Source: Candidatus Cloacimonadales bacterium
Lineage (GTDB): Bacteria; Cloacimonadota; Cloacimonadia; Cloacimonadales; JAFGVF01
NCBI GenBank assembly: GCA_963678315.1
Contig: OY782781.1
Span: 1,216,001-1,280,000, forward strand
Direction of reading: 5' to 3'
Length of the DNA stretch: 64,000 nt
How positions within the stretch are numbered: the stretch's first letter is position 1; every line of letters begins with the position of its first letter. The notes beneath the pieces were generated by a model. The model saw nothing but the letters and a program-made list of their open reading frames with translations, had not been told where the DNA came from and made no database searches. Both the position numbers and the translations under genes were made by a program. Below, in pieces: positions 1 to 64,000 of the stretch.

Positions 1-954
1 GGTTTGTGTAAAAATGCTGGAAAAACTTCATTACTAAATTGGATAGTTTCTAATATTCCTGACAATGAAGATGTTGTCTTGATGACAACGGGTAGAGATG
101 GGGAAGATTTTGACCAAGTTGGAGGTCATGAAAAACCAAAAGTTCTAGTTCCTAAAGGAACTATATTTGTTACTCATGATGGTGTTCTAAGTCAGTTTGG
201 AGAAAGAATAGAAGTTTTAGAAAAGACTGATTATAAAGCTGGTCCTTATCGAGTTTGGGTTGCAAGGGCACTTGACTCATTAAAGACTGAGATTATCGGA
301 CCTTCAACAGCTAAAGAACAAATTGAATTAAGCCAAGAACTAAAAAAATATAAACCAGCTAAAATATTTATTGATGGTTCTTTAGACAGAAAGGCAATTA
401 CCCTCCATCCAGAAGTAGATGAAATAATTGTTGTGTTAAGTGCGAATTTTGGTTCTATTGATAACAATATTGAAGAGCTTAGTCGCTTGCTATTGCTAAC
501 ACAAATAAGAACTACTGAAACAAACAACATTGCTATTGAAAGCCTGTCACTAATAAAAGAAAATAAGATAATTAAATCTTGGGATAGTCTCTTAGGTAAC
601 GAAGAAGAATTTGTTAAAGAAGTTAGAAAAGAGTGTCCAGAATACATCTTGATACCAGGAGTTGTAACTAACTCTGTATGGGAAAAAATTAGTAAGCAGT
701 TAATTGATTTTGGTGGAGCAGTAATAGTGAACCATCCATATCAACTACAATTAAGAAAGTTTGAACTTGAACAGTTAATTAACACAGTGAATATAAAATG
801 TGTACATGAATTTGAGATAAGTGGTATTGGAATAAACAGTTATTCAGTAAAAGGTAAACACTTGGACTCAGATTTATTTAGATCTCGTATCAGAGAATTA
901 TGTGATTTGCCTATAGTCGATAGCATGGAGATATTAAATGAAATGTGTAAATAA
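1..954 (+). CDS. KamB-like P-loop protein (lysine 5,6-aminomutase reactivase-type), 5'-truncated by the window edge
   Basis: The frame is open from position 1. The G-L-C-K-N-A-G-K-T P-loop, TTGRDGE..D.V...KP and IDGSLDRK motifs resemble KamB-family proteins. Confidence 0.6.
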   Translation, partial: GLCKNAGKTSLLNWIVSNIPDNEDVVLMTTGRDGEDFDQVGGHEKPKVLVPKGTIFVTHDGVLSQFGERIEVLEKTDYKAGPYRVWVARALDSLKTEIIGPSTAKEQIELSQELKKYKPAKIFIDGSLDRKAITLHPEVDEIIVVLSANFGSIDNNIEELSRLLLLTQIRTTETNNIAIESLSLIKENKIIKSWDSLLGNEEEFVKEVRKECPEYILIPGVVTNSVWEKISKQLIDFGGAVIVNHPYQLQLRKFELEQLINTVNIKCVHEFEISGIGINSYSVKGKHLDSDLFRSRIRELCDLPIVDSMEILNEMCK

Positions 955-1834
955 ATCTGTAACTTTGGGGTTAATTACTAATGTTATTTTTGCAGTAATG
1001 AAGACCCTTATAGGTATTTATGGAAGGTCTCAAGCTTTAATTGCTGATGGCATAAATTCTACTTCTGATGTAGCCTATTATTTAGCCGTTTCTATATTCA
1101 TGAAAAAGTCTAATAAGCCAGCAGACAAAGAGCATCCTTATGGTCATAAACAGTTAGATAATATTGCAGCTATAGTAGTTGGGGCTTTTATTATAACAAC
1201 AGGTGCAACTATATTCTGGAATGCAATAACCACAGTTTATGAGATATTTAGTGGTTCTTATCAAGAATCAAGCAAACCTTTATTTCCTTTAATAGTAGCT
1301 GGAATTACTATAATTACAAAGATGTTCCTATATTTGGATGCTAAGAGCACATATGGTAAGTCTAAAAATCCAACAATACGAGCATTGATGAATGACCATA
1401 TAAATGATTTAATGGCTTCAATTGCTGTATTAGTCAGTTTAGTTATTACTATGATAAATTCTGGTTTATCTTGGGTAGATCCAATCGCATCTTGCTTAGT
1501 AGCTGGATTTATTCTGAAAACAGGCTTTGAAATTATTATTGATTCTTCTAACGAACTTATGGACTCAATACCAGATAACGACTTTGCTCGTCAGATTGAA
1601 AAGATAATTTTGAACCACAGCAATGTCTTTGGTATCACCCATATTGGGGCACATAAGTATGGACCAACTTATGTAATTAATATTACTATTGAAGTTGAAC
1701 CTAGCTTGTCAATTGCTCAAGGGGATATTATTTGTGATAAAATCGAAAACGACCTCTTAAGCAAGTTTGAAGAGTCAGTAAAAAAAGTAAATATACACTT
1801 TCACCCACCTAAGGAAAATAAAACAAGTCTCTAA
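938..1834 (+). CDS. Cation diffusion facilitator (CDF) family transporter
   Basis: S.ALIADG..S..D, PADKEHPYGH, DHIND motifs, TM helices and a C-terminal dimerisation domain ending HFHP. Confidence 0.92.
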   Translation: MKCVNKSVTLGLITNVIFAVMKTLIGIYGRSQALIADGINSTSDVAYYLAVSIFMKKSNKPADKEHPYGHKQLDNIAAIVVGAFIITTGATIFWNAITTVYEIFSGSYQESSKPLFPLIVAGITIITKMFLYLDAKSTYGKSKNPTIRALMNDHINDLMASIAVLVSLVITMINSGLSWVDPIASCLVAGFILKTGFEIIIDSSNELMDSIPDNDFARQIEKIILNHSNVFGITHIGAHKYGPTYVINITIEVEPSLSIAQGDIICDKIENDLLSKFEESVKKVNIHFHPPKENKTSL

Positions 1835-2032
1835 ATGCAAACATAAGGCAATATTTACTTGACTGAAAGAAGATAAAACAAAAAATCCTTGCATATTTCT
1901 TCAAAATTTAAGAAATTGTATCTGTTATAAAATAGGTAACATAAACTCATTAAATTAGATTTGTTGAGTTGTGATTTAGATAGTTCTGCATTGTTAATCA
2001 ATAGTAGAACAAAAGAATTTTAGGAGTATTTA

Positions 2033-2992
2033 ATGAATATATTAATAACTGGTGGAGCTGGATTTATAGGTTCTCATTTAGCAGAGAAACTTCTAGCTCA
2101 AGGAAATAGAGTTGTAGTCTTAGATAACCTATCAACAGGTTCTCTAGATAACGTAAAACATCTAAGAAATAACGATAAATTTGAATTGCATATTGGTTCA
2201 ATCCTCAATGCAGAATTACTAGAATCATTAGTTAAAGAATGTGACATTGTTTATCACATGGCTGCAGCAGTAGGTGTTAAATATATTATAGAAAACCCTT
2301 TATTATCTCTTAGAACTAATATAGTCGGAACTGAGAATGTTCTTGAGTTTGCTCATAAATACAGATGCAAAGTATTAGTCGCTTCTACTTCTGAAATCTA
2401 TGGTAAAAGTGATAATATTCCTTTCTCTGAAGAAGATGACAGGCTTCTTGGCTCAACTCATATCAGTAGATGGGGATATAGTACAGCTAAAGCAGTTGAT
2501 GAATTCTTAGCTCTTGCATATCACAGAGAAAAGAAACTTCCTGTGGTTATAGTTAGATTATTCAATACTGTGGGTCCTAGACAGACAGGCCAATACGGAA
2601 TGGTGATTCCTAAGTTTATTAAAGCAGCCTTGTTAGATCAACCAATCGTTATCTATGGTACAGGAAAGCAAAGCAGATGTTTTACAGATGTAGATGATGT
2701 TTCTGATGCCTTGATAAAATTAATGGCTACACCAAAGTGTGAAGGTAAAATCTTTAATGTAGGTTCAACAGAATCAATCTCTATTGAAGAGCTTGCTCAA
2801 AAGATTAAAAAGGCAGCGAAGAGTCATTCAAAAATTGAATATATGGCTTATGAAGATGTATTTGAAGATGGTTTTGAAGACATGATGAAAAGAATGCCCG
2901 ATATCTCTAAAATAGAAAAGTATATAGGCTATAAAAGAAAACACAATCTAGATAAAATTATTGATAGAGTAATCACATATTATGAATCGTAG
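2033..2992 (+). CDS. NAD-dependent nucleotide-sugar epimerase/dehydratase (extended SDR)
   Basis: TGGAGFIGSH Rossmann motif, YxxxK (YSTAK), RLFNTVGPRQ. Confidence 0.92.
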   Translation: MNILITGGAGFIGSHLAEKLLAQGNRVVVLDNLSTGSLDNVKHLRNNDKFELHIGSILNAELLESLVKECDIVYHMAAAVGVKYIIENPLLSLRTNIVGTENVLEFAHKYRCKVLVASTSEIYGKSDNIPFSEEDDRLLGSTHISRWGYSTAKAVDEFLALAYHREKKLPVVIVRLFNTVGPRQTGQYGMVIPKFIKAALLDQPIVIYGTGKQSRCFTDVDDVSDALIKLMATPKCEGKIFNVGSTESISIEELAQKIKKAAKSHSKIEYMAYEDVFEDGFEDMMKRMPDISKIEKYIGYKRKHNLDKIIDRVITYYES

Positions 2993-4421
2993 AATTCTAT
3001 TAGTAGTAACAGTTCTTCTTATTGTAAGCAGTTTATTCTCATTACCAATTAATGTTTCTATTGTTGGTTCTGTTGATAATCCAGGGGTTTATGTCTTTGA
3101 TTCAAATAATAGACTATCCCAAGCAGTACAATTTATAGAGTTAAGCAGTTTACAGAGTATTGGAAGCGAACTTCAGTCAGATAAAGCTGAAATGCTAGTT
3201 GATGTTGAGAATAATCAACAGCTATCAGGTAGTTTAAAAGCAGATATGATTGCAGAAACCAATATGAAAAAGATTGAAGGTTTAGAACAAGCCAGAGAAT
3301 TAAAAAGTACATTGGGACAAGAAGAATATATTATTCCAGAGATATCTTATAGGAAAGTTGTCTTAATCAGAAATGGGGAAGAGAAAGAGATTAATCTTTT
3401 GAACTTCTTTTTGACAGGTAGCTTGGAAAATAACCCTTACCTACTCAATGAAGATGTTATTAAACTATTCCCAGTGGAAAGAAGTGTTCAAATTCAAGGA
3501 GCTGTTAATAAAGCAGGTACAATTGAGTTTGTAGAAGGAGAGAGACTCTCTGATGCTGTTAAGTATGCTTTTGGTTTTAAGCTTTCTGCAGATATTAGTC
3601 ATGTTCTAGTAGATAGATATTCTGAAGATGGGTCATTAACTAAAATCTATGTTGATTACACAGCTGTGAAAGAGAATATTGATTCAGAACAAAATATTAA
3701 ACTGCAACATAATGATAAGATTAGTGTGTTTGAAAAGACTTTCTACATTGAAGAGAAAATAGCAGAAGTCAGAGGATTAGTTAAATATCCTGGTGAATAT
3801 GCTATTGATGATAATTCAACATTATTGGATGTCTTGACTCAGGCTGGAGGTCCACTTAAAAGTGCGGACTTAAATTTTGCTATATTAATAGATAAAAATG
3901 TAGCGGATACATTCGATCCGGATTTAGAAAGGTTAATGAGCTTAAACATGGCTCTTATGTCCTCTAGCGAATACTCTTACTATCAATCTAAATTGAGAGA
4001 GATCTCAGGTAAACACTATGTTAACATAAAGAAGCTTTGGGAAACTAAAGATGAAAAGTATAATAGGCCGTTAAATAATGGCGATATTATTATTATAAAA
4101 GAAGCAGTACTTACAGTTAATATCTCTGGTGCTGTGTTTAATGCTGGACTGCAACCATGGGAAGAAGGAAAAACTTGGGAAGAATATGTAACTTCTGCAG
4201 GTGGACTTATTCCTTCTGCCTATGAAAGCAAAGCAAAGGTTATACGATATCAGTCAGGTGTTTGGATAGACCTAGAAGATGACACTCCTATTTATCCTGG
4301 AGATGAAGTCTTTATTCCTGAACACAAAGATAGAACTACATGGGATTATGTTGTGGAAGGTTTGGCTATCACAGCACAGGTTATGACAATCATATTGGGT
4401 GTTCATACCCTTACTAAATAA
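2982..4421 (+). CDS. Polysaccharide export protein with SLBB repeats (Wza/KpsD-like)
   Basis: Signal peptide, repeated V.G.V..PG.Y SLBB motifs (AGG), C-terminal amphipathic helix. Confidence 0.8.
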   Translation: MNRRILLVVTVLLIVSSLFSLPINVSIVGSVDNPGVYVFDSNNRLSQAVQFIELSSLQSIGSELQSDKAEMLVDVENNQQLSGSLKADMIAETNMKKIEGLEQARELKSTLGQEEYIIPEISYRKVVLIRNGEEKEINLLNFFLTGSLENNPYLLNEDVIKLFPVERSVQIQGAVNKAGTIEFVEGERLSDAVKYAFGFKLSADISHVLVDRYSEDGSLTKIYVDYTAVKENIDSEQNIKLQHNDKISVFEKTFYIEEKIAEVRGLVKYPGEYAIDDNSTLLDVLTQAGGPLKSADLNFAILIDKNVADTFDPDLERLMSLNMALMSSSEYSYYQSKLREISGKHYVNIKKLWETKDEKYNRPLNNGDIIIIKEAVLTVNISGAVFNAGLQPWEEGKTWEEYVTSAGGLIPSAYESKAKVIRYQSGVWIDLEDDTPIYPGDEVFIPEHKDRTTWDYVVEGLAITAQVMTIILGVHTLTK

Positions 4422-4442
4422 TATATGTTTTAGGAGCTAACG

Positions 4443-5549
4443 ATGAAAGTTGATTTATTAGATTTAAACGCACAATACGAAAATATACTTCCAAAAATCA
4501 AAGAAGAAATAAACAATGTACTCGAAACACATAAATATATTTTAGGACCTCAAGTTAAAGAGTTTGAGGGTAAAGTTCAAGACTACTTAGGTGCTAAATA
4601 TGCAATTGGCTGTTCTTCAGGAACTGATGCGCTTGTTTTAGCTTTAAAAGCTTTAGAAGTGGGTCCTGGTGATGAAGTTATTACAACTCCTTTTACTTTC
4701 TTCGCTACTGCAGGATCAGTAGCAAGAGTTGGAGCTACTCCTGTTTTTGTAGATATTAAAAGTGATACATTTAATATTGATCCTGATAAAATAGAAGCTG
4801 CGATTACCGATAAAACAAAGGTTATTATGCCGGTTCATTTATTCGGTCAAGCTTCAGAAATGGACAAGATTATGGCTATTGCTAAGAAACATAATCTAAG
4901 AGTCATTGAAGATAATGCCCAAGGTATTGGAGCTAAGTTTGATGGTAAATGTGCAGGAACTATTGGAGATATAGGAACCTTATCATTCTTCCCAAGTAAG
5001 AACTTAGGTTGCATGGGTGATGGTGGAATGTGTTTAACTAATGATGAACAACTTGCTAAAGACTTAGCTCAATTAAGAAAGCATGGAGAAAATCCGAAAT
5101 ACTTCCATAAGTGGGTTGGCTTGAACAGCAGACTTGATACTATCCAAGCAGCCGTACTTAATGTGAAAATAGATTATTTAGAGGGGTGGTCAGAACAGCG
5201 CAGAAATAACTCAAAGTTATACTATGAAATGCTAGCTGATGTCAAAGGTATAGAACTTCCATTCATTCACGAGAAAGCTCAAACTATCTATAATCAGTTT
5301 ACTTTGAAAGTAGAAAGAAGAGATGAATTAATGGCATTCTTAAAAGAGAATGAAATTGGTTGTGCTATCTACTATCCAAAACCACTTCATATCCAAGAAT
5401 GCTTTGAAGAATTAGGCTATAAAGAAGGTGATTTACCTGTTTCTGAAGAGGTAGCTAAAAAGGTTCTTTCTATACCTATCTATTCAGAACTTCCACAAGA
5501 ACAACAGCTTTTCGTGATTGAAAAGATTAAAGAATTTTATACAAAATAA
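4443..5549 (+). CDS. DegT/DnrJ/EryC1/StrS family PLP-dependent aminotransferase
   Basis: SGTDAL, PVHLFGQ, EDNAQ, SFFPSKNLG..GDGG, NSRLD motifs. Confidence 0.95.
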   Translation: MKVDLLDLNAQYENILPKIKEEINNVLETHKYILGPQVKEFEGKVQDYLGAKYAIGCSSGTDALVLALKALEVGPGDEVITTPFTFFATAGSVARVGATPVFVDIKSDTFNIDPDKIEAAITDKTKVIMPVHLFGQASEMDKIMAIAKKHNLRVIEDNAQGIGAKFDGKCAGTIGDIGTLSFFPSKNLGCMGDGGMCLTNDEQLAKDLAQLRKHGENPKYFHKWVGLNSRLDTIQAAVLNVKIDYLEGWSEQRRNNSKLYYEMLADVKGIELPFIHEKAQTIYNQFTLKVERRDELMAFLKENEIGCAIYYPKPLHIQECFEELGYKEGDLPVSEEVAKKVLSIPIYSELPQEQQLFVIEKIKEFYTK

Positions 5550-5563
5550 AAGGATTTTAAATT

Positions 5564-6346
5564 ATGAATATAATTGTATGTATTAAACAAGTTCCAGATA
5601 CTACAGAAATTAAAATTGACCCTGCTACAAATACACTTATTCGTGAAGGGGTTGAAAGTATCTTAAATCCATTTGATACTTACGCTTTAGAAGAAGCTCT
5701 CAGATTAAAAGAACAGCATGGTGGTAAGATAACTGCTCTTACAATGGGACCACCTCAAGCAGAGGCAATTCTTAAAGAAGCTATTTCTTTAGGTGTTGAT
5801 GAAATAATACTACTTTCTGATAGAAAGTTTGCAGGTGCTGATACTTGGGCTACAAGTAATGCTCTTGCTGCAGGTGCTAAGAAGATTGGTGATTATGATC
5901 TAATCCTTTTTGGGCAACAAGCTATTGATGGTGATACTGCACAGGTTGGACCTGGTGTTGCTACCCATTTGAATATTCCACAAACATGTTTTGTTAAGAA
6001 AATAGAGTCTTATGAAGATAACAAGATTACTTGTCAACGCTTGATGGAAGAAGGTTATGATGTTGTTGAAATGCAACTTCCTGCTGTAATCTCTGTTGTG
6101 AAAGAGATTAATATTCCAAGGTTACCTTCTCTTCGTGGTAAAAGAAATGCCCGTAAAGCAAGCCCAATAGTATGGACTGCTGATGATTTAGGTCTTGATG
6201 AAAAAGAGATTGGACTTAATGGTTCACCTACTCAGGTTGTTGAAATATTCTCACCTCAAATGAACAAGACTGGACAAATGTTCGAAGGAAGTCCAGAAGA
6301 AGCAGTTGATTTGATTGTAAAAAGCATAAAAGAAGCTTCTGTATAG
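5564..6346 (+). CDS. etfB: Electron transfer flavoprotein subunit beta
   Basis: IVCIKQVPD, DRKFAGADTWAT, GQQAIDGDTAQVGP, GSPT motifs. Confidence 0.95.
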   Translation: MNIIVCIKQVPDTTEIKIDPATNTLIREGVESILNPFDTYALEEALRLKEQHGGKITALTMGPPQAEAILKEAISLGVDEIILLSDRKFAGADTWATSNALAAGAKKIGDYDLILFGQQAIDGDTAQVGPGVATHLNIPQTCFVKKIESYEDNKITCQRLMEEGYDVVEMQLPAVISVVKEINIPRLPSLRGKRNARKASPIVWTADDLGLDEKEIGLNGSPTQVVEIFSPQMNKTGQMFEGSPEEAVDLIVKSIKEASV

Positions 6347-6352
6347 ATTATT

Positions 6353-6380
6353 GGCTCGCATTGTGCGAGCCTTTTTATTT
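6353..6380 (+). terminator. Intrinsic terminator after etfB
   Basis: GGCTCGCA-TTG-TGCGAGCC hairpin followed by a T-tract. Confidence 0.85.
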
Positions 6381-6460
6381 TGTTTAAAAGGGTTAAATTT
6401 AATCTTTTCTTTAGAATGTGGACAGGTCTACATTCTTAACTTATTTATGGAGTAATCGAT

Positions 6461-7273
6461 ATGATAACTTTTCCTGATATAAAACCATATATATTCAAAG
6501 CTAATATTGGAAGCTTTCCTCTTGAAATTAGATATTATGGACTTCTTTATCTAGTTAGCTTTGTTCTTGGTTATATTTTTGTTAAAAGAAACTTAAAATA
6601 CCGTGATATTAAAATCTCACGTGAGTTATATGATGATCTAATTTTTTCTATTGCTTTAGGAGTAATTATTGGTGGAAGAGTGGGTTATATGCTATTTTAC
6701 GCTTTTCCACAGTTTATTAGTAATCCTCTGACCATATTTCATGTTTGGGAGGGAGGAATGGCTTTTCACGGCGGGGCTTTAGGAGTAGTGATATCTAGCT
6801 ATATTTATTGTAGACGAAAGAAGATAAACTTCTTCGGAGCTGGTGATGCAGTTATGCCTTATGTGGCAGTGGGATTAGGCTTAGGAAGACTGGGTAACTT
6901 CATTAATGCTGAACTTTATGGTTCTCCAACCTCCTTACCATGGGGAGTCCTTTTCCCTGGTGAAACAATAGCAAGACATCCTTCTCAGCTGTACGAAATG
7001 TTACTAGAAGGTGTTTTAATGTATATTCTTCTACAGTGGATGCTTGTTAAGTCTAAAAGAGAAGGTATAGTCTTTTGGTCTTTCTTCATATTTTATGGGG
7101 TTGCAAGAATTCTAGTTGAGTTTGTAAGATTACCAGACCAGCTTCCATCATTATATCCTAATGGACTGCTATACGGATTTTTACCAATGTCTCAAGGACA
7201 GTTCCTATCTTCTTTTATGATTATAGCAGGTAGCTTAGGATTAATTTATACCTTTAGGAAGAAGCAAGCATGA
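6461..7273 (+). CDS. lgt: Prolipoprotein diacylglyceryl transferase
   Basis: GGRVGY, WEGGMAFHGG, GRLGNFINAELYG, HPSQLYE motifs. Confidence 0.96.
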   Translation: MITFPDIKPYIFKANIGSFPLEIRYYGLLYLVSFVLGYIFVKRNLKYRDIKISRELYDDLIFSIALGVIIGGRVGYMLFYAFPQFISNPLTIFHVWEGGMAFHGGALGVVISSYIYCRRKKINFFGAGDAVMPYVAVGLGLGRLGNFINAELYGSPTSLPWGVLFPGETIARHPSQLYEMLLEGVLMYILLQWMLVKSKREGIVFWSFFIFYGVARILVEFVRLPDQLPSLYPNGLLYGFLPMSQGQFLSSFMIIAGSLGLIYTFRKKQA

Positions 7274-7899
7274 AAAAGCTACTAGTAATCTTTTTATTCT
7301 TAGCTATATTAGTAGGATGTTCAACCCATAAAGAGCTAACTATGGAAGAGAAAAAGACTAGGTTAAAGCAGAATCTTGCCCAACTGAATAGATTCCAAGC
7401 AACAGGTATCTTAGAAGTTAACTACAAGGAACTTTCTTTAAAGAAAGAATTCATTATGAAGAAGAATCCACAAGAAATAAGGTTTGATGCTATTAATAGC
7501 GGAGTAATGGCTCTCACAGTATCACCTTTTGCATCTGGGTATATTGGAGAAGAAGTCTATATTACTTCATATAATAACGAGACTTTTGAAGATGTAATTA
7601 TGCCTTTTGACCAAGTACAGCCATACTTGGATTTTGAATCCTTTACTCCCGCTGAAATCAACAATATCATTCAGACAAAGAGATTTGTTGTGGGAGAAAT
7701 GATAATGACTTTTAATGACTCTTATCAGGTAGCTACTTTTGAGTTGGATAATAAAGAAGTTAAGTTTATTTATAATAAGCAGAATATTCTGGATACTTTG
7801 ACAATTGATGATGATGAGGTTGATGCAAAGTTAGTTTTAGATACATTTAAAATTGGTGATTATAAGATTAATAAAATAAATAGGAGAAACCATGATTAA
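7270..7899 (+). CDS. Lipoprotein, possibly LolA/LolB-like fold
   Basis: Lipobox LVG-C, beta-rich body, translationally coupled to lgt. The fold is an inference. Confidence 0.6.
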   Translation: MKKLLVIFLFLAILVGCSTHKELTMEEKKTRLKQNLAQLNRFQATGILEVNYKELSLKKEFIMKKNPQEIRFDAINSGVMALTVSPFASGYIGEEVYITSYNNETFEDVIMPFDQVQPYLDFESFTPAEINNIIQTKRFVVGEMIMTFNDSYQVATFELDNKEVKFIYNKQNILDTLTIDDDEVDAKLVLDTFKIGDYKINKINRRNHD

Positions 7900-9187
7900 A
7901 AGATACACTCGTGAAGAAATGGGTAATATCTGGGAAATGCAGAACCGCTATCAATGCTGGTTAGATGTAGAAATAGCAGCTTGTAAAGCTATGAACGAAA
8001 TGGGAATTGTTCCTGATGAAGATTTAAAGAACATTATTGAAAAAGCAGACTTCAATGTTGAACGTGTGGATGAAATTGAACTGACAACAAAACACGATAT
8101 CATTGCTTTCTTAACTAATGTTGCTGAATATGTTGGACCTTCTTCAAGATGGATTCACTATGGAATGACTTCTTCCGATGTTCTTGACACAGCAACAGCT
8201 ATCCAATGTAAGCAGGCTGGTCAACTAATCCTATCAGAACTGCAAGTTTTTGCTGAATCATTAAAAAAGAAAGCTATTGAATACAAAGACACAGTTTGTA
8301 TAGGACGTTCACATGGTATCCACGCAGAGCCAACTTCTTTTGGACTTAAATTCACTCTTTGGTATGATGAGATGAAACGTAATATCGAAAGAATGAAAAG
8401 AGCTAATGAAGTAGTTTCAGTAGGGCAAATTTCTGGTGCTGTTGGTAACTATGCTCACCTTTCTCCTGAGATTGAAGAAAAAGCATGTAAGCATTTAGAC
8501 CTAAAACCTGTGAACATTGCAACACAAGTTATTCAACGTGATAGACATGCTGAATTCTTAACTACACTTGCTTTAATTTCTTCTTCTATTGAAAAGATTG
8601 CTATCGAAATTAGACATCTTCAAAGAACTGAAGTGAGAGAAGCTGAAGAAAGATTTACTAAAGGACAAAAAGGTTCTTCTGCTATGCCACATAAGAGAAA
8701 CCCTATTGTTACTGAACAAATGACAGGTCTAGCTAGACTTATCAGGTCTAATGCAATGGCTGCTATCGAAAATAATGCTCTTTGGCACGAAAGAGATATA
8801 TCTCACTCTTCTGTTGAACGTGTAATTCTTCCTGATTCAACAATTTTAGTTCATTATATGCTCGGAAAGATGATTAAATTAATTGATAATCTTGCTGTAT
8901 ATCCTGAAAATATTAAGAAGAATCTAGAGCTAACAGGTGGTCTTGTATTCTCACAAGTTCTATTGCTTAAATTGGCATCTAAAGGTGTTTCTCGTGAAGA
9001 TAGTTATGCTATGGTTCAAAGAAATGCTATGAAAGCTTGGGAAGAAGGAGATAACTTCAAAGAACTTATTCTTAATGATAATGATATTATGTCTGTTATC
9101 TCTAAAGAAGACTTTGATGAAGTATTCTCTTATGATAGATATATTGCTAATGTTGACTTTATTTTGAAAAGAGCTGGAATATTATAA
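7892..9187 (+). CDS. purB: Adenylosuccinate lyase
   Basis: HYGMTSSD, GRSHGIHAEP, GSSAMPHKRNP signature. Confidence 0.97.
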   Translation: MIKRYTREEMGNIWEMQNRYQCWLDVEIAACKAMNEMGIVPDEDLKNIIEKADFNVERVDEIELTTKHDIIAFLTNVAEYVGPSSRWIHYGMTSSDVLDTATAIQCKQAGQLILSELQVFAESLKKKAIEYKDTVCIGRSHGIHAEPTSFGLKFTLWYDEMKRNIERMKRANEVVSVGQISGAVGNYAHLSPEIEEKACKHLDLKPVNIATQVIQRDRHAEFLTTLALISSSIEKIAIEIRHLQRTEVREAEERFTKGQKGSSAMPHKRNPIVTEQMTGLARLIRSNAMAAIENNALWHERDISHSSVERVILPDSTILVHYMLGKMIKLIDNLAVYPENIKKNLELTGGLVFSQVLLLKLASKGVSREDSYAMVQRNAMKAWEEGDNFKELILNDNDIMSVISKEDFDEVFSYDRYIANVDFILKRAGIL

Positions 9188-9242
9188 GATAAACATATAG
9201 AAATTTATGATGTAAATTAATATAATTTTACTGTTTACTCAA

Positions 9243-9390
9243 TAGCCTCCTGCATTAAATGGCGATTTTATGCAGGAGGCTAGTATGTTTATTCTGTATG
9301 ACATAATATATAACGATTGTCTCTGTAGTGTGCATATCTTTGCGTAAGCATGAAGTTTCTTCAACCTACCGGTGGATGCTTACACTCCAA
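9243..9390. repeat. REP-like palindromes (the first may also terminate purB)
   Basis: TAGCCTCCTGCAT..ATGCAGGAGGCTA hairpin, with related copies at 17907 and 30492. GTAAGCAT...GGTGGATGCTTACACTCCA is nearly repeated at about 60036-60081. Confidence 0.7.
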
Positions 9391-9400
9391 AAAATGAGCA

Positions 9401-9437
9401 AAAAAAAAGATTGAAGAAGCTAAGCATCCTCAATCTA
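9401..9437 (-). terminator. Intrinsic terminator of the small minus-strand ORF
   Basis: On the minus strand, AGATTGAGGATGC-TTA-GCTTCTTCAATCT followed by a T-run. Confidence 0.75.
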
Positions 9438-9454
9438 TCAAAATCTTTATTGTA

Positions 9455-9589
9455 TTAAGGTGTTGGTTGTTCCAATTTTAATTTAATATCTTCATCTTGG
9501 AAAGTATAATTAATTGGTGTTTCAATAATCTTTTGAATTTTCTGCGCTCTGATTTTTCTTTGTTCTGCTTGACTCAACTTCTTTTTCAT
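9455..9589 (-). CDS. Small 44-aa hypothetical protein (not in the ORF track)
   Basis: MKKKLSQAEQRKIRAQKIQKIIETPINYTFQDEDIKLKLEQPTP. GGAG RBS 7 nt upstream and a terminator directly downstream. Confidence 0.65.
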   Translation of the reverse strand: MKKKLSQAEQRKIRAQKIQKIIETPINYTFQDEDIKLKLEQPTP

Positions 9590-10108
9590 AATCATTCTCC
9601 TTTTTAAGTTTATTAGTTAATCTACTAACCACTGATAATATAATTAAAATAGCCCTTTTTGGCAAATTAATTATTAATTAATTTTTTGTTTAGCATTTGT
9701 TAATATTTTACAGGTTATTTCTAATTTCTGACTATTGTCTTTAAAACGTCTTTTATCTTCCTTACTTTAAACTTTAAAAAATATTCTTGTTTGTTAAAGG
9801 TTGAAGTAAGAGCTTATAAATAAGGGACTTATATTAATTTATGTATTAAATATTATTTTGTAATCCGTAATTTAACTACCTACCAACAATAGAAAATATA
9901 TATTGGATATTAAGTATTATTATAATAATAAACTAAGATAATCTTGTCAATAAATAAATCCATTTTATGTAAAATCACTTAATTTCTAATATTAGTCAGT
10001 AGCTTTATCTAACATTAATCTTTAGATGCATTGAAAAAACTTGACAATAACATGAATTTATTTCAAGTTTATTAGTTATAGAAATAATCACACATAATAA
10101 AGGAAATC

Positions 10109-11980
10109 ATGAGTTTACACTTAATTGAATTACAGATTTTTGAAATAGGACTTTTAGTTTTTGCTGCCTATATGGGTGGAATAATTGCCAGAAAACTAAG
10201 GATTGGAGAAGTAATTGGTCAGATATTGGGTGGGGTCATAGTTGGACCGAACACTTTAAAACTGATAGATAACTTCTTAGTTAGTCATAGTTATCTTAGT
10301 AAATATCGTATTTTACAGCCACTCTACAGCTTTTATAATGACAGTTTCCAGTCTTTTGATTCTATGTATGTTGCCTATCAGGATACATATTCTCATATGC
10401 AGTTTTTTACATTCTTATTCTTAGGCTTAATTACTTTTTCATTAGGGGAAGAGTTACATTTAGAAAGAATGAAAAAAATAGGTTGGAGTGCTGCAATAAT
10501 AACATTAGTACAAGCTTTTGCAACAGTAGCATTAATCACAATCTCATTCCATTATATATTTGGTTTCCCTGTTATTATTGGGTTACTTCTAGGTTCTATT
10601 GGTGTGGCAACAGCTCCTGCACTATCTTTTATTTTGATGAATAAATTTAAAATTGAAGGAAACTTAAAAAATATTTTAGCGAATATAATAGTTCTCGATG
10701 ACTTAACAGAAGTTTTATTATTTTCTATCTTTTTAGGAATTGCTCCCTTTATAATCACAGGGGGAGAACTTTCTATCAGTCATTTGACTTTTCATGTAGT
10801 TGAAGAGATTGCAATGGCATTGCTGGTAGGTGCAGGAATATTTTTTGCTTTAAAATTAACCATAAAATCTAATGGTAGTGAAGATGACGAAGACTATTCT
10901 GAAGAAGGTTCTTCTTTATCAGCCGTACTATCAAATCATCCTACTCCATCAGTGGAAATACTATTCATAACCATAGGTATAATAGCGATGGGTATTGCTA
11001 CGGCAATTCATTATGATTTACCATTCTTGTTATCATCAATGTTTGCAGGTTTCTTGATATCTAACTATCATCACCAGGCAATCTTTGATTCTTTAAAAAT
11101 CAAGAACGTAATGCCAATATTTAATCTAATGTTCTTTGCCTTAATTGGTGCTTCAATAAATTTAGAACAATTCTCTATGCAAACTTTATCCTTTGTATTG
11201 GTATATGTTCTAGTAAGATCAGTTGGTAAATACTTTGGAACTTACCTAGGTTGTAAATTTACAGGACTTGATAAAAAAATCACTGCAACTGTTCCTAAAT
11301 TAATGCTTCCTCAAGCTGAACTAGCTGCTATTGAAACAATCATTGTAGCTAATACTTTGGGCAATATTCCAGAAAGTCAAAGCTTGGTAGCTACTGTTGT
11401 TCCAGCCTTAATCATTTTCCAACTTGGTGGAGCTTACTTATCAGAAAGAACACTTTTGCGTTGGAAATCATGGGTTACTGGGGAAGAAAAAGCTTATAGA
11501 AGTGAGATTCCTGTTGGTAAGGAGATGGAACTAAAATTCTTAATTGAAGATAGAATTGTTAGGCTTTCTCCAAATAGCAAGACAGAAGCAATTACTATGA
11601 TGGCTAATGAACTTAAAAGAAAGAATATAATAGCTGATACTGATGTGGTAACTAATGCAATATTTGAAAGAGAAATGTTGGCAACAACTGGAATTGGTAA
11701 AGGACTAGCTCTTCCGCATTGTAGGATTGCTAGTGTTGATAGAGTAATGGTAGTTTTAGCTTACTTTGATAAAGCAGTTGATTGGAACTCATTAGATAAC
11801 AAGGCTGTTGACTTAGCCTTTATGATTATTACACCTCAGGAATCACCAGAGCTACATCTACAGGCAATTAGTAAAATTAGTAAAGCAGTTAAAGAAATTA
11901 ACTTTAGAGAAATAATACAAGGAAACTCACCAGATAATTATGATGAGTTGTTAGGAGAAATGGAGGGACAAAGTGTTTGA
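10109..11980 (+). CDS. Cation:proton antiporter (CPA2-like) fused to a C-terminal PTS EIIA domain
   Basis: About 12 TM helices with ATAPA and VLDD motifs. The C-terminus has ERE...TTGIGKGLALPH (EIIA phospho-His). Confidence 0.88.
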   Translation: MSLHLIELQIFEIGLLVFAAYMGGIIARKLRIGEVIGQILGGVIVGPNTLKLIDNFLVSHSYLSKYRILQPLYSFYNDSFQSFDSMYVAYQDTYSHMQFFTFLFLGLITFSLGEELHLERMKKIGWSAAIITLVQAFATVALITISFHYIFGFPVIIGLLLGSIGVATAPALSFILMNKFKIEGNLKNILANIIVLDDLTEVLLFSIFLGIAPFIITGGELSISHLTFHVVEEIAMALLVGAGIFFALKLTIKSNGSEDDEDYSEEGSSLSAVLSNHPTPSVEILFITIGIIAMGIATAIHYDLPFLLSSMFAGFLISNYHHQAIFDSLKIKNVMPIFNLMFFALIGASINLEQFSMQTLSFVLVYVLVRSVGKYFGTYLGCKFTGLDKKITATVPKLMLPQAELAAIETIIVANTLGNIPESQSLVATVVPALIIFQLGGAYLSERTLLRWKSWVTGEEKAYRSEIPVGKEMELKFLIEDRIVRLSPNSKTEAITMMANELKRKNIIADTDVVTNAIFEREMLATTGIGKGLALPHCRIASVDRVMVVLAYFDKAVDWNSLDNKAVDLAFMIITPQESPELHLQAISKISKAVKEINFREIIQGNSPDNYDELLGEMEGQSV

Positions 11981-12596
11981 TAATTTAAAACTAAAGCATT
12001 ATCAAAAAAAGGGATACCAAGCATTAAATAAATCTCAATTAGAAAAGGCTATAAGCTATTTTGAGAAAGCGCTATTTATATCAGATAAAGCTGAAATCAT
12101 GTTTAATTATGCAGTAGCTTTATCGGGGTTAAGCAGGTATGAAGAAGCATATACTGTACTAAGAAAAATATTAGATATGTATGAAGATAATGAGATGGCA
12201 TTATCTATGATGGTATGGGTTTGTACTATGTTAAGAGAATGGGATAGAGCAATTTTCTATGTAGAAAAGATTATGCTTCAATATCCAACAAATACTGAAT
12301 TTGCTAGTATTTATGATATAATATATGATGAAGAAAAGAGAGAAACTTTTGTTTCAGTAAATGAAAGAATAAAGACTGCAGAAAGATTTAAATTGCAGAA
12401 AGATTACGATCAAGCAATAAAGATGTTGGAATCAGTAATTTCCTTAGATCCAACAAGAGCTTTAGCTTATCATAACATTGGAGCAATTTACCTTCTAAAA
12501 AAAGAAAAGACTAAAGCAAAAGAATATTTGCAAAAAGCAGTTGAACTTGCTCCTAAAAACAATGCCTTTAAAAAGAGTTTAAACAAAATAATATAA
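11973..12596 (+). CDS. TPR repeat protein
   Basis: TPR consensus helices (AISYFEKAL, AYHNIGAIY, YLQKAVELAP). Confidence 0.8.
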   Translation: MFDNLKLKHYQKKGYQALNKSQLEKAISYFEKALFISDKAEIMFNYAVALSGLSRYEEAYTVLRKILDMYEDNEMALSMMVWVCTMLREWDRAIFYVEKIMLQYPTNTEFASIYDIIYDEEKRETFVSVNERIKTAERFKLQKDYDQAIKMLESVISLDPTRALAYHNIGAIYLLKKEKTKAKEYLQKAVELAPKNNAFKKSLNKII

Positions 12597-12612
12597 GAAT
12601 AAATGAGGATCT

Positions 12613-13896
12613 ATGATAAGTAAAAGTGATATAATTGATATCTTAAAAGCTGACATTACTCCTGCTTTAGGCTGTACTGAGCCTGTTGCAATAGCATTAG
12701 CTACTGCCTATATAACCAGTGCTGTAACTGAAGAAATAGAAGAGCTTGAGGTTCTTTTAAGTCAGAACATTCTCAAGAATGCGATGGGAGTTGGTATTCC
12801 TGGAACAAGCGAAAGAGGAATCAAGCTTGCAACTGCTTTAGGTGCTGTCGCTGGGGTTCCAGAGATGCAACTAGAAGTTCTGAAGTTCGTTGATGAAATT
12901 AATATCAAGGAAGCTAAAGAACTTATTAATCGTGATGTTATTAAAGTTAAGTTAGCTGAGAATGATGAATTGTTCTGGATTGAAGTAAACATCAAAACCC
13001 AGAATCACACAGGAAGTGCTATCATTCAAGGTAAACACACAAATTTAATTCTTCTAAAGGTAGATGATGTAATTCTTCAAGAAAATAAACCTTACCTTTG
13101 TAAAGGATGTGTGGATAATATTCGTAGAAAGATGTCCTTCAATGATGTTTACGAATTAGTAAATACTATGACAGAAGAAGACTTATCATTCCTCAATGAA
13201 GTGATTGAGAAAAATTATCAAATTGCTAAACATGGCTTAGAAAGCCAAGCAGGTTACAAAATAGCCAATATCATGCAAGAAAATATCAAAAAAGGTATTC
13301 TTGGTGACGATATGGTTAATTATGCCACAATGATGACAGTGGCAGGTTCTGAGGCAAGAATGAGCGGATGCCAGTTACCTGCAATGGCTAATTCTGGGTC
13401 AGGAAATCAAGGCATAACTTTGACAGTTCCTATAGTTGCTAGTGGTGAAAAACTAAATTCTTCTAAGTTAGATATTCTCAAAGCAGTAGCTATTTCTCAT
13501 TTGATATCAATCCATGTTAAAACTTATTTCGGTGTACTTTCTGCAATATGTGGGATAGTTAATGCTACAATTGGGGTTGCATGCGGTGTAGTTTATCTTC
13601 TTGGTGGGAATATTGATAATATGAGAGCTGCTACTCAAGACGTAATTGGCGATATTTCAGGAATGATCTGTGATGGTGCTAAACTCGGATGTTCTCTAAA
13701 AGTCGCTACAGGTGTTAGAACTGCTATTAACAGTGCTGTTTTAGGAATGGCAGATATTCATGTTAATAGTTATGAAGGCATAAATGGAAATAATTGTGAA
13801 GAATCAATAACTAATCTAGGAAAGATAGTTGTTTCTGGTATGAAAGAAGTTGATAACACAATAATATCTATAATGCTTGCAAAAAATGAAATATAA
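12613..13896 (+). CDS. L-cysteine desulfidase / serine dehydratase alpha family (CyuA/YhaM-like)
   Basis: PALGCTEP, KNAMGVGIPG, ARMSG, NSGSGNQG, LSAICG, GMICDGAK.GC..K motifs. Confidence 0.88.
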   Translation: MISKSDIIDILKADITPALGCTEPVAIALATAYITSAVTEEIEELEVLLSQNILKNAMGVGIPGTSERGIKLATALGAVAGVPEMQLEVLKFVDEINIKEAKELINRDVIKVKLAENDELFWIEVNIKTQNHTGSAIIQGKHTNLILLKVDDVILQENKPYLCKGCVDNIRRKMSFNDVYELVNTMTEEDLSFLNEVIEKNYQIAKHGLESQAGYKIANIMQENIKKGILGDDMVNYATMMTVAGSEARMSGCQLPAMANSGSGNQGITLTVPIVASGEKLNSSKLDILKAVAISHLISIHVKTYFGVLSAICGIVNATIGVACGVVYLLGGNIDNMRAATQDVIGDISGMICDGAKLGCSLKVATGVRTAINSAVLGMADIHVNSYEGINGNNCEESITNLGKIVVSGMKEVDNTIISIMLAKNEI

Positions 13897-13921
13897 TTAA
13901 AAACAACAAAATACATATTAG

Positions 13922-15955
13922 ATGGAGATGGAAATGATTGACTTTGATTACAAAAAAGCTATTAAAGTAAAATTGTCAGACGAGTTACCAGCAAAATTGG
14001 AATTTGATCCAAGCAAAAGAAGAGCTCCAGATCGTGGACTCAATTTAACTAAATATGAAATTAAGATTGCCTTAAAGAATGCTCTTCGTTATGTGCCAGA
14101 ACACTTACATGAAGAAATAGCTCCTGAGTTTTTAGAAGAACTTAAAACTATGGGTAGAATCTATGGTTATAGATACAGACCACAAGGTGCTATTATTGGT
14201 AAAGCAATCGATGAGTATAAAGGCATTACAGCTGCTAAAGCTATGCAAGTTATGATTGATAACAATCTTGACTTTGATATTGCTTTGTATCCTTATGAAC
14301 TTGTGACCTATGGTGAAACAGGGCAGATCTTCCAAAACTGGATGCAATACCAACTTGTGAAGAAGTATCTTGAAATAATGACTGAAGACCAAACTCTTGT
14401 TGTTGCTTCAGGTCACCCAGTAGGTTTATTCCCTTCAAAACCTGAAGCTCCAAGAGTTATTAATACTAATGGACTTGTAATCGGTAAATGGGATAACCCA
14501 GAAGAATTCAAGAGATTAACTGCTCTTGGTGTTGCAAACTACGGACAAATGACTGCTGGTGGTTGGATGTATATCGGACCACAAGGCATTGTTCATGGTA
14601 CCTATATTACTCTACTTAATGCTGGAAGAAAATACTTAGGTTTAGCTGATGATAAAGATATTAGAGGTAAATTATTTGTTACTTCTGGATTAGGCGGAAT
14701 GTCTGGTGCACAACCAAAAGCATGTGAAATTGCTGGTGGTATCTGTGTAGTAGCTGAAGTAGATGAAAGTAGAATAGAAACACGTTATGAACAAGGCTGG
14801 GTAGCAAGAGTTTCTAATAACTTAGCAGAAATTGCTAACTGGATTGAAGAGTATAGAATAAAAGAAGAACCAGTATCAATTGCTTACCATGGTAATATTG
14901 TTGATTTATTAGAATACATTGATGAACATAATATTAAAGCTGAATTAGTATCAGACCAAACATCATGCCACGCTGTTTATGATGGTGGTTACACTCCAGC
15001 TGGTATTGGCTTCGATGAAGGTAGAGAATTGATTACGAAAGATCTTGCTAAATTCAAGCAACTAGTTGATGAATCACTTGTTAGACACTTCCATGTTCTT
15101 CAAAGATTAACAGCTAAAGGTTCATTCTTCTGGGATTATGGTAATAGCTTTATGGCTTCAATCTTTGATGCTGGTGCAAAAGAGATTGCTAAGAATGGAA
15201 TGAACACTAATGAAGGATTCATTTGGCCTTCTTATGTAGAAGATATTATGGGACCTATCTGTTTTGATAATGGTTATGGACCTTTCAGATGGGTATGTTT
15301 ATCTAGAAAAGACCAAGATTTAAGAACAACTGATAAAATTGCTATGGACTGCATAGATCCAGAAAGATGTTCTCAAGACAGAGATAACTATCACTGGATA
15401 GCTACAGCTGAAGAAAATAAGCTTGTTGTTGGCACAAAAGCTAGAATTCTATATGCTGACGAAGAAGGTCGTGTAAGAATCGCCTTGAAATTCAATGAAG
15501 CAATCAGAAAAGGTATCATTGGGCCAGTAATGCTTGGTAGAGATCATCATGATGTATCAGGAACTGATTCTCCTTTCAGAGAAACATCTAACATTTATGA
15601 TGGTTCAAACGTAATGGCTGATATGGCGACTCATTGTTTTGGTGGTAATATAGCTAGAGGAATGTCTTTAGTTGTTCTATCAAATGGTGGTGGAGTTGGT
15701 ATCGGTCGTTCAATCAACGGTGGTAATGGTATTGTTCTTGATGGTTCTGCAAGAATGGATAATATCATTAAAAGTGCTCTCTCATGGGATGTTATGGGTG
15801 GTGTTGCTCGTAGAAACTGGGCTAGAAATGACAACGCTATCAAGACTTCAACAGAATGGAATCAAAAACATGAAGGAAGAGGTCATATAACTATACCTTA
15901 CTTAGCTAATGATGAATTAGTTGACAAGTTAGTAGATGATAATATAGATGAATAA
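13922..15955 (+). CDS. hutU: Urocanate hydratase (long form)
   Basis: YGQMTAGGWMYIGPQGIVHG, SDQTSCH, GRDHHDVSGTDSPFRET motifs. Confidence 0.96.
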   Translation: MEMEMIDFDYKKAIKVKLSDELPAKLEFDPSKRRAPDRGLNLTKYEIKIALKNALRYVPEHLHEEIAPEFLEELKTMGRIYGYRYRPQGAIIGKAIDEYKGITAAKAMQVMIDNNLDFDIALYPYELVTYGETGQIFQNWMQYQLVKKYLEIMTEDQTLVVASGHPVGLFPSKPEAPRVINTNGLVIGKWDNPEEFKRLTALGVANYGQMTAGGWMYIGPQGIVHGTYITLLNAGRKYLGLADDKDIRGKLFVTSGLGGMSGAQPKACEIAGGICVVAEVDESRIETRYEQGWVARVSNNLAEIANWIEEYRIKEEPVSIAYHGNIVDLLEYIDEHNIKAELVSDQTSCHAVYDGGYTPAGIGFDEGRELITKDLAKFKQLVDESLVRHFHVLQRLTAKGSFFWDYGNSFMASIFDAGAKEIAKNGMNTNEGFIWPSYVEDIMGPICFDNGYGPFRWVCLSRKDQDLRTTDKIAMDCIDPERCSQDRDNYHWIATAEENKLVVGTKARILYADEEGRVRIALKFNEAIRKGIIGPVMLGRDHHDVSGTDSPFRETSNIYDGSNVMADMATHCFGGNIARGMSLVVLSNGGGVGIGRSINGGNGIVLDGSARMDNIIKSALSWDVMGGVARRNWARNDNAIKTSTEWNQKHEGRGHITIPYLANDELVDKLVDDNIDE

Positions 15956-15964
15956 TATAGTATA

Positions 15965-15991
15965 GAGGGTGAGCAATCACCCTCGTTTTTT
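15965..15991 (+). terminator. Intrinsic terminator after hutU
   Basis: GAGGGTGA-GCAA-TCACCCTC followed by a T-tract. Confidence 0.8.
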
Positions 15992-16022
15992 CGAAACATG
16001 TTTTGTTAAGAAAGGAGTTAGA

Positions 16023-17396
16023 ATGAATAATAAGATAGACGATATTGAAAAGAAAATGGCTTCAGCAGGTTTGAATGATGAAGTTATAAGAACCTTTTCA
16101 AAATACTATTCTCAGCTAGTTGAGGGGAATACTGGCAAATTATCTAATGAGGATATTGATGCACCTAACCGCAGAAACTTAGTTATGTATGAGAATTTAA
16201 ATGAAGTAGATGATAGCTTACTTGATTCTCTAGCTGTTATCAAGTTAAACGGTGGTTTGGGGACCAGTATGGGGCTTGATAGAGCTAAATCTTTACTTCA
16301 AGTAAAAGGTGATATGACTTTCTTGGATATCTTGTCAAGACAGATTCTATCTCTGAGAAATAAATATAGCTGTCAGACACCTTTAATCTTCATGAATAGT
16401 TATAATACCCAAGCAGACACCTTGGAACTATTGGCTAATTATAAAGAATTAAAAATTTCGAATCTACCTTTAGATTTTCTTCAAAATATGTTTCCAAGAA
16501 TTAAAAGAGATGACTTCACTGCACTAAATTTAGAAGACGATAACTCTAATTGGAATCCACCTGGCCATGGTGATATTTATGGTGCACTAAACAGCTCAGG
16601 AATATTAGACCAACTTATTGATAAAGGCATCAAGTATGCTTTTATTTCTAATTCTGATAATCTAGGAGCTATTGTAGATCAGAAAATACTTAGCTACATG
16701 GCAAGTAATGATGTTCCTTTCATCATGGAAGTATGTAAAAGAACAGAAATGGATAAAAAAGGTGGGCATCTTGCTCAAACTAAGGAAGGTAACTTAATAT
16801 TAAGGGAAGTAGCCCAATGTCCAGAAGATGAGATTGAGGAATTCCAAGATATCAGGAAGTTTAGCTATTTCAATACAAATAACTTATGGGTTAACTTAGA
16901 GGCACTTAAACAAACATTAGAACTAAACAACAATGTCTTAGAATTACCACTAATTATCAATCCAAAGATAGTTGAAGAAACACCAGTTTACCAAATTGAA
17001 ACTGCTATGGGTGCTGCAATCAATGTTTTTGAAGGAGCTAAAGCTCTTGTAGTTCCTAGATCAAGATTCGCTCCTGTTAAAAAAACTAATGACCTGCTTT
17101 TAATATGGTCTGATCTCTACAAACTTAATAGTTCTTATCAAATAGTTCTTACAGAAGGTGTAGAAAAGATTCCAGTTATTGACCTTGACCCAGAATATTA
17201 TAAGACTGTTCAACAACTTACTAATCACTTTAAAGATGTCCCTTCTCTAATTCAATGTACAAGCTTACAAGTTAAAGGAAATGTATTCTTTGGTAAGAAT
17301 GTTCTAATGAGAGGAGATGTAGTTATCGAATCAGAAGAAAAAGAACGTATTTCAGACACAATCTATGATGGATCTAATCCTTCATACTTAGCTTAA
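16023..17396 (+). CDS. UTP--glucose-1-phosphate uridylyltransferase (UDPGP / eukaryote-like family)
   Basis: KLNGGLGTSMG, WNPPGHGD, SNSDNLGA, RFAPVK motifs. Start moved to the ATG behind an AGGAG RBS. Confidence 0.92.
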   Translation: MNNKIDDIEKKMASAGLNDEVIRTFSKYYSQLVEGNTGKLSNEDIDAPNRRNLVMYENLNEVDDSLLDSLAVIKLNGGLGTSMGLDRAKSLLQVKGDMTFLDILSRQILSLRNKYSCQTPLIFMNSYNTQADTLELLANYKELKISNLPLDFLQNMFPRIKRDDFTALNLEDDNSNWNPPGHGDIYGALNSSGILDQLIDKGIKYAFISNSDNLGAIVDQKILSYMASNDVPFIMEVCKRTEMDKKGGHLAQTKEGNLILREVAQCPEDEIEEFQDIRKFSYFNTNNLWVNLEALKQTLELNNNVLELPLIINPKIVEETPVYQIETAMGAAINVFEGAKALVVPRSRFAPVKKTNDLLLIWSDLYKLNSSYQIVLTEGVEKIPVIDLDPEYYKTVQQLTNHFKDVPSLIQCTSLQVKGNVFFGKNVLMRGDVVIESEEKERISDTIYDGSNPSYLA

Positions 17397-17405
17397 GGAG
17401 TTATT

Positions 17406-17801
17406 ATGCCTCTCTTGTTTATAAGTCCAGATGAGATAGTTGATTTAATCGAAAAGAAAACAAGTTCTACTGCTGTTTTTAAGAGTATTTCTGCAAATGC
17501 AAATACCTTTAGAATTGTCCTTAAAATAGACAAAGTACCTTTAGACATTAAACTTAATATTCAATTCGATACTTTTATGCAAGGAATGGCATATTTAAAT
17601 TATTCAAGCACTATTCCAGCTATGTTTGTTAATATGTTTAAAAACTATATATCGGAAAAAACTCATGGTAATATTCAAATAGTTAAAAATCAAATTAACA
17701 TTAATATAAATGAGTTAATCTCATCATACAATGATGATATTGATATAAAATCATTGAAGTTTGATAATGGAGTTTATCAGATTGAATTCAGTATGTGTTG
17801 A
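17406..17801 (+). CDS. Hypothetical protein
   Basis: ORF with AGGAG RBS, downstream of the UGPase. No recognised motif. Confidence 0.6.
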   Translation: MPLLFISPDEIVDLIEKKTSSTAVFKSISANANTFRIVLKIDKVPLDIKLNIQFDTFMQGMAYLNYSSTIPAMFVNMFKNYISEKTHGNIQIVKNQINININELISSYNDDIDIKSLKFDNGVYQIEFSMC

Positions 17802-17906
17802 TAAAAGGTAATATTAAGAAAATTTTAGTGCTTACAGTTCTCTGTAAGCCTTTTTTTATGAAGAAAGCTCTTGTATCTTTATGTTTACCTCTTGCAATCC
17901 TCAAGT

Positions 17907-18410
17907 GCCTCCTGCATTAATTAACCTTTTTATGCAGGTGGGGCAAGGGCAAGAAGGCAGTAAAGAATTAGGAGTTAGGGGTACTTGGATCACCAGCCTC
18001 CGTGCTGGCTTCACTTAGAAGCTAGTGATAAGTGAATATGTAGAGAGACGAGCGGATGTTCGTCTGTTATGGGTTGCAAGCATCCCTGCTTGCGAAATAT
18101 CATTCATTACGAATGATGTTCATATATGTCCTCTTAAATCATTCAGAAATGATTTAAGATGTGCATTCAGGGATGAATGCACTCCATAAAACCCCCGAAG
18201 GGGTGGTATATACTAGCATGGAGGCTTGCCCTCCATGTTCAATGATATAAAAGTTTTAGTCCCGAAGGGACGTAATATACTAAGCATGGAGGCTTGCCCT
18301 CCATGTAATAGTTAAAAATAAAAAAGCCCTGAAAGGGCGACATAAAGGCTAAGCTTTATCTGCAAACAGAGAAGTTTACCACGAAAAGCACGAATAACAC
18401 GAAAAACAGT
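17907..18410. repeat. Composite cluster of REP-like palindromes
   Basis: Many short hairpins: GCAAGCATCCCTGCTTGC, GTGCATTCAGGGATGAATGCAC, CCCCGAAGGGG, two copies of CATGGAGGCTTGCCCTCCATG, GCCCTGAAAGGGC. These motifs recur at 30.5 kb and 60 kb. Confidence 0.8.
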
Positions 18411-18443
18411 CAAATTATTTAGGACTGGACACTCACCAATTGC

Positions 18444-20903
18444 TTAATACATATACCTACTAAGTAATCCTATTAATTCTTTTTTCTCAATTGGTTTAGT
18501 TATAAAATCATCACAACCCGCTTCATATAACTTACTACGCTCATTATCAGAACTAAAAGCAGTCTGTGCAATAATTGGTACTTTAGTGTTAAATCCTCTA
18601 ATCTTTTCAGTAGCTTGGAATCCATTCATGACAGGCATTTGGATATCCATTAGTATCAAATCGAAATTTTGTTCTTTAGATTTATTTACTGCTTCTAGTC
18701 CATTATTTGCAAATTCAAGGTTAACATCAATACCTCTGAAGATTGCTTTAAAGAATTTAATGATATGGACAGTATCGTCAACGATTAGTATAGTCTTTCC
18801 TTTCCACAGTTTATTAGCTTCATCCATTGAAGTGATTTTATAGCGAGTAGATTTAGCTTGATCAATCTCAGAAAGCTCAACGACCTTTACCTGTCCTGGA
18901 ATCTGGAACATGAAAGAGGTACCTTTGCCAAAATCAGAATCTACAACTATTTTACCACCAAGACGGGCTACAATGTTTGAACTGATAGTTAAACCAACCC
19001 CGATACCACCGTATTGACGAGTGTAAGAACCATTAGCTTGTTTAAACATATCGAAGATAACAGCTTTTTGTTCTTTTTCAATACCTATTCCAGTATCTAT
19101 GATATAAAATAATATTTGATTCAGGGAAGTAACTTGAAAACCAATTTCAATTGACCCTTCATGAGTGAATTTAACAGCATTACTGATTAAACTTTGCAAG
19201 ACTTGAGTTAAGTTGTTTTCATCAGAATCGAAGAAGATATTAGTATCTCTTGGAATATTAACCTTAAACTCAATGTTTTTCAACTTGCTATCATGCTCAG
19301 CAAGTGTACTTTCTGCAATGTTATTAAAAAGGTCGGTGAGAGAGAACATATTTTTTACAATAGCAATATTATCACCTTCAATCTTAGAAGCAGTTATAAC
19401 ATTGTCCATCTGTCTTTTTAATCGTTTAGCACCTTCATAGATCATTCTAATCTTATCATCTCTATCTTGAACAGAAATGCTTTTGTCATCATTGAGTAGT
19501 TGTGCAAATCCATAAACTGCATTAAGTGGTGTTCTTAATTCATGTGATACATTAGCTAGAAACTCAGATTTTAATGTTTCTGCAGACTTTTGAGCTTTGA
19601 CAGCCTCTTCAAGCTTTTTTTCTTTCTCGAATTGTTGAGTCACATCACGATTAACGCAGAGAATTGCATCAACTTTATTGTTGAAAAGTATTGGTATCTT
19701 ATTATGTTCTAACTTAATAAGCTCATTTGTAAGTGATTTAAACTCTACAATACCAGGGGAATATGGCTGAACAGAGTCTTTAACTACAGAATCAGTTATA
19801 TTGTATCTATCAGCTTGATCTTTGGGGAATATTTCTTGGTCAGTCAAGCCTATAGCTGAACTTCTCGAAACTCCACTGATTCTTTCAAATTCTTTGTTCC
19901 AGATTTCATAAACTCCGTTTTTTCCATTTTTTACAGTAATACCAATAGGGATATTTTCAATTAACTTCTCAAGAAAACTATTGTGACGACCATGCTCCAG
20001 CTCAAGAATCTTGTGATCTGTAATATCAATCATAAAACCTTGAATTCTATTGCCACAACGTCTATAATTACATGATACCCAAAACTCAGATTTACCATTG
20101 TTTATTGTCTTAACATCGTGATTATAGCTAATTTTTTCCTCAGAGTTCTGAATACTCTTATAAAAGTCAGGATTATCTTCAATACTAATTAAATCAGTAA
20201 CTTTCTTAGTGTACAAAATATGTTCAGAGGGCATATTGAAGAAATGGAAAGCATCTCTTGTTAGAAAACTAAATTTATAGCTATCCATATCAAAAACAAA
20301 GCAAAAAGACATTGGGCGTAAATTAAATTTATCAAGATTATATTGATTATCTAATTGTGCTTTATAAATAGTTTTTATACTATAAGAAATTACAGCAGAG
20401 ACCTTTTTAGCAATTTCAAAATGGGTATTATTCCAATCTATGGTCTTAGATGAGTTGGTAAAACCAAACAAACCACCGAAAGCACCTTCTATATAAATTG
20501 GTTTTACAAGTAATGATTTAATCTTGAATTTCTTAAAACTGTCGATTTCATTGACTGCTTCTTTAGGTATTTCATCAATACAACTAACATAATGTATATT
20601 ATCATTAGAAATTCTTTGTAATAACCAACTTAAGTTAGCAATATTAAAAGAATTGTTAAAATCTGGAAGAGATTCATTAATGCGATTGTTCCAAACTAAT
20701 GAAAAGTTGCACATAGCATGATTATCAAAGAATCTACAAAAACATCTATCAATGTCTAATTCCTCAGTAATCTCCTTAAATATCAGTTGCAATCTTTCTT
20801 TAAAAATATCAATATTGTTCTCAAAATCAGTAACTGCAAAATCTAATAACTTCTGGTCTATTGACATTTGTGAATCCCTTAAAACTATTTTATCCAAAAA
20901 CAC
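18444..20903 (-). CDS. Hybrid sensor histidine kinase/response regulator (GAF-PAS-HisKA-HATPase-REC)
   Basis: SHELRTPLN H-box, NAVKFT, DTGIGI, G.GVGL, and a receiver domain with IVDD, DLILMDIQMP and KP. The start codon is uncertain. Confidence 0.93.
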   Translation of the reverse strand: MFLDKIVLRDSQMSIDQKLLDFAVTDFENNIDIFKERLQLIFKEITEELDIDRCFCRFFDNHAMCNFSLVWNNRINESLPDFNNSFNIANLSWLLQRISNDNIHYVSCIDEIPKEAVNEIDSFKKFKIKSLLVKPIYIEGAFGGLFGFTNSSKTIDWNNTHFEIAKKVSAVISYSIKTIYKAQLDNQYNLDKFNLRPMSFCFVFDMDSYKFSFLTRDAFHFFNMPSEHILYTKKVTDLISIEDNPDFYKSIQNSEEKISYNHDVKTINNGKSEFWVSCNYRRCGNRIQGFMIDITDHKILELEHGRHNSFLEKLIENIPIGITVKNGKNGVYEIWNKEFERISGVSRSSAIGLTDQEIFPKDQADRYNITDSVVKDSVQPYSPGIVEFKSLTNELIKLEHNKIPILFNNKVDAILCVNRDVTQQFEKEKKLEEAVKAQKSAETLKSEFLANVSHELRTPLNAVYGFAQLLNDDKSISVQDRDDKIRMIYEGAKRLKRQMDNVITASKIEGDNIAIVKNMFSLTDLFNNIAESTLAEHDSKLKNIEFKVNIPRDTNIFFDSDENNLTQVLQSLISNAVKFTHEGSIEIGFQVTSLNQILFYIIDTGIGIEKEQKAVIFDMFKQANGSYTRQYGGIGVGLTISSNIVARLGGKIVVDSDFGKGTSFMFQIPGQVKVVELSEIDQAKSTRYKITSMDEANKLWKGKTILIVDDTVHIIKFFKAIFRGIDVNLEFANNGLEAVNKSKEQNFDLILMDIQMPVMNGFQATEKIRGFNTKVPIIAQTAFSSDNERSKLYEAGCDDFITKPIEKKELIGLLSRYMY

Positions 20904-21157
20904 AAAAATTATTTAACTCTGGCAAGTAAAAATATATGAAAACCTTTGATAACACAATAAATGATGTTTTAACAGTGTGTATATTACACTGTTAATAAAT
21001 ATTTTACTGATAACGTCTGTTCACACGCATTTTATAAAAAATATTATAACTAAAAGAACAAAATGTTGGTTTTTGTTCAAAACTATTGGGTCAAAAATGA
21101 AAAAGAGAGTGATGATAATCAACACTCTCATAGTTATTATTTTAGATTTTACTTAGT

Positions 21158-23596
21158 TTATTTAGTTTCTTCTGTGAAATCGTAAGGTGTTTTATAAAGA
21201 ATAGTCTCTTCTGATAATTCAGATACTTGTTTCTCGAGGCTTATCAATTTCTTCAATATAGGGTTTGAGAAAACTGAGAATAGAGGAGAGCTAGAACTAT
21301 CAAGTTCAACCTCAAACATACTATTGTTTTTAACACCCATTTCTATCAAGTTCATTTCATTGTTAGTGCCAAGCATGTTTTTCATATCAGCAATAGCTAC
21401 TTCAAATCCTCCTAGTTTATCAACTAGACCGTTTTTAAGTGCTTGCTTGCCTGTCCATACTTGTCCCATAGCTATTTTATTAGTTTCTTCATAGCTCATA
21501 TCTCTGGAATTAGCAACAGTTGATACAAATCTTTTATATGATGAATGGATAAAGTTTTTGAACATTTCTTTTTCTGCAGGAGTCATTTCTCTTGTTACAG
21601 AACCGAAAGTTGCATTATCTCCAAACTTAAATTCTGACCAATTAACACCTACTTTACGTGATACTCTAGCGAAGTTAGGCATCATACCAATAACCCCAAT
21701 TGAACCGGTTATTGTTGTAGGTTCAGCTATAATCTCATCAGCATGAGTAGAAATATAATAGCCACCAGAAGCTGCAACACCAGACATCAATGCAATAATA
21801 GGTTTCTTGTTAGGTCCCTCAGTGCATAATCTAACTTCTTCTGCTATGATATGAGAAGCTAGGGCAGATCCACCACCAGAATCCACTCTTAAGATGATAC
21901 CATCTATCATTGGGTTATTTCTAGCATCTCTAATTGCTTTTGCAGTAGTTTCTGAACCAATAGATTTACCAGGCTGACCTTTACCAGAGATAATGTTACC
22001 AGAAGCGTAGATGACAGCAATATTGCTTTGACCAGCTTTGTGCCAGTTAGTTTCAACATATTCACCCATAGATTTAGTTTTTGTAGAAATATCAAAATTC
22101 TTAACAAGAACATCATTGAGTTCATGCCATTCTACTAATTGGTCAACTAGACCGTTATCAAGAGCATCTTGAGGATCGAAGTAAGGTCCATTGTTGATGA
22201 TAGTTTTAACGTCAGCAGAAAGCTTATGAGCTCTACCATCATGGATCATTTTAACCATTTCTTCATAAATGTCACCATAGAGTCTTTCTAATACAAGTCT
22301 TTCTTGCTCTGTCATTTCTGATTCAGAGAACATGTTTCCAGCTGTTTTATAAGGATGGCTTCTAAAATTATAGAAGTCAACACCAAGCTTATCTAACAAG
22401 TCTTTTACATAAGGTTGAGCTCCACCTAAACCGCTAAGAGAAACCATTCCCTCTGGGTTTAAATAGATTGCATCAGCAATATTAGCAGCAAATGCGTAGT
22501 TAGCATTAGATATGTTTTCATAATAGAAAACTAGATATTTACCTGCGTTTTTAAATTCATGAAGCGCTGTAAGTAGTTCTTGTCTTTTAGCAAATGAAGC
22601 TCCGAAATTGTTGTTAGTGAATATAATTCCACCAATTTCTTTGTCATTAGTAGCTTGTTTAATTTTGTCTAAAAGAGGTAGCATTCTTGTGTTCTTATCT
22701 AATTTGATAGTGATAGGACCAATATTCATTTTAGAGTTTTCATCTACAATTGCTGAACCAATACCTAGGTCGAGGAATTTCTTTGTAGTAAATAAGTTAT
22801 GTTTAGAAAAAAGCTTCTCATTGATAGTTACATAAGCATAGCCACCATCTTCAATCTCTTCATTTCTTTCACTGGATTCATCATCATAGATATTGAAGAA
22901 TCCACCAGTAGATAACTTGAAATTGGTTAAAGAGAAGTTAAGGCCTATTTCTTCTAACTCAGTATTATATGTACCACCAATAGATAGGGCATTCATTAGA
23001 TTGAATTTTAGACCTACTGTAGGCATTTCGAATCCACGTTCCTGATCTTCTGTCTCGTTACCCATCCCTGCATCTACTGATAGTTCGATTCCATCAGCGA
23101 AAGATCCAGAAGTAATAGGTCTTAAGGCTAAACCAAGTCTATGCTGAGGTTTTAAATCGTTAGGGTGTTCAAGAACATAACCTAAAGATAAGAAGTTGGC
23201 AGGACGGTACAACATTGAAGTCTTTAAATTTCCTTCTTTAAATGATCCAGAACGCCAGTTCCAGGCATAACCGAGGTAGAGGTTTCTAAGGACTGAACTT
23301 TGTCCAAAGTTATTACCTGATGCAAAGGTCTGATATGTACCTTCTTCTACATCTTCAAAAATGTATTCAAAACCGTGTTGCTTGTAGAATATTGCATAAT
23401 CATCTTCAAAGTCATTTTTAGTATATTTTTGCATATATGTTAATGAGAAGTTGTCATTAAAAGCTAATGCTGCAGGATTAACTAATCCAGATAAAAAGTT
23501 ATCTGTTGTTGCTACAGATTGATTACTAAAGTCAGCTGATGTTGCTGAAATTAAAGTTACTAAGCATAAAAATGCTAATAAAATAGTTTTTTTCAT
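21158..23596 (-). CDS. sppA: Signal peptide peptidase SppA (S49) with a long N-terminal extension
   Basis: RVDSGGGSA, AASGGYY, TITGSIGV, two S49 domains, N-terminal signal peptide. Confidence 0.9.
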   Translation of the reverse strand: MKKTILLAFLCLVTLISATSADFSNQSVATTDNFLSGLVNPAALAFNDNFSLTYMQKYTKNDFEDDYAIFYKQHGFEYIFEDVEEGTYQTFASGNNFGQSSVLRNLYLGYAWNWRSGSFKEGNLKTSMLYRPANFLSLGYVLEHPNDLKPQHRLGLALRPITSGSFADGIELSVDAGMGNETEDQERGFEMPTVGLKFNLMNALSIGGTYNTELEEIGLNFSLTNFKLSTGGFFNIYDDESSERNEEIEDGGYAYVTINEKLFSKHNLFTTKKFLDLGIGSAIVDENSKMNIGPITIKLDKNTRMLPLLDKIKQATNDKEIGGIIFTNNNFGASFAKRQELLTALHEFKNAGKYLVFYYENISNANYAFAANIADAIYLNPEGMVSLSGLGGAQPYVKDLLDKLGVDFYNFRSHPYKTAGNMFSESEMTEQERLVLERLYGDIYEEMVKMIHDGRAHKLSADVKTIINNGPYFDPQDALDNGLVDQLVEWHELNDVLVKNFDISTKTKSMGEYVETNWHKAGQSNIAVIYASGNIISGKGQPGKSIGSETTAKAIRDARNNPMIDGIILRVDSGGGSALASHIIAEEVRLCTEGPNKKPIIALMSGVAASGGYYISTHADEIIAEPTTITGSIGVIGMMPNFARVSRKVGVNWSEFKFGDNATFGSVTREMTPAEKEMFKNFIHSSYKRFVSTVANSRDMSYEETNKIAMGQVWTGKQALKNGLVDKLGGFEVAIADMKNMLGTNNEMNLIEMGVKNNSMFEVELDSSSSPLFSVFSNPILKKLISLEKQVSELSEETILYKTPYDFTEETK

Positions 23597-23604
23597 CTTA
23601 TCTC

Positions 23605-24459
23605 CTATTGTTTTATTTTTATAATCTCACTATCTTGGAAAGTACAACCTTCCATATCTTTCGCTAATCTAATTAAGGCCTCAAAACTAAATACAGGACT
23701 TGATATTAATTTTACTATATTGTCAGAATCATCAAGCATCTTATCAAACTCGAAACTAAACAAATCAATTTTATTACCTGAATAGTCGATGTTAGATTCT
23801 TTTATATTATTTTCGAATTCAAGAGATACATAAAATTTCATACCTTCTGCAAATACTTTCATGAATTGTAACTGGTCATTAACTTGATCTTGATTATCAG
23901 ATATACCTTTTTGGATATCTTCCATTGCTTTTTTCTGCTCTTTATTCCTATTCTCATAAGCTTTTTGGGAGAGTTTTAGTAATCTTGCGAAATCATTAAC
24001 AATGATAATCTCATTTGAACCTTCAGAATCTAATTTACTAAAGGAAAAACCGAGCTGATTATGTTTATTAGAATCAACAACACCCTCATCACTTTGAATT
24101 TTAAGGTTATTTATTGCATGGTTAAAAGTATCACTATTGATTTTTACATTTGATATATCATTGAATTTATAGACAGTTCTATATCCACGTTGTTTGTCAT
24201 AGTTAAGCTTCTCGGATGATTTAACAACAACACTATCTCCAAAGTTTCTACTTCTTGAAAGCAGTTCTTCTTCTGCATTGTTAATCAAATCGTTGTTTGG
24301 AAAGGATAAATTAATAAGATTGAATGCTTGTTTTTTTATTAAGAATTCTTCAACAATCTCTCCAGAACCATTTTCATTTACTTTTACTGTGATACCATAT
24401 TCAATACAACCAGTTAGTAAAATTGTTGCTAGTGACAATAATAAGATTAGCTTTTTCAT
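23605..24459 (-). CDS. Lipoprotein of unknown function
   Basis: Lipobox LTG-C followed by a V.VNENGSG motif. Confidence 0.7.
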   Translation of the reverse strand: MKKLILLLSLATILLTGCIEYGITVKVNENGSGEIVEEFLIKKQAFNLINLSFPNNDLINNAEEELLSRSRNFGDSVVVKSSEKLNYDKQRGYRTVYKFNDISNVKINSDTFNHAINNLKIQSDEGVVDSNKHNQLGFSFSKLDSEGSNEIIIVNDFARLLKLSQKAYENRNKEQKKAMEDIQKGISDNQDQVNDQLQFMKVFAEGMKFYVSLEFENNIKESNIDYSGNKIDLFSFEFDKMLDDSDNIVKLISSPVFSFEALIRLAKDMEGCTFQDSEIIKIKQ

Positions 24460-24471
24460 AATAACTCCTAA

Positions 24472-25350
24472 CTAGTCTATGCGTCTTATTTTATGGAAAT
24501 ATGTAGCTGCTGCTAACAAGCCAAAAGAAGCAACAAATAGGATAAAACCATCAAAGCTAAAAAGGTTAGCAACTAGATTGTTGCTGACTGCTATTACACC
24601 ACTATCAATGCTTGTTTGAGATAAGAAAGTTCTAGCTAGTTCTTCACTATCAATCAACTTTGCACCGGTGAAAGAAGGATTTATCAGCCATCTACTAAAG
24701 TACTCAGATAATGTTTCTATTTTCACATCACTTATTAAATCAATAATCTTTAAGAAAATATTCAATCCAATTATTGTTCCAAAGAACTTAATAAATACTT
24801 TCTTCTTAATAATTGCTGATAGAAGCATATAAAGTGAACTTGTAACAACTAAAAATGGTAATGTGAATATTGAAATTCCAATTGTTAAATGAATTAAGGA
24901 CCAAAGAGAAATTTCTGATTCATTACCTAAGAAAGCATTAGCTATTAGAATATTGATTATTGATAGCAAGATACTACTTACCCATGGAATCATGGTTGAA
25001 ACTAAGAACTTAGATGAAACTAGTTTCCAAGATGGTATTGGTAAGCATCTATAAAAAACCTCACACTTATGTCTTATTCCATCATTTAACGATGTCGGAG
25101 ACATAATCACTATTGCCAATGATACTAGCATTCCATAGAGCCACAGGTTGCTTAGAAATACTGCAACTAGTCCAAATAGAGGAATATTAATATTTTCAAA
25201 GTTAAATTCATTGCTGTTTAGGTTAATACCCCATTTCATATCTACAAACACAATTACTGCATAAAGGAATATTGTAACGATTAAAGGGAGTATTAATGTC
25301 CATTTACTTAATCTTACATCTCTAACTAATAGACTTTTAAATTGTTTCAT
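24472..25350 (-). CDS. ABC-2 type transporter permease
   Basis: Six hydrophobic segments, FYRCLP...VSSKF motif, coupled to the ABC ATPase. Confidence 0.75.
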   Translation of the reverse strand: MKQFKSLLVRDVRLSKWTLILPLIVTIFLYAVIVFVDMKWGINLNSNEFNFENINIPLFGLVAVFLSNLWLYGMLVSLAIVIMSPTSLNDGIRHKCEVFYRCLPIPSWKLVSSKFLVSTMIPWVSSILLSIINILIANAFLGNESEISLWSLIHLTIGISIFTLPFLVVTSSLYMLLSAIIKKKVFIKFFGTIIGLNIFLKIIDLISDVKIETLSEYFSRWLINPSFTGAKLIDSEELARTFLSQTSIDSGVIAVSNNLVANLFSFDGFILFVASFGLLAAATYFHKIRRID

Positions 25351-26188
25351 TTTTGTTCTCCAATCTGTATAAGAATATCTGTGCAAGATTAGGAATTGAT
25401 TCCTTGAATCCTTCTAGTTTGCTATTTCTTGGAACAACTACTTCTAAGGCACTTAATCCTTCTGTAACTATCTTATGTGGAAGTCCATTTAATTGATCTC
25501 TTTCTGAAGCATCTATTGTGATTAACTTATAGTATGTTAGAATATTATCTATAGAATCTTCTAGGATTACTTTCCCTTCATCTATTATGATTAAGTCATG
25601 AAGAATATGTTCAACTTCTTCAATCTGGTGAGTTGATACTAAAATTGTTCTCTCTTCATTATAGAAAGAACTTAGTATGGTATTGTAGAATTCGTTTCTG
25701 GCTAAGATATCTAAACCTAAAGTTGGTTCATCTAATATAAGAAAACTTACATCTAAAGATAATACTAATATTAAATACAGTTTTGTTTTCATTCCTTTAG
25801 ATAATTTACCTATCTTTCTGTTCAGAGGAAGTGTGCTTTGAGAAAAAAGATGTTGAAATCTTTCCTCATTCCACTTTGGGTGTACTCCTCTGAAGAAATC
25901 AATAAAGTGACTTACTTTGAATCTAGCATCTAAACTGTTAATATCTGGTATGAAGGCAGTATCTTCAAATACCTTACTGTCCATAAATTTTACTGGTTTC
26001 CCTGATATCTCAATTTCTCCATTAAACTTAGAAAAACCAATAATACATCTCATAAGTGTTGATTTACCTGCACCATTCTTGCCTAATAAACCAACTATTC
26101 TTCCCTTGTTTATTGTAACACTTGCATTATTTAAAGCCTTTACATGCTTATAATTTTTGGTTACATTTTTTACATCAACTAACTTCAT
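25337..26188 (-). CDS. ABC transporter ATP-binding protein
   Basis: GKNGAGKS Walker A, LSKGMK signature, LDEP, STH. Confidence 0.93.
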   Translation of the reverse strand: MKLVDVKNVTKNYKHVKALNNASVTINKGRIVGLLGKNGAGKSTLMRCIIGFSKFNGEIEISGKPVKFMDSKVFEDTAFIPDINSLDARFKVSHFIDFFRGVHPKWNEERFQHLFSQSTLPLNRKIGKLSKGMKTKLYLILVLSLDVSFLILDEPTLGLDILARNEFYNTILSSFYNEERTILVSTHQIEEVEHILHDLIIIDEGKVILEDSIDNILTYYKLITIDASERDQLNGLPHKIVTEGLSALEVVVPRNSKLEGFKESIPNLAQIFLYRLENKNETI

Positions 26189-26565
26189 TTATCCCCCTTG
26201 AAGTAACGTTGTTTTATTTCTTCAATTATAATTTCTAAATCTATATCAATTATTTTGGCTTTAGCTACGAAATCGGTTAAAACATTATTTAAGAATTTTT
26301 TCTTTTTTTCCTCTAATAACTTCTTCCTGGCACCATTGTTAACAAAAAAACCTCTTCCTCTCTTCTTATAGATAATTGCAGAAGATTCTAACTCAGTGTA
26401 AGCATTACTTATAGTATTTGGATTCACCTTATACTGAGCAGACAGACCGCGAATGGAAGGGATTTGTTCTTCTTCCTTCAAACGGTTAGCTAAAATAGCT
26501 TCTTCTATCTCTTCTCTAATCTGTAGGTAGATAGGAATGTCATTTTTAAAATTTATCATCATCAC
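26185..26565 (-). CDS. GntR family (YtrA subfamily) regulator
   Basis: PIYLQI, PSIR.L...VNPNT...AY..L, RGRGFFV. Short C-terminus, upstream of ABC genes. Confidence 0.92.
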   Translation of the reverse strand: MMMINFKNDIPIYLQIREEIEEAILANRLKEEEQIPSIRGLSAQYKVNPNTISNAYTELESSAIIYKKRGRGFFVNNGARKKLLEEKKKKFLNNVLTDFVAKAKIIDIDLEIIIEEIKQRYFKGDK

Positions 26566-26573
26566 CTCTTATG

Positions 26574-26607
26574 GTGTTATAGTTAAGTGGTACACTAAAT
26601 ATGTCAA
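26574..26607 (-). promoter_or_regulatory. Promoter with a putative YtrA-type operator
   Basis: TTGACA on the minus strand followed by the imperfect palindrome GTGTACCACTTAACTATAACAC just upstream of the RBS. Confidence 0.5.
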
Positions 26608-26873
26608 GCAATATCTTTAAATTGTCCAAAATAGACTCCTTTTAGTTGCAAGATCTACTGAAAAAGTGAAGTATTTTTAGTTTGAAAATACTTTGTAAAT
26701 ACCTGTAGATTAAGACTATTAAAGGTTTTTTAGAATAATAAAGACTTATGATAAAAATTATCTTGACAATAATCTAAAGTGACTTAATATGAATTTGAAT
26801 TGTTATGAATATGTATGTAATTAATAAAAAATAAAAAAAACTTTTATATATTTGTTAGCAAGAGAGGAGAAAT

Positions 26874-27947
26874 ATGAAAAAGATTGTTTTAAGTTTGATG
26901 TTTATGATTATAAGTTTGGGACTGTTTGGAGCTGTGTTAACCATAAATTCTGTTGATTTTTATGGTTCTAGTGGTGTTGGTGATTATCAAATAGCATCTG
27001 GAGAATCATGTGTAATTGTAATTGATTATACTGCTACAGATGTAGTGTTGCCATTCTTACTATATACAGAAATTGATTCAAAATTAGGTGAAGGTGGGAG
27101 TGTTAATTATACATATGTTTCTACAAGTGGTTTTGATAGTAGCATTGGAACTAATGTAGTCGATACATTATCATTCACAATGCCGAGTTTGTCTGGAGAT
27201 GCAATTAGTGATGATAATTTCGAAATATATGTATATCTTGAAGATGGTAATAATAATCCAAGACTAAGAGTTAGTGATCAATCAATAACAGATGTTCAGG
27301 CGTCATACCTTGACAATACCCTCCCAGTAGAACTTTCATCATTTGATGCTGTATTGTTATCTACTAATGATGGTGTTAAACTTGATTGGGTTGTTGAGTC
27401 TGAATCAGGTGTTTCAGGATATTATATCTATAGAAACACTTTGAATGATTTAGAAAGTGCAATTCAAATTCCTGCATTTATACCTTCATTAAATGTAGAA
27501 CAACAACATACTTATTCTTTTACTGATTATGAAATTGAAAATAATACTCAATATTTCTATTGGTTAAAGAGTATAGATTTGAGTAATGAATTTGAATTCT
27601 TCGGTCCTGTATTAGTTACTATTGGTTCTACAAATGGAGATAATGATACTCCTGACTATTTCTACGGTACTGACCTTTATGCAAACTATCCTAACCCATT
27701 TAATCCAACTACAACAATTAGCTATTCTGTTGATAATCCTCAACATGTTAATATCTCTGTTTATAATGTGAAAGGTCAGCTTGTTAAGGTTTTATTGGAC
27801 CAACAAGTAACAGATGCTAAAGTAAAACACTCTGTTAACTGGAATGGAACAGATTCTAACAGAAATAAAGTTTCATCTGGAATCTATTTTACTGTTATGA
27901 AAACTAGAGATGATGTGAAAACTAATAAAATGGTGTTATCTAAATAA
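26874..27947 (+). CDS. Secreted protein with C-terminal FlgD-Ig / T9SS-A-like sorting domain
   Basis: Signal peptide, LPVELSSF motif, NYPNPFNPTT...YNVKGQLV...SSGIYF...KMVLSK tail. Confidence 0.8.
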   Translation: MKKIVLSLMFMIISLGLFGAVLTINSVDFYGSSGVGDYQIASGESCVIVIDYTATDVVLPFLLYTEIDSKLGEGGSVNYTYVSTSGFDSSIGTNVVDTLSFTMPSLSGDAISDDNFEIYVYLEDGNNNPRLRVSDQSITDVQASYLDNTLPVELSSFDAVLLSTNDGVKLDWVVESESGVSGYYIYRNTLNDLESAIQIPAFIPSLNVEQQHTYSFTDYEIENNTQYFYWLKSIDLSNEFEFFGPVLVTIGSTNGDNDTPDYFYGTDLYANYPNPFNPTTTISYSVDNPQHVNISVYNVKGQLVKVLLDQQVTDAKVKHSVNWNGTDSNRNKVSSGIYFTVMKTRDDVKTNKMVLSK

Positions 27948-28030
27948 AACAAAACTTCGTAAAATAAATATTGACGCTTTTATAAGCGTCTTTTTTTTAT
28001 ATGTAATTTATTAGATCTAAGGAGAATAGA

Positions 28031-28465
28031 ATGTTAAAAAAAGTAACTGTTGAAACAAGTTTAGCTGGCAACATGGTAATTAATGTAAAAACAGGCAATC
28101 ACTCAATGCTTATTGACCAACCAAAAGCTGGTGGTGGGGAAGATAAAGGTCCAACACCATTACAATATTTCTTAACAGCTCTTGCAGGTTGTATTGGTAG
28201 TATTTCACTTATTATTGCAAAACAAAGAAGAATAAATCTTACTAAATGTGACGTAAAGGTTGAAGGTGAATTAGATACTGATGTTTTAATGGGTAAATCT
28301 AATGATTCAAGAGCAGGATTCCAATGGATGAAGGTTTATGTTGACCTTGATGCGGAAGGTATGACAGCTGAAGATAGAAAAGTATTTATTCATGAAGTTG
28401 ATGAAAGATGCCCTATTTCTGACAATATTGCTAATACATCTAAAATTGAATTTATCGTCGAATAA
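28031..28465 (+). CDS. OsmC family protein
   Basis: IDQP..GGG.DKGPTP, LAGC and CPIS conserved cysteines. Confidence 0.9.
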   Translation: MLKKVTVETSLAGNMVINVKTGNHSMLIDQPKAGGGEDKGPTPLQYFLTALAGCIGSISLIIAKQRRINLTKCDVKVEGELDTDVLMGKSNDSRAGFQWMKVYVDLDAEGMTAEDRKVFIHEVDERCPISDNIANTSKIEFIVE

Positions 28466-28469
28466 ATTT

Positions 28470-28615
28470 ACTGGGAGTGTAGCCATCCCTGGCTAAGCAA
28501 TTCAAGAAGACTGGGAGTGTAGCCATCCTTGGCTAGACCAAGATGGTTGTGTACACAGAAAGAAACCGGTGATGTAAGCATCCGAGCAGTTGCCGGACAC
28601 GATCCTTGCTTACAT
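28470..28615. repeat. REP-like tandem repeats between convergent osmC and groL
   Basis: ACTGGGAGTGTAGCCATCCYTGGCTA twice at a 40-bp period. Its reverse complement matches the GGATGCTTACACTCC family. Confidence 0.7.
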
Positions 28616-28627
28616 AATATATTGTAT

Positions 28628-28659
28628 AAAAAGAAGGACAGGTTTTTAAGCCTGTCCTT
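28628..28659 (-). terminator. Intrinsic terminator of groL
   Basis: AAGGACAGG...CCTGTCCTT hairpin with a T-run on the minus strand. Confidence 0.75.
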
Positions 28660-28684
28660 GTTATGTTATTAGATTATTAATCTA

Positions 28685-30352
<1,668 letters not shown>

Positions 30353-30368
30353 TTATTTTCATTTTAAT

Positions 30369-30395
30369 TTAGCAATCAAGCTTTCTGTTTGCTAA
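30369..30395. promoter_or_regulatory. CIRCE-like operator (HrcA) upstream of groL
   Basis: TTAGCAATC-N9-GTTTGCTAA versus consensus TTAGCACTC-N9-GAGTGCTAA. It lies just downstream of a minus-strand TTGACA at 30416-30421. Confidence 0.75.
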
Positions 30396-30491
30396 TTAAT
30401 ATCATTCTGTAATTTTGTCAAATGTTTTTTTTATTTATTTTTAAAATCCTAGCTGTTTCTATTCTGTTCTCATATATAGAGATTCTTAAGA

Positions 30492-30757
30492 GCCTCCTGC
30501 ACTAAATTGCTATTTTATGCTGGTGGGGCAAGGGCACATAGGCAGTTAGGAGTTAGGAGTGAGGGTTAGAAGTTACTGGGAACGCTCGGCTGCTAGCCGG
30601 CAAAACACTGGGAACGCTCAGCTGCTAGCTGGCAAAGAATTGATAATGTAGAATTAAGAATTAAACTTGTAACCCCGAAGGGGTGGCATATATTAGCATG
30701 GGGTCTTGTACCCCATGTAAATAAGAAATAAAATCAAGCCCTGAAAGGGCGACATAA
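30492..30757. repeat. REP-like palindrome cluster homologous to 17907-18345
   Basis: GCCTCCTGCA...GGGGCAAGGGCA...TTAGGAGTTAGG, two ACTGGGAACGCTC units, CCCCGAAGGGGTGG.ATAT..TAGCATGG, GCCCTGAAAGGGCGACATAAA. Confidence 0.8.
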
Positions 30758-30934
30758 ATAGTCAATTGTTGATATGAAGGGCTGCTCGTCTAGATTGGAG
30801 ATAGATAAATAAAAACAATACAAAAATTAACTATTATTCGACTTCTGACATTGGCGAGACTCTTTGCTTTATCCCAAATAATGCACTAGAGCTTGAATAA
30901 TATGCACTTTTTTCGTCAAGTCTAATACTTCATC

Positions 30935-32513
30935 TTAGCATACCCCCATTTTTTTTAAGTAAAATTGATTCGTAGTTGTAACTTATCATGATATTCACCT
31001 TTATGAGGTACCATTTTCTTTAATTTAGAATTACTAAATATATTTTTTATTATTCTACTAAGTTTTTAATACACATAGGTATGCTTTATATTTTTTAGAC
31101 TACCAAACTCCGGATATTGGTACAAAAGATCATCAATATACCTTATCGAAGAATAAACAATATCTACCTCAACCATCAAAATAGTATTAATGTTTTTTAG
31201 TCCTATATAAGACATTAATTGAACACTTTCCCAGTTAAATTCTTGTTTTATATGTCTATGAAACTCTTCAATTTTCCACCTTTTTCTATATCCTCGTAGA
31301 GTTTTCAATATAACCTCATAATCAGTTAAACTATCATCGTTAAAATTGCACAAGAAATAAAATAGTCCCCCTTTTTTACCATATCTTGCAATAACAAGAT
31401 TTGCCTCAACTGTGTCTGGGTATTTTCTTTTGTGAGGATTGGTTCTTATCTTAACTTTTTTTACTCCACATCTTAAAACTGTTTTATCAGAAGTTATAAC
31501 TTTATGTTTTAGTTTAACTTGCTTAACCACCGATACAAAATCAATTTCTTTATCATCAACAATGAGATCTCTTCTACCTGTACTTCGAAGTATATAGTTG
31601 TTTTCGTTTTGGGTGAGTAAATTTATTAGTTTGCGACTATCATAGCCTCTATCAAAAACAAAAGTTCCTTTGTTATTGCTGTGAATGGTAATATCTATAA
31701 TTTTATCTTCAAGCATGTTTTTTGAAGTGTCTTCCTCTATCTTGTTGCTATATAACTTACTACATATAGGTAATATCGAATGATATTTACCATTATCTGT
31801 TAATGAAGTGATGTTGAATAAATGATAACCTTTAACACGTTTCCCCGTAGATCCATCTCTAACTACTGATAGACCTTCTAATTTATTAGATCTTGGCTTA
31901 ACAATATCCGAGTCATCAACAATAAAATAGGTATCTTTCGTAGCTTTTGAACAGTTTGATTTTAATATATTATCACTAACTATATTTCCAAGCTTTTCTT
32001 TCTTAAGGTTTCTATATAATCTTTCACACACTTTGTCTAAACTAATGCTTTCATGTAAAGAAGTAGCTATCTGCCTTACTATTATTGAACCTGAAGAAAT
32101 AATGCCTTTAGTTATGTCTTTCAATGCTTTATATTCAGGCAGACTTAATCCTTGTGCATACTTTTTTACTTTTTTGGAAAATTTCCCTTGCAATTTTACA
32201 ACACTATTTTTTACTAATTTCATATTTAGAGAGCTCCCTATTTTTTGTTTTGTAGTAAATTCAATTTATTTAAGGAGCTCTTCTTTTTCAATAAATATTT
32301 TAATTTATTTTATTATTTATCAATTACTTATATCCCCTCGAAAAATGGCTTAATATTAGCCTTTTCTGGGAAGTTAAATTAAAATTTAATCATAAAGTTG
32401 ATTTTTGAAATACATGCCGTAAATCTAATTTTTACCTGACAAACTATATCTCTAGAATACTTATTCACTCTTAGTTAGCTCTTTGGCTATATGGTTTTTT
32501 GGGGGTATGCTTG
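30935..32513 (-). mobile_element. Insertion sequence (IS4-like DDE clan), 1,579 bp
   Basis: Terminal inverted repeats TTAGCATACCCCCA / TGGGGGTATGCTTG, flanked by a 12-bp direct repeat TAATACTTCATC (30923-30934 and 32514-32525). Confidence 0.92.
30955..32223 (-). pseudogene. DDE transposase with a probable premature stop at 31066-31068
   Basis: IVDDSD, DRGYD, RWKIEEFHR motifs. The frame stays open for 36 more codons after the TAA, to a stop beside the terminal IR. Confidence 0.75.
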
Positions 32514-32680
32514 TAATACTTCATCTGGGTTCAATAACGATAACCAAGTTCTTTGCTAGGTATTAAAATGTATTTAAGTTCAATTATAACAGTACTATAG
32601 AAATGTAAAAATAATAAATAAGTTATTGACAAAAATGTATCTATTTTGAAAAAATAGCAATAAGAAAGGAGAACGAGATA

Positions 32681-33214
32681 ATGAAAACTAGAAATATTGT
32701 ATTAATTGCAATGATAGCTATACTTTTATCTATGGTATCATTGTACGCTACAGGTCACAGTGGCCATTGTGGAAAATGTGAAGGTCATTCAGAAATTGAA
32801 GAAGTTGAAGTAACTGGAAGAGTCACAAAAACCGATACTTGCTTAACCTTAACAGAGCAGGGAAAGGAAACAGTTTTAAAGCTTGTATTCTCTGAAGAAA
32901 TGGAAGCAAAGGCAGATTCAATAGACACTCAAAGTATTTATACATTTAAGGGTAAATTATCAAATAGTGGAAAAACTATTTTTGTTAGTCAGTTTAGTGA
33001 GTTAACTCAAACTAAAACAGCAGGCTATCAGGTAATCCCTGAAAAATGTATAGGTTGTCGATTATGTGTGAGAAATTGTCCAGAAAATGCTATCAAAATG
33101 GTAGATGGGAAAGCAGTAATTGACCAAGAAAAATGTGTTGATTGTGGAATTTGTAAAGATGGTAACGGGAAGTTTAAGGGTTGCCCAGTAAAAGCAATTG
33201 AAAAAAGCAAATAA
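32681..33214 (+). CDS. Exported 2x[4Fe-4S] ferredoxin-domain protein
   Basis: Sec-type signal peptide, His/Cys-rich GHSGHCGKCEGH, a beta-rich domain, then CIGCRLCVRNCP and CVDCGIC-x8-CP. Confidence 0.85.
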   Translation: MKTRNIVLIAMIAILLSMVSLYATGHSGHCGKCEGHSEIEEVEVTGRVTKTDTCLTLTEQGKETVLKLVFSEEMEAKADSIDTQSIYTFKGKLSNSGKTIFVSQFSELTQTKTAGYQVIPEKCIGCRLCVRNCPENAIKMVDGKAVIDQEKCVDCGICKDGNGKFKGCPVKAIEKSK

Positions 33215-33230
33215 GAATTGAAGTGGAGAT

Positions 33231-33770
33231 GTGATGAAAAAAATATTATTTGTTGTGACTATAGTCTTGTCTTTAGTTGTCACTCTTTTTGCAGTTTATC
33301 AGATTAATCCTTCTGATTGTAGAAACTGTGGAAGATGTGTTAGTGCATGTGATGAAGATGCAATTTATTTTGATACTAGTGTTGGAAAATACCAAATTGA
33401 TCCTAACCTATGTGAAGATTGTGGTGATTGTGTTGATAGATGTAGAGATGATGCTATTGAGCAAGTTCCAGTGTCTAATGATGATACAGATGTAGAAATT
33501 GTTACTTTAAGTGTAAATGTTTTTCCTAATCCAACAGCTACAAAAGCTATCTTTAAGGTATTCACTGAAGATAGAAATATGGAAGGAAAACTTTCAATAT
33601 ATAATATGAAGGGTCAAAAAATAAGATCATATAATGTAGATAGTAAGAATAATGTTACTAGTTGGGATTTAACCAATTCGAAAGGAACTAGAGTAGCACC
33701 TGGAAATTATCTCTATAAATTAGAAGCTGGAGATAAAACTATAACCAGAGCTATGACAGTCTTGGATTAA
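33231..33770 (+). CDS. Secreted 2x[4Fe-4S] ferredoxin fused to a C-terminal FlgD-Ig / T9SS-A-like sorting domain
   Basis: Signal peptide, CRNCGRCVSAC and CEDCGDCVDRC, then VFPNP...IYNMKGQKIR...WD..N..G..V.PG.YLYKL. Confidence 0.85.
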   Translation: MMKKILFVVTIVLSLVVTLFAVYQINPSDCRNCGRCVSACDEDAIYFDTSVGKYQIDPNLCEDCGDCVDRCRDDAIEQVPVSNDDTDVEIVTLSVNVFPNPTATKAIFKVFTEDRNMEGKLSIYNMKGQKIRSYNVDSKNNVTSWDLTNSKGTRVAPGNYLYKLEAGDKTITRAMTVLD

Positions 33771-33771
33771 T

Positions 33772-34023
33772 ATGAATAAGAAACTGTTATTAATAATTAT
33801 TGTAGCAGTTGCATTTTGTGGGTTTCTCGTTGCTGTAGTAGTGACTGAGAAACCTTTTGTGCAAAAGAGCGATTGTGTTGGATGTGGAGATTGTGTAAAC
33901 GAGTGCCCTGTTGATGCTATTGAAATTGTGCATGGTAAAGCAGTTATTGACCAAGAGAAGTGTATTAACTGTCAGCTATGTGTAAAAAAATGTACTTATA
34001 ACGCTATAAAAGTAGGAAAATAA
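33772..34023 (+). CDS. Membrane-anchored or exported 2x[4Fe-4S] ferredoxin
   Basis: Long N-terminal hydrophobic helix, CVGCGDCVNECP and CINCQLCVKKC. Confidence 0.85.
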   Translation: MNKKLLLIIIVAVAFCGFLVAVVVTEKPFVQKSDCVGCGDCVNECPVDAIEIVHGKAVIDQEKCINCQLCVKKCTYNAIKVGK

Positions 34024-34268
34024 TGAAAAAGATTACTCTAATAGTACTGATTGGCTTGCTTGTTTTTGTGACTATATCTTGTAAGAAACCATCTGATAAA
34101 GAATACCATGTAGATAAATCTTCTTGTACTGCTTGCGGAGAATGTATTGATGCTTGCGATTACGATGCAATTGAATTTGATACAGATGGAAAGGCTGTGA
34201 TTGATCAATCAAAATGCAAAGCTTGTGGAGATTGCATTAAAGTATGTCCTGAAGGAGCAATCTATTAA
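34023..34268 (+). CDS. Lipoprotein 2x[4Fe-4S] ferredoxin
   Basis: Signal peptide with lipobox-like TIS-C-KK, CTACGECIDAC and CKACGDCIKVCP. Confidence 0.85.
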   Translation: MKKITLIVLIGLLVFVTISCKKPSDKEYHVDKSSCTACGECIDACDYDAIEFDTDGKAVIDQSKCKACGDCIKVCPEGAIY

Positions 34269-35479
34269 TGCGTAAAATATTCTTAACCTTGTTTTTACTA
34301 GCAGTCTCGCTGATATGGGCAGGCAACTATTGGAATCAGTCTCAAGTAACTTTAACCCAAGATGAAGATGCTGATTATTGGGGATTTAAGAATAATCATC
34401 TTGCTGAATATTATCTTAATAATCTCTATCTAGAAATAGGTCTTAATACTTTCCTTTCAGAAATCAGTTCTCCGGACTATATTGAAGAGAGAAGTTCTTA
34501 TGTTACTAATGAAATAAAATCTTTTACTATATATAATATTACTTCTAACTCAAGTCTTAAATTAGGCTTTAACAATAATTATTATGATTACAATAAAAGC
34601 ACTACTAATACTTTAGTTGAGGGGATAGGACTACCAAGCCAAACATTAGCTAAGAACTATTCATATCTTGTATATGAAGGGCAATTTAATAATTTGCAGA
34701 TTCTTAGTGGTGTAAGGTATAGAACAAATTATTATGATCATCAAATTGACCTAGGTGGTTTAATAAATACTGCTGAATATCATACTTATGATGAATTCTA
34801 TAAGGATATATATCTTGCCTATAACTTGAGTGAAGAAGTAAGGATTTATTCTGATTTCTATAATAAGACTTTCTATAGCTCAACAAAAGACTTCCTGGAT
34901 CCAAAACGTGAATATGATGTTACTGAATATGGTTTAGGTGTAAATTATACTTCAAAAGATTTCTTTAATGGAAAGCTGGTAGAAGATTTCTATTATGAAA
35001 AAAGATTAGGCGATAATCTACAAGAGTATGAAGAAGATTATTTTGTGAATAGTTTTAGATATGTTCTTGCTTTGCATGATAGATTAAATGCATTCTGTTC
35101 CTACATAAGCCACTTCTCCTATGATTCTGAAGATAAAGAATTTTATAGACTTGCTAATATGGTTAGAATGCAACTTCGCTATAACATATCTTATGATGAT
35201 GGCGATTCTTATATTTTAGCAGGAACTAGACTAAATCCTGAGAATCAATCACGAAGATACTTTGTTGAAGTTAAATATCCATTAATGGATAAGCTCTACT
35301 GTCGAGTAAATGAAACTTACTATTATGAAACATATAATTCTGTTTCAACAGCCCTTGAATACTACCTTACATCTGCAAGCCATATATATGTAGAAAATAA
35401 CTATACAGACTCTCTAGATGATTTTGGCTACTATTCTTATAAAAACCAATTCTTACTTGGTGCTAGGATGTATTTCTAA
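34268..35479 (+). CDS. Predicted outer-membrane beta-barrel protein
   Basis: Signal peptide, Tyr/Asn-rich alternating beta strands, no TM helices, C-terminal FLLGARMYF (BAM-type terminal Phe). Confidence 0.7.
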   Translation: MRKIFLTLFLLAVSLIWAGNYWNQSQVTLTQDEDADYWGFKNNHLAEYYLNNLYLEIGLNTFLSEISSPDYIEERSSYVTNEIKSFTIYNITSNSSLKLGFNNNYYDYNKSTTNTLVEGIGLPSQTLAKNYSYLVYEGQFNNLQILSGVRYRTNYYDHQIDLGGLINTAEYHTYDEFYKDIYLAYNLSEEVRIYSDFYNKTFYSSTKDFLDPKREYDVTEYGLGVNYTSKDFFNGKLVEDFYYEKRLGDNLQEYEEDYFVNSFRYVLALHDRLNAFCSYISHFSYDSEDKEFYRLANMVRMQLRYNISYDDGDSYILAGTRLNPENQSRRYFVEVKYPLMDKLYCRVNETYYYETYNSVSTALEYYLTSASHIYVENNYTDSLDDFGYYSYKNQFLLGARMYF

Positions 35480-36465
35480 TGCTTAAAACACTTATTGAAG
35501 GATTTACTTTAGGTTTATCCACAGGCACACTTTGCCTTGTTTCCTGCACACCAATTTACCTACCTTATCTTGTATCGGAAGATAGATCCTTTGCAAAGAA
35601 TATTTGGAAGGTTATGGAAATATCTCTAGGACGTTTCTTTTCCTATATAGTCTTTGGTTTAATGGCTGGTTGGTTAGGAAGCAACATTGGAACAATTAAT
35701 CGGGATTTGTTTACTGGTATTGCTTACATCCTCTTATCAATATTCTTAGTAATGAGCGTTCTTAGGACCAAAAAGAAAGGAAAAGGATGCCATGTTCCTA
35801 AAATGCTAAAAGTTACTTCTTCTGCCTTTTTGCTAGGTGTATTTACAGGAATAAACTTCTGTCCTTCTTTCTTGATAGCTCTTTCAAAAGCAGTTGATTT
35901 AGCAGGTCCAATAAGTGGAGCTTTATTGTTTATGGGCTTCTTTTTGGGGACATCTATATTTTTAATACCTTTAGCCTTTTCGGGTTTCCTTGCTCAAATT
36001 AAGAAACTCAAGCTTGTAGCTCAAATTGCTTCTATTGCCATAGCTGTCTGGTTTATATATTCTGGTGCTACAAAAGTGTATGATTATATTAAAGAATCCA
36101 ACCAAGAATATTATATTGTTGAAGCAACATCAGCTGAATATTCTATGGTGTTGATTTCTAGTCAGGATACTGGGGCAAACTTCTTGACTTTGACTGATTC
36201 CCTTTTCTCCTTCAAGAAAGATCAGTTCACTCTAATCAATGATTCAATGATAGAAGCATCTGAATTAGAAGAATTCAATGATAATACTATTTTGCTTATT
36301 GAAAAGAAACTGATTACAGAAGCTAACCATGAAGCCTTGCAAAAGTATCATCATTTTATTATCACTAAAGATATACCAGCGGAAAATATCTTAGCCTTTC
36401 TTAGAAATACTAAAATGAAATTGAAACAAGATGCTCATATACATTTTTCTTTAGAAAGTAAATAA
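35479..36465 (+). CDS. DsbD/CcdA-like (DsbD_2 / TauE-SafE clan) inner-membrane protein with a soluble C-terminal extension
   Basis: Six TM helices, GLS.G..C..SC.P in TM1, GR..SY...G..AG..G, G.NFCP in TM4, FFLGT. Confidence 0.75.
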   Translation: MLKTLIEGFTLGLSTGTLCLVSCTPIYLPYLVSEDRSFAKNIWKVMEISLGRFFSYIVFGLMAGWLGSNIGTINRDLFTGIAYILLSIFLVMSVLRTKKKGKGCHVPKMLKVTSSAFLLGVFTGINFCPSFLIALSKAVDLAGPISGALLFMGFFLGTSIFLIPLAFSGFLAQIKKLKLVAQIASIAIAVWFIYSGATKVYDYIKESNQEYYIVEATSAEYSMVLISSQDTGANFLTLTDSLFSFKKDQFTLINDSMIEASELEEFNDNTILLIEKKLITEANHEALQKYHHFIITKDIPAENILAFLRNTKMKLKQDAHIHFSLESK

Positions 36466-36487
36466 ACTATTAAGTAAAAAAACACTT

Positions 36488-36518
36488 AAGAGTCTTGATA
36501 AGTCAAGACTCTTTTCTT
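36488..36518 (+). terminator. Terminator closing the ferredoxin operon
   Basis: AAGAGTCTTGA-TAAG-TCAAGACTCTT followed by T-rich sequence. Confidence 0.75.
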
Positions 36519-36705
36519 GTTTGCAAAATAAAAGGATAAAGCTTTTTACATTTAGAATCCTAATAAGCACAGTGACTTTTTAAGTTCTAAAACATTATTT
36601 AGGATAATCTTAGCTTTTGGAATAAAAATCCCATCGCATAAATATGATTTAGGTTGAATTTACAATCTATTAGGATGTTTAATTTTGAAAACATGTGAGG
36701 TGTTT

Positions 36706-39700
36706 ATGCAAAAAAAAGTAAGCTTATTGTTTTGGTTTATAAGCATGTTTATGGTACTTTTACCAACTTTTTCCTATGGGCAATTTACTCTTGAGAGTGA
36801 TACTGAAGATCAAACAATTATTGTATTTAATCTGCCTGATTATAATATAATACAAGCAAATCATGTTAATAAAGGTTACAAAGTAATTGAAACTAGTAAA
36901 CATAATTACAGATTTGATGAAGGTTTACCTAACTTACCATTTTACAATACTACAATCCAAATCCCAGATTTGGGAGATGCTACATTTGACTATTCGATAT
37001 TAGAATCAGAAACTATTGAAAATACAGCTATTTTACCTTATTTTGAAGAAGTACCGGTTCTAGCAAATTCTACAGTAAAACAAGAAGAAAATAACCAATG
37101 GTATCCGGAAGATGAGGTGTTAATAGGCGAGCCAGCAATAATGAGAAACAAGAGATTAATCAATATAATGATTAACTCTTTTCGATACAATAACAATAAA
37201 CAAGAACTTCAAGTTCTTAAAAAAGTTAAAATAATAATCAATTATAATCGCAGTAGAACAGGAGTTAATCAGCTAATTTTTAATAATGTGGGCTCTTCTA
37301 ATGAATTCGAGGATGTTTTTAGAGCTAACATTCTTAACTATGAAAATCATGATAATAGGTCTGAATTTCAAAACCCTTCTATCCTGTATATATATAATTC
37401 TGTTTTACATGAAGGTTTTCTATCTTCCTTGAATGAGCTTGTTGAATGGAGAAGAGAGTTGGGATGGAAGGTTAGAGTTTTTAATTGTATGAATTTAACT
37501 AAAGAAGAGATTAAAGCGTATATTCAAGAGTGTTATTATTCGGATATAAATCCCATTACACATGTTACTATATTTGGCGATAATGGTATTCCATCATATT
37601 TTGAAGATATTGAGAGGGAAGATCCAACCTATGTTAATAGTGATCATCCTTATACATTGCTTTCTGGGAATGATTATCTTTCAGATATCTTTCTAAGTAG
37701 GATGTATGTAGATGATGATTATAAGGCTGCTGTTTTTGTAAATAAAATTATTAGTTATGAGAAGCAGGATATAGTAACAAATACTGATTGGTTTAATAAG
37801 AATATATTAGTAAGTGCTATTAATCAGGGTGTAGATGGTACGGTTATTTCAAGTGTTTTTACAAACCAATACGTGAATGAGATAATGTTAAGCTATAATC
37901 CTGCTTATGAGAATTCTGTTTATGATTATAGTTTGTCTACAAGTAACGTTATGGATGATATCAATGATGGCTGTCTTTTTTTTAATTATAGAGGAGATGA
38001 AACTATTTTGAATTTACACAACTACCTGGGCAACCAACTGGCAAACTATAACAAGTTACCAATTTTAGTGTTGTATACAGATAGCAGTCTGACATATTCT
38101 AACCGCTTTGGCAATTTAATGACAGTAATTGGGACTCCTGATACTCAATTAGGATCACCAGCTGTTTTTGGAATGGATACAGATGATAGTCATACAGCCT
38201 ACAATAATATTTTATCAGCTTCTACAATGGAATATTTCTTTGTAAATGATGGATGGTATTGTTCTAGTGCATTAAACAACGCTAAGTTGAGATTATGGCA
38301 AACTTATAATATACATAATCCTCAAGTCGCTGATTTACAAATGAAAGCTGCTGCACTCAATGGTGATGCTGCTATGAAAGTTTGGAAAGGTGTTCCCAAA
38401 GATATGGATGTATCATGTGATGATATTATTTTAGTAGGAAGTGACCAGTTTGAAGTTAGTGTAATGGAAGGTAACCAAGCTTTAAAAGATGTATGGGCAA
38501 CAATAAAGATTGGTGATGAGACCTACTCAACTTATACAGATTCTCGAGGTATTGCTATGATAGAATTTGCTATGGAAAGTGGGGAGGATGTTCTCTTAAC
38601 TCTATCTAAAGAGGGTTATAGAACACAACAAATGCCTTTATCTATTGAGGAAATTGAAGAAAGTATTATCATTGAAAATACTTCCTTATACTCCAATAAT
38701 CAAGAGTGTGATTTTTTATTAGCTCAATCTAGCTATGACTTAGAGTTGGAACTAAAAAATACAGGAACAGTCTTACTCCAAGATGTAGAGGTTACAATTA
38801 CCTGTGATTCTGAGGATATTAATTTTGATGCTGGTCAATTAAACTTTGGTGACTTAGCTTGTGGCGAAACTGGTCTAGGGAATTTCTCTTTCTCGGTGTT
38901 CTCTATTAATAACGATAAAGCTATAAAGTTTGATATTCTAATTGAATCTGGAGACAGGTCGTGGAATAAATTTATCTATTTTGATACTCAGACTCCAATT
39001 ATTGAGATTGATCCACAATTTGTAACTAATAGCTATAATTTTTTTCATGGGATAGTTGATTTCAGGATAGTTAATAACGGTAATCAAGCTCTAAATAATG
39101 GATTAGCTACTTTAACTACTAGTAATGGAGCTTTTACCATTACAGATAGCTCTTTTGAATTTAATGCGTTAGACATTGATAGTACTTTGACTCTAAACTA
39201 CTCCATTTCTTCAATAGGAAATATTTATTTGGGTACAATTGTACCTTTTGAGTTAGAGATAGAAGGGGATGGATATCATACAGTTTTACAGACGAATGCA
39301 TCTTACGCTTATCCTAGCCAAACTCAACCTACTGGTCCTGATCCCTATGGATATGTTATATATGATTCTTATGATACAAATTATGAGGAATGCCCAAACT
39401 ATGAATGGATTGATAGTTCTGAAATTGATAATGGTACTTATTTTGAGCTTGATTTTGACTATTCTACTCCTGAAGAAAACACAGTTCAATGCATAGAAAT
39501 GCCTTTTACCTTTAGTTTTTATGGGGTAGAATATGATTCTATATCTGTGTGTGCAAATGGATGGTTATCTTTTGGATATACCGAGCAAGCAAGCTTCAGA
39601 AATTGGAGTGTTCCTGGTCCTTTAGGTCCATCTCCTATGCTTGCTGTCTTTTGGGATGACCTTGAAATGGAAGAGTCTTCAAGTTGCAATTATGTTTATG

Positions 39701-40869
39701 ATATTGATAATCATTGTGTTATTATAACATGGCAAGACGTTGAAATATACAATAATGTTGCTCTTATTACTTTTCAAGCTATATTATATGACCCTGATTA
39801 TTATGATACCTCAACTAATGATGGACCGATTAAATTACAGTATCAAGATATATGGATTTTTGAAGTTAATCAACATAGTGGGGGGAATTATGTAACGGTT
39901 GGAACAGAAGATCATACTAGCCAAGTTGGATTAGAATACACTTTTAATAATCAATATCCTGTTACAGCACATCAATTAGAGGATAATTTCGCCCTTTACA
40001 TAACTACAGAAACTGAACAAAAAGCTCCTATAGCCATAGCAGAAATAAGTGATATATATATTGATGAAGATTCTGAATTCTCTGGATTAAATACAATCAA
40101 TTTGTTTAGAGACCCTAATAATGATGACTTTGAGATTTTCCTTGCAAATACAGAACATTTTACTATGACTATTAATGAAGCAAATATTGCTACTATTAGC
40201 CCAACAGAAGACTGGTATGGTGTTGAAGAAGTCACTCTATGTGCTCAAGATGATTTTAATCCTGATTGCGGAGAAATATCTTTTACTATGAATGTAAATC
40301 CTATCAATGATAGGCCTGTTTTACTCAATTCTTACCCTGAAGAAAGTGACTTGATAAGTGAGGTTGATTTCTTTGGATTTGGAGTTGATGTATATGACCC
40401 AGATAATGATATTGACTATACATGGAAGATAAATGGCACGATTATTGAGGGCGAGACAACTGATACATTGTACTACTATTTTGAAGAATTGGGTATCTAT
40501 AATATTAAATGTTATGCTACAGATGGTATGGTTACTATAATGACTGATTGGAATATTACTGTTACGACTGATAATGAAGTAGAATATGCTTTAGTTAACT
40601 CTCTATCCCAGAATATTCCTAATCCATTCAATCCTTCTACTGCTATAAATTTCTCTATTAAGAATAGTAGTAAAGTATCATTAATCATTTACAACATAAA
40701 AGGTCAAAAGGTTAAAACTCTCGTTTCTGATAGATTAGAAAAGGGAAATCATACTGTTGTTTGGAAGGGTAATGATGATAATAATCAAAAGGTTTCATCA
40801 GGTATTTACTTCTATAGATTAATCACTGATGAATTCCAATCTACAAGAAAGGCTATTATGCTGAAATAG
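36706..40869 (+). CDS. Large secreted C25 (gingipain)-like protein with propeptide, Ig-like domains and C-terminal sorting domain
   Basis: EGLPNLP propeptide, EWRRELG, SDHPY.LL.G.DY..D..LSR, NKIISYE, LNGDAA..VW. C-terminal QNIPNPFNP...SSGIYFYRL. Confidence 0.8.
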   Translation: MQKKVSLLFWFISMFMVLLPTFSYGQFTLESDTEDQTIIVFNLPDYNIIQANHVNKGYKVIETSKHNYRFDEGLPNLPFYNTTIQIPDLGDATFDYSILESETIENTAILPYFEEVPVLANSTVKQEENNQWYPEDEVLIGEPAIMRNKRLINIMINSFRYNNNKQELQVLKKVKIIINYNRSRTGVNQLIFNNVGSSNEFEDVFRANILNYENHDNRSEFQNPSILYIYNSVLHEGFLSSLNELVEWRRELGWKVRVFNCMNLTKEEIKAYIQECYYSDINPITHVTIFGDNGIPSYFEDIEREDPTYVNSDHPYTLLSGNDYLSDIFLSRMYVDDDYKAAVFVNKIISYEKQDIVTNTDWFNKNILVSAINQGVDGTVISSVFTNQYVNEIMLSYNPAYENSVYDYSLSTSNVMDDINDGCLFFNYRGDETILNLHNYLGNQLANYNKLPILVLYTDSSLTYSNRFGNLMTVIGTPDTQLGSPAVFGMDTDDSHTAYNNILSASTMEYFFVNDGWYCSSALNNAKLRLWQTYNIHNPQVADLQMKAAALNGDAAMKVWKGVPKDMDVSCDDIILVGSDQFEVSVMEGNQALKDVWATIKIGDETYSTYTDSRGIAMIEFAMESGEDVLLTLSKEGYRTQQMPLSIEEIEESIIIENTSLYSNNQECDFLLAQSSYDLELELKNTGTVLLQDVEVTITCDSEDINFDAGQLNFGDLACGETGLGNFSFSVFSINNDKAIKFDILIESGDRSWNKFIYFDTQTPIIEIDPQFVTNSYNFFHGIVDFRIVNNGNQALNNGLATLTTSNGAFTITDSSFEFNALDIDSTLTLNYSISSIGNIYLGTIVPFELEIEGDGYHTVLQTNASYAYPSQTQPTGPDPYGYVIYDSYDTNYEECPNYEWIDSSEIDNGTYFELDFDYSTPEENTVQCIEMPFTFSFYGVEYDSISVCANGWLSFGYTEQASFRNWSVPGPLGPSPMLAVFWDDLEMEESSSCNYVYDIDNHCVIITWQDVEIYNNVALITFQAILYDPDYYDTSTNDGPIKLQYQDIWIFEVNQHSGGNYVTVGTEDHTSQVGLEYTFNNQYPVTAHQLEDNFALYITTETEQKAPIAIAEISDIYIDEDSEFSGLNTINLFRDPNNDDFEIFLANTEHFTMTINEANIATISPTEDWYGVEEVTLCAQDDFNPDCGEISFTMNVNPINDRPVLLNSYPEESDLISEVDFFGFGVDVYDPDNDIDYTWKINGTIIEGETTDTLYYYFEELGIYNIKCYATDGMVTIMTDWNITVTTDNEVEYALVNSLSQNIPNPFNPSTAINFSIKNSSKVSLIIYNIKGQKVKTLVSDRLEKGNHTVVWKGNDDNNQKVSSGIYFYRLITDEFQSTRKAIMLK

Positions 40870-40896
40870 TTTACTGCTTATATATAACTTAAAGAT

Positions 40897-40923
40897 GTAG
40901 AGACGCTAGCTAAGCGTCTCTAT
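40897..40923. repeat. GTAG-type REP-like hairpin / possible terminator
   Basis: GTAGAGACGC-TAGCTA-AGCGTCTCTA. Confidence 0.55.
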
Positions 40924-41151
40924 CAATTTATATATCTCCAAAGAGGATACATTTTTTGGGCTTAGTAGCAAGGATATTGCTAATACTAACTAACTTTTCC
41001 TCATCATACTTTAAAAAAATAATAACTATTATTAATTATTATTAGCATTTTATTCTATCTTGTAAAAAAAAGTTTCCTTACATAAGTATCTAATAATTAG
41101 TAATAAAGAGAATCTACAGCTAATTAATATTAATATTTTGTAAAAAAAGTA

Positions 41152-41180
41152 TTGACATGGAAACAAGCATTTTATAACTT
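41152..41180 (+). promoter_or_regulatory. Sigma70-type promoter of the tRNA operon
   Basis: TTGACA-17 nt-TAACTT, about 20 nt upstream of tRNA-Ser. Confidence 0.65.
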
Positions 41181-41201
41181 GCTTTTACATGATTTGAACA
41201 C

Positions 41202-41287
41202 GGAGAATTAGTCCTAATTGGTAAGGCAGCGGTCTTGAAAACCGCCGGGCTTCGCCCTTGGGGGTTCGAGTCCCTCATTCTCCGCCA
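41202..41287 (+). tRNA. tRNA-Ser(TGA)
   Basis: Acceptor GGAGAAT/ATTCTCC, anticodon arm GCGGT-CTTGAAA-ACCGC, long variable arm, TTCGAG loop, encoded CCA. Confidence 0.95.
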
Positions 41288-41305
41288 TTTCTTTTATTAA
41301 TAAGT

Positions 41306-41396
41306 GGAGAGGTGGCCGAGCGGCTTAAGGCGTGCGCCTGCTAAGCGTATGTAGGCTAATCCCCTACCGAGGGTTCAAATCCCTCCTTCTCCGCCA
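41306..41396 (+). tRNA. tRNA-Ser(GCT)
   Basis: GGAGAGG acceptor, TGCGC-CTGCTAA-GCGTA, long variable arm, TTCAAAT loop, CCA. Confidence 0.95.
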
Positions 41397-41429
41397 TTGC
41401 GAATATTAAAAAATTAATATAAACAGTGT

Positions 41430-41504
41430 TGGGACGTCGACAAGTGGTAAGTCACATGGTTTTGGTCCATGTATCCGCGGGTTCGAATCCTGCCGTCCCA
41501 ACCA
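41430..41504 (+). tRNA. tRNA-Gln(TTG)
   Basis: TGGGACG/CGTCCCA acceptor, CATGG-TTTTGGT-CCATG, TTCGAAT loop, CCA. Confidence 0.95.
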
Positions 41505-41682
41505 TTTTAATTATACATGAACCGTTTTAGACGGTCTTTTTTTTTGCCCTGAAATATCCAATTCTACTTGTAGACAAGACCTTTTACACAAAAAAAGAAC
41601 CAGAACAAAATTAATCTGTTCTGGTCCTAAAATGCTTAACCCAGATAAATCCTAATAGATTATATGGGCTAAAATTGTTTAT

Positions 41683-44600
41683 CTAATCAACATGAGCTTT
41701 AATTCGGTAGAACTTTCTAACTGATGAGTTAGTATCTTCCCAAGAAGTACTGCTTGTTGTATAGGTGTTTACGCTATCGAAATCAATAGTATCAGAAGTT
41801 TCAATTTGGTATGAACTAGCACCAATAACACTATCCCAGTTAAGTATAATATTACCTTGTGCATTTATTGAAATACTAATGTTTTCTGGAGAATCAATAG
41901 ATGTAATAACATCACCAAAGATAATAACTCTATCATCATCGCATATCATAATAGAAGAATCTTTAACAATAACAGAAGCAATATTCCAAGTTATATCATT
42001 ATCTGCATCATCATAAATCCATTGTATATTACCATCTGTATCAACTTTCATTAGTTCCGGAATACCACCAATAAGGTAGTTGTTATCAGAAGCTAAGGCA
42101 AGGGCTTTACCTTCACCATAAAAGCTGATAGGGTAGACTTTATCCCAAATCTTGTTACCACTAGAGTTTAGTTTAATCAAGACAGTTCTATTAGGTGTAG
42201 TTTGATCGTTATTATCGTGAGCATTACCTGTGATAACAAAGTTTCCATCAGCATCTTGCATAGCTGCTTTTCCGTATGAAGAAAAGCCTTGATTTGAAAC
42301 ACCAAAACCTTCTTCATATTCCCATTGCACAGAACCAGCTGAGTTAGTTTTGATAACCCAAACACGAGAATTACCAATAGGACTAGTTTCAGTTCCTGCT
42401 TTGTAGCCAGTTAGGAGATAGCCACCATCATTAGTTTGAATAACGCTGTTACATTGTTCTTGAGCATTATCCTCCCCATAGGTAATTTGAAATATTGGAT
42501 TAGTTTGATTCATTGCAGCCTTGGTAAGTAGGAAATCCCAATCCCTGAAACCAGTTCCACCTGTGATAACTGCATTGCCAGAATTATCAATAATCATATC
42601 CGTTACAAGCTCGTTACTAACTAGGTTACCTTCTTCATATTTATATGATTTTGACCATAAGGTATTTCCATTTAAATCAACTTGACTAAGGCCAGTCTTA
42701 TCACCATTGATGTATGATGTATTTTCATCTCTAGCAATCAAGAAATTACCATTTGATAATTCTATAGCCTTCTTAAAATAACTTGTCATAGTCGAATAAG
42801 TGTTACTTGAAAGAACTTGTCCTTGATTATTTATTGTCACTAAAGCATGATTGTTGTTGTTAAGTGTTCCTGCAAGGGCATATCCATTAGACGTTGCTGT
42901 TGCCTTATATATATTAAGTCCATTTATACTTTCATCATAAGAAATACTTGGAACATTCTCTGGGAACTCAGATACAAATGACCATACATCACCCTCTGAA
43001 ATATCTTCTGTATAGTTATTAGATAGTGTTACTCTCCAGTAATAAATTACTCCATAATCTAAGTTATCTATATAAGATAGATTATCTGTAATTACTCCAG
43101 AATATACTTCTGAAGCACCAGTCATCTCAGGATTGCTAGCGATTTCTACTAGACAGGTATTAAATCCAGTTGGATTAGTCCAGCTAAATGAAGAATTAAG
43201 TGCAATATCTCTAGAAGCTACACTCGGAGAAGGATTAAATGCTTTTAATCTATCTAAGCTTACATCAAACTGAATATCTTCAAAAAGTCCTGCATAAACC
43301 CAATCTTTAAACTCATAACCTGCTTTAGAAAACTCGAAATAGTAACCTTCAGAAGGTAAGGTCATAGACCAGTTACCATTCACGTCTGTATAAGTAGATT
43401 CTGTTTCTCTTGATTTCCAGCCACCTTCCATATCCATTAAGCTAACTAAAACACCTTCAATAGGCTCATTAGTGTATGAATCAGTAACTAGTCCGGTTAC
43501 AGTATATGCTTCTGTAACGCTAAAATTATAAGTTCTAGAAGAAATATCAAAACCACTTGCTGTTCTTCCTACCACTTTCCAATAATAACTTCCATTTGAA
43601 TCCAAATCTCCGAGTTGGGCATTATCAATACTGTTTATTTGATTACCACTATAGATGATATCACTTGCTGAGAAAGTAGAGTTCCCTTGTTGTAAATAGA
43701 AATCTATAGATGTAAAACTTAGCATTGATTCCCAAGAGATATCAGTATCTACGGTTGTTGCCGAATATTCTGCAGGATTTGGGTTAGTTACTACAAAATT
43801 AGGAGAGAATAGCAGAGCTAAACCATCAACTAAATAATAATCTGATTGCTGATAAGAAAGACCAGTTGAACCGTCATAGTTCTCTATTGCCACTGGGCAT
43901 TCTTCAAAAGGAAATGAGTCTGGGACGTCACTATATTGCATTTTAATATCGCCACTTTCAAAGAATATTAATTGAGCAGTCAACATCTCATTTTGATCAT
44001 ACATAAGTGGTATAGAACTATAAGTTAACACATAAGCATTTTCACCATTAATGATTGTATTCTCTTCGTAAAAAGCACCTTCTTGAACATTAGCAAACTC
44101 TGCAAAGAAAAGTGAAACAAGATTATTAACATCATTTTCTTCAGGAATAATGTTTCCTCCAAAAGAATTATCGCTTCTGTTAAAAGAAACCACCCCATAG
44201 TTATTCAGATATATATTACTAAATGTATCATAATAATATTTGAAGTTAAAACCTAAGCTTCGTGAATTACCAAGTTCAAACTGGCTTCTAGAAATTTCAC
44301 TTGCATTATCGGTTGGAATCCAATCATAAATTGGTCCATCTTGGTCCATTGAAGAGATTACATAGTAGTAATTATCATCTGGTCCTACTACTGTTGGAAC
44401 GATAGAAACAGTAAAGTCAAGATCTGCAGAATGACCTGTATTCGAAACAGCTTCAAGTGTAATTGTCTCTTCATCAATACTAGCATTTTCTGGAATTGAA
44501 GCTACTAGTCTCATCATTTTAGCATCTTCTGCTCCTAGTATGAAGTTGTCCATCTCTACTAATTCTAAGCTCTCTTCATCATGATCACTGAGATATTCAT

Positions 44601-46071
44601 ATAAAGTATACTCAAATTGATTGTTAGTTATTGAGAAGGTGAAAACTCCATCCATACTACCTGAATTCGAGATATAGAAATCACAATAAGAAGAGTGTCC
44701 TTTATGTGAAACAATAGTATTTTGTTCATCTTCAACTGTCATATATGGTTGAGCAATCTGACTACTTGATAGCACTATGTTATCAATGGTAAAACCACTT
44801 GTTGACACTGTTTCATTGTTTTTATAAATGAATTTTAATCTAAAAATTTGTCCTGCAACATTATTAGTCAAATCCTGTGAATAACTTTCCCAAGCGCTAT
44901 CTGTATCTGCTTGTAGAAACTCATAACTGTAATCAAGATCATCAATAACCACTGCAACTTGTAGATAGGCATCATCTGTTGACTGTGATTGATATTTAAA
45001 ATCAACAGTGCAAAAATCAAGTTCTCTTGCATCAATATATGGACTCAGTGCATAAGAGCTTTCTGAGTTGTTTGAAAAACCATCTACAGTTAAATCTGTA
45101 CCGATAGCATAATCACCTTGGTAAGCACTTGTAGGATCACTTGCAAGCCCCATAGGTTGGGCAATTTCCCAGGATGAATCAATTCCTCCAAATTCCCAAG
45201 CATTCATGTAAGGATCATCACTTTCGAAAGTAAAGGTAGTTTCTCCAGAGGCCAAAAGAATATTTTCAACTTCTAAAGAAGTAAAATAACCTGTTTCTGG
45301 TAGTCTTAGAGACCCATTCGCTAAGAAATAATATTCCTTTGTCCCAGCATCCATAGAATCAAAAGTATAGGTATAGATACCATTTGTTTCTGTTCCAGCT
45401 TTTAAGTCCATATCATAAGAATCACCATCAAGGACTAATTCTATTGATGCAGGCATAGCATTAGTTGGATCATAATAAGTTACATCAAATGTTTGTGATT
45501 GCCATGGTTTATTGCCTTCATAAGCATAGTTTCTTTTATCTTTCAAGATTGCACTTGTAGGGTTCTCTACAATCGAAATTGGATTATCATCACTGTAATA
45601 TTCTGAAAGTTGGTCATCCATTGTATCACCAATGTGATACTCTAAATTGTAATCTCCTTCAGTGTTACCAGTATTAAAAATCACGTTAGCTGTAACTATC
45701 TGATCTACACTCGCATGACTTTGAGATAATCCTGACCACCAATAATAACCTTCTGGTGCAGGATCATTAGATTCCATGCTGCTTGAGTTAGTTGAATTAT
45801 AAGTTATATTTCCAATAATTGTATCATCTGTTGATTGATAACTTATCTGGTCATTTTCAATAGTCCAATCATCAGGTACTAACATGGATAGAGTAAATGC
45901 ATGTTCATAAAATCCTGATGAATTAAGTTTAACATTTATTGGAACTATAACTTCACTGTTTGTATACCCCTCTGTTGGTTGAAAAATCGATAAGACTGTG
46001 AATCCACAGGCTGTTAAAAATAGTACTAATAATAAGCACAAAAATATAACCGTTTTTTTTGTATAAATCAT
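41683..46071 (-). CDS. Large multidomain surface protein (possible lipoprotein)
   Basis: LTA-C lipobox-like signal, beta-sandwich domains, carboxypeptidase-regulatory-like domain (V.G.VTD...EPI.GV.V), beta-propeller-like repeats (QTNDGGYLL.G), C-terminal FN3-like module. Confidence 0.75.
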   Translation of the reverse strand: MIYTKKTVIFLCLLLVLFLTACGFTVLSIFQPTEGYTNSEVIVPINVKLNSSGFYEHAFTLSMLVPDDWTIENDQISYQSTDDTIIGNITYNSTNSSSMESNDPAPEGYYWWSGLSQSHASVDQIVTANVIFNTGNTEGDYNLEYHIGDTMDDQLSEYYSDDNPISIVENPTSAILKDKRNYAYEGNKPWQSQTFDVTYYDPTNAMPASIELVLDGDSYDMDLKAGTETNGIYTYTFDSMDAGTKEYYFLANGSLRLPETGYFTSLEVENILLASGETTFTFESDDPYMNAWEFGGIDSSWEIAQPMGLASDPTSAYQGDYAIGTDLTVDGFSNNSESSYALSPYIDARELDFCTVDFKYQSQSTDDAYLQVAVVIDDLDYSYEFLQADTDSAWESYSQDLTNNVAGQIFRLKFIYKNNETVSTSGFTIDNIVLSSSQIAQPYMTVEDEQNTIVSHKGHSSYCDFYISNSGSMDGVFTFSITNNQFEYTLYEYLSDHDEESLELVEMDNFILGAEDAKMMRLVASIPENASIDEETITLEAVSNTGHSADLDFTVSIVPTVVGPDDNYYYVISSMDQDGPIYDWIPTDNASEISRSQFELGNSRSLGFNFKYYYDTFSNIYLNNYGVVSFNRSDNSFGGNIIPEENDVNNLVSLFFAEFANVQEGAFYEENTIINGENAYVLTYSSIPLMYDQNEMLTAQLIFFESGDIKMQYSDVPDSFPFEECPVAIENYDGSTGLSYQQSDYYLVDGLALLFSPNFVVTNPNPAEYSATTVDTDISWESMLSFTSIDFYLQQGNSTFSASDIIYSGNQINSIDNAQLGDLDSNGSYYWKVVGRTASGFDISSRTYNFSVTEAYTVTGLVTDSYTNEPIEGVLVSLMDMEGGWKSRETESTYTDVNGNWSMTLPSEGYYFEFSKAGYEFKDWVYAGLFEDIQFDVSLDRLKAFNPSPSVASRDIALNSSFSWTNPTGFNTCLVEIASNPEMTGASEVYSGVITDNLSYIDNLDYGVIYYWRVTLSNNYTEDISEGDVWSFVSEFPENVPSISYDESINGLNIYKATATSNGYALAGTLNNNNHALVTINNQGQVLSSNTYSTMTSYFKKAIELSNGNFLIARDENTSYINGDKTGLSQVDLNGNTLWSKSYKYEEGNLVSNELVTDMIIDNSGNAVITGGTGFRDWDFLLTKAAMNQTNPIFQITYGEDNAQEQCNSVIQTNDGGYLLTGYKAGTETSPIGNSRVWVIKTNSAGSVQWEYEEGFGVSNQGFSSYGKAAMQDADGNFVITGNAHDNNDQTTPNRTVLIKLNSSGNKIWDKVYPISFYGEGKALALASDNNYLIGGIPELMKVDTDGNIQWIYDDADNDITWNIASVIVKDSSIMICDDDRVIIFGDVITSIDSPENISISINAQGNIILNWDSVIGASSYQIETSDTIDFDSVNTYTTSSTSWEDTNSSVRKFYRIKAHVD

Positions 46072-46384
46072 ACTGATAGGCTCTCCTTAAGTTTTTAAAA
46101 TAATTTAAGTCATAGTTGTTAGATAAATATTTGCTGTCAATCGAATTGTAAGTAATTCTAGTCGAAGATTGTTTTTAAGAATTACTATATTATAGGTTAA
46201 CATTGTAATCTTTTTTGGGGCAGTAGGATTAAATACTAAAAGTATGTTAATAATAGCTGCTAACTAAAAGTTTAGCAAAATATTCTTGACTAAAATAAAT
46301 ATGATACGTATAATATAACAATTTTTGAAATACCTTTTGAATTGTATTATTTGTGAAATCATTTTTTTTTGATAAGGAAATTAT

Positions 46385-47521
46385 ATGAAGATTAAACAGA
46401 AATGGAAGAGTTATTTAAAGCGATTTTTGTTAATAGTTATAGTATTTTTAGTATGTTGGCATGCAGTAAGGGTTGTTACTTTAACAGATAAGAATTTTCA
46501 ATACCTTAACTCAACTGTTAGTAGAAACATAGAAGACTCTTTCCATACTGAAGAGGTATTTGAAATTAACAGGGAGTGGGAACTAGGCTTTCTTGCAATA
46601 AGTAGCTTTGCAATAACCAATAGAGCCTTTTTAGACTCATCTTATAAGGATAGAGCAATTGAACTTAATGAAATTCTTATACAAGAAATGATGTCAAAAA
46701 GAATACAAGATTTTTATGGATTTAAAGGATTTGATAATCTGTGTTTTAAGGAAAACCCTAACGAAAGTGTTATATATACAGGATATCTAAATTATATGCT
46801 GAGTACTTATAATTTATTAACAAGCAATAATAAAGAGATCTTAAGTCTTAACAAGAAAGTAAGTGAATATCTTTATGAACAATATAGGAACAGTTCCTCT
46901 AAATTCTTAGAGTCATACACCGGTAGCTGTTGGACTGGAGATAATGTAATTGCTCTAGCATCCTTAGAATTATATGATTTACATGCGAAGACTAATTACT
47001 CTATTGTATGTGATGAATGGGTCACTTCTGTTAAAGAACATTTCTTAGACAAGGATGGTTTGATGACTTCTGAAGTATTCTTAGATTATGACCACAAGAA
47101 ATGCTTACGCTATAAGGATACTGAAGGATCAACCATTAATTGGAGTACTATGTTTATTAAACACTTCGACGAGGAGTTTGCTAAAGAACAATATTATAGA
47201 TTTAGGGACAATTATTCAACTAACTTTGTTATACTAAGAGCTTTCAAGGAGAATAGTCCTGAACTTGATAACTTTTCGAAAGGTAATATCGACTCCGGTC
47301 CTATAGTATTTGATTATGGAGTATCTGCAACAGTTTTTGGATACGGTGCTGCTCGTGCTGTTGGGGATTCTTGGACTTATAAATCAATTAAGCTTGTTTT
47401 ACCATTCTTTTTTAAAAAGGCTGATACAGGAGTGAAATCTATTCTATATTCTCCATTGAGCGATGCTATTTTTAGTTTTTGTGCCACCCAAACTAAATTC
47501 GATAGAAGATATCTTAAATAG
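46385..47521 (+). CDS. Membrane-anchored alpha/alpha-barrel-like protein (resembles linalool dehydratase/isomerase-like domain)
   Basis: N-terminal TM helix, LESY.G.CW..DN..A.ASL and DSGP....G.SAT.F motifs. The family assignment is from memory. Confidence 0.5.
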   Translation: MKIKQKWKSYLKRFLLIVIVFLVCWHAVRVVTLTDKNFQYLNSTVSRNIEDSFHTEEVFEINREWELGFLAISSFAITNRAFLDSSYKDRAIELNEILIQEMMSKRIQDFYGFKGFDNLCFKENPNESVIYTGYLNYMLSTYNLLTSNNKEILSLNKKVSEYLYEQYRNSSSKFLESYTGSCWTGDNVIALASLELYDLHAKTNYSIVCDEWVTSVKEHFLDKDGLMTSEVFLDYDHKKCLRYKDTEGSTINWSTMFIKHFDEEFAKEQYYRFRDNYSTNFVILRAFKENSPELDNFSKGNIDSGPIVFDYGVSATVFGYGAARAVGDSWTYKSIKLVLPFFFKKADTGVKSILYSPLSDAIFSFCATQTKFDRRYLK

Positions 47522-47797
47522 TATAATTACATAAAACACTTTTTAAACAATCAATCATACCTTGAAGCTTGAAGTCTTGTCAAATAATATAGTACTATCA
47601 AGAAGTTCTACTGTATTAGCTTGGCTTAACTAAACCAATAAATAGTAGGTGCATATTTTTATCTAAAATTGGCCAAATTAAGGCCACCCTTACTTGCCTC
47701 CTTGAAAAATCGGCCTTTTTTCAATGAGACCAGTAAGGAAGGAGTTACTGGGAATGTATACCGGGAGCATTCAATCGTCTTCGCCGATCACGGTCCT

Positions 47798-47827
47798 TGC
47801 GAATTGAACATATGCTCTTTTGTTCCG
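47798..47827 (-). other. Degenerate 3' fragment of tRNA-Arg(CCG) (att-like scar)
   Basis: 24/30 match by hand count to 60677-60706 of the intact tRNA, ending at the anticodon. Confidence 0.7.
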
Positions 47828-48030
47828 TAATAAAAGAGTGTTTTTTATAGTGCTTATTTATTATATGTTACAGGTAAGAATAGGTGTTTGCATGAGGAGA
47901 GAAGGACGCTAGCGAAGTTTTTATTTGACTTCTTTTAGGTTAAATAGATATAAATTGAGATTGTGGTTGATAAGAGCTATGATAATATTGTATGTTGTAT
48001 TTAAACTATGGAAATAGTAATGGAGGGAAA

Positions 48031-49032
48031 ATGAAAAAAGAGCAAAATTATATTAAAGAAAATATTTTTAGACTAATCAACACTCTTTCAAATATGATGA
48101 GTAATCATATTGGTTATGAATCAACTTTGGTTAAAGAACTTTTGCAAAAAATTGTAGAAGATATTAAAATATCGTGTAGGATTAATAATGTTTCATGCGA
48201 TGAGCAGATTGCGAATCAAGTTTTTTTAACTAATCGGGACAAACATCATCCTAAATATTTTACTTCTGCTATTATTAAATCATGTAATAGAATAATTGAA
48301 ACTATTCCCAAAAATATTGATGAAACAACAGGTATCAAAGTGTTGTATTTCATGTATAATTATGTTAATGAAATTCTTCACGATTTATCCAGATTAAATG
48401 TAATCGAAAATAGTTGTTGTAAAACAGATTGTCTTTATGCTGAAGAAGCTTATAATGCATCTGTAGACTTATTATGGAATACTACTAGTATTAGAAAACC
48501 TTCTATTGTCCCTGTAACTCAATCTTCTGTATTTCTAATAAGACAGTCTATAGAACTAAAGTTGTATGGAATACTTGGAATTTCTGATATTCATCACGCA
48601 AATTCCTCTGTCAAAATCAAATTGCTTGATTTATTTAAGTTTATTGATAAGAATAACCAAATCAAGTGGGAGTTCAAGTTATCAAAAAGTAATCTAGAAA
48701 AGATCATTTTATGGACCAATGATTATGTCCACAATGGAGTAATATCATCTTTATGGCTTATTGAAACTGCTCAATATTTTATTAAAGATTTATTCAAAAG
48801 TAATCAAGATGATTTTTTAGTACAACTTAATAAGCTATGTAATGAAGCTAGTTTTAGTGACACTCAAACGATACCATACAGCATACATTGTTCTGTAAAA
48901 ATTGGCAAAGAATATTATAATAACAAGCTGAGAGTTGACTTCATTAATTACTTAATCAGTGAAAACCCAAAACTTAAAGAGGGAAAAGTCAAGATAATTG
49001 TGAAGAGTAGACCTGAATGCATGCTTATATGA
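48031..49032 (+). CDS. Hypothetical protein, possibly HEPN-like
   Basis: GGAGG RBS. FLIRQSIEL and WTNDYVHNG segments are reminiscent of HEPN-fold proteins. Confidence 0.5.
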   Translation: MKKEQNYIKENIFRLINTLSNMMSNHIGYESTLVKELLQKIVEDIKISCRINNVSCDEQIANQVFLTNRDKHHPKYFTSAIIKSCNRIIETIPKNIDETTGIKVLYFMYNYVNEILHDLSRLNVIENSCCKTDCLYAEEAYNASVDLLWNTTSIRKPSIVPVTQSSVFLIRQSIELKLYGILGISDIHHANSSVKIKLLDLFKFIDKNNQIKWEFKLSKSNLEKIILWTNDYVHNGVISSLWLIETAQYFIKDLFKSNQDDFLVQLNKLCNEASFSDTQTIPYSIHCSVKIGKEYYNNKLRVDFINYLISENPKLKEGKVKIIVKSRPECMLI

Positions 49033-49416
49033 TAAAAAAATATGGGAACCAAGTAAAAGTGTAAGAGAACAGATGAATAATCATGAAGTAGGTTCTAAAT
49101 GCTTATCATGACTAGCTACTTTAAATGTAATGTCATGATAGGCAGGTTGTTGCAGACTATAATAACTTATTACTTGTTGAACATGGGTTGTATGGACAGG
49201 ATTGAACAATCAAAATCAGTACGTGGGTTCAAATGTTTACTTCAATCAAATCAAGTAATAACGTTATAATAAAATCATTGTAAATCTTATAAAATAAGTC
49301 AATTAATGTGCCATGATACCACAACACTGTCTCCCGTTTTATTCATTGAAGCATTTGCATGTATCTAAAAAACTATAAAAAACTTCATTCTTGTTAATGA
49401 TATATGCAGATAAAAT

Positions 49417-49863
49417 TTAATATCTGTGAACTATGATACTAAACTTATTAAGAATGTATTCATTAATAAGTAAAACAATCATGAAGATAAATACATAGAA
49501 AACTATACAAAAGTATGGTCTTGTTGATTTTAATGATAAAAATATATTTTTGATACTTGGTTTAAAGAAAGCATTATTTTTATTGTCGTTAATATCATTT
49601 ATTTCGTTTAGTTCTGAGAATATCTTAAAAAGCAACTCCCTCATGATAGAGTGATAAAAATCTAATATAGATAATCCAGCAATTGGTAATATTGTTATAA
49701 ACGCTAATTTTGGTTTTCCTAGTACTCCAACTAGTGTTAAAATAATTGAAACGCATATTATGCAACAAATCTTTATATTATTTTTTAATGATGATAGATT
49801 TTCAAGTTTCTCTAGTGTATCAATTTTATACGATGTATCATTTATGTTTTTAATGCTTTGCAT
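49417..49863 (-). CDS. Small membrane protein (3 TM)
   Basis: GGAG RBS, three hydrophobic segments, LDFY motif after TM2. Confidence 0.55.
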   Translation of the reverse strand: MQSIKNINDTSYKIDTLEKLENLSSLKNNIKICCIICVSIILTLVGVLGKPKLAFITILPIAGLSILDFYHSIMRELLFKIFSELNEINDINDNKNNAFFKPSIKNIFLSLKSTRPYFCIVFYVFIFMIVLLINEYILNKFSIIVHRY

Positions 49864-50421
49864 AATATTCTCCCATTAGTTATTATTTAACTAAATAGTA
49901 TTTTGTTGTCAAGTAATTATGAAATACTATTATATCTTTATTATTGTGGATGTTTTTTACATAAAGTAAAGTAAGAAAAAGATCATTTACATATAACATT
50001 ACGAGTTAACTAAAAAAAATTATCAAAATATTTTTGATTTAAATGAAACTGCTCTCGTAAACCTTGCATTAAAGAGATGGAATAATCTAGATGGGATTCC
50101 CACAGAATATATTATAGACTCTAAATTAGCTCAAAAGAAATACAAAAAATCAAAAGATCAGTTAAAGTCTTTCTTAAAAAGAGAATATTAAATTGATTAA
50201 TAACTCGTTAGTATCTAATTTTAAATAAATCAAGAGTTATAAGCATATACATTATTGTTCCACTTTTCTTAATATATTTTGTGTATTAATATAATAATTT
50301 TTATTGAGTTCCTAGATAACAAGAAAGAATATACATAGTCTGATTTAATAAAAACCTTGACAACTGTATTTTATTTAGTAATTTTAGCATAAAAATGTAA
50401 ATATTGAATATAGAGGTGAGT

Positions 50422-51771
50422 ATGATTATTGATTTAACAATGGAGAATGTTTTTTCAATAGGTAAAGAACAGAAATTCAGTTTTGAAGCATATGAACCAG
50501 CTGATAATGGTTATGAAGAACATTATATCTGTAAAATACCCAAAAGAGGAGAATATAAAAAAGAGGAAGATAGAAATTACAGATTGTTAAAAGTAGCACT
50601 ATTATTAGGAGCTAATGCTTCAGGAAAATCTAACATACTAAAATCATTTGATTTATTAAATGAAATCATGCTCAAGACAAGAAATAGAAATGAGAAATTC
50701 AATTATGAACCATTTCTTTTAAATCCTAAGATGGAAGAAGTAGCTTCTAAATTATGTTTGAACTTTTTGCTAGAAGATGATGATGGACAATACTCACGGT
50801 ATAAATATCTTATTGAGTTCACGAAAAATGAGATCTTACGAGAGCGCTTAGATAAATATCTATCAAGTCAACCTTCACTAGTATTTGAACGAGTAAGTGA
50901 TGAGGATAATGCGCGAGGTTTTAGGGTTGAGTATGGCAAAAAATTTAAGCCAAATCAGATTGAGACAATGACTATTGAAGCTAACACTCTTCCCAATAAT
51001 TCAATAATATCGATTTTTAATAAAAGCAATCCCTTATTTAATGAGTTAAAAAAAGTATATGGTTGGGGTAAAAAATCTTTTACAATGATAATAGCACCTA
51101 ATACTAATACAACCAGATATACAAATAGATTATTGGCAAGTGAAAGAAAACTAAGAGATTTAGGGAAATCTGTTTTAATTAATGCTGATTTTAACATCTC
51201 AAATATTGATATTGATGTACAAGAGATAGAATTAAATGATAAAGAAAAAAAATTACTAAAAACACTATCTGAAAAAGCTGAAGAAAATATATCTATTGAT
51301 GATTTAAAGAGAAGGTTTTATGACTTGAAACTGACTCATAAAGTACAGATTGATGGTGAGGAAGTTGAAAGAGAATTTGAGGAAGACTTAGAGTCTTTGG
51401 GTACAATGAAATTTTATAGTTTACTGGGTCCATATTTTTCTGCATTTAAGATAAATAGATTGATGATGATTGATGAAATTGAAACGTCACTTCATTGGGA
51501 ACTTCAAAAGAGTTTAATAACTTTATTTCTGATTAATTCAAAAAAGTCTCAACTTATATTTGCAACTCACAATCCTCTTTATTTAATGTGGGATATTATT
51601 AGAGCTGATTCTATCTATTTCACAGAAAAAAAAGATAATGGTGAGACTGATTTATACTCCTTAGTAGATTTTAATAATATAAATAGAGAAAATATATTCA
51701 AGAAGTACTTAATTGGCAATTATGGAGCTGTTCCTAATATAAATGAATATGACTTAGATTTAAAATTGTAG
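50422..51771 (+). CDS. AAA_21 / RloA-like ABC ATPase (abortive infection/TA-type)
   Basis: GANASGKSN Walker A, ESLGT, IDEIETSLH, QLIFATH, YL.G.YGAVP tail. Confidence 0.85.
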   Translation: MIIDLTMENVFSIGKEQKFSFEAYEPADNGYEEHYICKIPKRGEYKKEEDRNYRLLKVALLLGANASGKSNILKSFDLLNEIMLKTRNRNEKFNYEPFLLNPKMEEVASKLCLNFLLEDDDGQYSRYKYLIEFTKNEILRERLDKYLSSQPSLVFERVSDEDNARGFRVEYGKKFKPNQIETMTIEANTLPNNSIISIFNKSNPLFNELKKVYGWGKKSFTMIIAPNTNTTRYTNRLLASERKLRDLGKSVLINADFNISNIDIDVQEIELNDKEKKLLKTLSEKAEENISIDDLKRRFYDLKLTHKVQIDGEEVEREFEEDLESLGTMKFYSLLGPYFSAFKINRLMMIDEIETSLHWELQKSLITLFLINSKKSQLIFATHNPLYLMWDIIRADSIYFTEKKDNGETDLYSLVDFNNINRENIFKKYLIGNYGAVPNINEYDLDLKL

Positions 51772-51778
51772 GTATTAT

Positions 51779-52465
51779 ATGGGCAGAAATAGGATAAAAA
51801 GAGCTGAACGTAAGGGAAAATCCAAAAAAAATAAGTCCTTTCAAAATAGTGAATTTGATGGAAAAGGAGCAAGGAAGGATAGGCATCAAATAATCATATT
51901 TTGTGAAGGTCCAACAGAGCAAGAGTATTTTAAACAATTGAAAGAATATGAAGATCTTTGTAATATATACATTGAACCAGATATAAAAGCTGGATCTGAT
52001 TGGGAAAAGATATTTAATAGACTTAATAACTCATATATAGATGATGTATCATGTAGTTTCTATTGTGTCCTAGATTTAGACCAGCAAATTAATCAAGATA
52101 AAATGCCTGAATACTTAACTAAAAAAGGTAAACTACCGATACCCATAGAAAATGTAATTGAAACTTATATGTGCTTTGAAACATGGATTTTAATGCATTA
52201 TAAAGATAATCCTAAATCGGGAACATACTGTAGAACATCAGTAGATGAATTAAAAAAAATTGAAGGGTTTGGCAACTATATAAAAGGTGATAAATTTAAC
52301 AGTATATACTCTATTTTAAAAGATAATCAAAAAAAAGCATGTACCAATGCTGAACGTTTAGAACTTAAAAGAAATAAAGACATAAAAAAAGGGATTTATA
52401 AAGAGAAAGAGTGTCGTTTAGTTTATTCAAGTATGTGGAGATTAATTAAGGAGTTGTTAAAATAA
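51779..52465 (+). CDS. RloB-like protein
   Basis: IFCEG.TE..YF, CVLDLD, CFETWILMHY, A..NA..L motifs. Directly follows the RloA-like ATPase. Confidence 0.85.
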   Translation: MGRNRIKRAERKGKSKKNKSFQNSEFDGKGARKDRHQIIIFCEGPTEQEYFKQLKEYEDLCNIYIEPDIKAGSDWEKIFNRLNNSYIDDVSCSFYCVLDLDQQINQDKMPEYLTKKGKLPIPIENVIETYMCFETWILMHYKDNPKSGTYCRTSVDELKKIEGFGNYIKGDKFNSIYSILKDNQKKACTNAERLELKRNKDIKKGIYKEKECRLVYSSMWRLIKELLK

Positions 52466-52762
52466 TTAATAAAGTGTAAATGCCCGACAATTCTAAAGAT
52501 GAAATTTTTCTAGCTTATTCTTACATACAGTATTACAATCCAAATAATTAAAAATAAGCCAATATGACAATTTAAGCAGTCGCTAAAATACACAGTATGA
52601 CTGTTAGAGTTGTCGTTTATATTTTAGAATATTGGAAATATAATTCCACTCTTCTTGATAGGCTTTTTGTATTAGGCAATTTATCTTTAGTACATAATAG
52701 TTATATGGACCGGAGCTCGCCTGAACTGTTATCAAGATGAAACACATGTATATGGCTAGCTC

Positions 52763-53503
52763 TTATAACAGAACACCTTCTACTAGAGCGTAAGCAAGTA
52801 TCGCTATTACAACAAGGATAATTATAGATCCGTACATTAGCACATAAGAGATGATTGCTTTGAGATAAGACCACACACTTTTTGCATTATAGAATTGTCC
52901 AATAGCCCAAGTAATGTAGACAAGTCCAATGCCATGAATGAAACTTCTCAGTTCTACTTTAAAGATATTTGAGCCTAAGCTTAGTATGGATTCCATTAAA
53001 GTGGAGTAGGCTACAGCGTAGATGTATAACACTAAAGTTTCATAATAGTTGTATTTTGTCTTTCTAAAGAGTAATCTTAGCCAAAAAGAAGAAATTAAAG
53101 CTAAGACTAGGTTCATATATCCATAGTTTTGCTCAAGCCAATTCAAAGCCTTTTTAACTACCTCAAATTGATTGTCTTCAAGTATAAAATCATTGCTTAA
53201 AGTTGTATTCTGAGAAATTATGGTATATATAAGAGAGCAAAAGAAAAGAAATATTATTGGCTTTTGAAGCTTTGTCCTGTCAGTAGTGATATAATTATTG
53301 ATAGCCTTACCAGGTCTAATACTCAGTTCTCTTATTGTGTAAAGTAAACCACTATCTTGATTAAATAGCTGACTAAACTCCTTAAAGATGAACTTACTAT
53401 TTATTCGCTCCAATTTAGCAGGAGTTCCACACTTTGGGCAAAAATTCTGTTCTACTTCTTCTGCACATTTTCTACAAATCATCTTAGATCTTTCATTCTT
53501 CAT
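52763..53503 (-). CDS. DUF3667-like membrane protein with N-terminal zinc ribbon
   Basis: CRKC...FCPKCG, L..RPG..I..Y....R.....P, followed by TM helices. Confidence 0.75.
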   Translation of the reverse strand: MKNERSKMICRKCAEEVEQNFCPKCGTPAKLERINSKFIFKEFSQLFNQDSGLLYTIRELSIRPGKAINNYITTDRTKLQKPIIFLFFCSLIYTIISQNTTLSNDFILEDNQFEVVKKALNWLEQNYGYMNLVLALISSFWLRLLFRKTKYNYYETLVLYIYAVAYSTLMESILSLGSNIFKVELRSFIHGIGLVYITWAIGQFYNAKSVWSYLKAIISYVLMYGSIIILVVIAILAYALVEGVLL

Positions 53504-53667
53504 TTGTGTAAGTTTATCAATTCAGAAAAAATAAACTAATAAAGCTTCTCTTTTATAAGTCAAGCAAAAAAGAAACTCTTTATATATTCACCCTTAACTT
53601 TTTACCCTTAATCCTTCTTTATCAGTGTTTTTATCTTTCACTTTTCATTTTTCATTTTTCATTATGC

Positions 53668-53969
53668 CGTCCCTTCGGGACTAAATAGCAAATAAGTCAA
53701 CTATCCACGAATTGCACTAATAAACACGAATAAAGGAATATCAAAAACATATTTAACACAAAGACACAAAAAAACACTAAAGAACAAAATCCAGTTCCTA
53801 AACAATTAAACTCTTCAAGCTCTAAACTCTTAAACATTCTTATCATTTTAATCTGTTTAATCAGTGTTTTCAGTGTTCTATAGTCTTTCTCTTTTCATCT
53901 TTAATTTTTAATTATTAATTTATAAATGGCATCCCCGACGTGATTCGAACATGTGGCCTTTGTTCCGGA
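53668..53969 (+). repeat. About 300-bp direct repeat, copy 1 (includes tRNA-Arg 3' half at 53927-53969)
   Basis: Near-identical to 60389-60708, from CGTCCCTTCGGGACTAAATAGC to TTTGTTCCGGA. Confidence 0.93.
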
Positions 53970-54279
53970 ATAAGCCAGTATTTTCTATCATGTTTATTGG
54001 TAATATTTTAGGAAAGGAGATAATCTATTGCATGACGTGAGAAGGACGTGAGGGAGGTCTGGATTGGGATGTTTTTTTTGTTTGAAAAGAGATAAAACTT
54101 ATTGTAATTTTATATAAAATATCAATGATGTACTCCACTCTTCTTGAGAGGGGTCTTGTATTGGATTCTTTTAATGAAGAGGGTTAATCTTTAGCTAAAT
54201 ACTTTTTTAGAAAAAAGAGTCTTGAACAAATCAAGACTCTTAATGTTTTAACTATAATAGATTTTGTTAAATTACTGGT

Positions 54280-55482
54280 TTAAGCGTATGCGTCTTCGCT
54301 ATGAAGGGCTTTATCAAGTCCATCTTTTTCATGTTCTTCAGAAACACGAACGCATACAATTTTATTAATTACCCATAACATAGCATAAGTAAATAGATAA
54401 GCATAAATAGCACAACCGATAGTTGTTACAACTTGTTTGAAGAAGAAGCTAGTTTCTCCGTAGATAAGTCCATCTCCAGTGGCGGGGTTAAGAGCTGAAC
54501 TTGAAAAAACACCTAGGAGAATGGTTCCGATAAAACCACCCATTCCATGTACTCCCCAAACATCGAGAGCATCGTCCCATTTAAGCTTATTTTTGAGAGC
54601 AACAGCATAATAGCAACCTACACCAGAAGCGACACCAATAATAGCTGCAGCCCAAACTGGTACAAATCCAGCAGCAGGAGTAATGGTAGCAAGTCCTGCT
54701 ACGGCACCAGTCATTAAGCCGACAAACTTAGGTTTTCTTTCTTTTCTCCACTCGATTATAAGCCAGGTAACAGTTGCGAATGAAGCAGCAATGTCTGTGT
54801 TAAGAAAAGCTTGAGCAGTAATGTGGTCAACTTGAAGCTCACTTCCAGCATTGAAACCGTACCAACCAAACCATAGCAATCCAGTACCTATAGCAACTAA
54901 AGGAATACTATTGGGTTTTGGATTTTTATTCTTTCTTTCTCCAACAAAGATAACTGAGGCTAAAGCAGCAAAACCAGCAGTTACATGAACTACAATTCCA
55001 CCAGCAAAGTCTCTAACTCCCCATTCAGCTAATATTCCTCCACCCCAAACCATGTGTACGAATGGGTAATAGACAAATATCTGCCAAGCTATTAAGAAAA
55101 GGATATAGGCTTTAAATGAAACTCTGCCAGTGAAGGCACCAGTAATAAGTGCTGGTGTAATGATGGCAAACATCATTTGATACGCTATGAATACAAATTC
55201 GGGAATCAAACCATCACCAAATGGTGTGGTTGCACTAACTCCCATTAGGAACATCTTATCTAGATTTCCAATGATAGCTCCATCTCCACTAAAGCAAAGT
55301 GAATATCCCACAGTAAACCATAGTATTGTGGTAATTCCTAGTGAAACGAAGCTTTGAATCATGATGCCGAGGATGTTTCGCTTAGAAGCTAATCCTCCAT
55401 AAAAGAATGCTAATCCTGGAGTCATTAGCATAACTAAACTAGTAGCTACAAGCATAAAGCCTGTTGAGCCTGTGTTGAACAT
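54280..55482 (-). CDS. amt: Ammonium transporter
   Basis: MTPGLAFFYGG, QMMFAIIT, DFAGGIVVH, LWFGWYGFNAGS, DDALDVWGVHG. Confidence 0.96.
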   Translation of the reverse strand: MFNTGSTGFMLVATSLVMLMTPGLAFFYGGLASKRNILGIMIQSFVSLGITTILWFTVGYSLCFSGDGAIIGNLDKMFLMGVSATTPFGDGLIPEFVFIAYQMMFAIITPALITGAFTGRVSFKAYILFLIAWQIFVYYPFVHMVWGGGILAEWGVRDFAGGIVVHVTAGFAALASVIFVGERKNKNPKPNSIPLVAIGTGLLWFGWYGFNAGSELQVDHITAQAFLNTDIAASFATVTWLIIEWRKERKPKFVGLMTGAVAGLATITPAAGFVPVWAAAIIGVASGVGCYYAVALKNKLKWDDALDVWGVHGMGGFIGTILLGVFSSSALNPATGDGLIYGETSFFFKQVVTTIGCAIYAYLFTYAMLWVINKIVCVRVSEEHEKDGLDKALHSEDAYA

Positions 55483-55898
55483 ATGTTCCTCCAATTATTA
55501 TAACCTAGAATAGTATCATATCTCTTCAATTAACCTTAATGATGCCATAGACTTTTTTTGAAGAGTAAAATTCTAGTTAAAGAATATATAGTTATTCATT
55601 AAATTCTATTGCACTATTTAATTTTAGAAGAGATTCAAATAATAACATAGTTCTTAAAGTAATCATTTTCATCAAAAGGAATTGCTCTTTGGCTCGACTT
55701 ATGACTAGGAAAACTACCGCTAAACTCTGCCATTGTTCTATCTTGCGAAAATACAGATTCTAAGTGCTTTAACTATGCTTTACTAACTTTGGTGCATAGT
55801 TATCAGCTCCAGACATAATTTTTACTTGCCAGAAAAAGTCAAGAGATAGATTTTTGTATTAACTATTCTAGATTTTGTAAAAAATAATTGAGAGGATT

Positions 55899-57734
55899 AT
55901 GAATTTACAGCATATGAAAATGCAAATTCTGGAACTAGGATTACTTATCTTATCTGCTTATATATTCGGACTTATTGCTCGAAAAGTTAAGGTTGGAGAA
56001 GTGATAGGACAAATCTTTGGCGGGATTATTGTCGGACCACACTTCTTAGAACTTATACATAAAGTGTTAGAAAAGTTTTCCTCTTTGCATAATTTTAAGA
56101 TACTTAAACCTATCTATCATTTTTACAATTCTGAATTTCAAGAATATAGTGAAATTCTTGAAAGTTACCACTTCTTTGTATTTCTTTTCTTAGGAATGAT
56201 TGCCTTTTCATTAGGAGAAGAGCTACATAGAGATAGATTACGTCAAGTTGGATTCAAAGCTGTCCTAATATGCCTGATTCAAGGGGCTTTAACCTTTGCA
56301 ATAATATCAGTAGGTTTTAGATATGTTTTCCATTTTGAATGGATAAACTCTCTGATAATCGGGTCAATCGGAATAGCAACTGCTCCAGCCTTAACGTTTA
56401 TCTTAATGTCTAAGTTGAAAATTACTGGATCTTTGAAGAATATTCTCGCAAATATAGTTGTTCTTGATGATATCATGGAAGTTGTCTTCTTTTCAGTATT
56501 TTTAGGCATTGCAACTGCAAAGCAAAATGGTGAGCACTTAGCAGTCGGTCACCTCGCAATGCATGTTGGAATGGAATTACTATTAGCAACTATAATTGGC
56601 TTAGTAATTTTCTTGGTGTTTAAATTTACTGTAAAAGAGAGAGCCTCAGAAGAAGATATTAAAACTGATGATAGCTCATTTTTATCGACTGTGTTATCTG
56701 ATCATCCAACACCATCAGTTGAGATTATGTTAATTATGGTAGGTGTTATTGCAATAGGTATATCTATCGCTATACATTTTAATCTACCATTCTTAATTAC
56801 AGCTGTTGTTGCAGGATTTCTTATATCCAATTTTCATCATAACGCGATCTTTGAATCACTTAAAATTGAAAATGTAATGCCTATATTCAATCTGTTGTTC
56901 TTCGCAATAATTGGAGCAAGTGTAAGAATTGATTCTTTTACTTCTGATACATTGCTTCTTGCTCTAGGGTATATTGTGCTTAGATCATTCGGTAAGCTAT
57001 TTGGTAACTGGCTAGGAGCAAAAGCAACTAAACAGGATCCAAAAATTGTAGCAGCACTGCCTAAATTAATGCTTCCACAAGCCGGAATGGCTGCTGTTGA
57101 AACTATTCTTGTTGCTACTATTCTAGCTAAAAGTGGTGGTTTTACAATCTTTAATACAGTTATACCTGCATTGATAGTTTTTGAATTAGGTGGTGCTTAC
57201 CTCTCTGAAAGAACTCTAATTAAATGGAAAAGTTGGATTGTTGGCGAGAAAGAAGCTCTGCAATCAAAAACTCCAAACAATGAATTCTCTTTAAATGAGA
57301 TGTTAGGTAACCGAGTGTTTGAAATGATGGCTACAACCAAAGATGAAGCAATCTTTGAATTAGCTCAAACAATGGTGAAGAATAACGTTATAAATGAAAC
57401 CTCAGAGATTACCTTCGCTATATCTGAAAGAGAAAAGCTAGGTAGTACAGGCATAGGCAATGGAATAGCAATACCACACTGTAGAATCTCAGGTATTGAT
57501 AAACCTGTGATTACTTGTGGTCTGCTAAAACATAGTATTGACTGGCAAGCACAAGATAAACAAGATATAAGCTTGTTATTCCTAATTCTATCTCCCGATG
57601 ATAAACCTGCTTATCACCTAAAAGCGGTTAGAACTATAGCAGCAACCATATCTAAGAATTTAGACTTAAAAGAAAAATTACTTAACGCTGTAAAAAGCAG
57701 AGATATTGAATCCTCTATTTTAGAATTGATTTAA
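55899..57734 (+). CDS. Cation:proton antiporter fused to PTS EIIA (paralog of 10109-11980)
   Basis: Same architecture and long shared motifs (HPTPSVEI, NVMPIFNL, PKLMLPQA, GGAYLSERTL), EIIA GIAIPH. Confidence 0.88.
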   Translation: MNLQHMKMQILELGLLILSAYIFGLIARKVKVGEVIGQIFGGIIVGPHFLELIHKVLEKFSSLHNFKILKPIYHFYNSEFQEYSEILESYHFFVFLFLGMIAFSLGEELHRDRLRQVGFKAVLICLIQGALTFAIISVGFRYVFHFEWINSLIIGSIGIATAPALTFILMSKLKITGSLKNILANIVVLDDIMEVVFFSVFLGIATAKQNGEHLAVGHLAMHVGMELLLATIIGLVIFLVFKFTVKERASEEDIKTDDSSFLSTVLSDHPTPSVEIMLIMVGVIAIGISIAIHFNLPFLITAVVAGFLISNFHHNAIFESLKIENVMPIFNLLFFAIIGASVRIDSFTSDTLLLALGYIVLRSFGKLFGNWLGAKATKQDPKIVAALPKLMLPQAGMAAVETILVATILAKSGGFTIFNTVIPALIVFELGGAYLSERTLIKWKSWIVGEKEALQSKTPNNEFSLNEMLGNRVFEMMATTKDEAIFELAQTMVKNNVINETSEITFAISEREKLGSTGIGNGIAIPHCRISGIDKPVITCGLLKHSIDWQAQDKQDISLLFLILSPDDKPAYHLKAVRTIAATISKNLDLKEKLLNAVKSRDIESSILELI

Positions 57735-57902
57735 TTAATCTCAGAAATATTAGCAAGGTCTAAAGCAAAGTAGACCTTGCTTATTTTACTGGACTTATTC
57801 ATCTCTCCATAGATAATAGGTAGATTACCTTTTCTAATTTGACACAGGCTTTTTAACAATATTATAGAATTAGTAAATGTAAGATAATAAAATGGAGTAC
57901 TT

Positions 57903-58208
57903 ATGAAGTTACCAAAAATAGAAATTAATGAGCATGATCTACATGAAATTATTAAAGATTATGAGGTTGAAGAGTTTTATCTCTTTGGTTCAATATTACG
58001 GGAAGATTTCACTAAGGATAGTGATGTTGATGTTTTAATTTCTTTTAAGCAAAACTCTAATTACTCTCTATTTGATATTATGGATTTGCAAGAAAGACTG
58101 GAAAAGTACTTCAATAAAAAAGTTGATTTAGTGGAGAAAGAAGGGCTTAAAAATCCATACCGAAGAAAAGAGATTTTATCTACTGCTAGAAGGGTTTATG
58201 TTAATTAG
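57903..58208 (+). CDS. Minimal nucleotidyltransferase (MNT antitoxin-like)
   Basis: LFGS..R.D....SDVDVL and KVDLV motifs. Confidence 0.88.
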   Translation: MKLPKIEINEHDLHEIIKDYEVEEFYLFGSILREDFTKDSDVDVLISFKQNSNYSLFDIMDLQERLEKYFNKKVDLVEKEGLKNPYRRKEILSTARRVYVN

Positions 58209-58559
58209 TGACAAAGATAAGGTTTAATATAAGCTATTTCTCTTTCAGAACATAATAGGTAGATGAATCAGAACGCTTTCGAACTATAAGTCCCTCATCA
58301 GTCATTTCAGTAAGAATATGATATGTCTCTGTATTGTCTAGATCAACTAGTGAGCATGCATCTATAATTGTTATTTTTGTTATTTTATTGATATTCAATC
58401 AATTACAGCAAGCCAGAAAGATTAGTAATAATGACCCTATAGATTAGGAAAAAGGTGATTTATGAATATATAGCAAAAGTCACCCAATAGGTGACCTTTC
58501 CAATATAATTTATTTATAGATCTATAAATAAATATTTTATTAAAGTTCTTATTTATCAT

Positions 58560-58919
58560 CTAAACGTAGTTTCTTACAAATTCGTAGTAACCTCTTCTAC
58601 CATCACTTGAATGTAACTTTACTGATTTCTTTACTTTTTCAAGACATTTCACATAATCTTTTAGTGTGATCTGTTTGGTTTCATCTATTCTCTCTTTTCC
58701 TAATACCACGCAATGATCTATAACATTTTTAGTATCTAAATCTTCTATAACTTTTTCATTACGAGCATAGCCATACTCTTTTTTAATTGCAATTATAGCA
58801 TTATCCAAAGCGAAAACCATTTTTATATCAGTTAACTCTTCATTAAATTCATATATTACTTTTAGTCCATGTTCAATGTTATTAAGTATATCTAAGTATT
58901 TATCTGTAAAATTTACCAT
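58560..58919 (-). CDS. Hypothetical protein
   Basis: ORF with GGAG RBS. No recognised motif. Confidence 0.65.
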   Translation of the reverse strand: MVNFTDKYLDILNNIEHGLKVIYEFNEELTDIKMVFALDNAIIAIKKEYGYARNEKVIEDLDTKNVIDHCVVLGKERIDETKQITLKDYVKCLEKVKKSVKLHSSDGRRGYYEFVRNYV

Positions 58920-58962
58920 TGTTTTATCTCCATTTTATATTTAAATTATTTACTATCTCTTC

Positions 58963-59275
58963 CTAAGGCACATAATAAGTAGACCTAGCTCACCCTTTTT
59001 TAACTATAAGGTCCTCTTGATTCCTTTGAACAAGAATATTTTATGTCTTGGAGTTATCAAGACTAATTATGCTACTAGCTTCTTTTCTTGTTATTTTATT
59101 ATTATCTAGAATATAAAAATAAACGTTTTTTGCTGTTCACTTAATCGTTCGTAATCGTCCGGTCTGGTTGATTTCATTCACATATGTTTTATTGTTTTCT
59201 TTAACTGAACGATACAATCTAACTTCAAAGAAATCATTTTCTTGATAATCTCCGGTGGTCTTAATTTAAAAATGA
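58963..59275 (-). pseudogene. Remnant C-terminus of an AlbA/HATPase-wHTH-type DNA-binding protein
   Basis: Broken frames give LRPPE..ENDFFEVRLYR and LSEQQK..YILDNNKITRKEASSII...LIVKKG*ARSTYY, with stops and frameshifts. Confidence 0.55.
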
Positions 59276-59297
59276 AAAGCAAACTTTATTATTCTAT

Positions 59298-59699
59298 TTA
59301 TACAGATTTCAGAAATTCTTGAATTATCGGGGCTCTTTCAATAGCATATTCATAGCTTTCGATTACACTATTAAGTGTTTTCTCATTAGATATGGCCATA
59401 TGATATGATCTTAAGCAAACACCTTCACAGAACGACCCAATATTTATCGTCATATTTAGCTTACCAATCTTTCGATACTCACCACCTTCAGGTAAGCTCT
59501 CTTTTAGCTTACAGTATTCTTTCCAATTTTCACGAAATGCTTCTACATAATTTTGTACTCTATTCCCTGGAATACTTACAAACGTACCATTATACCTAAG
59601 ATCTGGTCCTGAAAAATAGTATGAAATTTCCCACGATTCATTAGTTACTTTTAGTTCTCCCTTAAAAGGTAATTTTTCAACGTAAGTTCCTCTTTTCAT
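59298..59699 (-). CDS. Hypothetical protein
   Basis: ORF with GGAGGAG RBS. No recognised family. Confidence 0.65.
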   Translation of the reverse strand: MKRGTYVEKLPFKGELKVTNESWEISYYFSGPDLRYNGTFVSIPGNRVQNYVEAFRENWKEYCKLKESLPEGGEYRKIGKLNMTINIGSFCEGVCLRSYHMAISNEKTLNSVIESYEYAIERAPIIQEFLKSV

Positions 59700-59959
59700 T
59701 ACTCCTCCAATAAGTTTTTATATAGTAGATCAGAACATATTCATTAAGTCAAGAGTTATTTGCCCAAAACTCGATTGGTCAATAAGCTCTAGTGATCGAT
59801 GATTTTCGTTCGAACTAGGAGATTGCTTAGAAAAAATAATTCAAAAGTGCTTCTAATTTAAGAAAAGTGTGCACATTAAATTTATATAGGGTTTTCTTTG
59901 TTAGACTTGTCATCAGTTAAATCTATCATTATAAATTAAAAATTGTTAATTGCAAATTC

Positions 59960-60388
59960 GTCCCGACATCCCCCACGATTGAAATCATGGGCTCTGAAGA
60001 GATATGTCCTTTCAGGACAATGCAAGGTCTTTGTGTAAGCATGAACTTTCTGTTCAACCTATCGGTGGATGCTTACACTCCATTATTATCTGGTGCGCAA
60101 GCATCTTGCTTGCTATTGGATCTCTGGATGCTTACACTCCATTAGCATCAGACAGAATTTGTCTGAGCTGGACTAAAAATCTATAGTTAAAAGAGGTATA
60201 ATCGAATTGTTTCATTTTTCATTTTTAATTTGTCATTTGTTTTATCATTATGTCGTCCTATTACTTAATTCAACATTCACTTTCTATTTAAATCTATACC
60301 GTCCCTTCGGGACTCAAACCTTTTATATCATTGAACATGGGGTGCAAGACTCAGTCAAAGCCTGACACGGCCCTGGCTTAGTACATGA
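59960..60388. repeat. REP-like palindrome cluster
   Basis: Two copies of GGATGCTTACACTCCA and GCAAGCATCTTGCTTGC. 60300-60340 is an inverted copy of about 18232-18272. Confidence 0.75.
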
Positions 60389-60708
60389 CGTCCCTTCGGG
60401 ACTAAATAGCAAATAAGTCAACTATCCACGAATTGTACTAATAAACACGAATAAAGAATACCAAAAACATATTAAACACAAAGACATAAAAAAACACTAA
60501 AGAACAAAATCCAGACCCTAAACAATTAAACTCTTCAACATCTAAACTCTTAAACATTCTTATCATTTTAATCTGTTTAATCAGTGTTTTCAGTGTTCTT
60601 CCGTCTATGCCGGACTAAAGATTTTTCACTTTTCATTTTTAAATGTAAATTATTAATTTATAAATGGTATCCCCGATGCGATTTGAACGCACGGCCTTTT
60701 GTTCCGGA
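60389..60708 (+). repeat. About 300-bp direct repeat, copy 2
   Basis: Near-identical to 53668-53969, with a short insertion near 60600-60620. Confidence 0.93.
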
Positions 60709-60741
60709 GACAAACGCTCTATCCAACTGAGCTACGGGGAC
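60665..60741 (-). tRNA. tRNA-Arg(CCG)
   Basis: GTCCCCGTAGCTCAGTTGGATAGAGCG-TTTGT-CTCCGGA-ACAAA...GTTCAAATC...CGGGGATACCA. Confidence 0.95.
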
Positions 60742-60874
60742 ACACTGAAATCATTCATACAATTTGAAGAATTTATGTCAAGCAAACTTCCGAGCTTGAA
60801 ATTTGCTTTTGCATAAGTAGAATTATTAATTAGATTATGAATAGTTTGAGTTATTATAAGAATAGGAGGAATTT

Positions 60875-62353
60875 ATGCCTAAAATCACTATAATTGGAGC
60901 TGGTCCTGGTGGCTTAACTAGTGCAATATTACTTCAACATCGAGGATTTGATGTAACAATTTATGAAAAGGATTCTATTCCAGGGGGACGAAATCAAGCA
61001 ATCCAGCTGGGTGATTATACTTTTGATACCGGTCCTACTTTCCTAATGATGAAATTCTTTTTAGAAGAGATCTTTCAGGAAACAGGTAGAGACATAGAAG
61101 ACTATTTAAAATTCTATGATTTAAATCCACTATACAGGTTGGTTTTTAAAGATAAAGAAATGCAACATTATCGTGAAGCAGAAAAGATGAAAGCAGAGAT
61201 AGAAAACTTGTTTCCTGGAGAATCTTCAGGTTATGATAAATTAATGGATTATGAATCTAGGAGATACCAAAGGTTATATCCTTGTTTAAAGAAAGATTAT
61301 TCCTATGCTAAGCGAATGGTCGAATCGGATTTACTTCATGCATTGCCGTATCTTCAACTTACAAAAACTATGTTTGGAGCATTAGGCTCATATTTTGATT
61401 CAGATGATTTGAAGATAGCATTCACTTTCCAGGCTAAATATTTAGGAATGTCACCGTGGAACTGTCCAGCTCTCTTCACAATGGTTCCCTATATTGAGCA
61501 TGAATATGGGATTTATCATGTTGAAGGAGGATTGAATAAAATCTCTTCTGCTATGGCAAAAGTGTTCGAAGAAGATGGGGGAGTCATTCATTACAATACT
61601 AAGGTGGCGAAACTTGTTACTGATGGTAAAAAGACAAAGGGGGTAGAATTAGAAAATGGTGAAATTATTGAAAGTGACGTTGTTATAATTAATTCTGATT
61701 TTGCTCATACATTCTCAAATATCTACAAACAATCCAAGAAGTATTCTCCTAAAAAATTGAAGGGGATGAAGTATTCTTGTTCTACATTTATGATGTATTT
61801 AGGCATTGATAAAATTTATGATATTCCTCATCATAATGTCTATTTTGCTGATGATTATAAGGCTAACATAGATGATATTACAGAATACAAAAGACTTGGG
61901 GAAGATTTTTCATTCTATGTGCAGAATGCTTCGATTACAGATGATACACTAGCTCCTCAGGGGCATTCTACAATCTATGTCCTCGTTCCTATTGCTAACA
62001 ATAAAAGTGGAATTAAGTGGGATGAGATTAAAGAGAAATATAGAAATGAAGTATTGGATAAGCTCAAGAATAGAGCTGGCTTAGAAGATATTGAAGACCA
62101 TATAGTCGAAGAGAAGCTAATAACGCCATTGGATTGGGAAAGAAATTATAATGTACACTTTGGAGCTACCTTTAATCTTGGGCACAATGTTTCACAAATG
62201 CTATATTTTAGACCTCATAATAAGTTCTCTGATCTAGATAACTGTTATCTAGTGGGAGGAGGAACACATCCAGGAAGCGGATTGCCTACTATCTATGAGT
62301 CTGGTAGAATTTCTGCTAGGTTGATATGTGAACAATATAGCAAGAAATACTGA
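60875..62353 (+). CDS. Phytoene desaturase family FAD oxidoreductase (CrtI/CrtN-like)
   Basis: IGAGPGG, FDTGPT, DDTLAP.G, GGGTHPGSGLP motifs. Confidence 0.88.
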   Translation: MPKITIIGAGPGGLTSAILLQHRGFDVTIYEKDSIPGGRNQAIQLGDYTFDTGPTFLMMKFFLEEIFQETGRDIEDYLKFYDLNPLYRLVFKDKEMQHYREAEKMKAEIENLFPGESSGYDKLMDYESRRYQRLYPCLKKDYSYAKRMVESDLLHALPYLQLTKTMFGALGSYFDSDDLKIAFTFQAKYLGMSPWNCPALFTMVPYIEHEYGIYHVEGGLNKISSAMAKVFEEDGGVIHYNTKVAKLVTDGKKTKGVELENGEIIESDVVIINSDFAHTFSNIYKQSKKYSPKKLKGMKYSCSTFMMYLGIDKIYDIPHHNVYFADDYKANIDDITEYKRLGEDFSFYVQNASITDDTLAPQGHSTIYVLVPIANNKSGIKWDEIKEKYRNEVLDKLKNRAGLEDIEDHIVEEKLITPLDWERNYNVHFGATFNLGHNVSQMLYFRPHNKFSDLDNCYLVGGGTHPGSGLPTIYESGRISARLICEQYSKKY

Positions 62354-62622
62354 TATTTAGGTAAGATTTAAAAAAACAGAGGATACGTATGGGGGTACGT
62401 GTCAAATTTTAGGCTAGAAAACTGTGTTGTAGAAGAAGGTTGAAAAGACTAAGTTTTTTAGTTCAAGATTTTTCTCATTTAGTGTTTATTAAATAACGTC
62501 CTTTTCAAATTCCTACTTGTTAAAATCCCTTGACTTTTTTAATAAAGTATGTTTTTTAGATAAAATGCAAAATTATGGGTAAAATCATGTAGAAGATGAT
62601 GAATATAAAGGATAAGAAACTA

Positions 62623-63678
62623 ATGAGGATAGTACATATTGTTGGAGCAAGACCGCAGTTTATAAAGCTTGCCCCGCTTTATAAAGAAATTAAGAAAGCT
62701 CAGTTAGAGCAGATAATAATACATACTGGTCAACATTATGATGATAAAATGTCTAAAGTCTTTTTTGAAGATTTGAAGATAGCTAAGGCTGATGTGAATC
62801 TATCCATTAATGGTGGTTCTCATGCTTATCAAACAGCAGAAATGATGAAAGGTATTGAGAAGGTTTTACTAGAAAATGAGAATATTATTGTTGTTATATA
62901 TGGCGATACGAACTCTACACTAGCAGGAGCAGTTACTGCTGCCAAACTAAACTTACCTATTGTTCATGTAGAAGCTGGATTAAGATCTAATAATCGTGAG
63001 ATGCCGGAAGAAGTTAATAGGATTCTTGCAGATAGGATATCTAATTATTTATTCGCTCCAACTCAAACAGCAGTTGATAATTTGAAGGAAGAAGGTTTGA
63101 CTCATATTACCTATTTTACTGGTGATATCATGACAGATTCTATTAATCAAAACATTATAATTGCTGAAGAAAAGTCTAATATTCTCCAAGACTTAAAGTT
63201 AAACTCTAAAGATTATTATTTATTAACTCTGCACAGACCTTACAATGTTGATAATCCAAAAAAGTTAAATTCTATAATAGAAAAGCTTAATGGGCTTGAT
63301 AAAAAGGTAATTTTCCCAATTCATCCACGAACTAGAAAGATTCTAGATAATAACAAGCTTAACAACTTAGATAATATCTTCTTGATAGAACCATTGGGAT
63401 ATTTAGATTTTCTAGTAATGGAAAAGAATGCTTGTAAGATTATTACAGATTCTGGTGGTATTCAAAAGGAAGCTTGCTTACTAAAAAGACCTTGTATTAC
63501 TTTGAGAACAGAAACAGAGTGGGTCGAGACAGTAGATGCCGGAGTTAATATGCTAGTGACTGAAATAAAAGAAACATTAGTTTCTGAAATAATAAAATTT
63601 AATCCAACATTTGAAAACAAGAACATTTTTGGTAAAGATGTGAGTAAGAAAATGGTCGAAATTATAAAAGGAATTTAG
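62623..63678 (+). CDS. wecB: UDP-N-acetylglucosamine 2-epimerase (non-hydrolysing)
   Basis: VGARPQFIK, HTGQHYD, GDTNST, HVEAGLRS, TDSGGIQKEA. Confidence 0.93.
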   Translation: MRIVHIVGARPQFIKLAPLYKEIKKAQLEQIIIHTGQHYDDKMSKVFFEDLKIAKADVNLSINGGSHAYQTAEMMKGIEKVLLENENIIVVIYGDTNSTLAGAVTAAKLNLPIVHVEAGLRSNNREMPEEVNRILADRISNYLFAPTQTAVDNLKEEGLTHITYFTGDIMTDSINQNIIIAEEKSNILQDLKLNSKDYYLLTLHRPYNVDNPKKLNSIIEKLNGLDKKVIFPIHPRTRKILDNNKLNNLDNIFLIEPLGYLDFLVMEKNACKIITDSGGIQKEACLLKRPCITLRTETEWVETVDAGVNMLVTEIKETLVSEIIKFNPTFENKNIFGKDVSKKMVEIIKGI

Positions 63679-64000
63679 ATGGAACATAAAAGTCTTATAG
63701 ATTACATTGTTTTTATTATTAGAGGAAGGAAGTTTATAATTGCATTCACTTTTATCTTAGCAGTTATAGCAATAGTCTATTCTCTTGTTACACCAGTGTT
63801 TTGGAAGTCATCAACTAAATTCAAGGCTAAGTCATCAAGTAGTGCTTTGAATTTGGATATGTTAGGCAATTTATCTTCAATGATTCCTAGCGGTATAGGA
63901 GATATGTTTGGAGCTGGGAGCGAGTCTCAACAAGATATGCTAAATTACTTAAATTCAAGAAGTTTTTCTGAGCAAGTAATTAAAGAATTTGATCTTATCT
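63679..64000 (+). CDS. Wzz/Wzc-type polysaccharide co-polymerase, N-terminal part (runs off the window; not in the ORF track)
   Basis: MEHKSLIDY...RKFII-TM-YSLVTP..W.S...LNSRSFSEQVI.EFDL. Confidence 0.8.
   Translation, partial: MEHKSLIDYIVFIIRGRKFIIAFTFILAVIAIVYSLVTPVFWKSSTKFKAKSSSSALNLDMLGNLSSMIPSGIGDMFGAGSESQQDMLNYLNSRSFSEQVIKEFDLI

Follow-up and report, generated by a model that had tools for sequence, protein, structure and literature searches.

A Cloacimonadota operon for four ferredoxin-like proteins with export signals, an outer-membrane barrel and a DsbD_2-family protein: a possible heme-free redox conduit

In the genome of a Candidatus Cloacimonadales bacterium (assembly GCA_963678315.1, contig OY782781.1), a six-gene operon encodes four ferredoxin-domain proteins carrying export signals (F1 to F4), an outer-membrane beta-barrel and a DsbD_2-family inner-membrane protein. 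We propose that these genes could specify a redox chain or conduit of Fe-S proteins outside the cytoplasm, in which the DsbD_2 protein would act as the supplier of thiols or electrons, a reading put forward tentatively, as one that falls a little short of probable. No description of such an architecture was found in the literature searched. The operon is located in a window of 64,000 nucleotides (positions 1,216,001 to 1,280,000 of the contig), which is the whole stretch of DNA analysed and to which all coordinates refer. Its features are as follows:

32626..32655, + strand: promoter-like site (TTGACA, 18 nt, AAAAAT, TG extension), ahead of F1
32681..33214, + strand: F1, with signal peptide, His/Cys motif, beta-rich domain of ~85 aa and C-terminal dicluster Fer4
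33231..33770, + strand: F2, with signal peptide, dicluster Fer4 and T9SS type-A C-terminal sorting domain
33772..34023, + strand: F3, 83 aa, a minimal ferredoxin domain of the 2x[4Fe-4S] type behind a signal peptide or anchor
34023..34268, + strand: F4, 81 aa, a minimal ferredoxin domain of the 2x[4Fe-4S] type in a lipoprotein (lipobox ...TISC)
34268..35479, + strand: outer-membrane beta-barrel, 403 aa, with signal peptide, 20 strands, no plug domain and a C-terminal Phe
35479..36465, + strand: DsbD_2-family inner-membrane protein (PF13386, 71.8 bits, cut-off 24.9), 6 TM helices
36488..36513, + strand: intrinsic-terminator-like hairpin (11-pair stem, 4 GC pairs, T-rich tail), closing the operon

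An ORF check located all six genes on the + strand within 32681-36465, in agreement with the original prediction of six co-oriented genes whose last three junctions (F3/F4, F4/barrel and barrel/DsbD_2) read TAATG, while the F2/F3 junction is TAA-T-ATG and a 16-nt spacer separates F1 from F2. The ferredoxin genes thus arranged appear to be translationally coupled to the barrel gene. The real start of F2 is probably the ATG at 33234, which is preceded by GGAG, and a ribosome-binding site (AGGAG) is present at ~32665, before F1. The promoter-like site has 10 of 12 consensus matches in a consensus scan, and since comparable sites occur at chance frequency in this AT-rich region, it is a weak candidate. 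The single closing terminator that had been predicted corresponds to the hairpin at 36488-36513; nothing comparable exists within the operon, where the only 5-pair match, at 35523, is at chance level (4 found against 1.7 expected from shuffles).

The four proteins F1, F2, F3 and F4 each give Fer4-family matches above the Pfam cut-offs. The prediction that each contains CxxCxxCxxxC twice holds for F2, F3 and F4 and is slightly too strict for F1, which combines one exact copy (CxxCxxCxxxCP) with a second motif of the form CxxCxxC-x9-CP. Among the eight ligand cysteines of F1, six are invariant in a 17-row alignment, a seventh is kept in 90% of rows or more, and the last is variable; CIGTTLC and CDGDxxC are among the variants. 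All eight are invariant in F3 (39 rows), and seven are invariant both in F2 (11 rows) and in F4 (41 aligned orthologues), the eighth being replaced by Asp in one and two rows, respectively. This Cys-to-Asp exchange at the second motif position, a ligand variant known from Pyrococcus ferredoxin, is the sole recurrent ligand change and appears in three paralogue families. The F3 and F4 alignments also conserve the Pro that follows the final Cys and the Ile/Ala positions seen in true ferredoxins. Judged by alignment, the ligand pattern of F1 to F4 would be typical of genuine Fe-S ferredoxins.

Clostridial-type 2x[4Fe-4S] ferredoxins are normally cytoplasmic, and all four proteins of this operon carry recognisable export signals. 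Only six of the 30 ORFs with CxxCxxCxxxC in the genome have a signal-like N-terminus, and four of these six are F1 to F4, so that their clustering is not due to chance. The signals originally assigned to F1 (peptide), F2 (peptide plus T9SS domain) and F4 (lipobox) were recovered; the long hydrophobic stretch of F3, originally taken for an anchor, resembles in most orthologues a signal peptide of the usual cleavable kind (39-row alignment). The N-termini are rich in Lys/Arg, which places them inside. In F4, the lipobox Cys is invariant (41/41 aligned orthologues), and the sorting domain of F2 is matched by both Por_Secre_tail (32.2 bits, cut-off 27) and TIGR04183 (42.7 bits, cut-off 23). The genome encodes the T9SS sortase PorU (573.6 bits, cut-off 420), the same search giving 47 further sub-cut-off matches, mostly on the C-terminal sorting-domain region of the model. 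In sister lineages, the F2 slot is occupied by lipoproteins built as Fer4-(fn3)1-7-Fer4, fn3 being an extracellular module. TatC had no match in this one-contig, 97.9% complete genome, and, among 201 genomes sampled from the phylum, exceeded the cut-off in only one of the 83 that carry the operon. Export is thus supported by the lipobox, the T9SS domain, the fn3-Fer4 fusions and the lack of TatC, and, the genome being without Tat, Sec is proposed as the route.

The 403-aa product of 34268-35479 matched no Pfam or NCBIfam family, MtrB_PioB included, although its AF2 model (pLDDT 87), a barrel of 20 strands with no plug, bears out the fold that had been predicted. Structure comparison retrieved generic large barrels only, MtrB ranking 27th among them (Z 13.9). 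The family is small, with only 121 relatives among 1.84 billion representatives, and the F4 gene is always immediately upstream of the barrel gene. The barrel-ferredoxin modelling suggested in the original prediction gave, for the F4 pair, an ipSAE of 0.50 (runs 0.50, 0.50 and 0.65) against 0.00 for the best control, with partner pLDDT of at least 77 and contact agreement of at least 82%. Of 157 solved complexes, 116 reach the docking mark used, as do 2 of 215 mismatched pairs, and values of 0.60 or lower comprise only 18 of the 157 solved complexes together with both passing mismatches; the model weakly suggests, then, that F4 may dock to the barrel.

The last gene is the only DsbD_2 gene of the genome. 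Its product has four cysteines that are invariant in alignments of 13 and of 57 rows, namely C19 and C23 in TM1, C104 in a basic loop and C128 at a break in TM4. C23 and C128 adjoin Pro in TM1 and TM4 in a DsbD/CcdA-like manner, which, together with the Pfam score, confirms the predicted kinship. The model (pLDDT 87.5) ends in a Cys-free alpha/beta domain (~208-328) that the positive-inside rule would place in the periplasm.

The predicted conservation of the gene neighbourhood extends across the phylum. Among the 57 loci whose flank extends for 2100 nt or more, the barrel gene is directly upstream of the DsbD_2 gene in 48, and at least two Fer4 genes precede the latter in 50. The DsbD_2 gene is present in 83 of the 201 sampled genomes and in 36 of 61 genera, with a patchy distribution (0 of 62 sampled genomes across three large genera).

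No Cytochrom_C_asm match exists in the genome, and none of its 7497 ORFs contains three or more CxxCH motifs; no quinone prenyltransferase was found either, menA having no matches. An operon-specific inner-membrane electron donor was looked for in the genome and none was found, two ordinary Rnf/Nqr-type gene pairs being located away from the operon. The operon of several lineages also includes genes for a NapH-like membrane Fe-S protein and for a polyferredoxin with four clusters and a membrane anchor; the corresponding genes of this genome lie ~593 kb away and are 36-42% identical to the operon-linked ones. The NapH-like gene occurs in 159 of the 201 genomes, 74 of the 83 with the operon and 85 of the 118 without it, and being common also in the latter it is not tied to the operon.

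Under the proposed redox chain, Sec would export all four ferredoxin-domain proteins, F1 and F3 remaining in the periplasm, F4 being lipid-anchored at the outer membrane, beside or inside the plug-less 20-strand barrel, and F2 reaching the cell surface via the type IX secretion system. The chain F1-F4 could then link the inner membrane to the outside of the cell by a flow of low-potential electrons. We infer that Fe-S clusters could be held outside the cell, that the parts could form a chain, and likewise the direction and partner of its electrons. The DsbD_2 protein would pass reducing equivalents over the inner membrane via its membrane-embedded cysteines, either maintaining the eight ligand cysteines in every exported apo-ferredoxin in the reduced state that cluster formation needs, much as CcdA plays a reducing role for apocytochromes, or serving itself as the electron entry point. 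Against such a chain stand the patchy distribution of the operon, the search for an operon-specific electron donor and for a cluster-loading route, which found neither, and the partly metal-related neighbours of the operon in relatives. In the sister lineages, where one to seven fn3 modules separate the surface Fer4 domains, the distance is too great for tunnelling, and the outermost step there cannot be a fixed wire.

This last architecture, which displays a binding domain on the tip of one to seven fn3 modules, is one that capture proteins typically have and is unlike a wire, and it favours the alternative of a system that captures and traffics iron, iron sulfide or soft metals in a sulfidic habitat, which we consider unlikely but the most serious of the competitors. 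The exported Cys-rich domains would bind Fe/S or thiophilic metals, with surface copies on a T9SS anchor or fn3 stalk, and metal would pass through the barrel to the periplasmic copies; DsbD_2, the only inner-membrane component, would be a transporter rather than an electron carrier, as the wider DsbD_2 superfamily includes metal-ion transporters. A heavy-metal P1B-ATPase (Pfam) is encoded directly upstream, on the same strand, in two genus g2 loci (L021 and L022), and likely also in L023-L025 (ORFs of 817-824 aa in the same position), although this genome has no orthologue; Fur-FeoB follows the operon directly in just one of the 16 loci examined; and the additional HxxHCxxCxxH motif of F1 is limited to one family of genomes (17-row alignment). 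Furthermore, the full two-motif pattern, with the Pro that follows its final Cys and the Cys-to-Asp exchange, is maintained in four paralogue families and fits stable cluster cofactors better than transient cargo.

Of lower probability is a redox supply to the periplasm or envelope instead of extracellular electron transfer, in which DsbD_2 would export reducing power and the ferredoxin-like proteins would relay it to envelope targets (sulfur or polysulfide, oxidised thiols, oxygen or peroxide detoxification), the barrel being only an anchor or substrate channel. According to Meheust et al. 2021 (PMC8238504), DsbD-family and NapH-like modules feed many extracytosolic reductases. One relative has a classical thioredoxin-domain DsbD directly downstream of the operon, and its presence in 83 of 201 genomes marks the operon as an accessory trait. 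However, the operon encodes neither a catalytic reductase nor a thioredoxin-fold partner, the C-terminal domain of DsbD_2 lacks Cys, and one component is sent beyond the outer membrane, either by T9SS or as an fn3-stalk lipoprotein.

It is more improbable still that the exported domains carry disulfides or Zn in place of Fe-S clusters, as small, stable structural or adhesive knobs, with DsbD_2 devoted to disulfide isomerisation, the classical role of DsbD-type proteins. We know of no mechanism for loading [4Fe-4S] clusters after Sec export, and no extracytoplasmic Fe-S assembly route was found in the genome, where signal peptides are lacking from the IscU-like and Nfu-like proteins and the search for an A-type carrier gave nothing; fn3 and T9SS contexts are, moreover, typical of adhesins. 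Against this, the Cys-to-Asp exchange in three families keeps metal ligation and would leave an unpaired Cys, the Fer4 models score above cut-offs with the ferredoxin Pro and Ile/Ala positions conserved, and a disulfide-based fold would be unlikely in hosts that are strict anaerobes. Finally, that the N-terminal segments are misread anchors, holding an ordinary membrane-associated ferredoxin set at the cytoplasmic face, would suit the normal location of such proteins and a genome without Tat, but is hardly credible in view of the invariant F4 lipobox, the T9SS domain accompanied by PorU, the fn3 fusions, the Lys/Arg-rich N-termini and the apparent coupling to the barrel gene.

Returning to the proposed redox chain, its membrane component can be compared with two groups of proteins. 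RnfA/RnfE and NqrD/NqrE hold an intramembrane Fe-S centre by TM cysteines, at positions to which we take the TM1/TM4 cysteines of DsbD_2 to be comparable. They are its top structural matches (8ahx_A, Z 8.9, rmsd 6.2 A, 149 aligned; 7xk3_E, Z 8.8, rmsd 6.5 A, 154 aligned), yet helical bundles score higher than this by chance alone, and neither a Rnf-Nqr Pfam match nor, by sequence search, a match among solved structures was obtained. With DsbD/CcdA it shares the clear DsbD_2 match, the six TM helices and the invariant cysteines by Pro in TM1 and TM4, and its gene accompanies exported Cys-bearing clients as CcdA accompanies apocytochrome handling; to our knowledge, ferredoxins have not been described as clients of this type. 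It differs in having two extra invariant cysteines (C19 and C104) and the Cys-free domain, presumably periplasmic. In contrast to DsbD/CcdA and the 'DsbD' and 'NapH-like' extracytosolic systems of Meheust et al. 2021 (PMC8238504), DsbD_TM (PF02683) gave no match here, and a thioredoxin-fold partner, ApbE and flavinylated proteins are absent.

NapGH, NosGH and MauMN each consist of a NapH-type membrane Fe-S protein and a poly-[4Fe-4S] ferredoxin that faces the periplasm, and such a pair shares the operon in the Cloacimonadota lineages mentioned above. However, NapG-type proteins are exported folded by Tat, whereas TatC is missing from this genome, in which no quinone prenyltransferase was found; there is also no nitrate, N2O or amine enzyme, and genomes without the operon have the NapH-like gene as well.

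The operon logic matches that of MtrCAB (Shewanella), PioAB/MtoAB and Geobacter Pcc, which likewise join a periplasmic redox protein, a barrel and a surface redox protein, with a redox-protein gene adjoining that of a barrel without its own plug. No component is homologous to those of this operon: the cofactor motifs are 2x[4Fe-4S] here and CxxCH hemes there, the barrel, compared with MtrB, has 20 strands, export would proceed via Sec, lipoprotein sorting and T9SS, and four small one-domain proteins stand in place of deca-heme wires. If the proposal is correct, the operon would do without heme what the porin-cytochrome conduit does elsewhere, in a bacterium lacking c-type cytochromes.

The operon occupies positions 32681 to 36465 of the window, where six co-oriented open reading frames are indeed found, as the original prediction had it, and it belongs to a genome recovered as one contig of 2.99 Mb with a completeness of 97.9%. 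The features concerned, with their neighbours and some more distant genes of the window, are the following:

10109-11980 (+) and 55899-57734 (+): two paralogous Na+/H+ exchanger-PTS EIIA-2 fusions
31066-32223 (-): DDE transposase (DDE_Tnp_1, E 7e-8), directly upstream of the operon
32681-33214 (+): F1, Fer4 dicluster protein
33231-33770 (+): F2, Fer4 dicluster protein
33772-34023 (+): F3, Fer4 dicluster protein
34023-34268 (+): F4, Fer4 dicluster protein
34268-35479 (+): 403-aa protein, predicted barrel
35479-36465 (+): DsbD_2 protein
36488-36513: terminator-like hairpin
36685-40869 (+): gingipain-like protein of 1394 aa, directly downstream of the operon, past the terminator
50404-52465 (+): AAA_21/AAA_15 ATPase gene and then an RloB-like gene, a pairing typical of defence or restriction-linked loci

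An AGGAG site lies ahead of the first ATG, the last three junctions overlap as TAATG, and the hairpin, the only one that follows, fits the single terminator that had been proposed to close the operon. The assertion that all four small proteins carry CxxCxxCxxxC twice holds for F2, F3 and F4; F1 has one exact copy of this motif, its second motif being CxxCxxC-x9-CP. With this small correction, the sequence observation as a whole stands.

Fer4 families are matched above their gathering scores in all four small proteins (Pfam, with NCBIfam in agreement), PF00037 giving 42-56 bits in F1-F4 against a cut-off of 21.1. The ligand cysteines are strongly conserved among orthologues: all eight are invariant in F3 (39 rows, after the removal of two rows with wrong starts), seven in F2 (11 rows), and seven in F4, whose eighth is present in at least 90% of the rows. 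The recurrent exception is an aspartate at the second position of the motif (CxxDxxC), seen in two rows each of F4 and F1 and in one of F2; two further F1 rows have a threonine there. From their sequences, these domains look like genuine Fe-S binders. After its signal peptide, F1 also has at residues 25-39 a His/Cys-rich stretch, HxxHCxxCxxH, of which HCGKH alone is kept in relatives of the same family of genomes, other lineages being devoid of it. No named family was found for the N-terminal domain of F1 in the ESM Atlas, where scores did not exceed 0.77.

The N-terminus is rich in Lys/Arg and then hydrophobic in each of F1-F4. The genome has 30 ORFs with a CxxCxxCxxxC motif; a signal-like N-terminus of this kind is present in only six, and F1-F4 make up four of these. 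In F4, the lipobox cysteine comes after a hydrophobic stretch and [AGS] and is invariant in 41/41 aligned orthologues, the rows being taken from the 40 loci, out of 49 barrel hits, that passed a filter requiring the barrel ORF to reach at least 370 aa and the two small ferredoxin genes to adjoin it; by its lipobox, F4 is a predicted bacterial lipoprotein. F2 begins with MKK and a hydrophobic stretch and ends in a sorting domain recognised by both Por_Secre_tail (Pfam, 32.2 against 27 bits) and TIGR04183 (NCBIfam, 42.7 against 23 bits). The genome encodes a PorU sortase at 1013127-1016348 of its contig C1 (NF033707, 573.6 bits, cut-off 420), and 47 more matches to this model fall below the cut-off, mostly in its C-terminal sorting-domain region. 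With sorting domain, Sec-type N-terminus and sortase all present, F2 is probably a T9SS cargo with a type-A C-terminal domain. The gingipain-like protein downstream combines a C25 peptidase with a propeptide and a T9SS sorting domain, and is a further T9SS cargo, distinct from the PorU sortase.

In other lineages of Cloacimonadota the slot of F2 is occupied by lipoproteins of 321-1417 aa, and seven of those scanned have an N-terminal Fer4 dicluster, 1-7 fibronectin-III (fn3) domains and a C-terminal Fer4 dicluster. Arrays of fn3 domains are extracellular modules. Several independent lines thus indicate, at the level of sequence, that the ferredoxin domains are exported.

No Pfam family matches the 403-aa protein at E <= 0.1. 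Its AlphaFold2 model (18-row alignment; pLDDT 87.0, pTM 0.78) has an N-terminal signal helix followed by 20 strands, without a plug domain, in agreement with the outer-membrane beta-barrel expected at 34268-35479, and its orthologues end in Phe or Phe-Arg. Foldseek retrieves generic large barrels, among them Cir and PfeA (E about 1e-8) and, at rank 10, MtrB (6r2q_B, E 4.8e-8, TMq 0.47), unrelated barrels matching at least as well as the latter; with VIA-align, Z is 16.6 for BtuB, about 15.5 for VDAC/Tom40 and 13.9 for MtrB (rank 27). Since these matches are to large barrels in general, the protein is, on its model, a transmembrane beta-barrel with no specific tie to MtrB. The family is tiny: of 1.84 billion representative sequences, 121 match at E <= 0.001. 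A word-based protein search found just 13 close relatives, all of them uninformatively named and without a Pfam family.

The lumen of a plug-less 20-strand barrel would need filling, and F4, whose gene always adjoins that of the barrel and is translationally coupled to it, is the obvious candidate. A complex of residues 19-403 of the barrel with residues 20-81 of F4 was predicted, two 4Fe-4S clusters being included and a 41-row alignment given for each protein. Its score was 0.50 (runs of 0.50, 0.50 and 0.65; best control 0.00), with a partner pLDDT of at least 77 and a contact agreement of at least 82%, and was graded as weak support. The score mark is passed by 116/157 solved complexes and 2/215 mismatches, just 18/157 solved complexes plus both passing mismatches score 0.60 or less, and this calibration was made without ligand and without user alignments.

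The last protein of the operon matches DsbD_2 (PF13386) with 71.8 bits against 24.9, and its gene is single-copy in the genome. Cysteines C19, C23, C104 and C128 are invariant in 57/57 rows. The model (pLDDT 87.5) has six transmembrane helices and a C-terminal alpha/beta domain (211-325); in it, C19 and C23 fall in TM1, with [TS]-P after C23, TM4 is broken at C128 (F-C-P), and a strongly basic loop ahead of this helix holds C104. The positive-inside rule would place C104 on the cytoplasmic side, and the N-terminus and Cys-free C-terminal domain in the periplasm. The protein therefore joins the family match to conserved, proline-flanked cysteines in TM1 and TM4, as in DsbD/CcdA. No thioredoxin family was detected in the six operon proteins by Pfam or NCBIfam, and the C-terminal domain of the DsbD_2 protein has no conserved cysteine. 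Against solved structures, the DsbD_2 profile gave no sequence match at E <= 1 and Foldseek no match to the model (best TM-score about 0.2). The best VIA-align rows were RnfA (Z 8.9) and NqrE (Z 8.8), a modelled likeness that is suggestive and, being below the helical-bundle noise level, within noise. In the ESM Atlas the protein falls in a Cloacimonadota cluster of its own and in generic DsbD_2 clusters. Some Cloacimonadales genomes have a longer variant of 454-455 aa (loci L086, L089 and L113, DsbD_2 at 6001-7368), without ferredoxin or barrel genes upstream.

The gene neighbourhood is conserved, as had been anticipated. In 16 loci from relatives across the order, the barrel homologue is present in all and ferredoxin genes precede it in 15, locus L036 having them mostly downstream; the DsbD_2 gene follows the barrel in 14 and is cut by the contig end in a fifteenth. 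Locus L031, in the genome of a relative (G030), has a NapH-like gene, ferredoxins and barrel but no DsbD_2, with Fur and FeoB after the barrel. Scanning for the motifs of the DsbD_2 alignment gave 67 loci, nearly all from Cloacimonadota, and 57 of these have at least 2100 nt of upstream sequence: two or more Fer4-motif genes lie upstream in 50, and the barrel is directly upstream of DsbD_2 in 48. The nine exceptions to the latter include three ferredoxin-less loci with the longer variant and one in which the gene order differs. Sampled across the phylum, the DsbD_2 gene is found, at E <= 1e-30, in 83/201 genomes, 61/151 high-quality genomes and 36/61 genera, and in none of the 62 genomes of three large genera. 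The operon is, then, a widespread yet accessory trait. No RNA data set was seen to contain it; four RNA runs under the same species label as a DNA sample with the operon gave 0 reads, which speaks neither for nor against expression.

Two neighbours were considered as further parts of the system and rejected. A heavy-metal P1B-ATPase takes the position of the transposase in the sister genus, the only one where it stands beside the operon, and it has no orthologue anywhere in the source genome. In many lineages, the first genes of the operon encode a membrane-anchored polyferredoxin and a NapH-like membrane protein of the Fer4_5 type; Pfam finds no Fer4_5 protein in the operon of the window. The source genome has such a pair about 593 kb away (C1:1843117-1844478, corresponding to L124:1118-2479), 36-42% identical to the in-operon copies. 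It comprises a NapH-like membrane Fe-S protein of 259 aa with two CxxxCP motifs (C1:1843117-1843896) and, adjoining it, a membrane-anchored four-cluster polyferredoxin of 192 aa, and some 4 kb upstream of the pair is a pyruvate:ferredoxin-oxidoreductase-like gene. Of the sampled genomes, 159/201 have the NapH-like gene (74/83 with the operon, 85/118 without it), a pattern that does not track the operon. The gene is thus a general module, linked to the operon only in some cases.

Fe-S proteins leave the cytoplasm folded only, via Tat, according to the textbook rule. The source genome has no match to TatC, so that exported ferredoxin domains must cross the inner membrane unfolded; in the phylum sample TatC is matched in 7/201 genomes, six above the cut-off, and among the 83 with the DsbD_2 gene there is one match above the cut-off and a weak one. 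Cytochrom_C_asm (PF01578) has no match in the source genome, none of its 7497 ORFs has three or more CxxCH motifs and a single one has two; the DsbD_2 protein cannot therefore serve cytochrome-c maturation. With no match to menA in the genome, quinol is an unlikely electron donor, and no specific donor was identified at the inner membrane. Candidates for an exported Fe-S scaffold, namely the NifU_N (IscU-like) and Nfu matches, were discarded because they are without signal peptide, and A-type carriers have no match in the genome. To our knowledge, cluster loading after Sec export is without precedent.

The best-supported reading, to be held tentatively, is a redox chain of Fe-S proteins outside the cytoplasm. 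F1 and F3 would reside in the periplasm, F4 at or in the barrel and F2, or the fn3-stalk protein of sister lineages, at the cell surface, while the DsbD_2 protein would carry reducing equivalents through the inner membrane. Most economically, it would keep the ligand cysteines of its clients reduced, as CcdA does for apocytochromes, which would permit clusters to form after Sec export in a sulfidic, Fe(II)-rich habitat; alternatively, it could be the electron entry point. A fuller proposal, possible and on balance rather doubtful, is that Cloacimonadota export apo-ferredoxins by Sec, the lipoprotein pathway and T9SS and load [4Fe-4S] clusters outside the cytoplasm with the DsbD_2 protein acting like CcdA, giving a porin-ferredoxin conduit that works at low potential and without heme, the first of its kind, through which electrons would be exchanged directly with partners or minerals. 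The loaded ferredoxins would be in and around the 20-strand barrel and displayed at the surface, the fn3 stalks of sister lineages serving as swinging tethers; with spacers of this kind between Fer4 domains, the outermost step in those lineages cannot be a rigid wire.

Four other explanations have to be weighed. Capture and trafficking of metal or FeS by these proteins is unlikely, and a redox supply directed to the envelope, in which no electrons would go outside the cell, is somewhat less probable. It is also improbable, and a little more so, that the small domains are Cys-knot modules without Fe-S: the aspartate of CxxDxxC, which at this position ligates the cluster in the ferredoxin of Pyrococcus furiosus, would leave one cysteine unpaired in a disulfide scheme. 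That the export signals have been misread is hardly credible, as those foreseen on the four Fer4 proteins are borne out by the lipobox, the T9SS domain, the fn3 fusions and the N-termini.

Electron transfer across the Gram-negative envelope is held in textbooks to require multiheme cytochromes. If true, the conduit would break this rule and that of Tat-only folded export at once, and its working potential would be far below that of heme conduits. Moreover, the conduit would provide a concrete molecular candidate for direct interspecies electron transfer in Cloacimonadota, which a recent paper proposes on the strength of pili only (ISME J 2026, PMC13082233); in two recent genome papers on the phylum, this one included, the terms 4Fe-4S, signal peptide and outer membrane are absent. 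In a full-text literature search, with most subscription journals outside its scope, ferredoxins targeted by Sec, T9SS or the lipoprotein route were nowhere found described together with a barrel. Should the conduit fail, conserved ferredoxin domains targeted to Sec, lipoprotein and T9SS routes in Tat-less bacteria would still want explaining, and with this conserved exported set extracytoplasmic Fe-S assembly becomes directly testable.

Among known systems, DsbD/CcdA has a similar arrangement of cysteines, whereas the DsbD_2 protein of the operon has two extra ones and, unlike DsbD, no thioredoxin-fold partner. NapGH pairs membrane and periplasmic ferredoxins in a like manner, but its Tat export, quinone and terminal enzyme are missing here. 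A porin-cytochrome conduit of the MtrCAB/Pcc type would act alike; however, its defining multiheme cytochromes and their maturation system were not found in the genome, and the barrel of the operon shows no specific likeness to the MtrB family.
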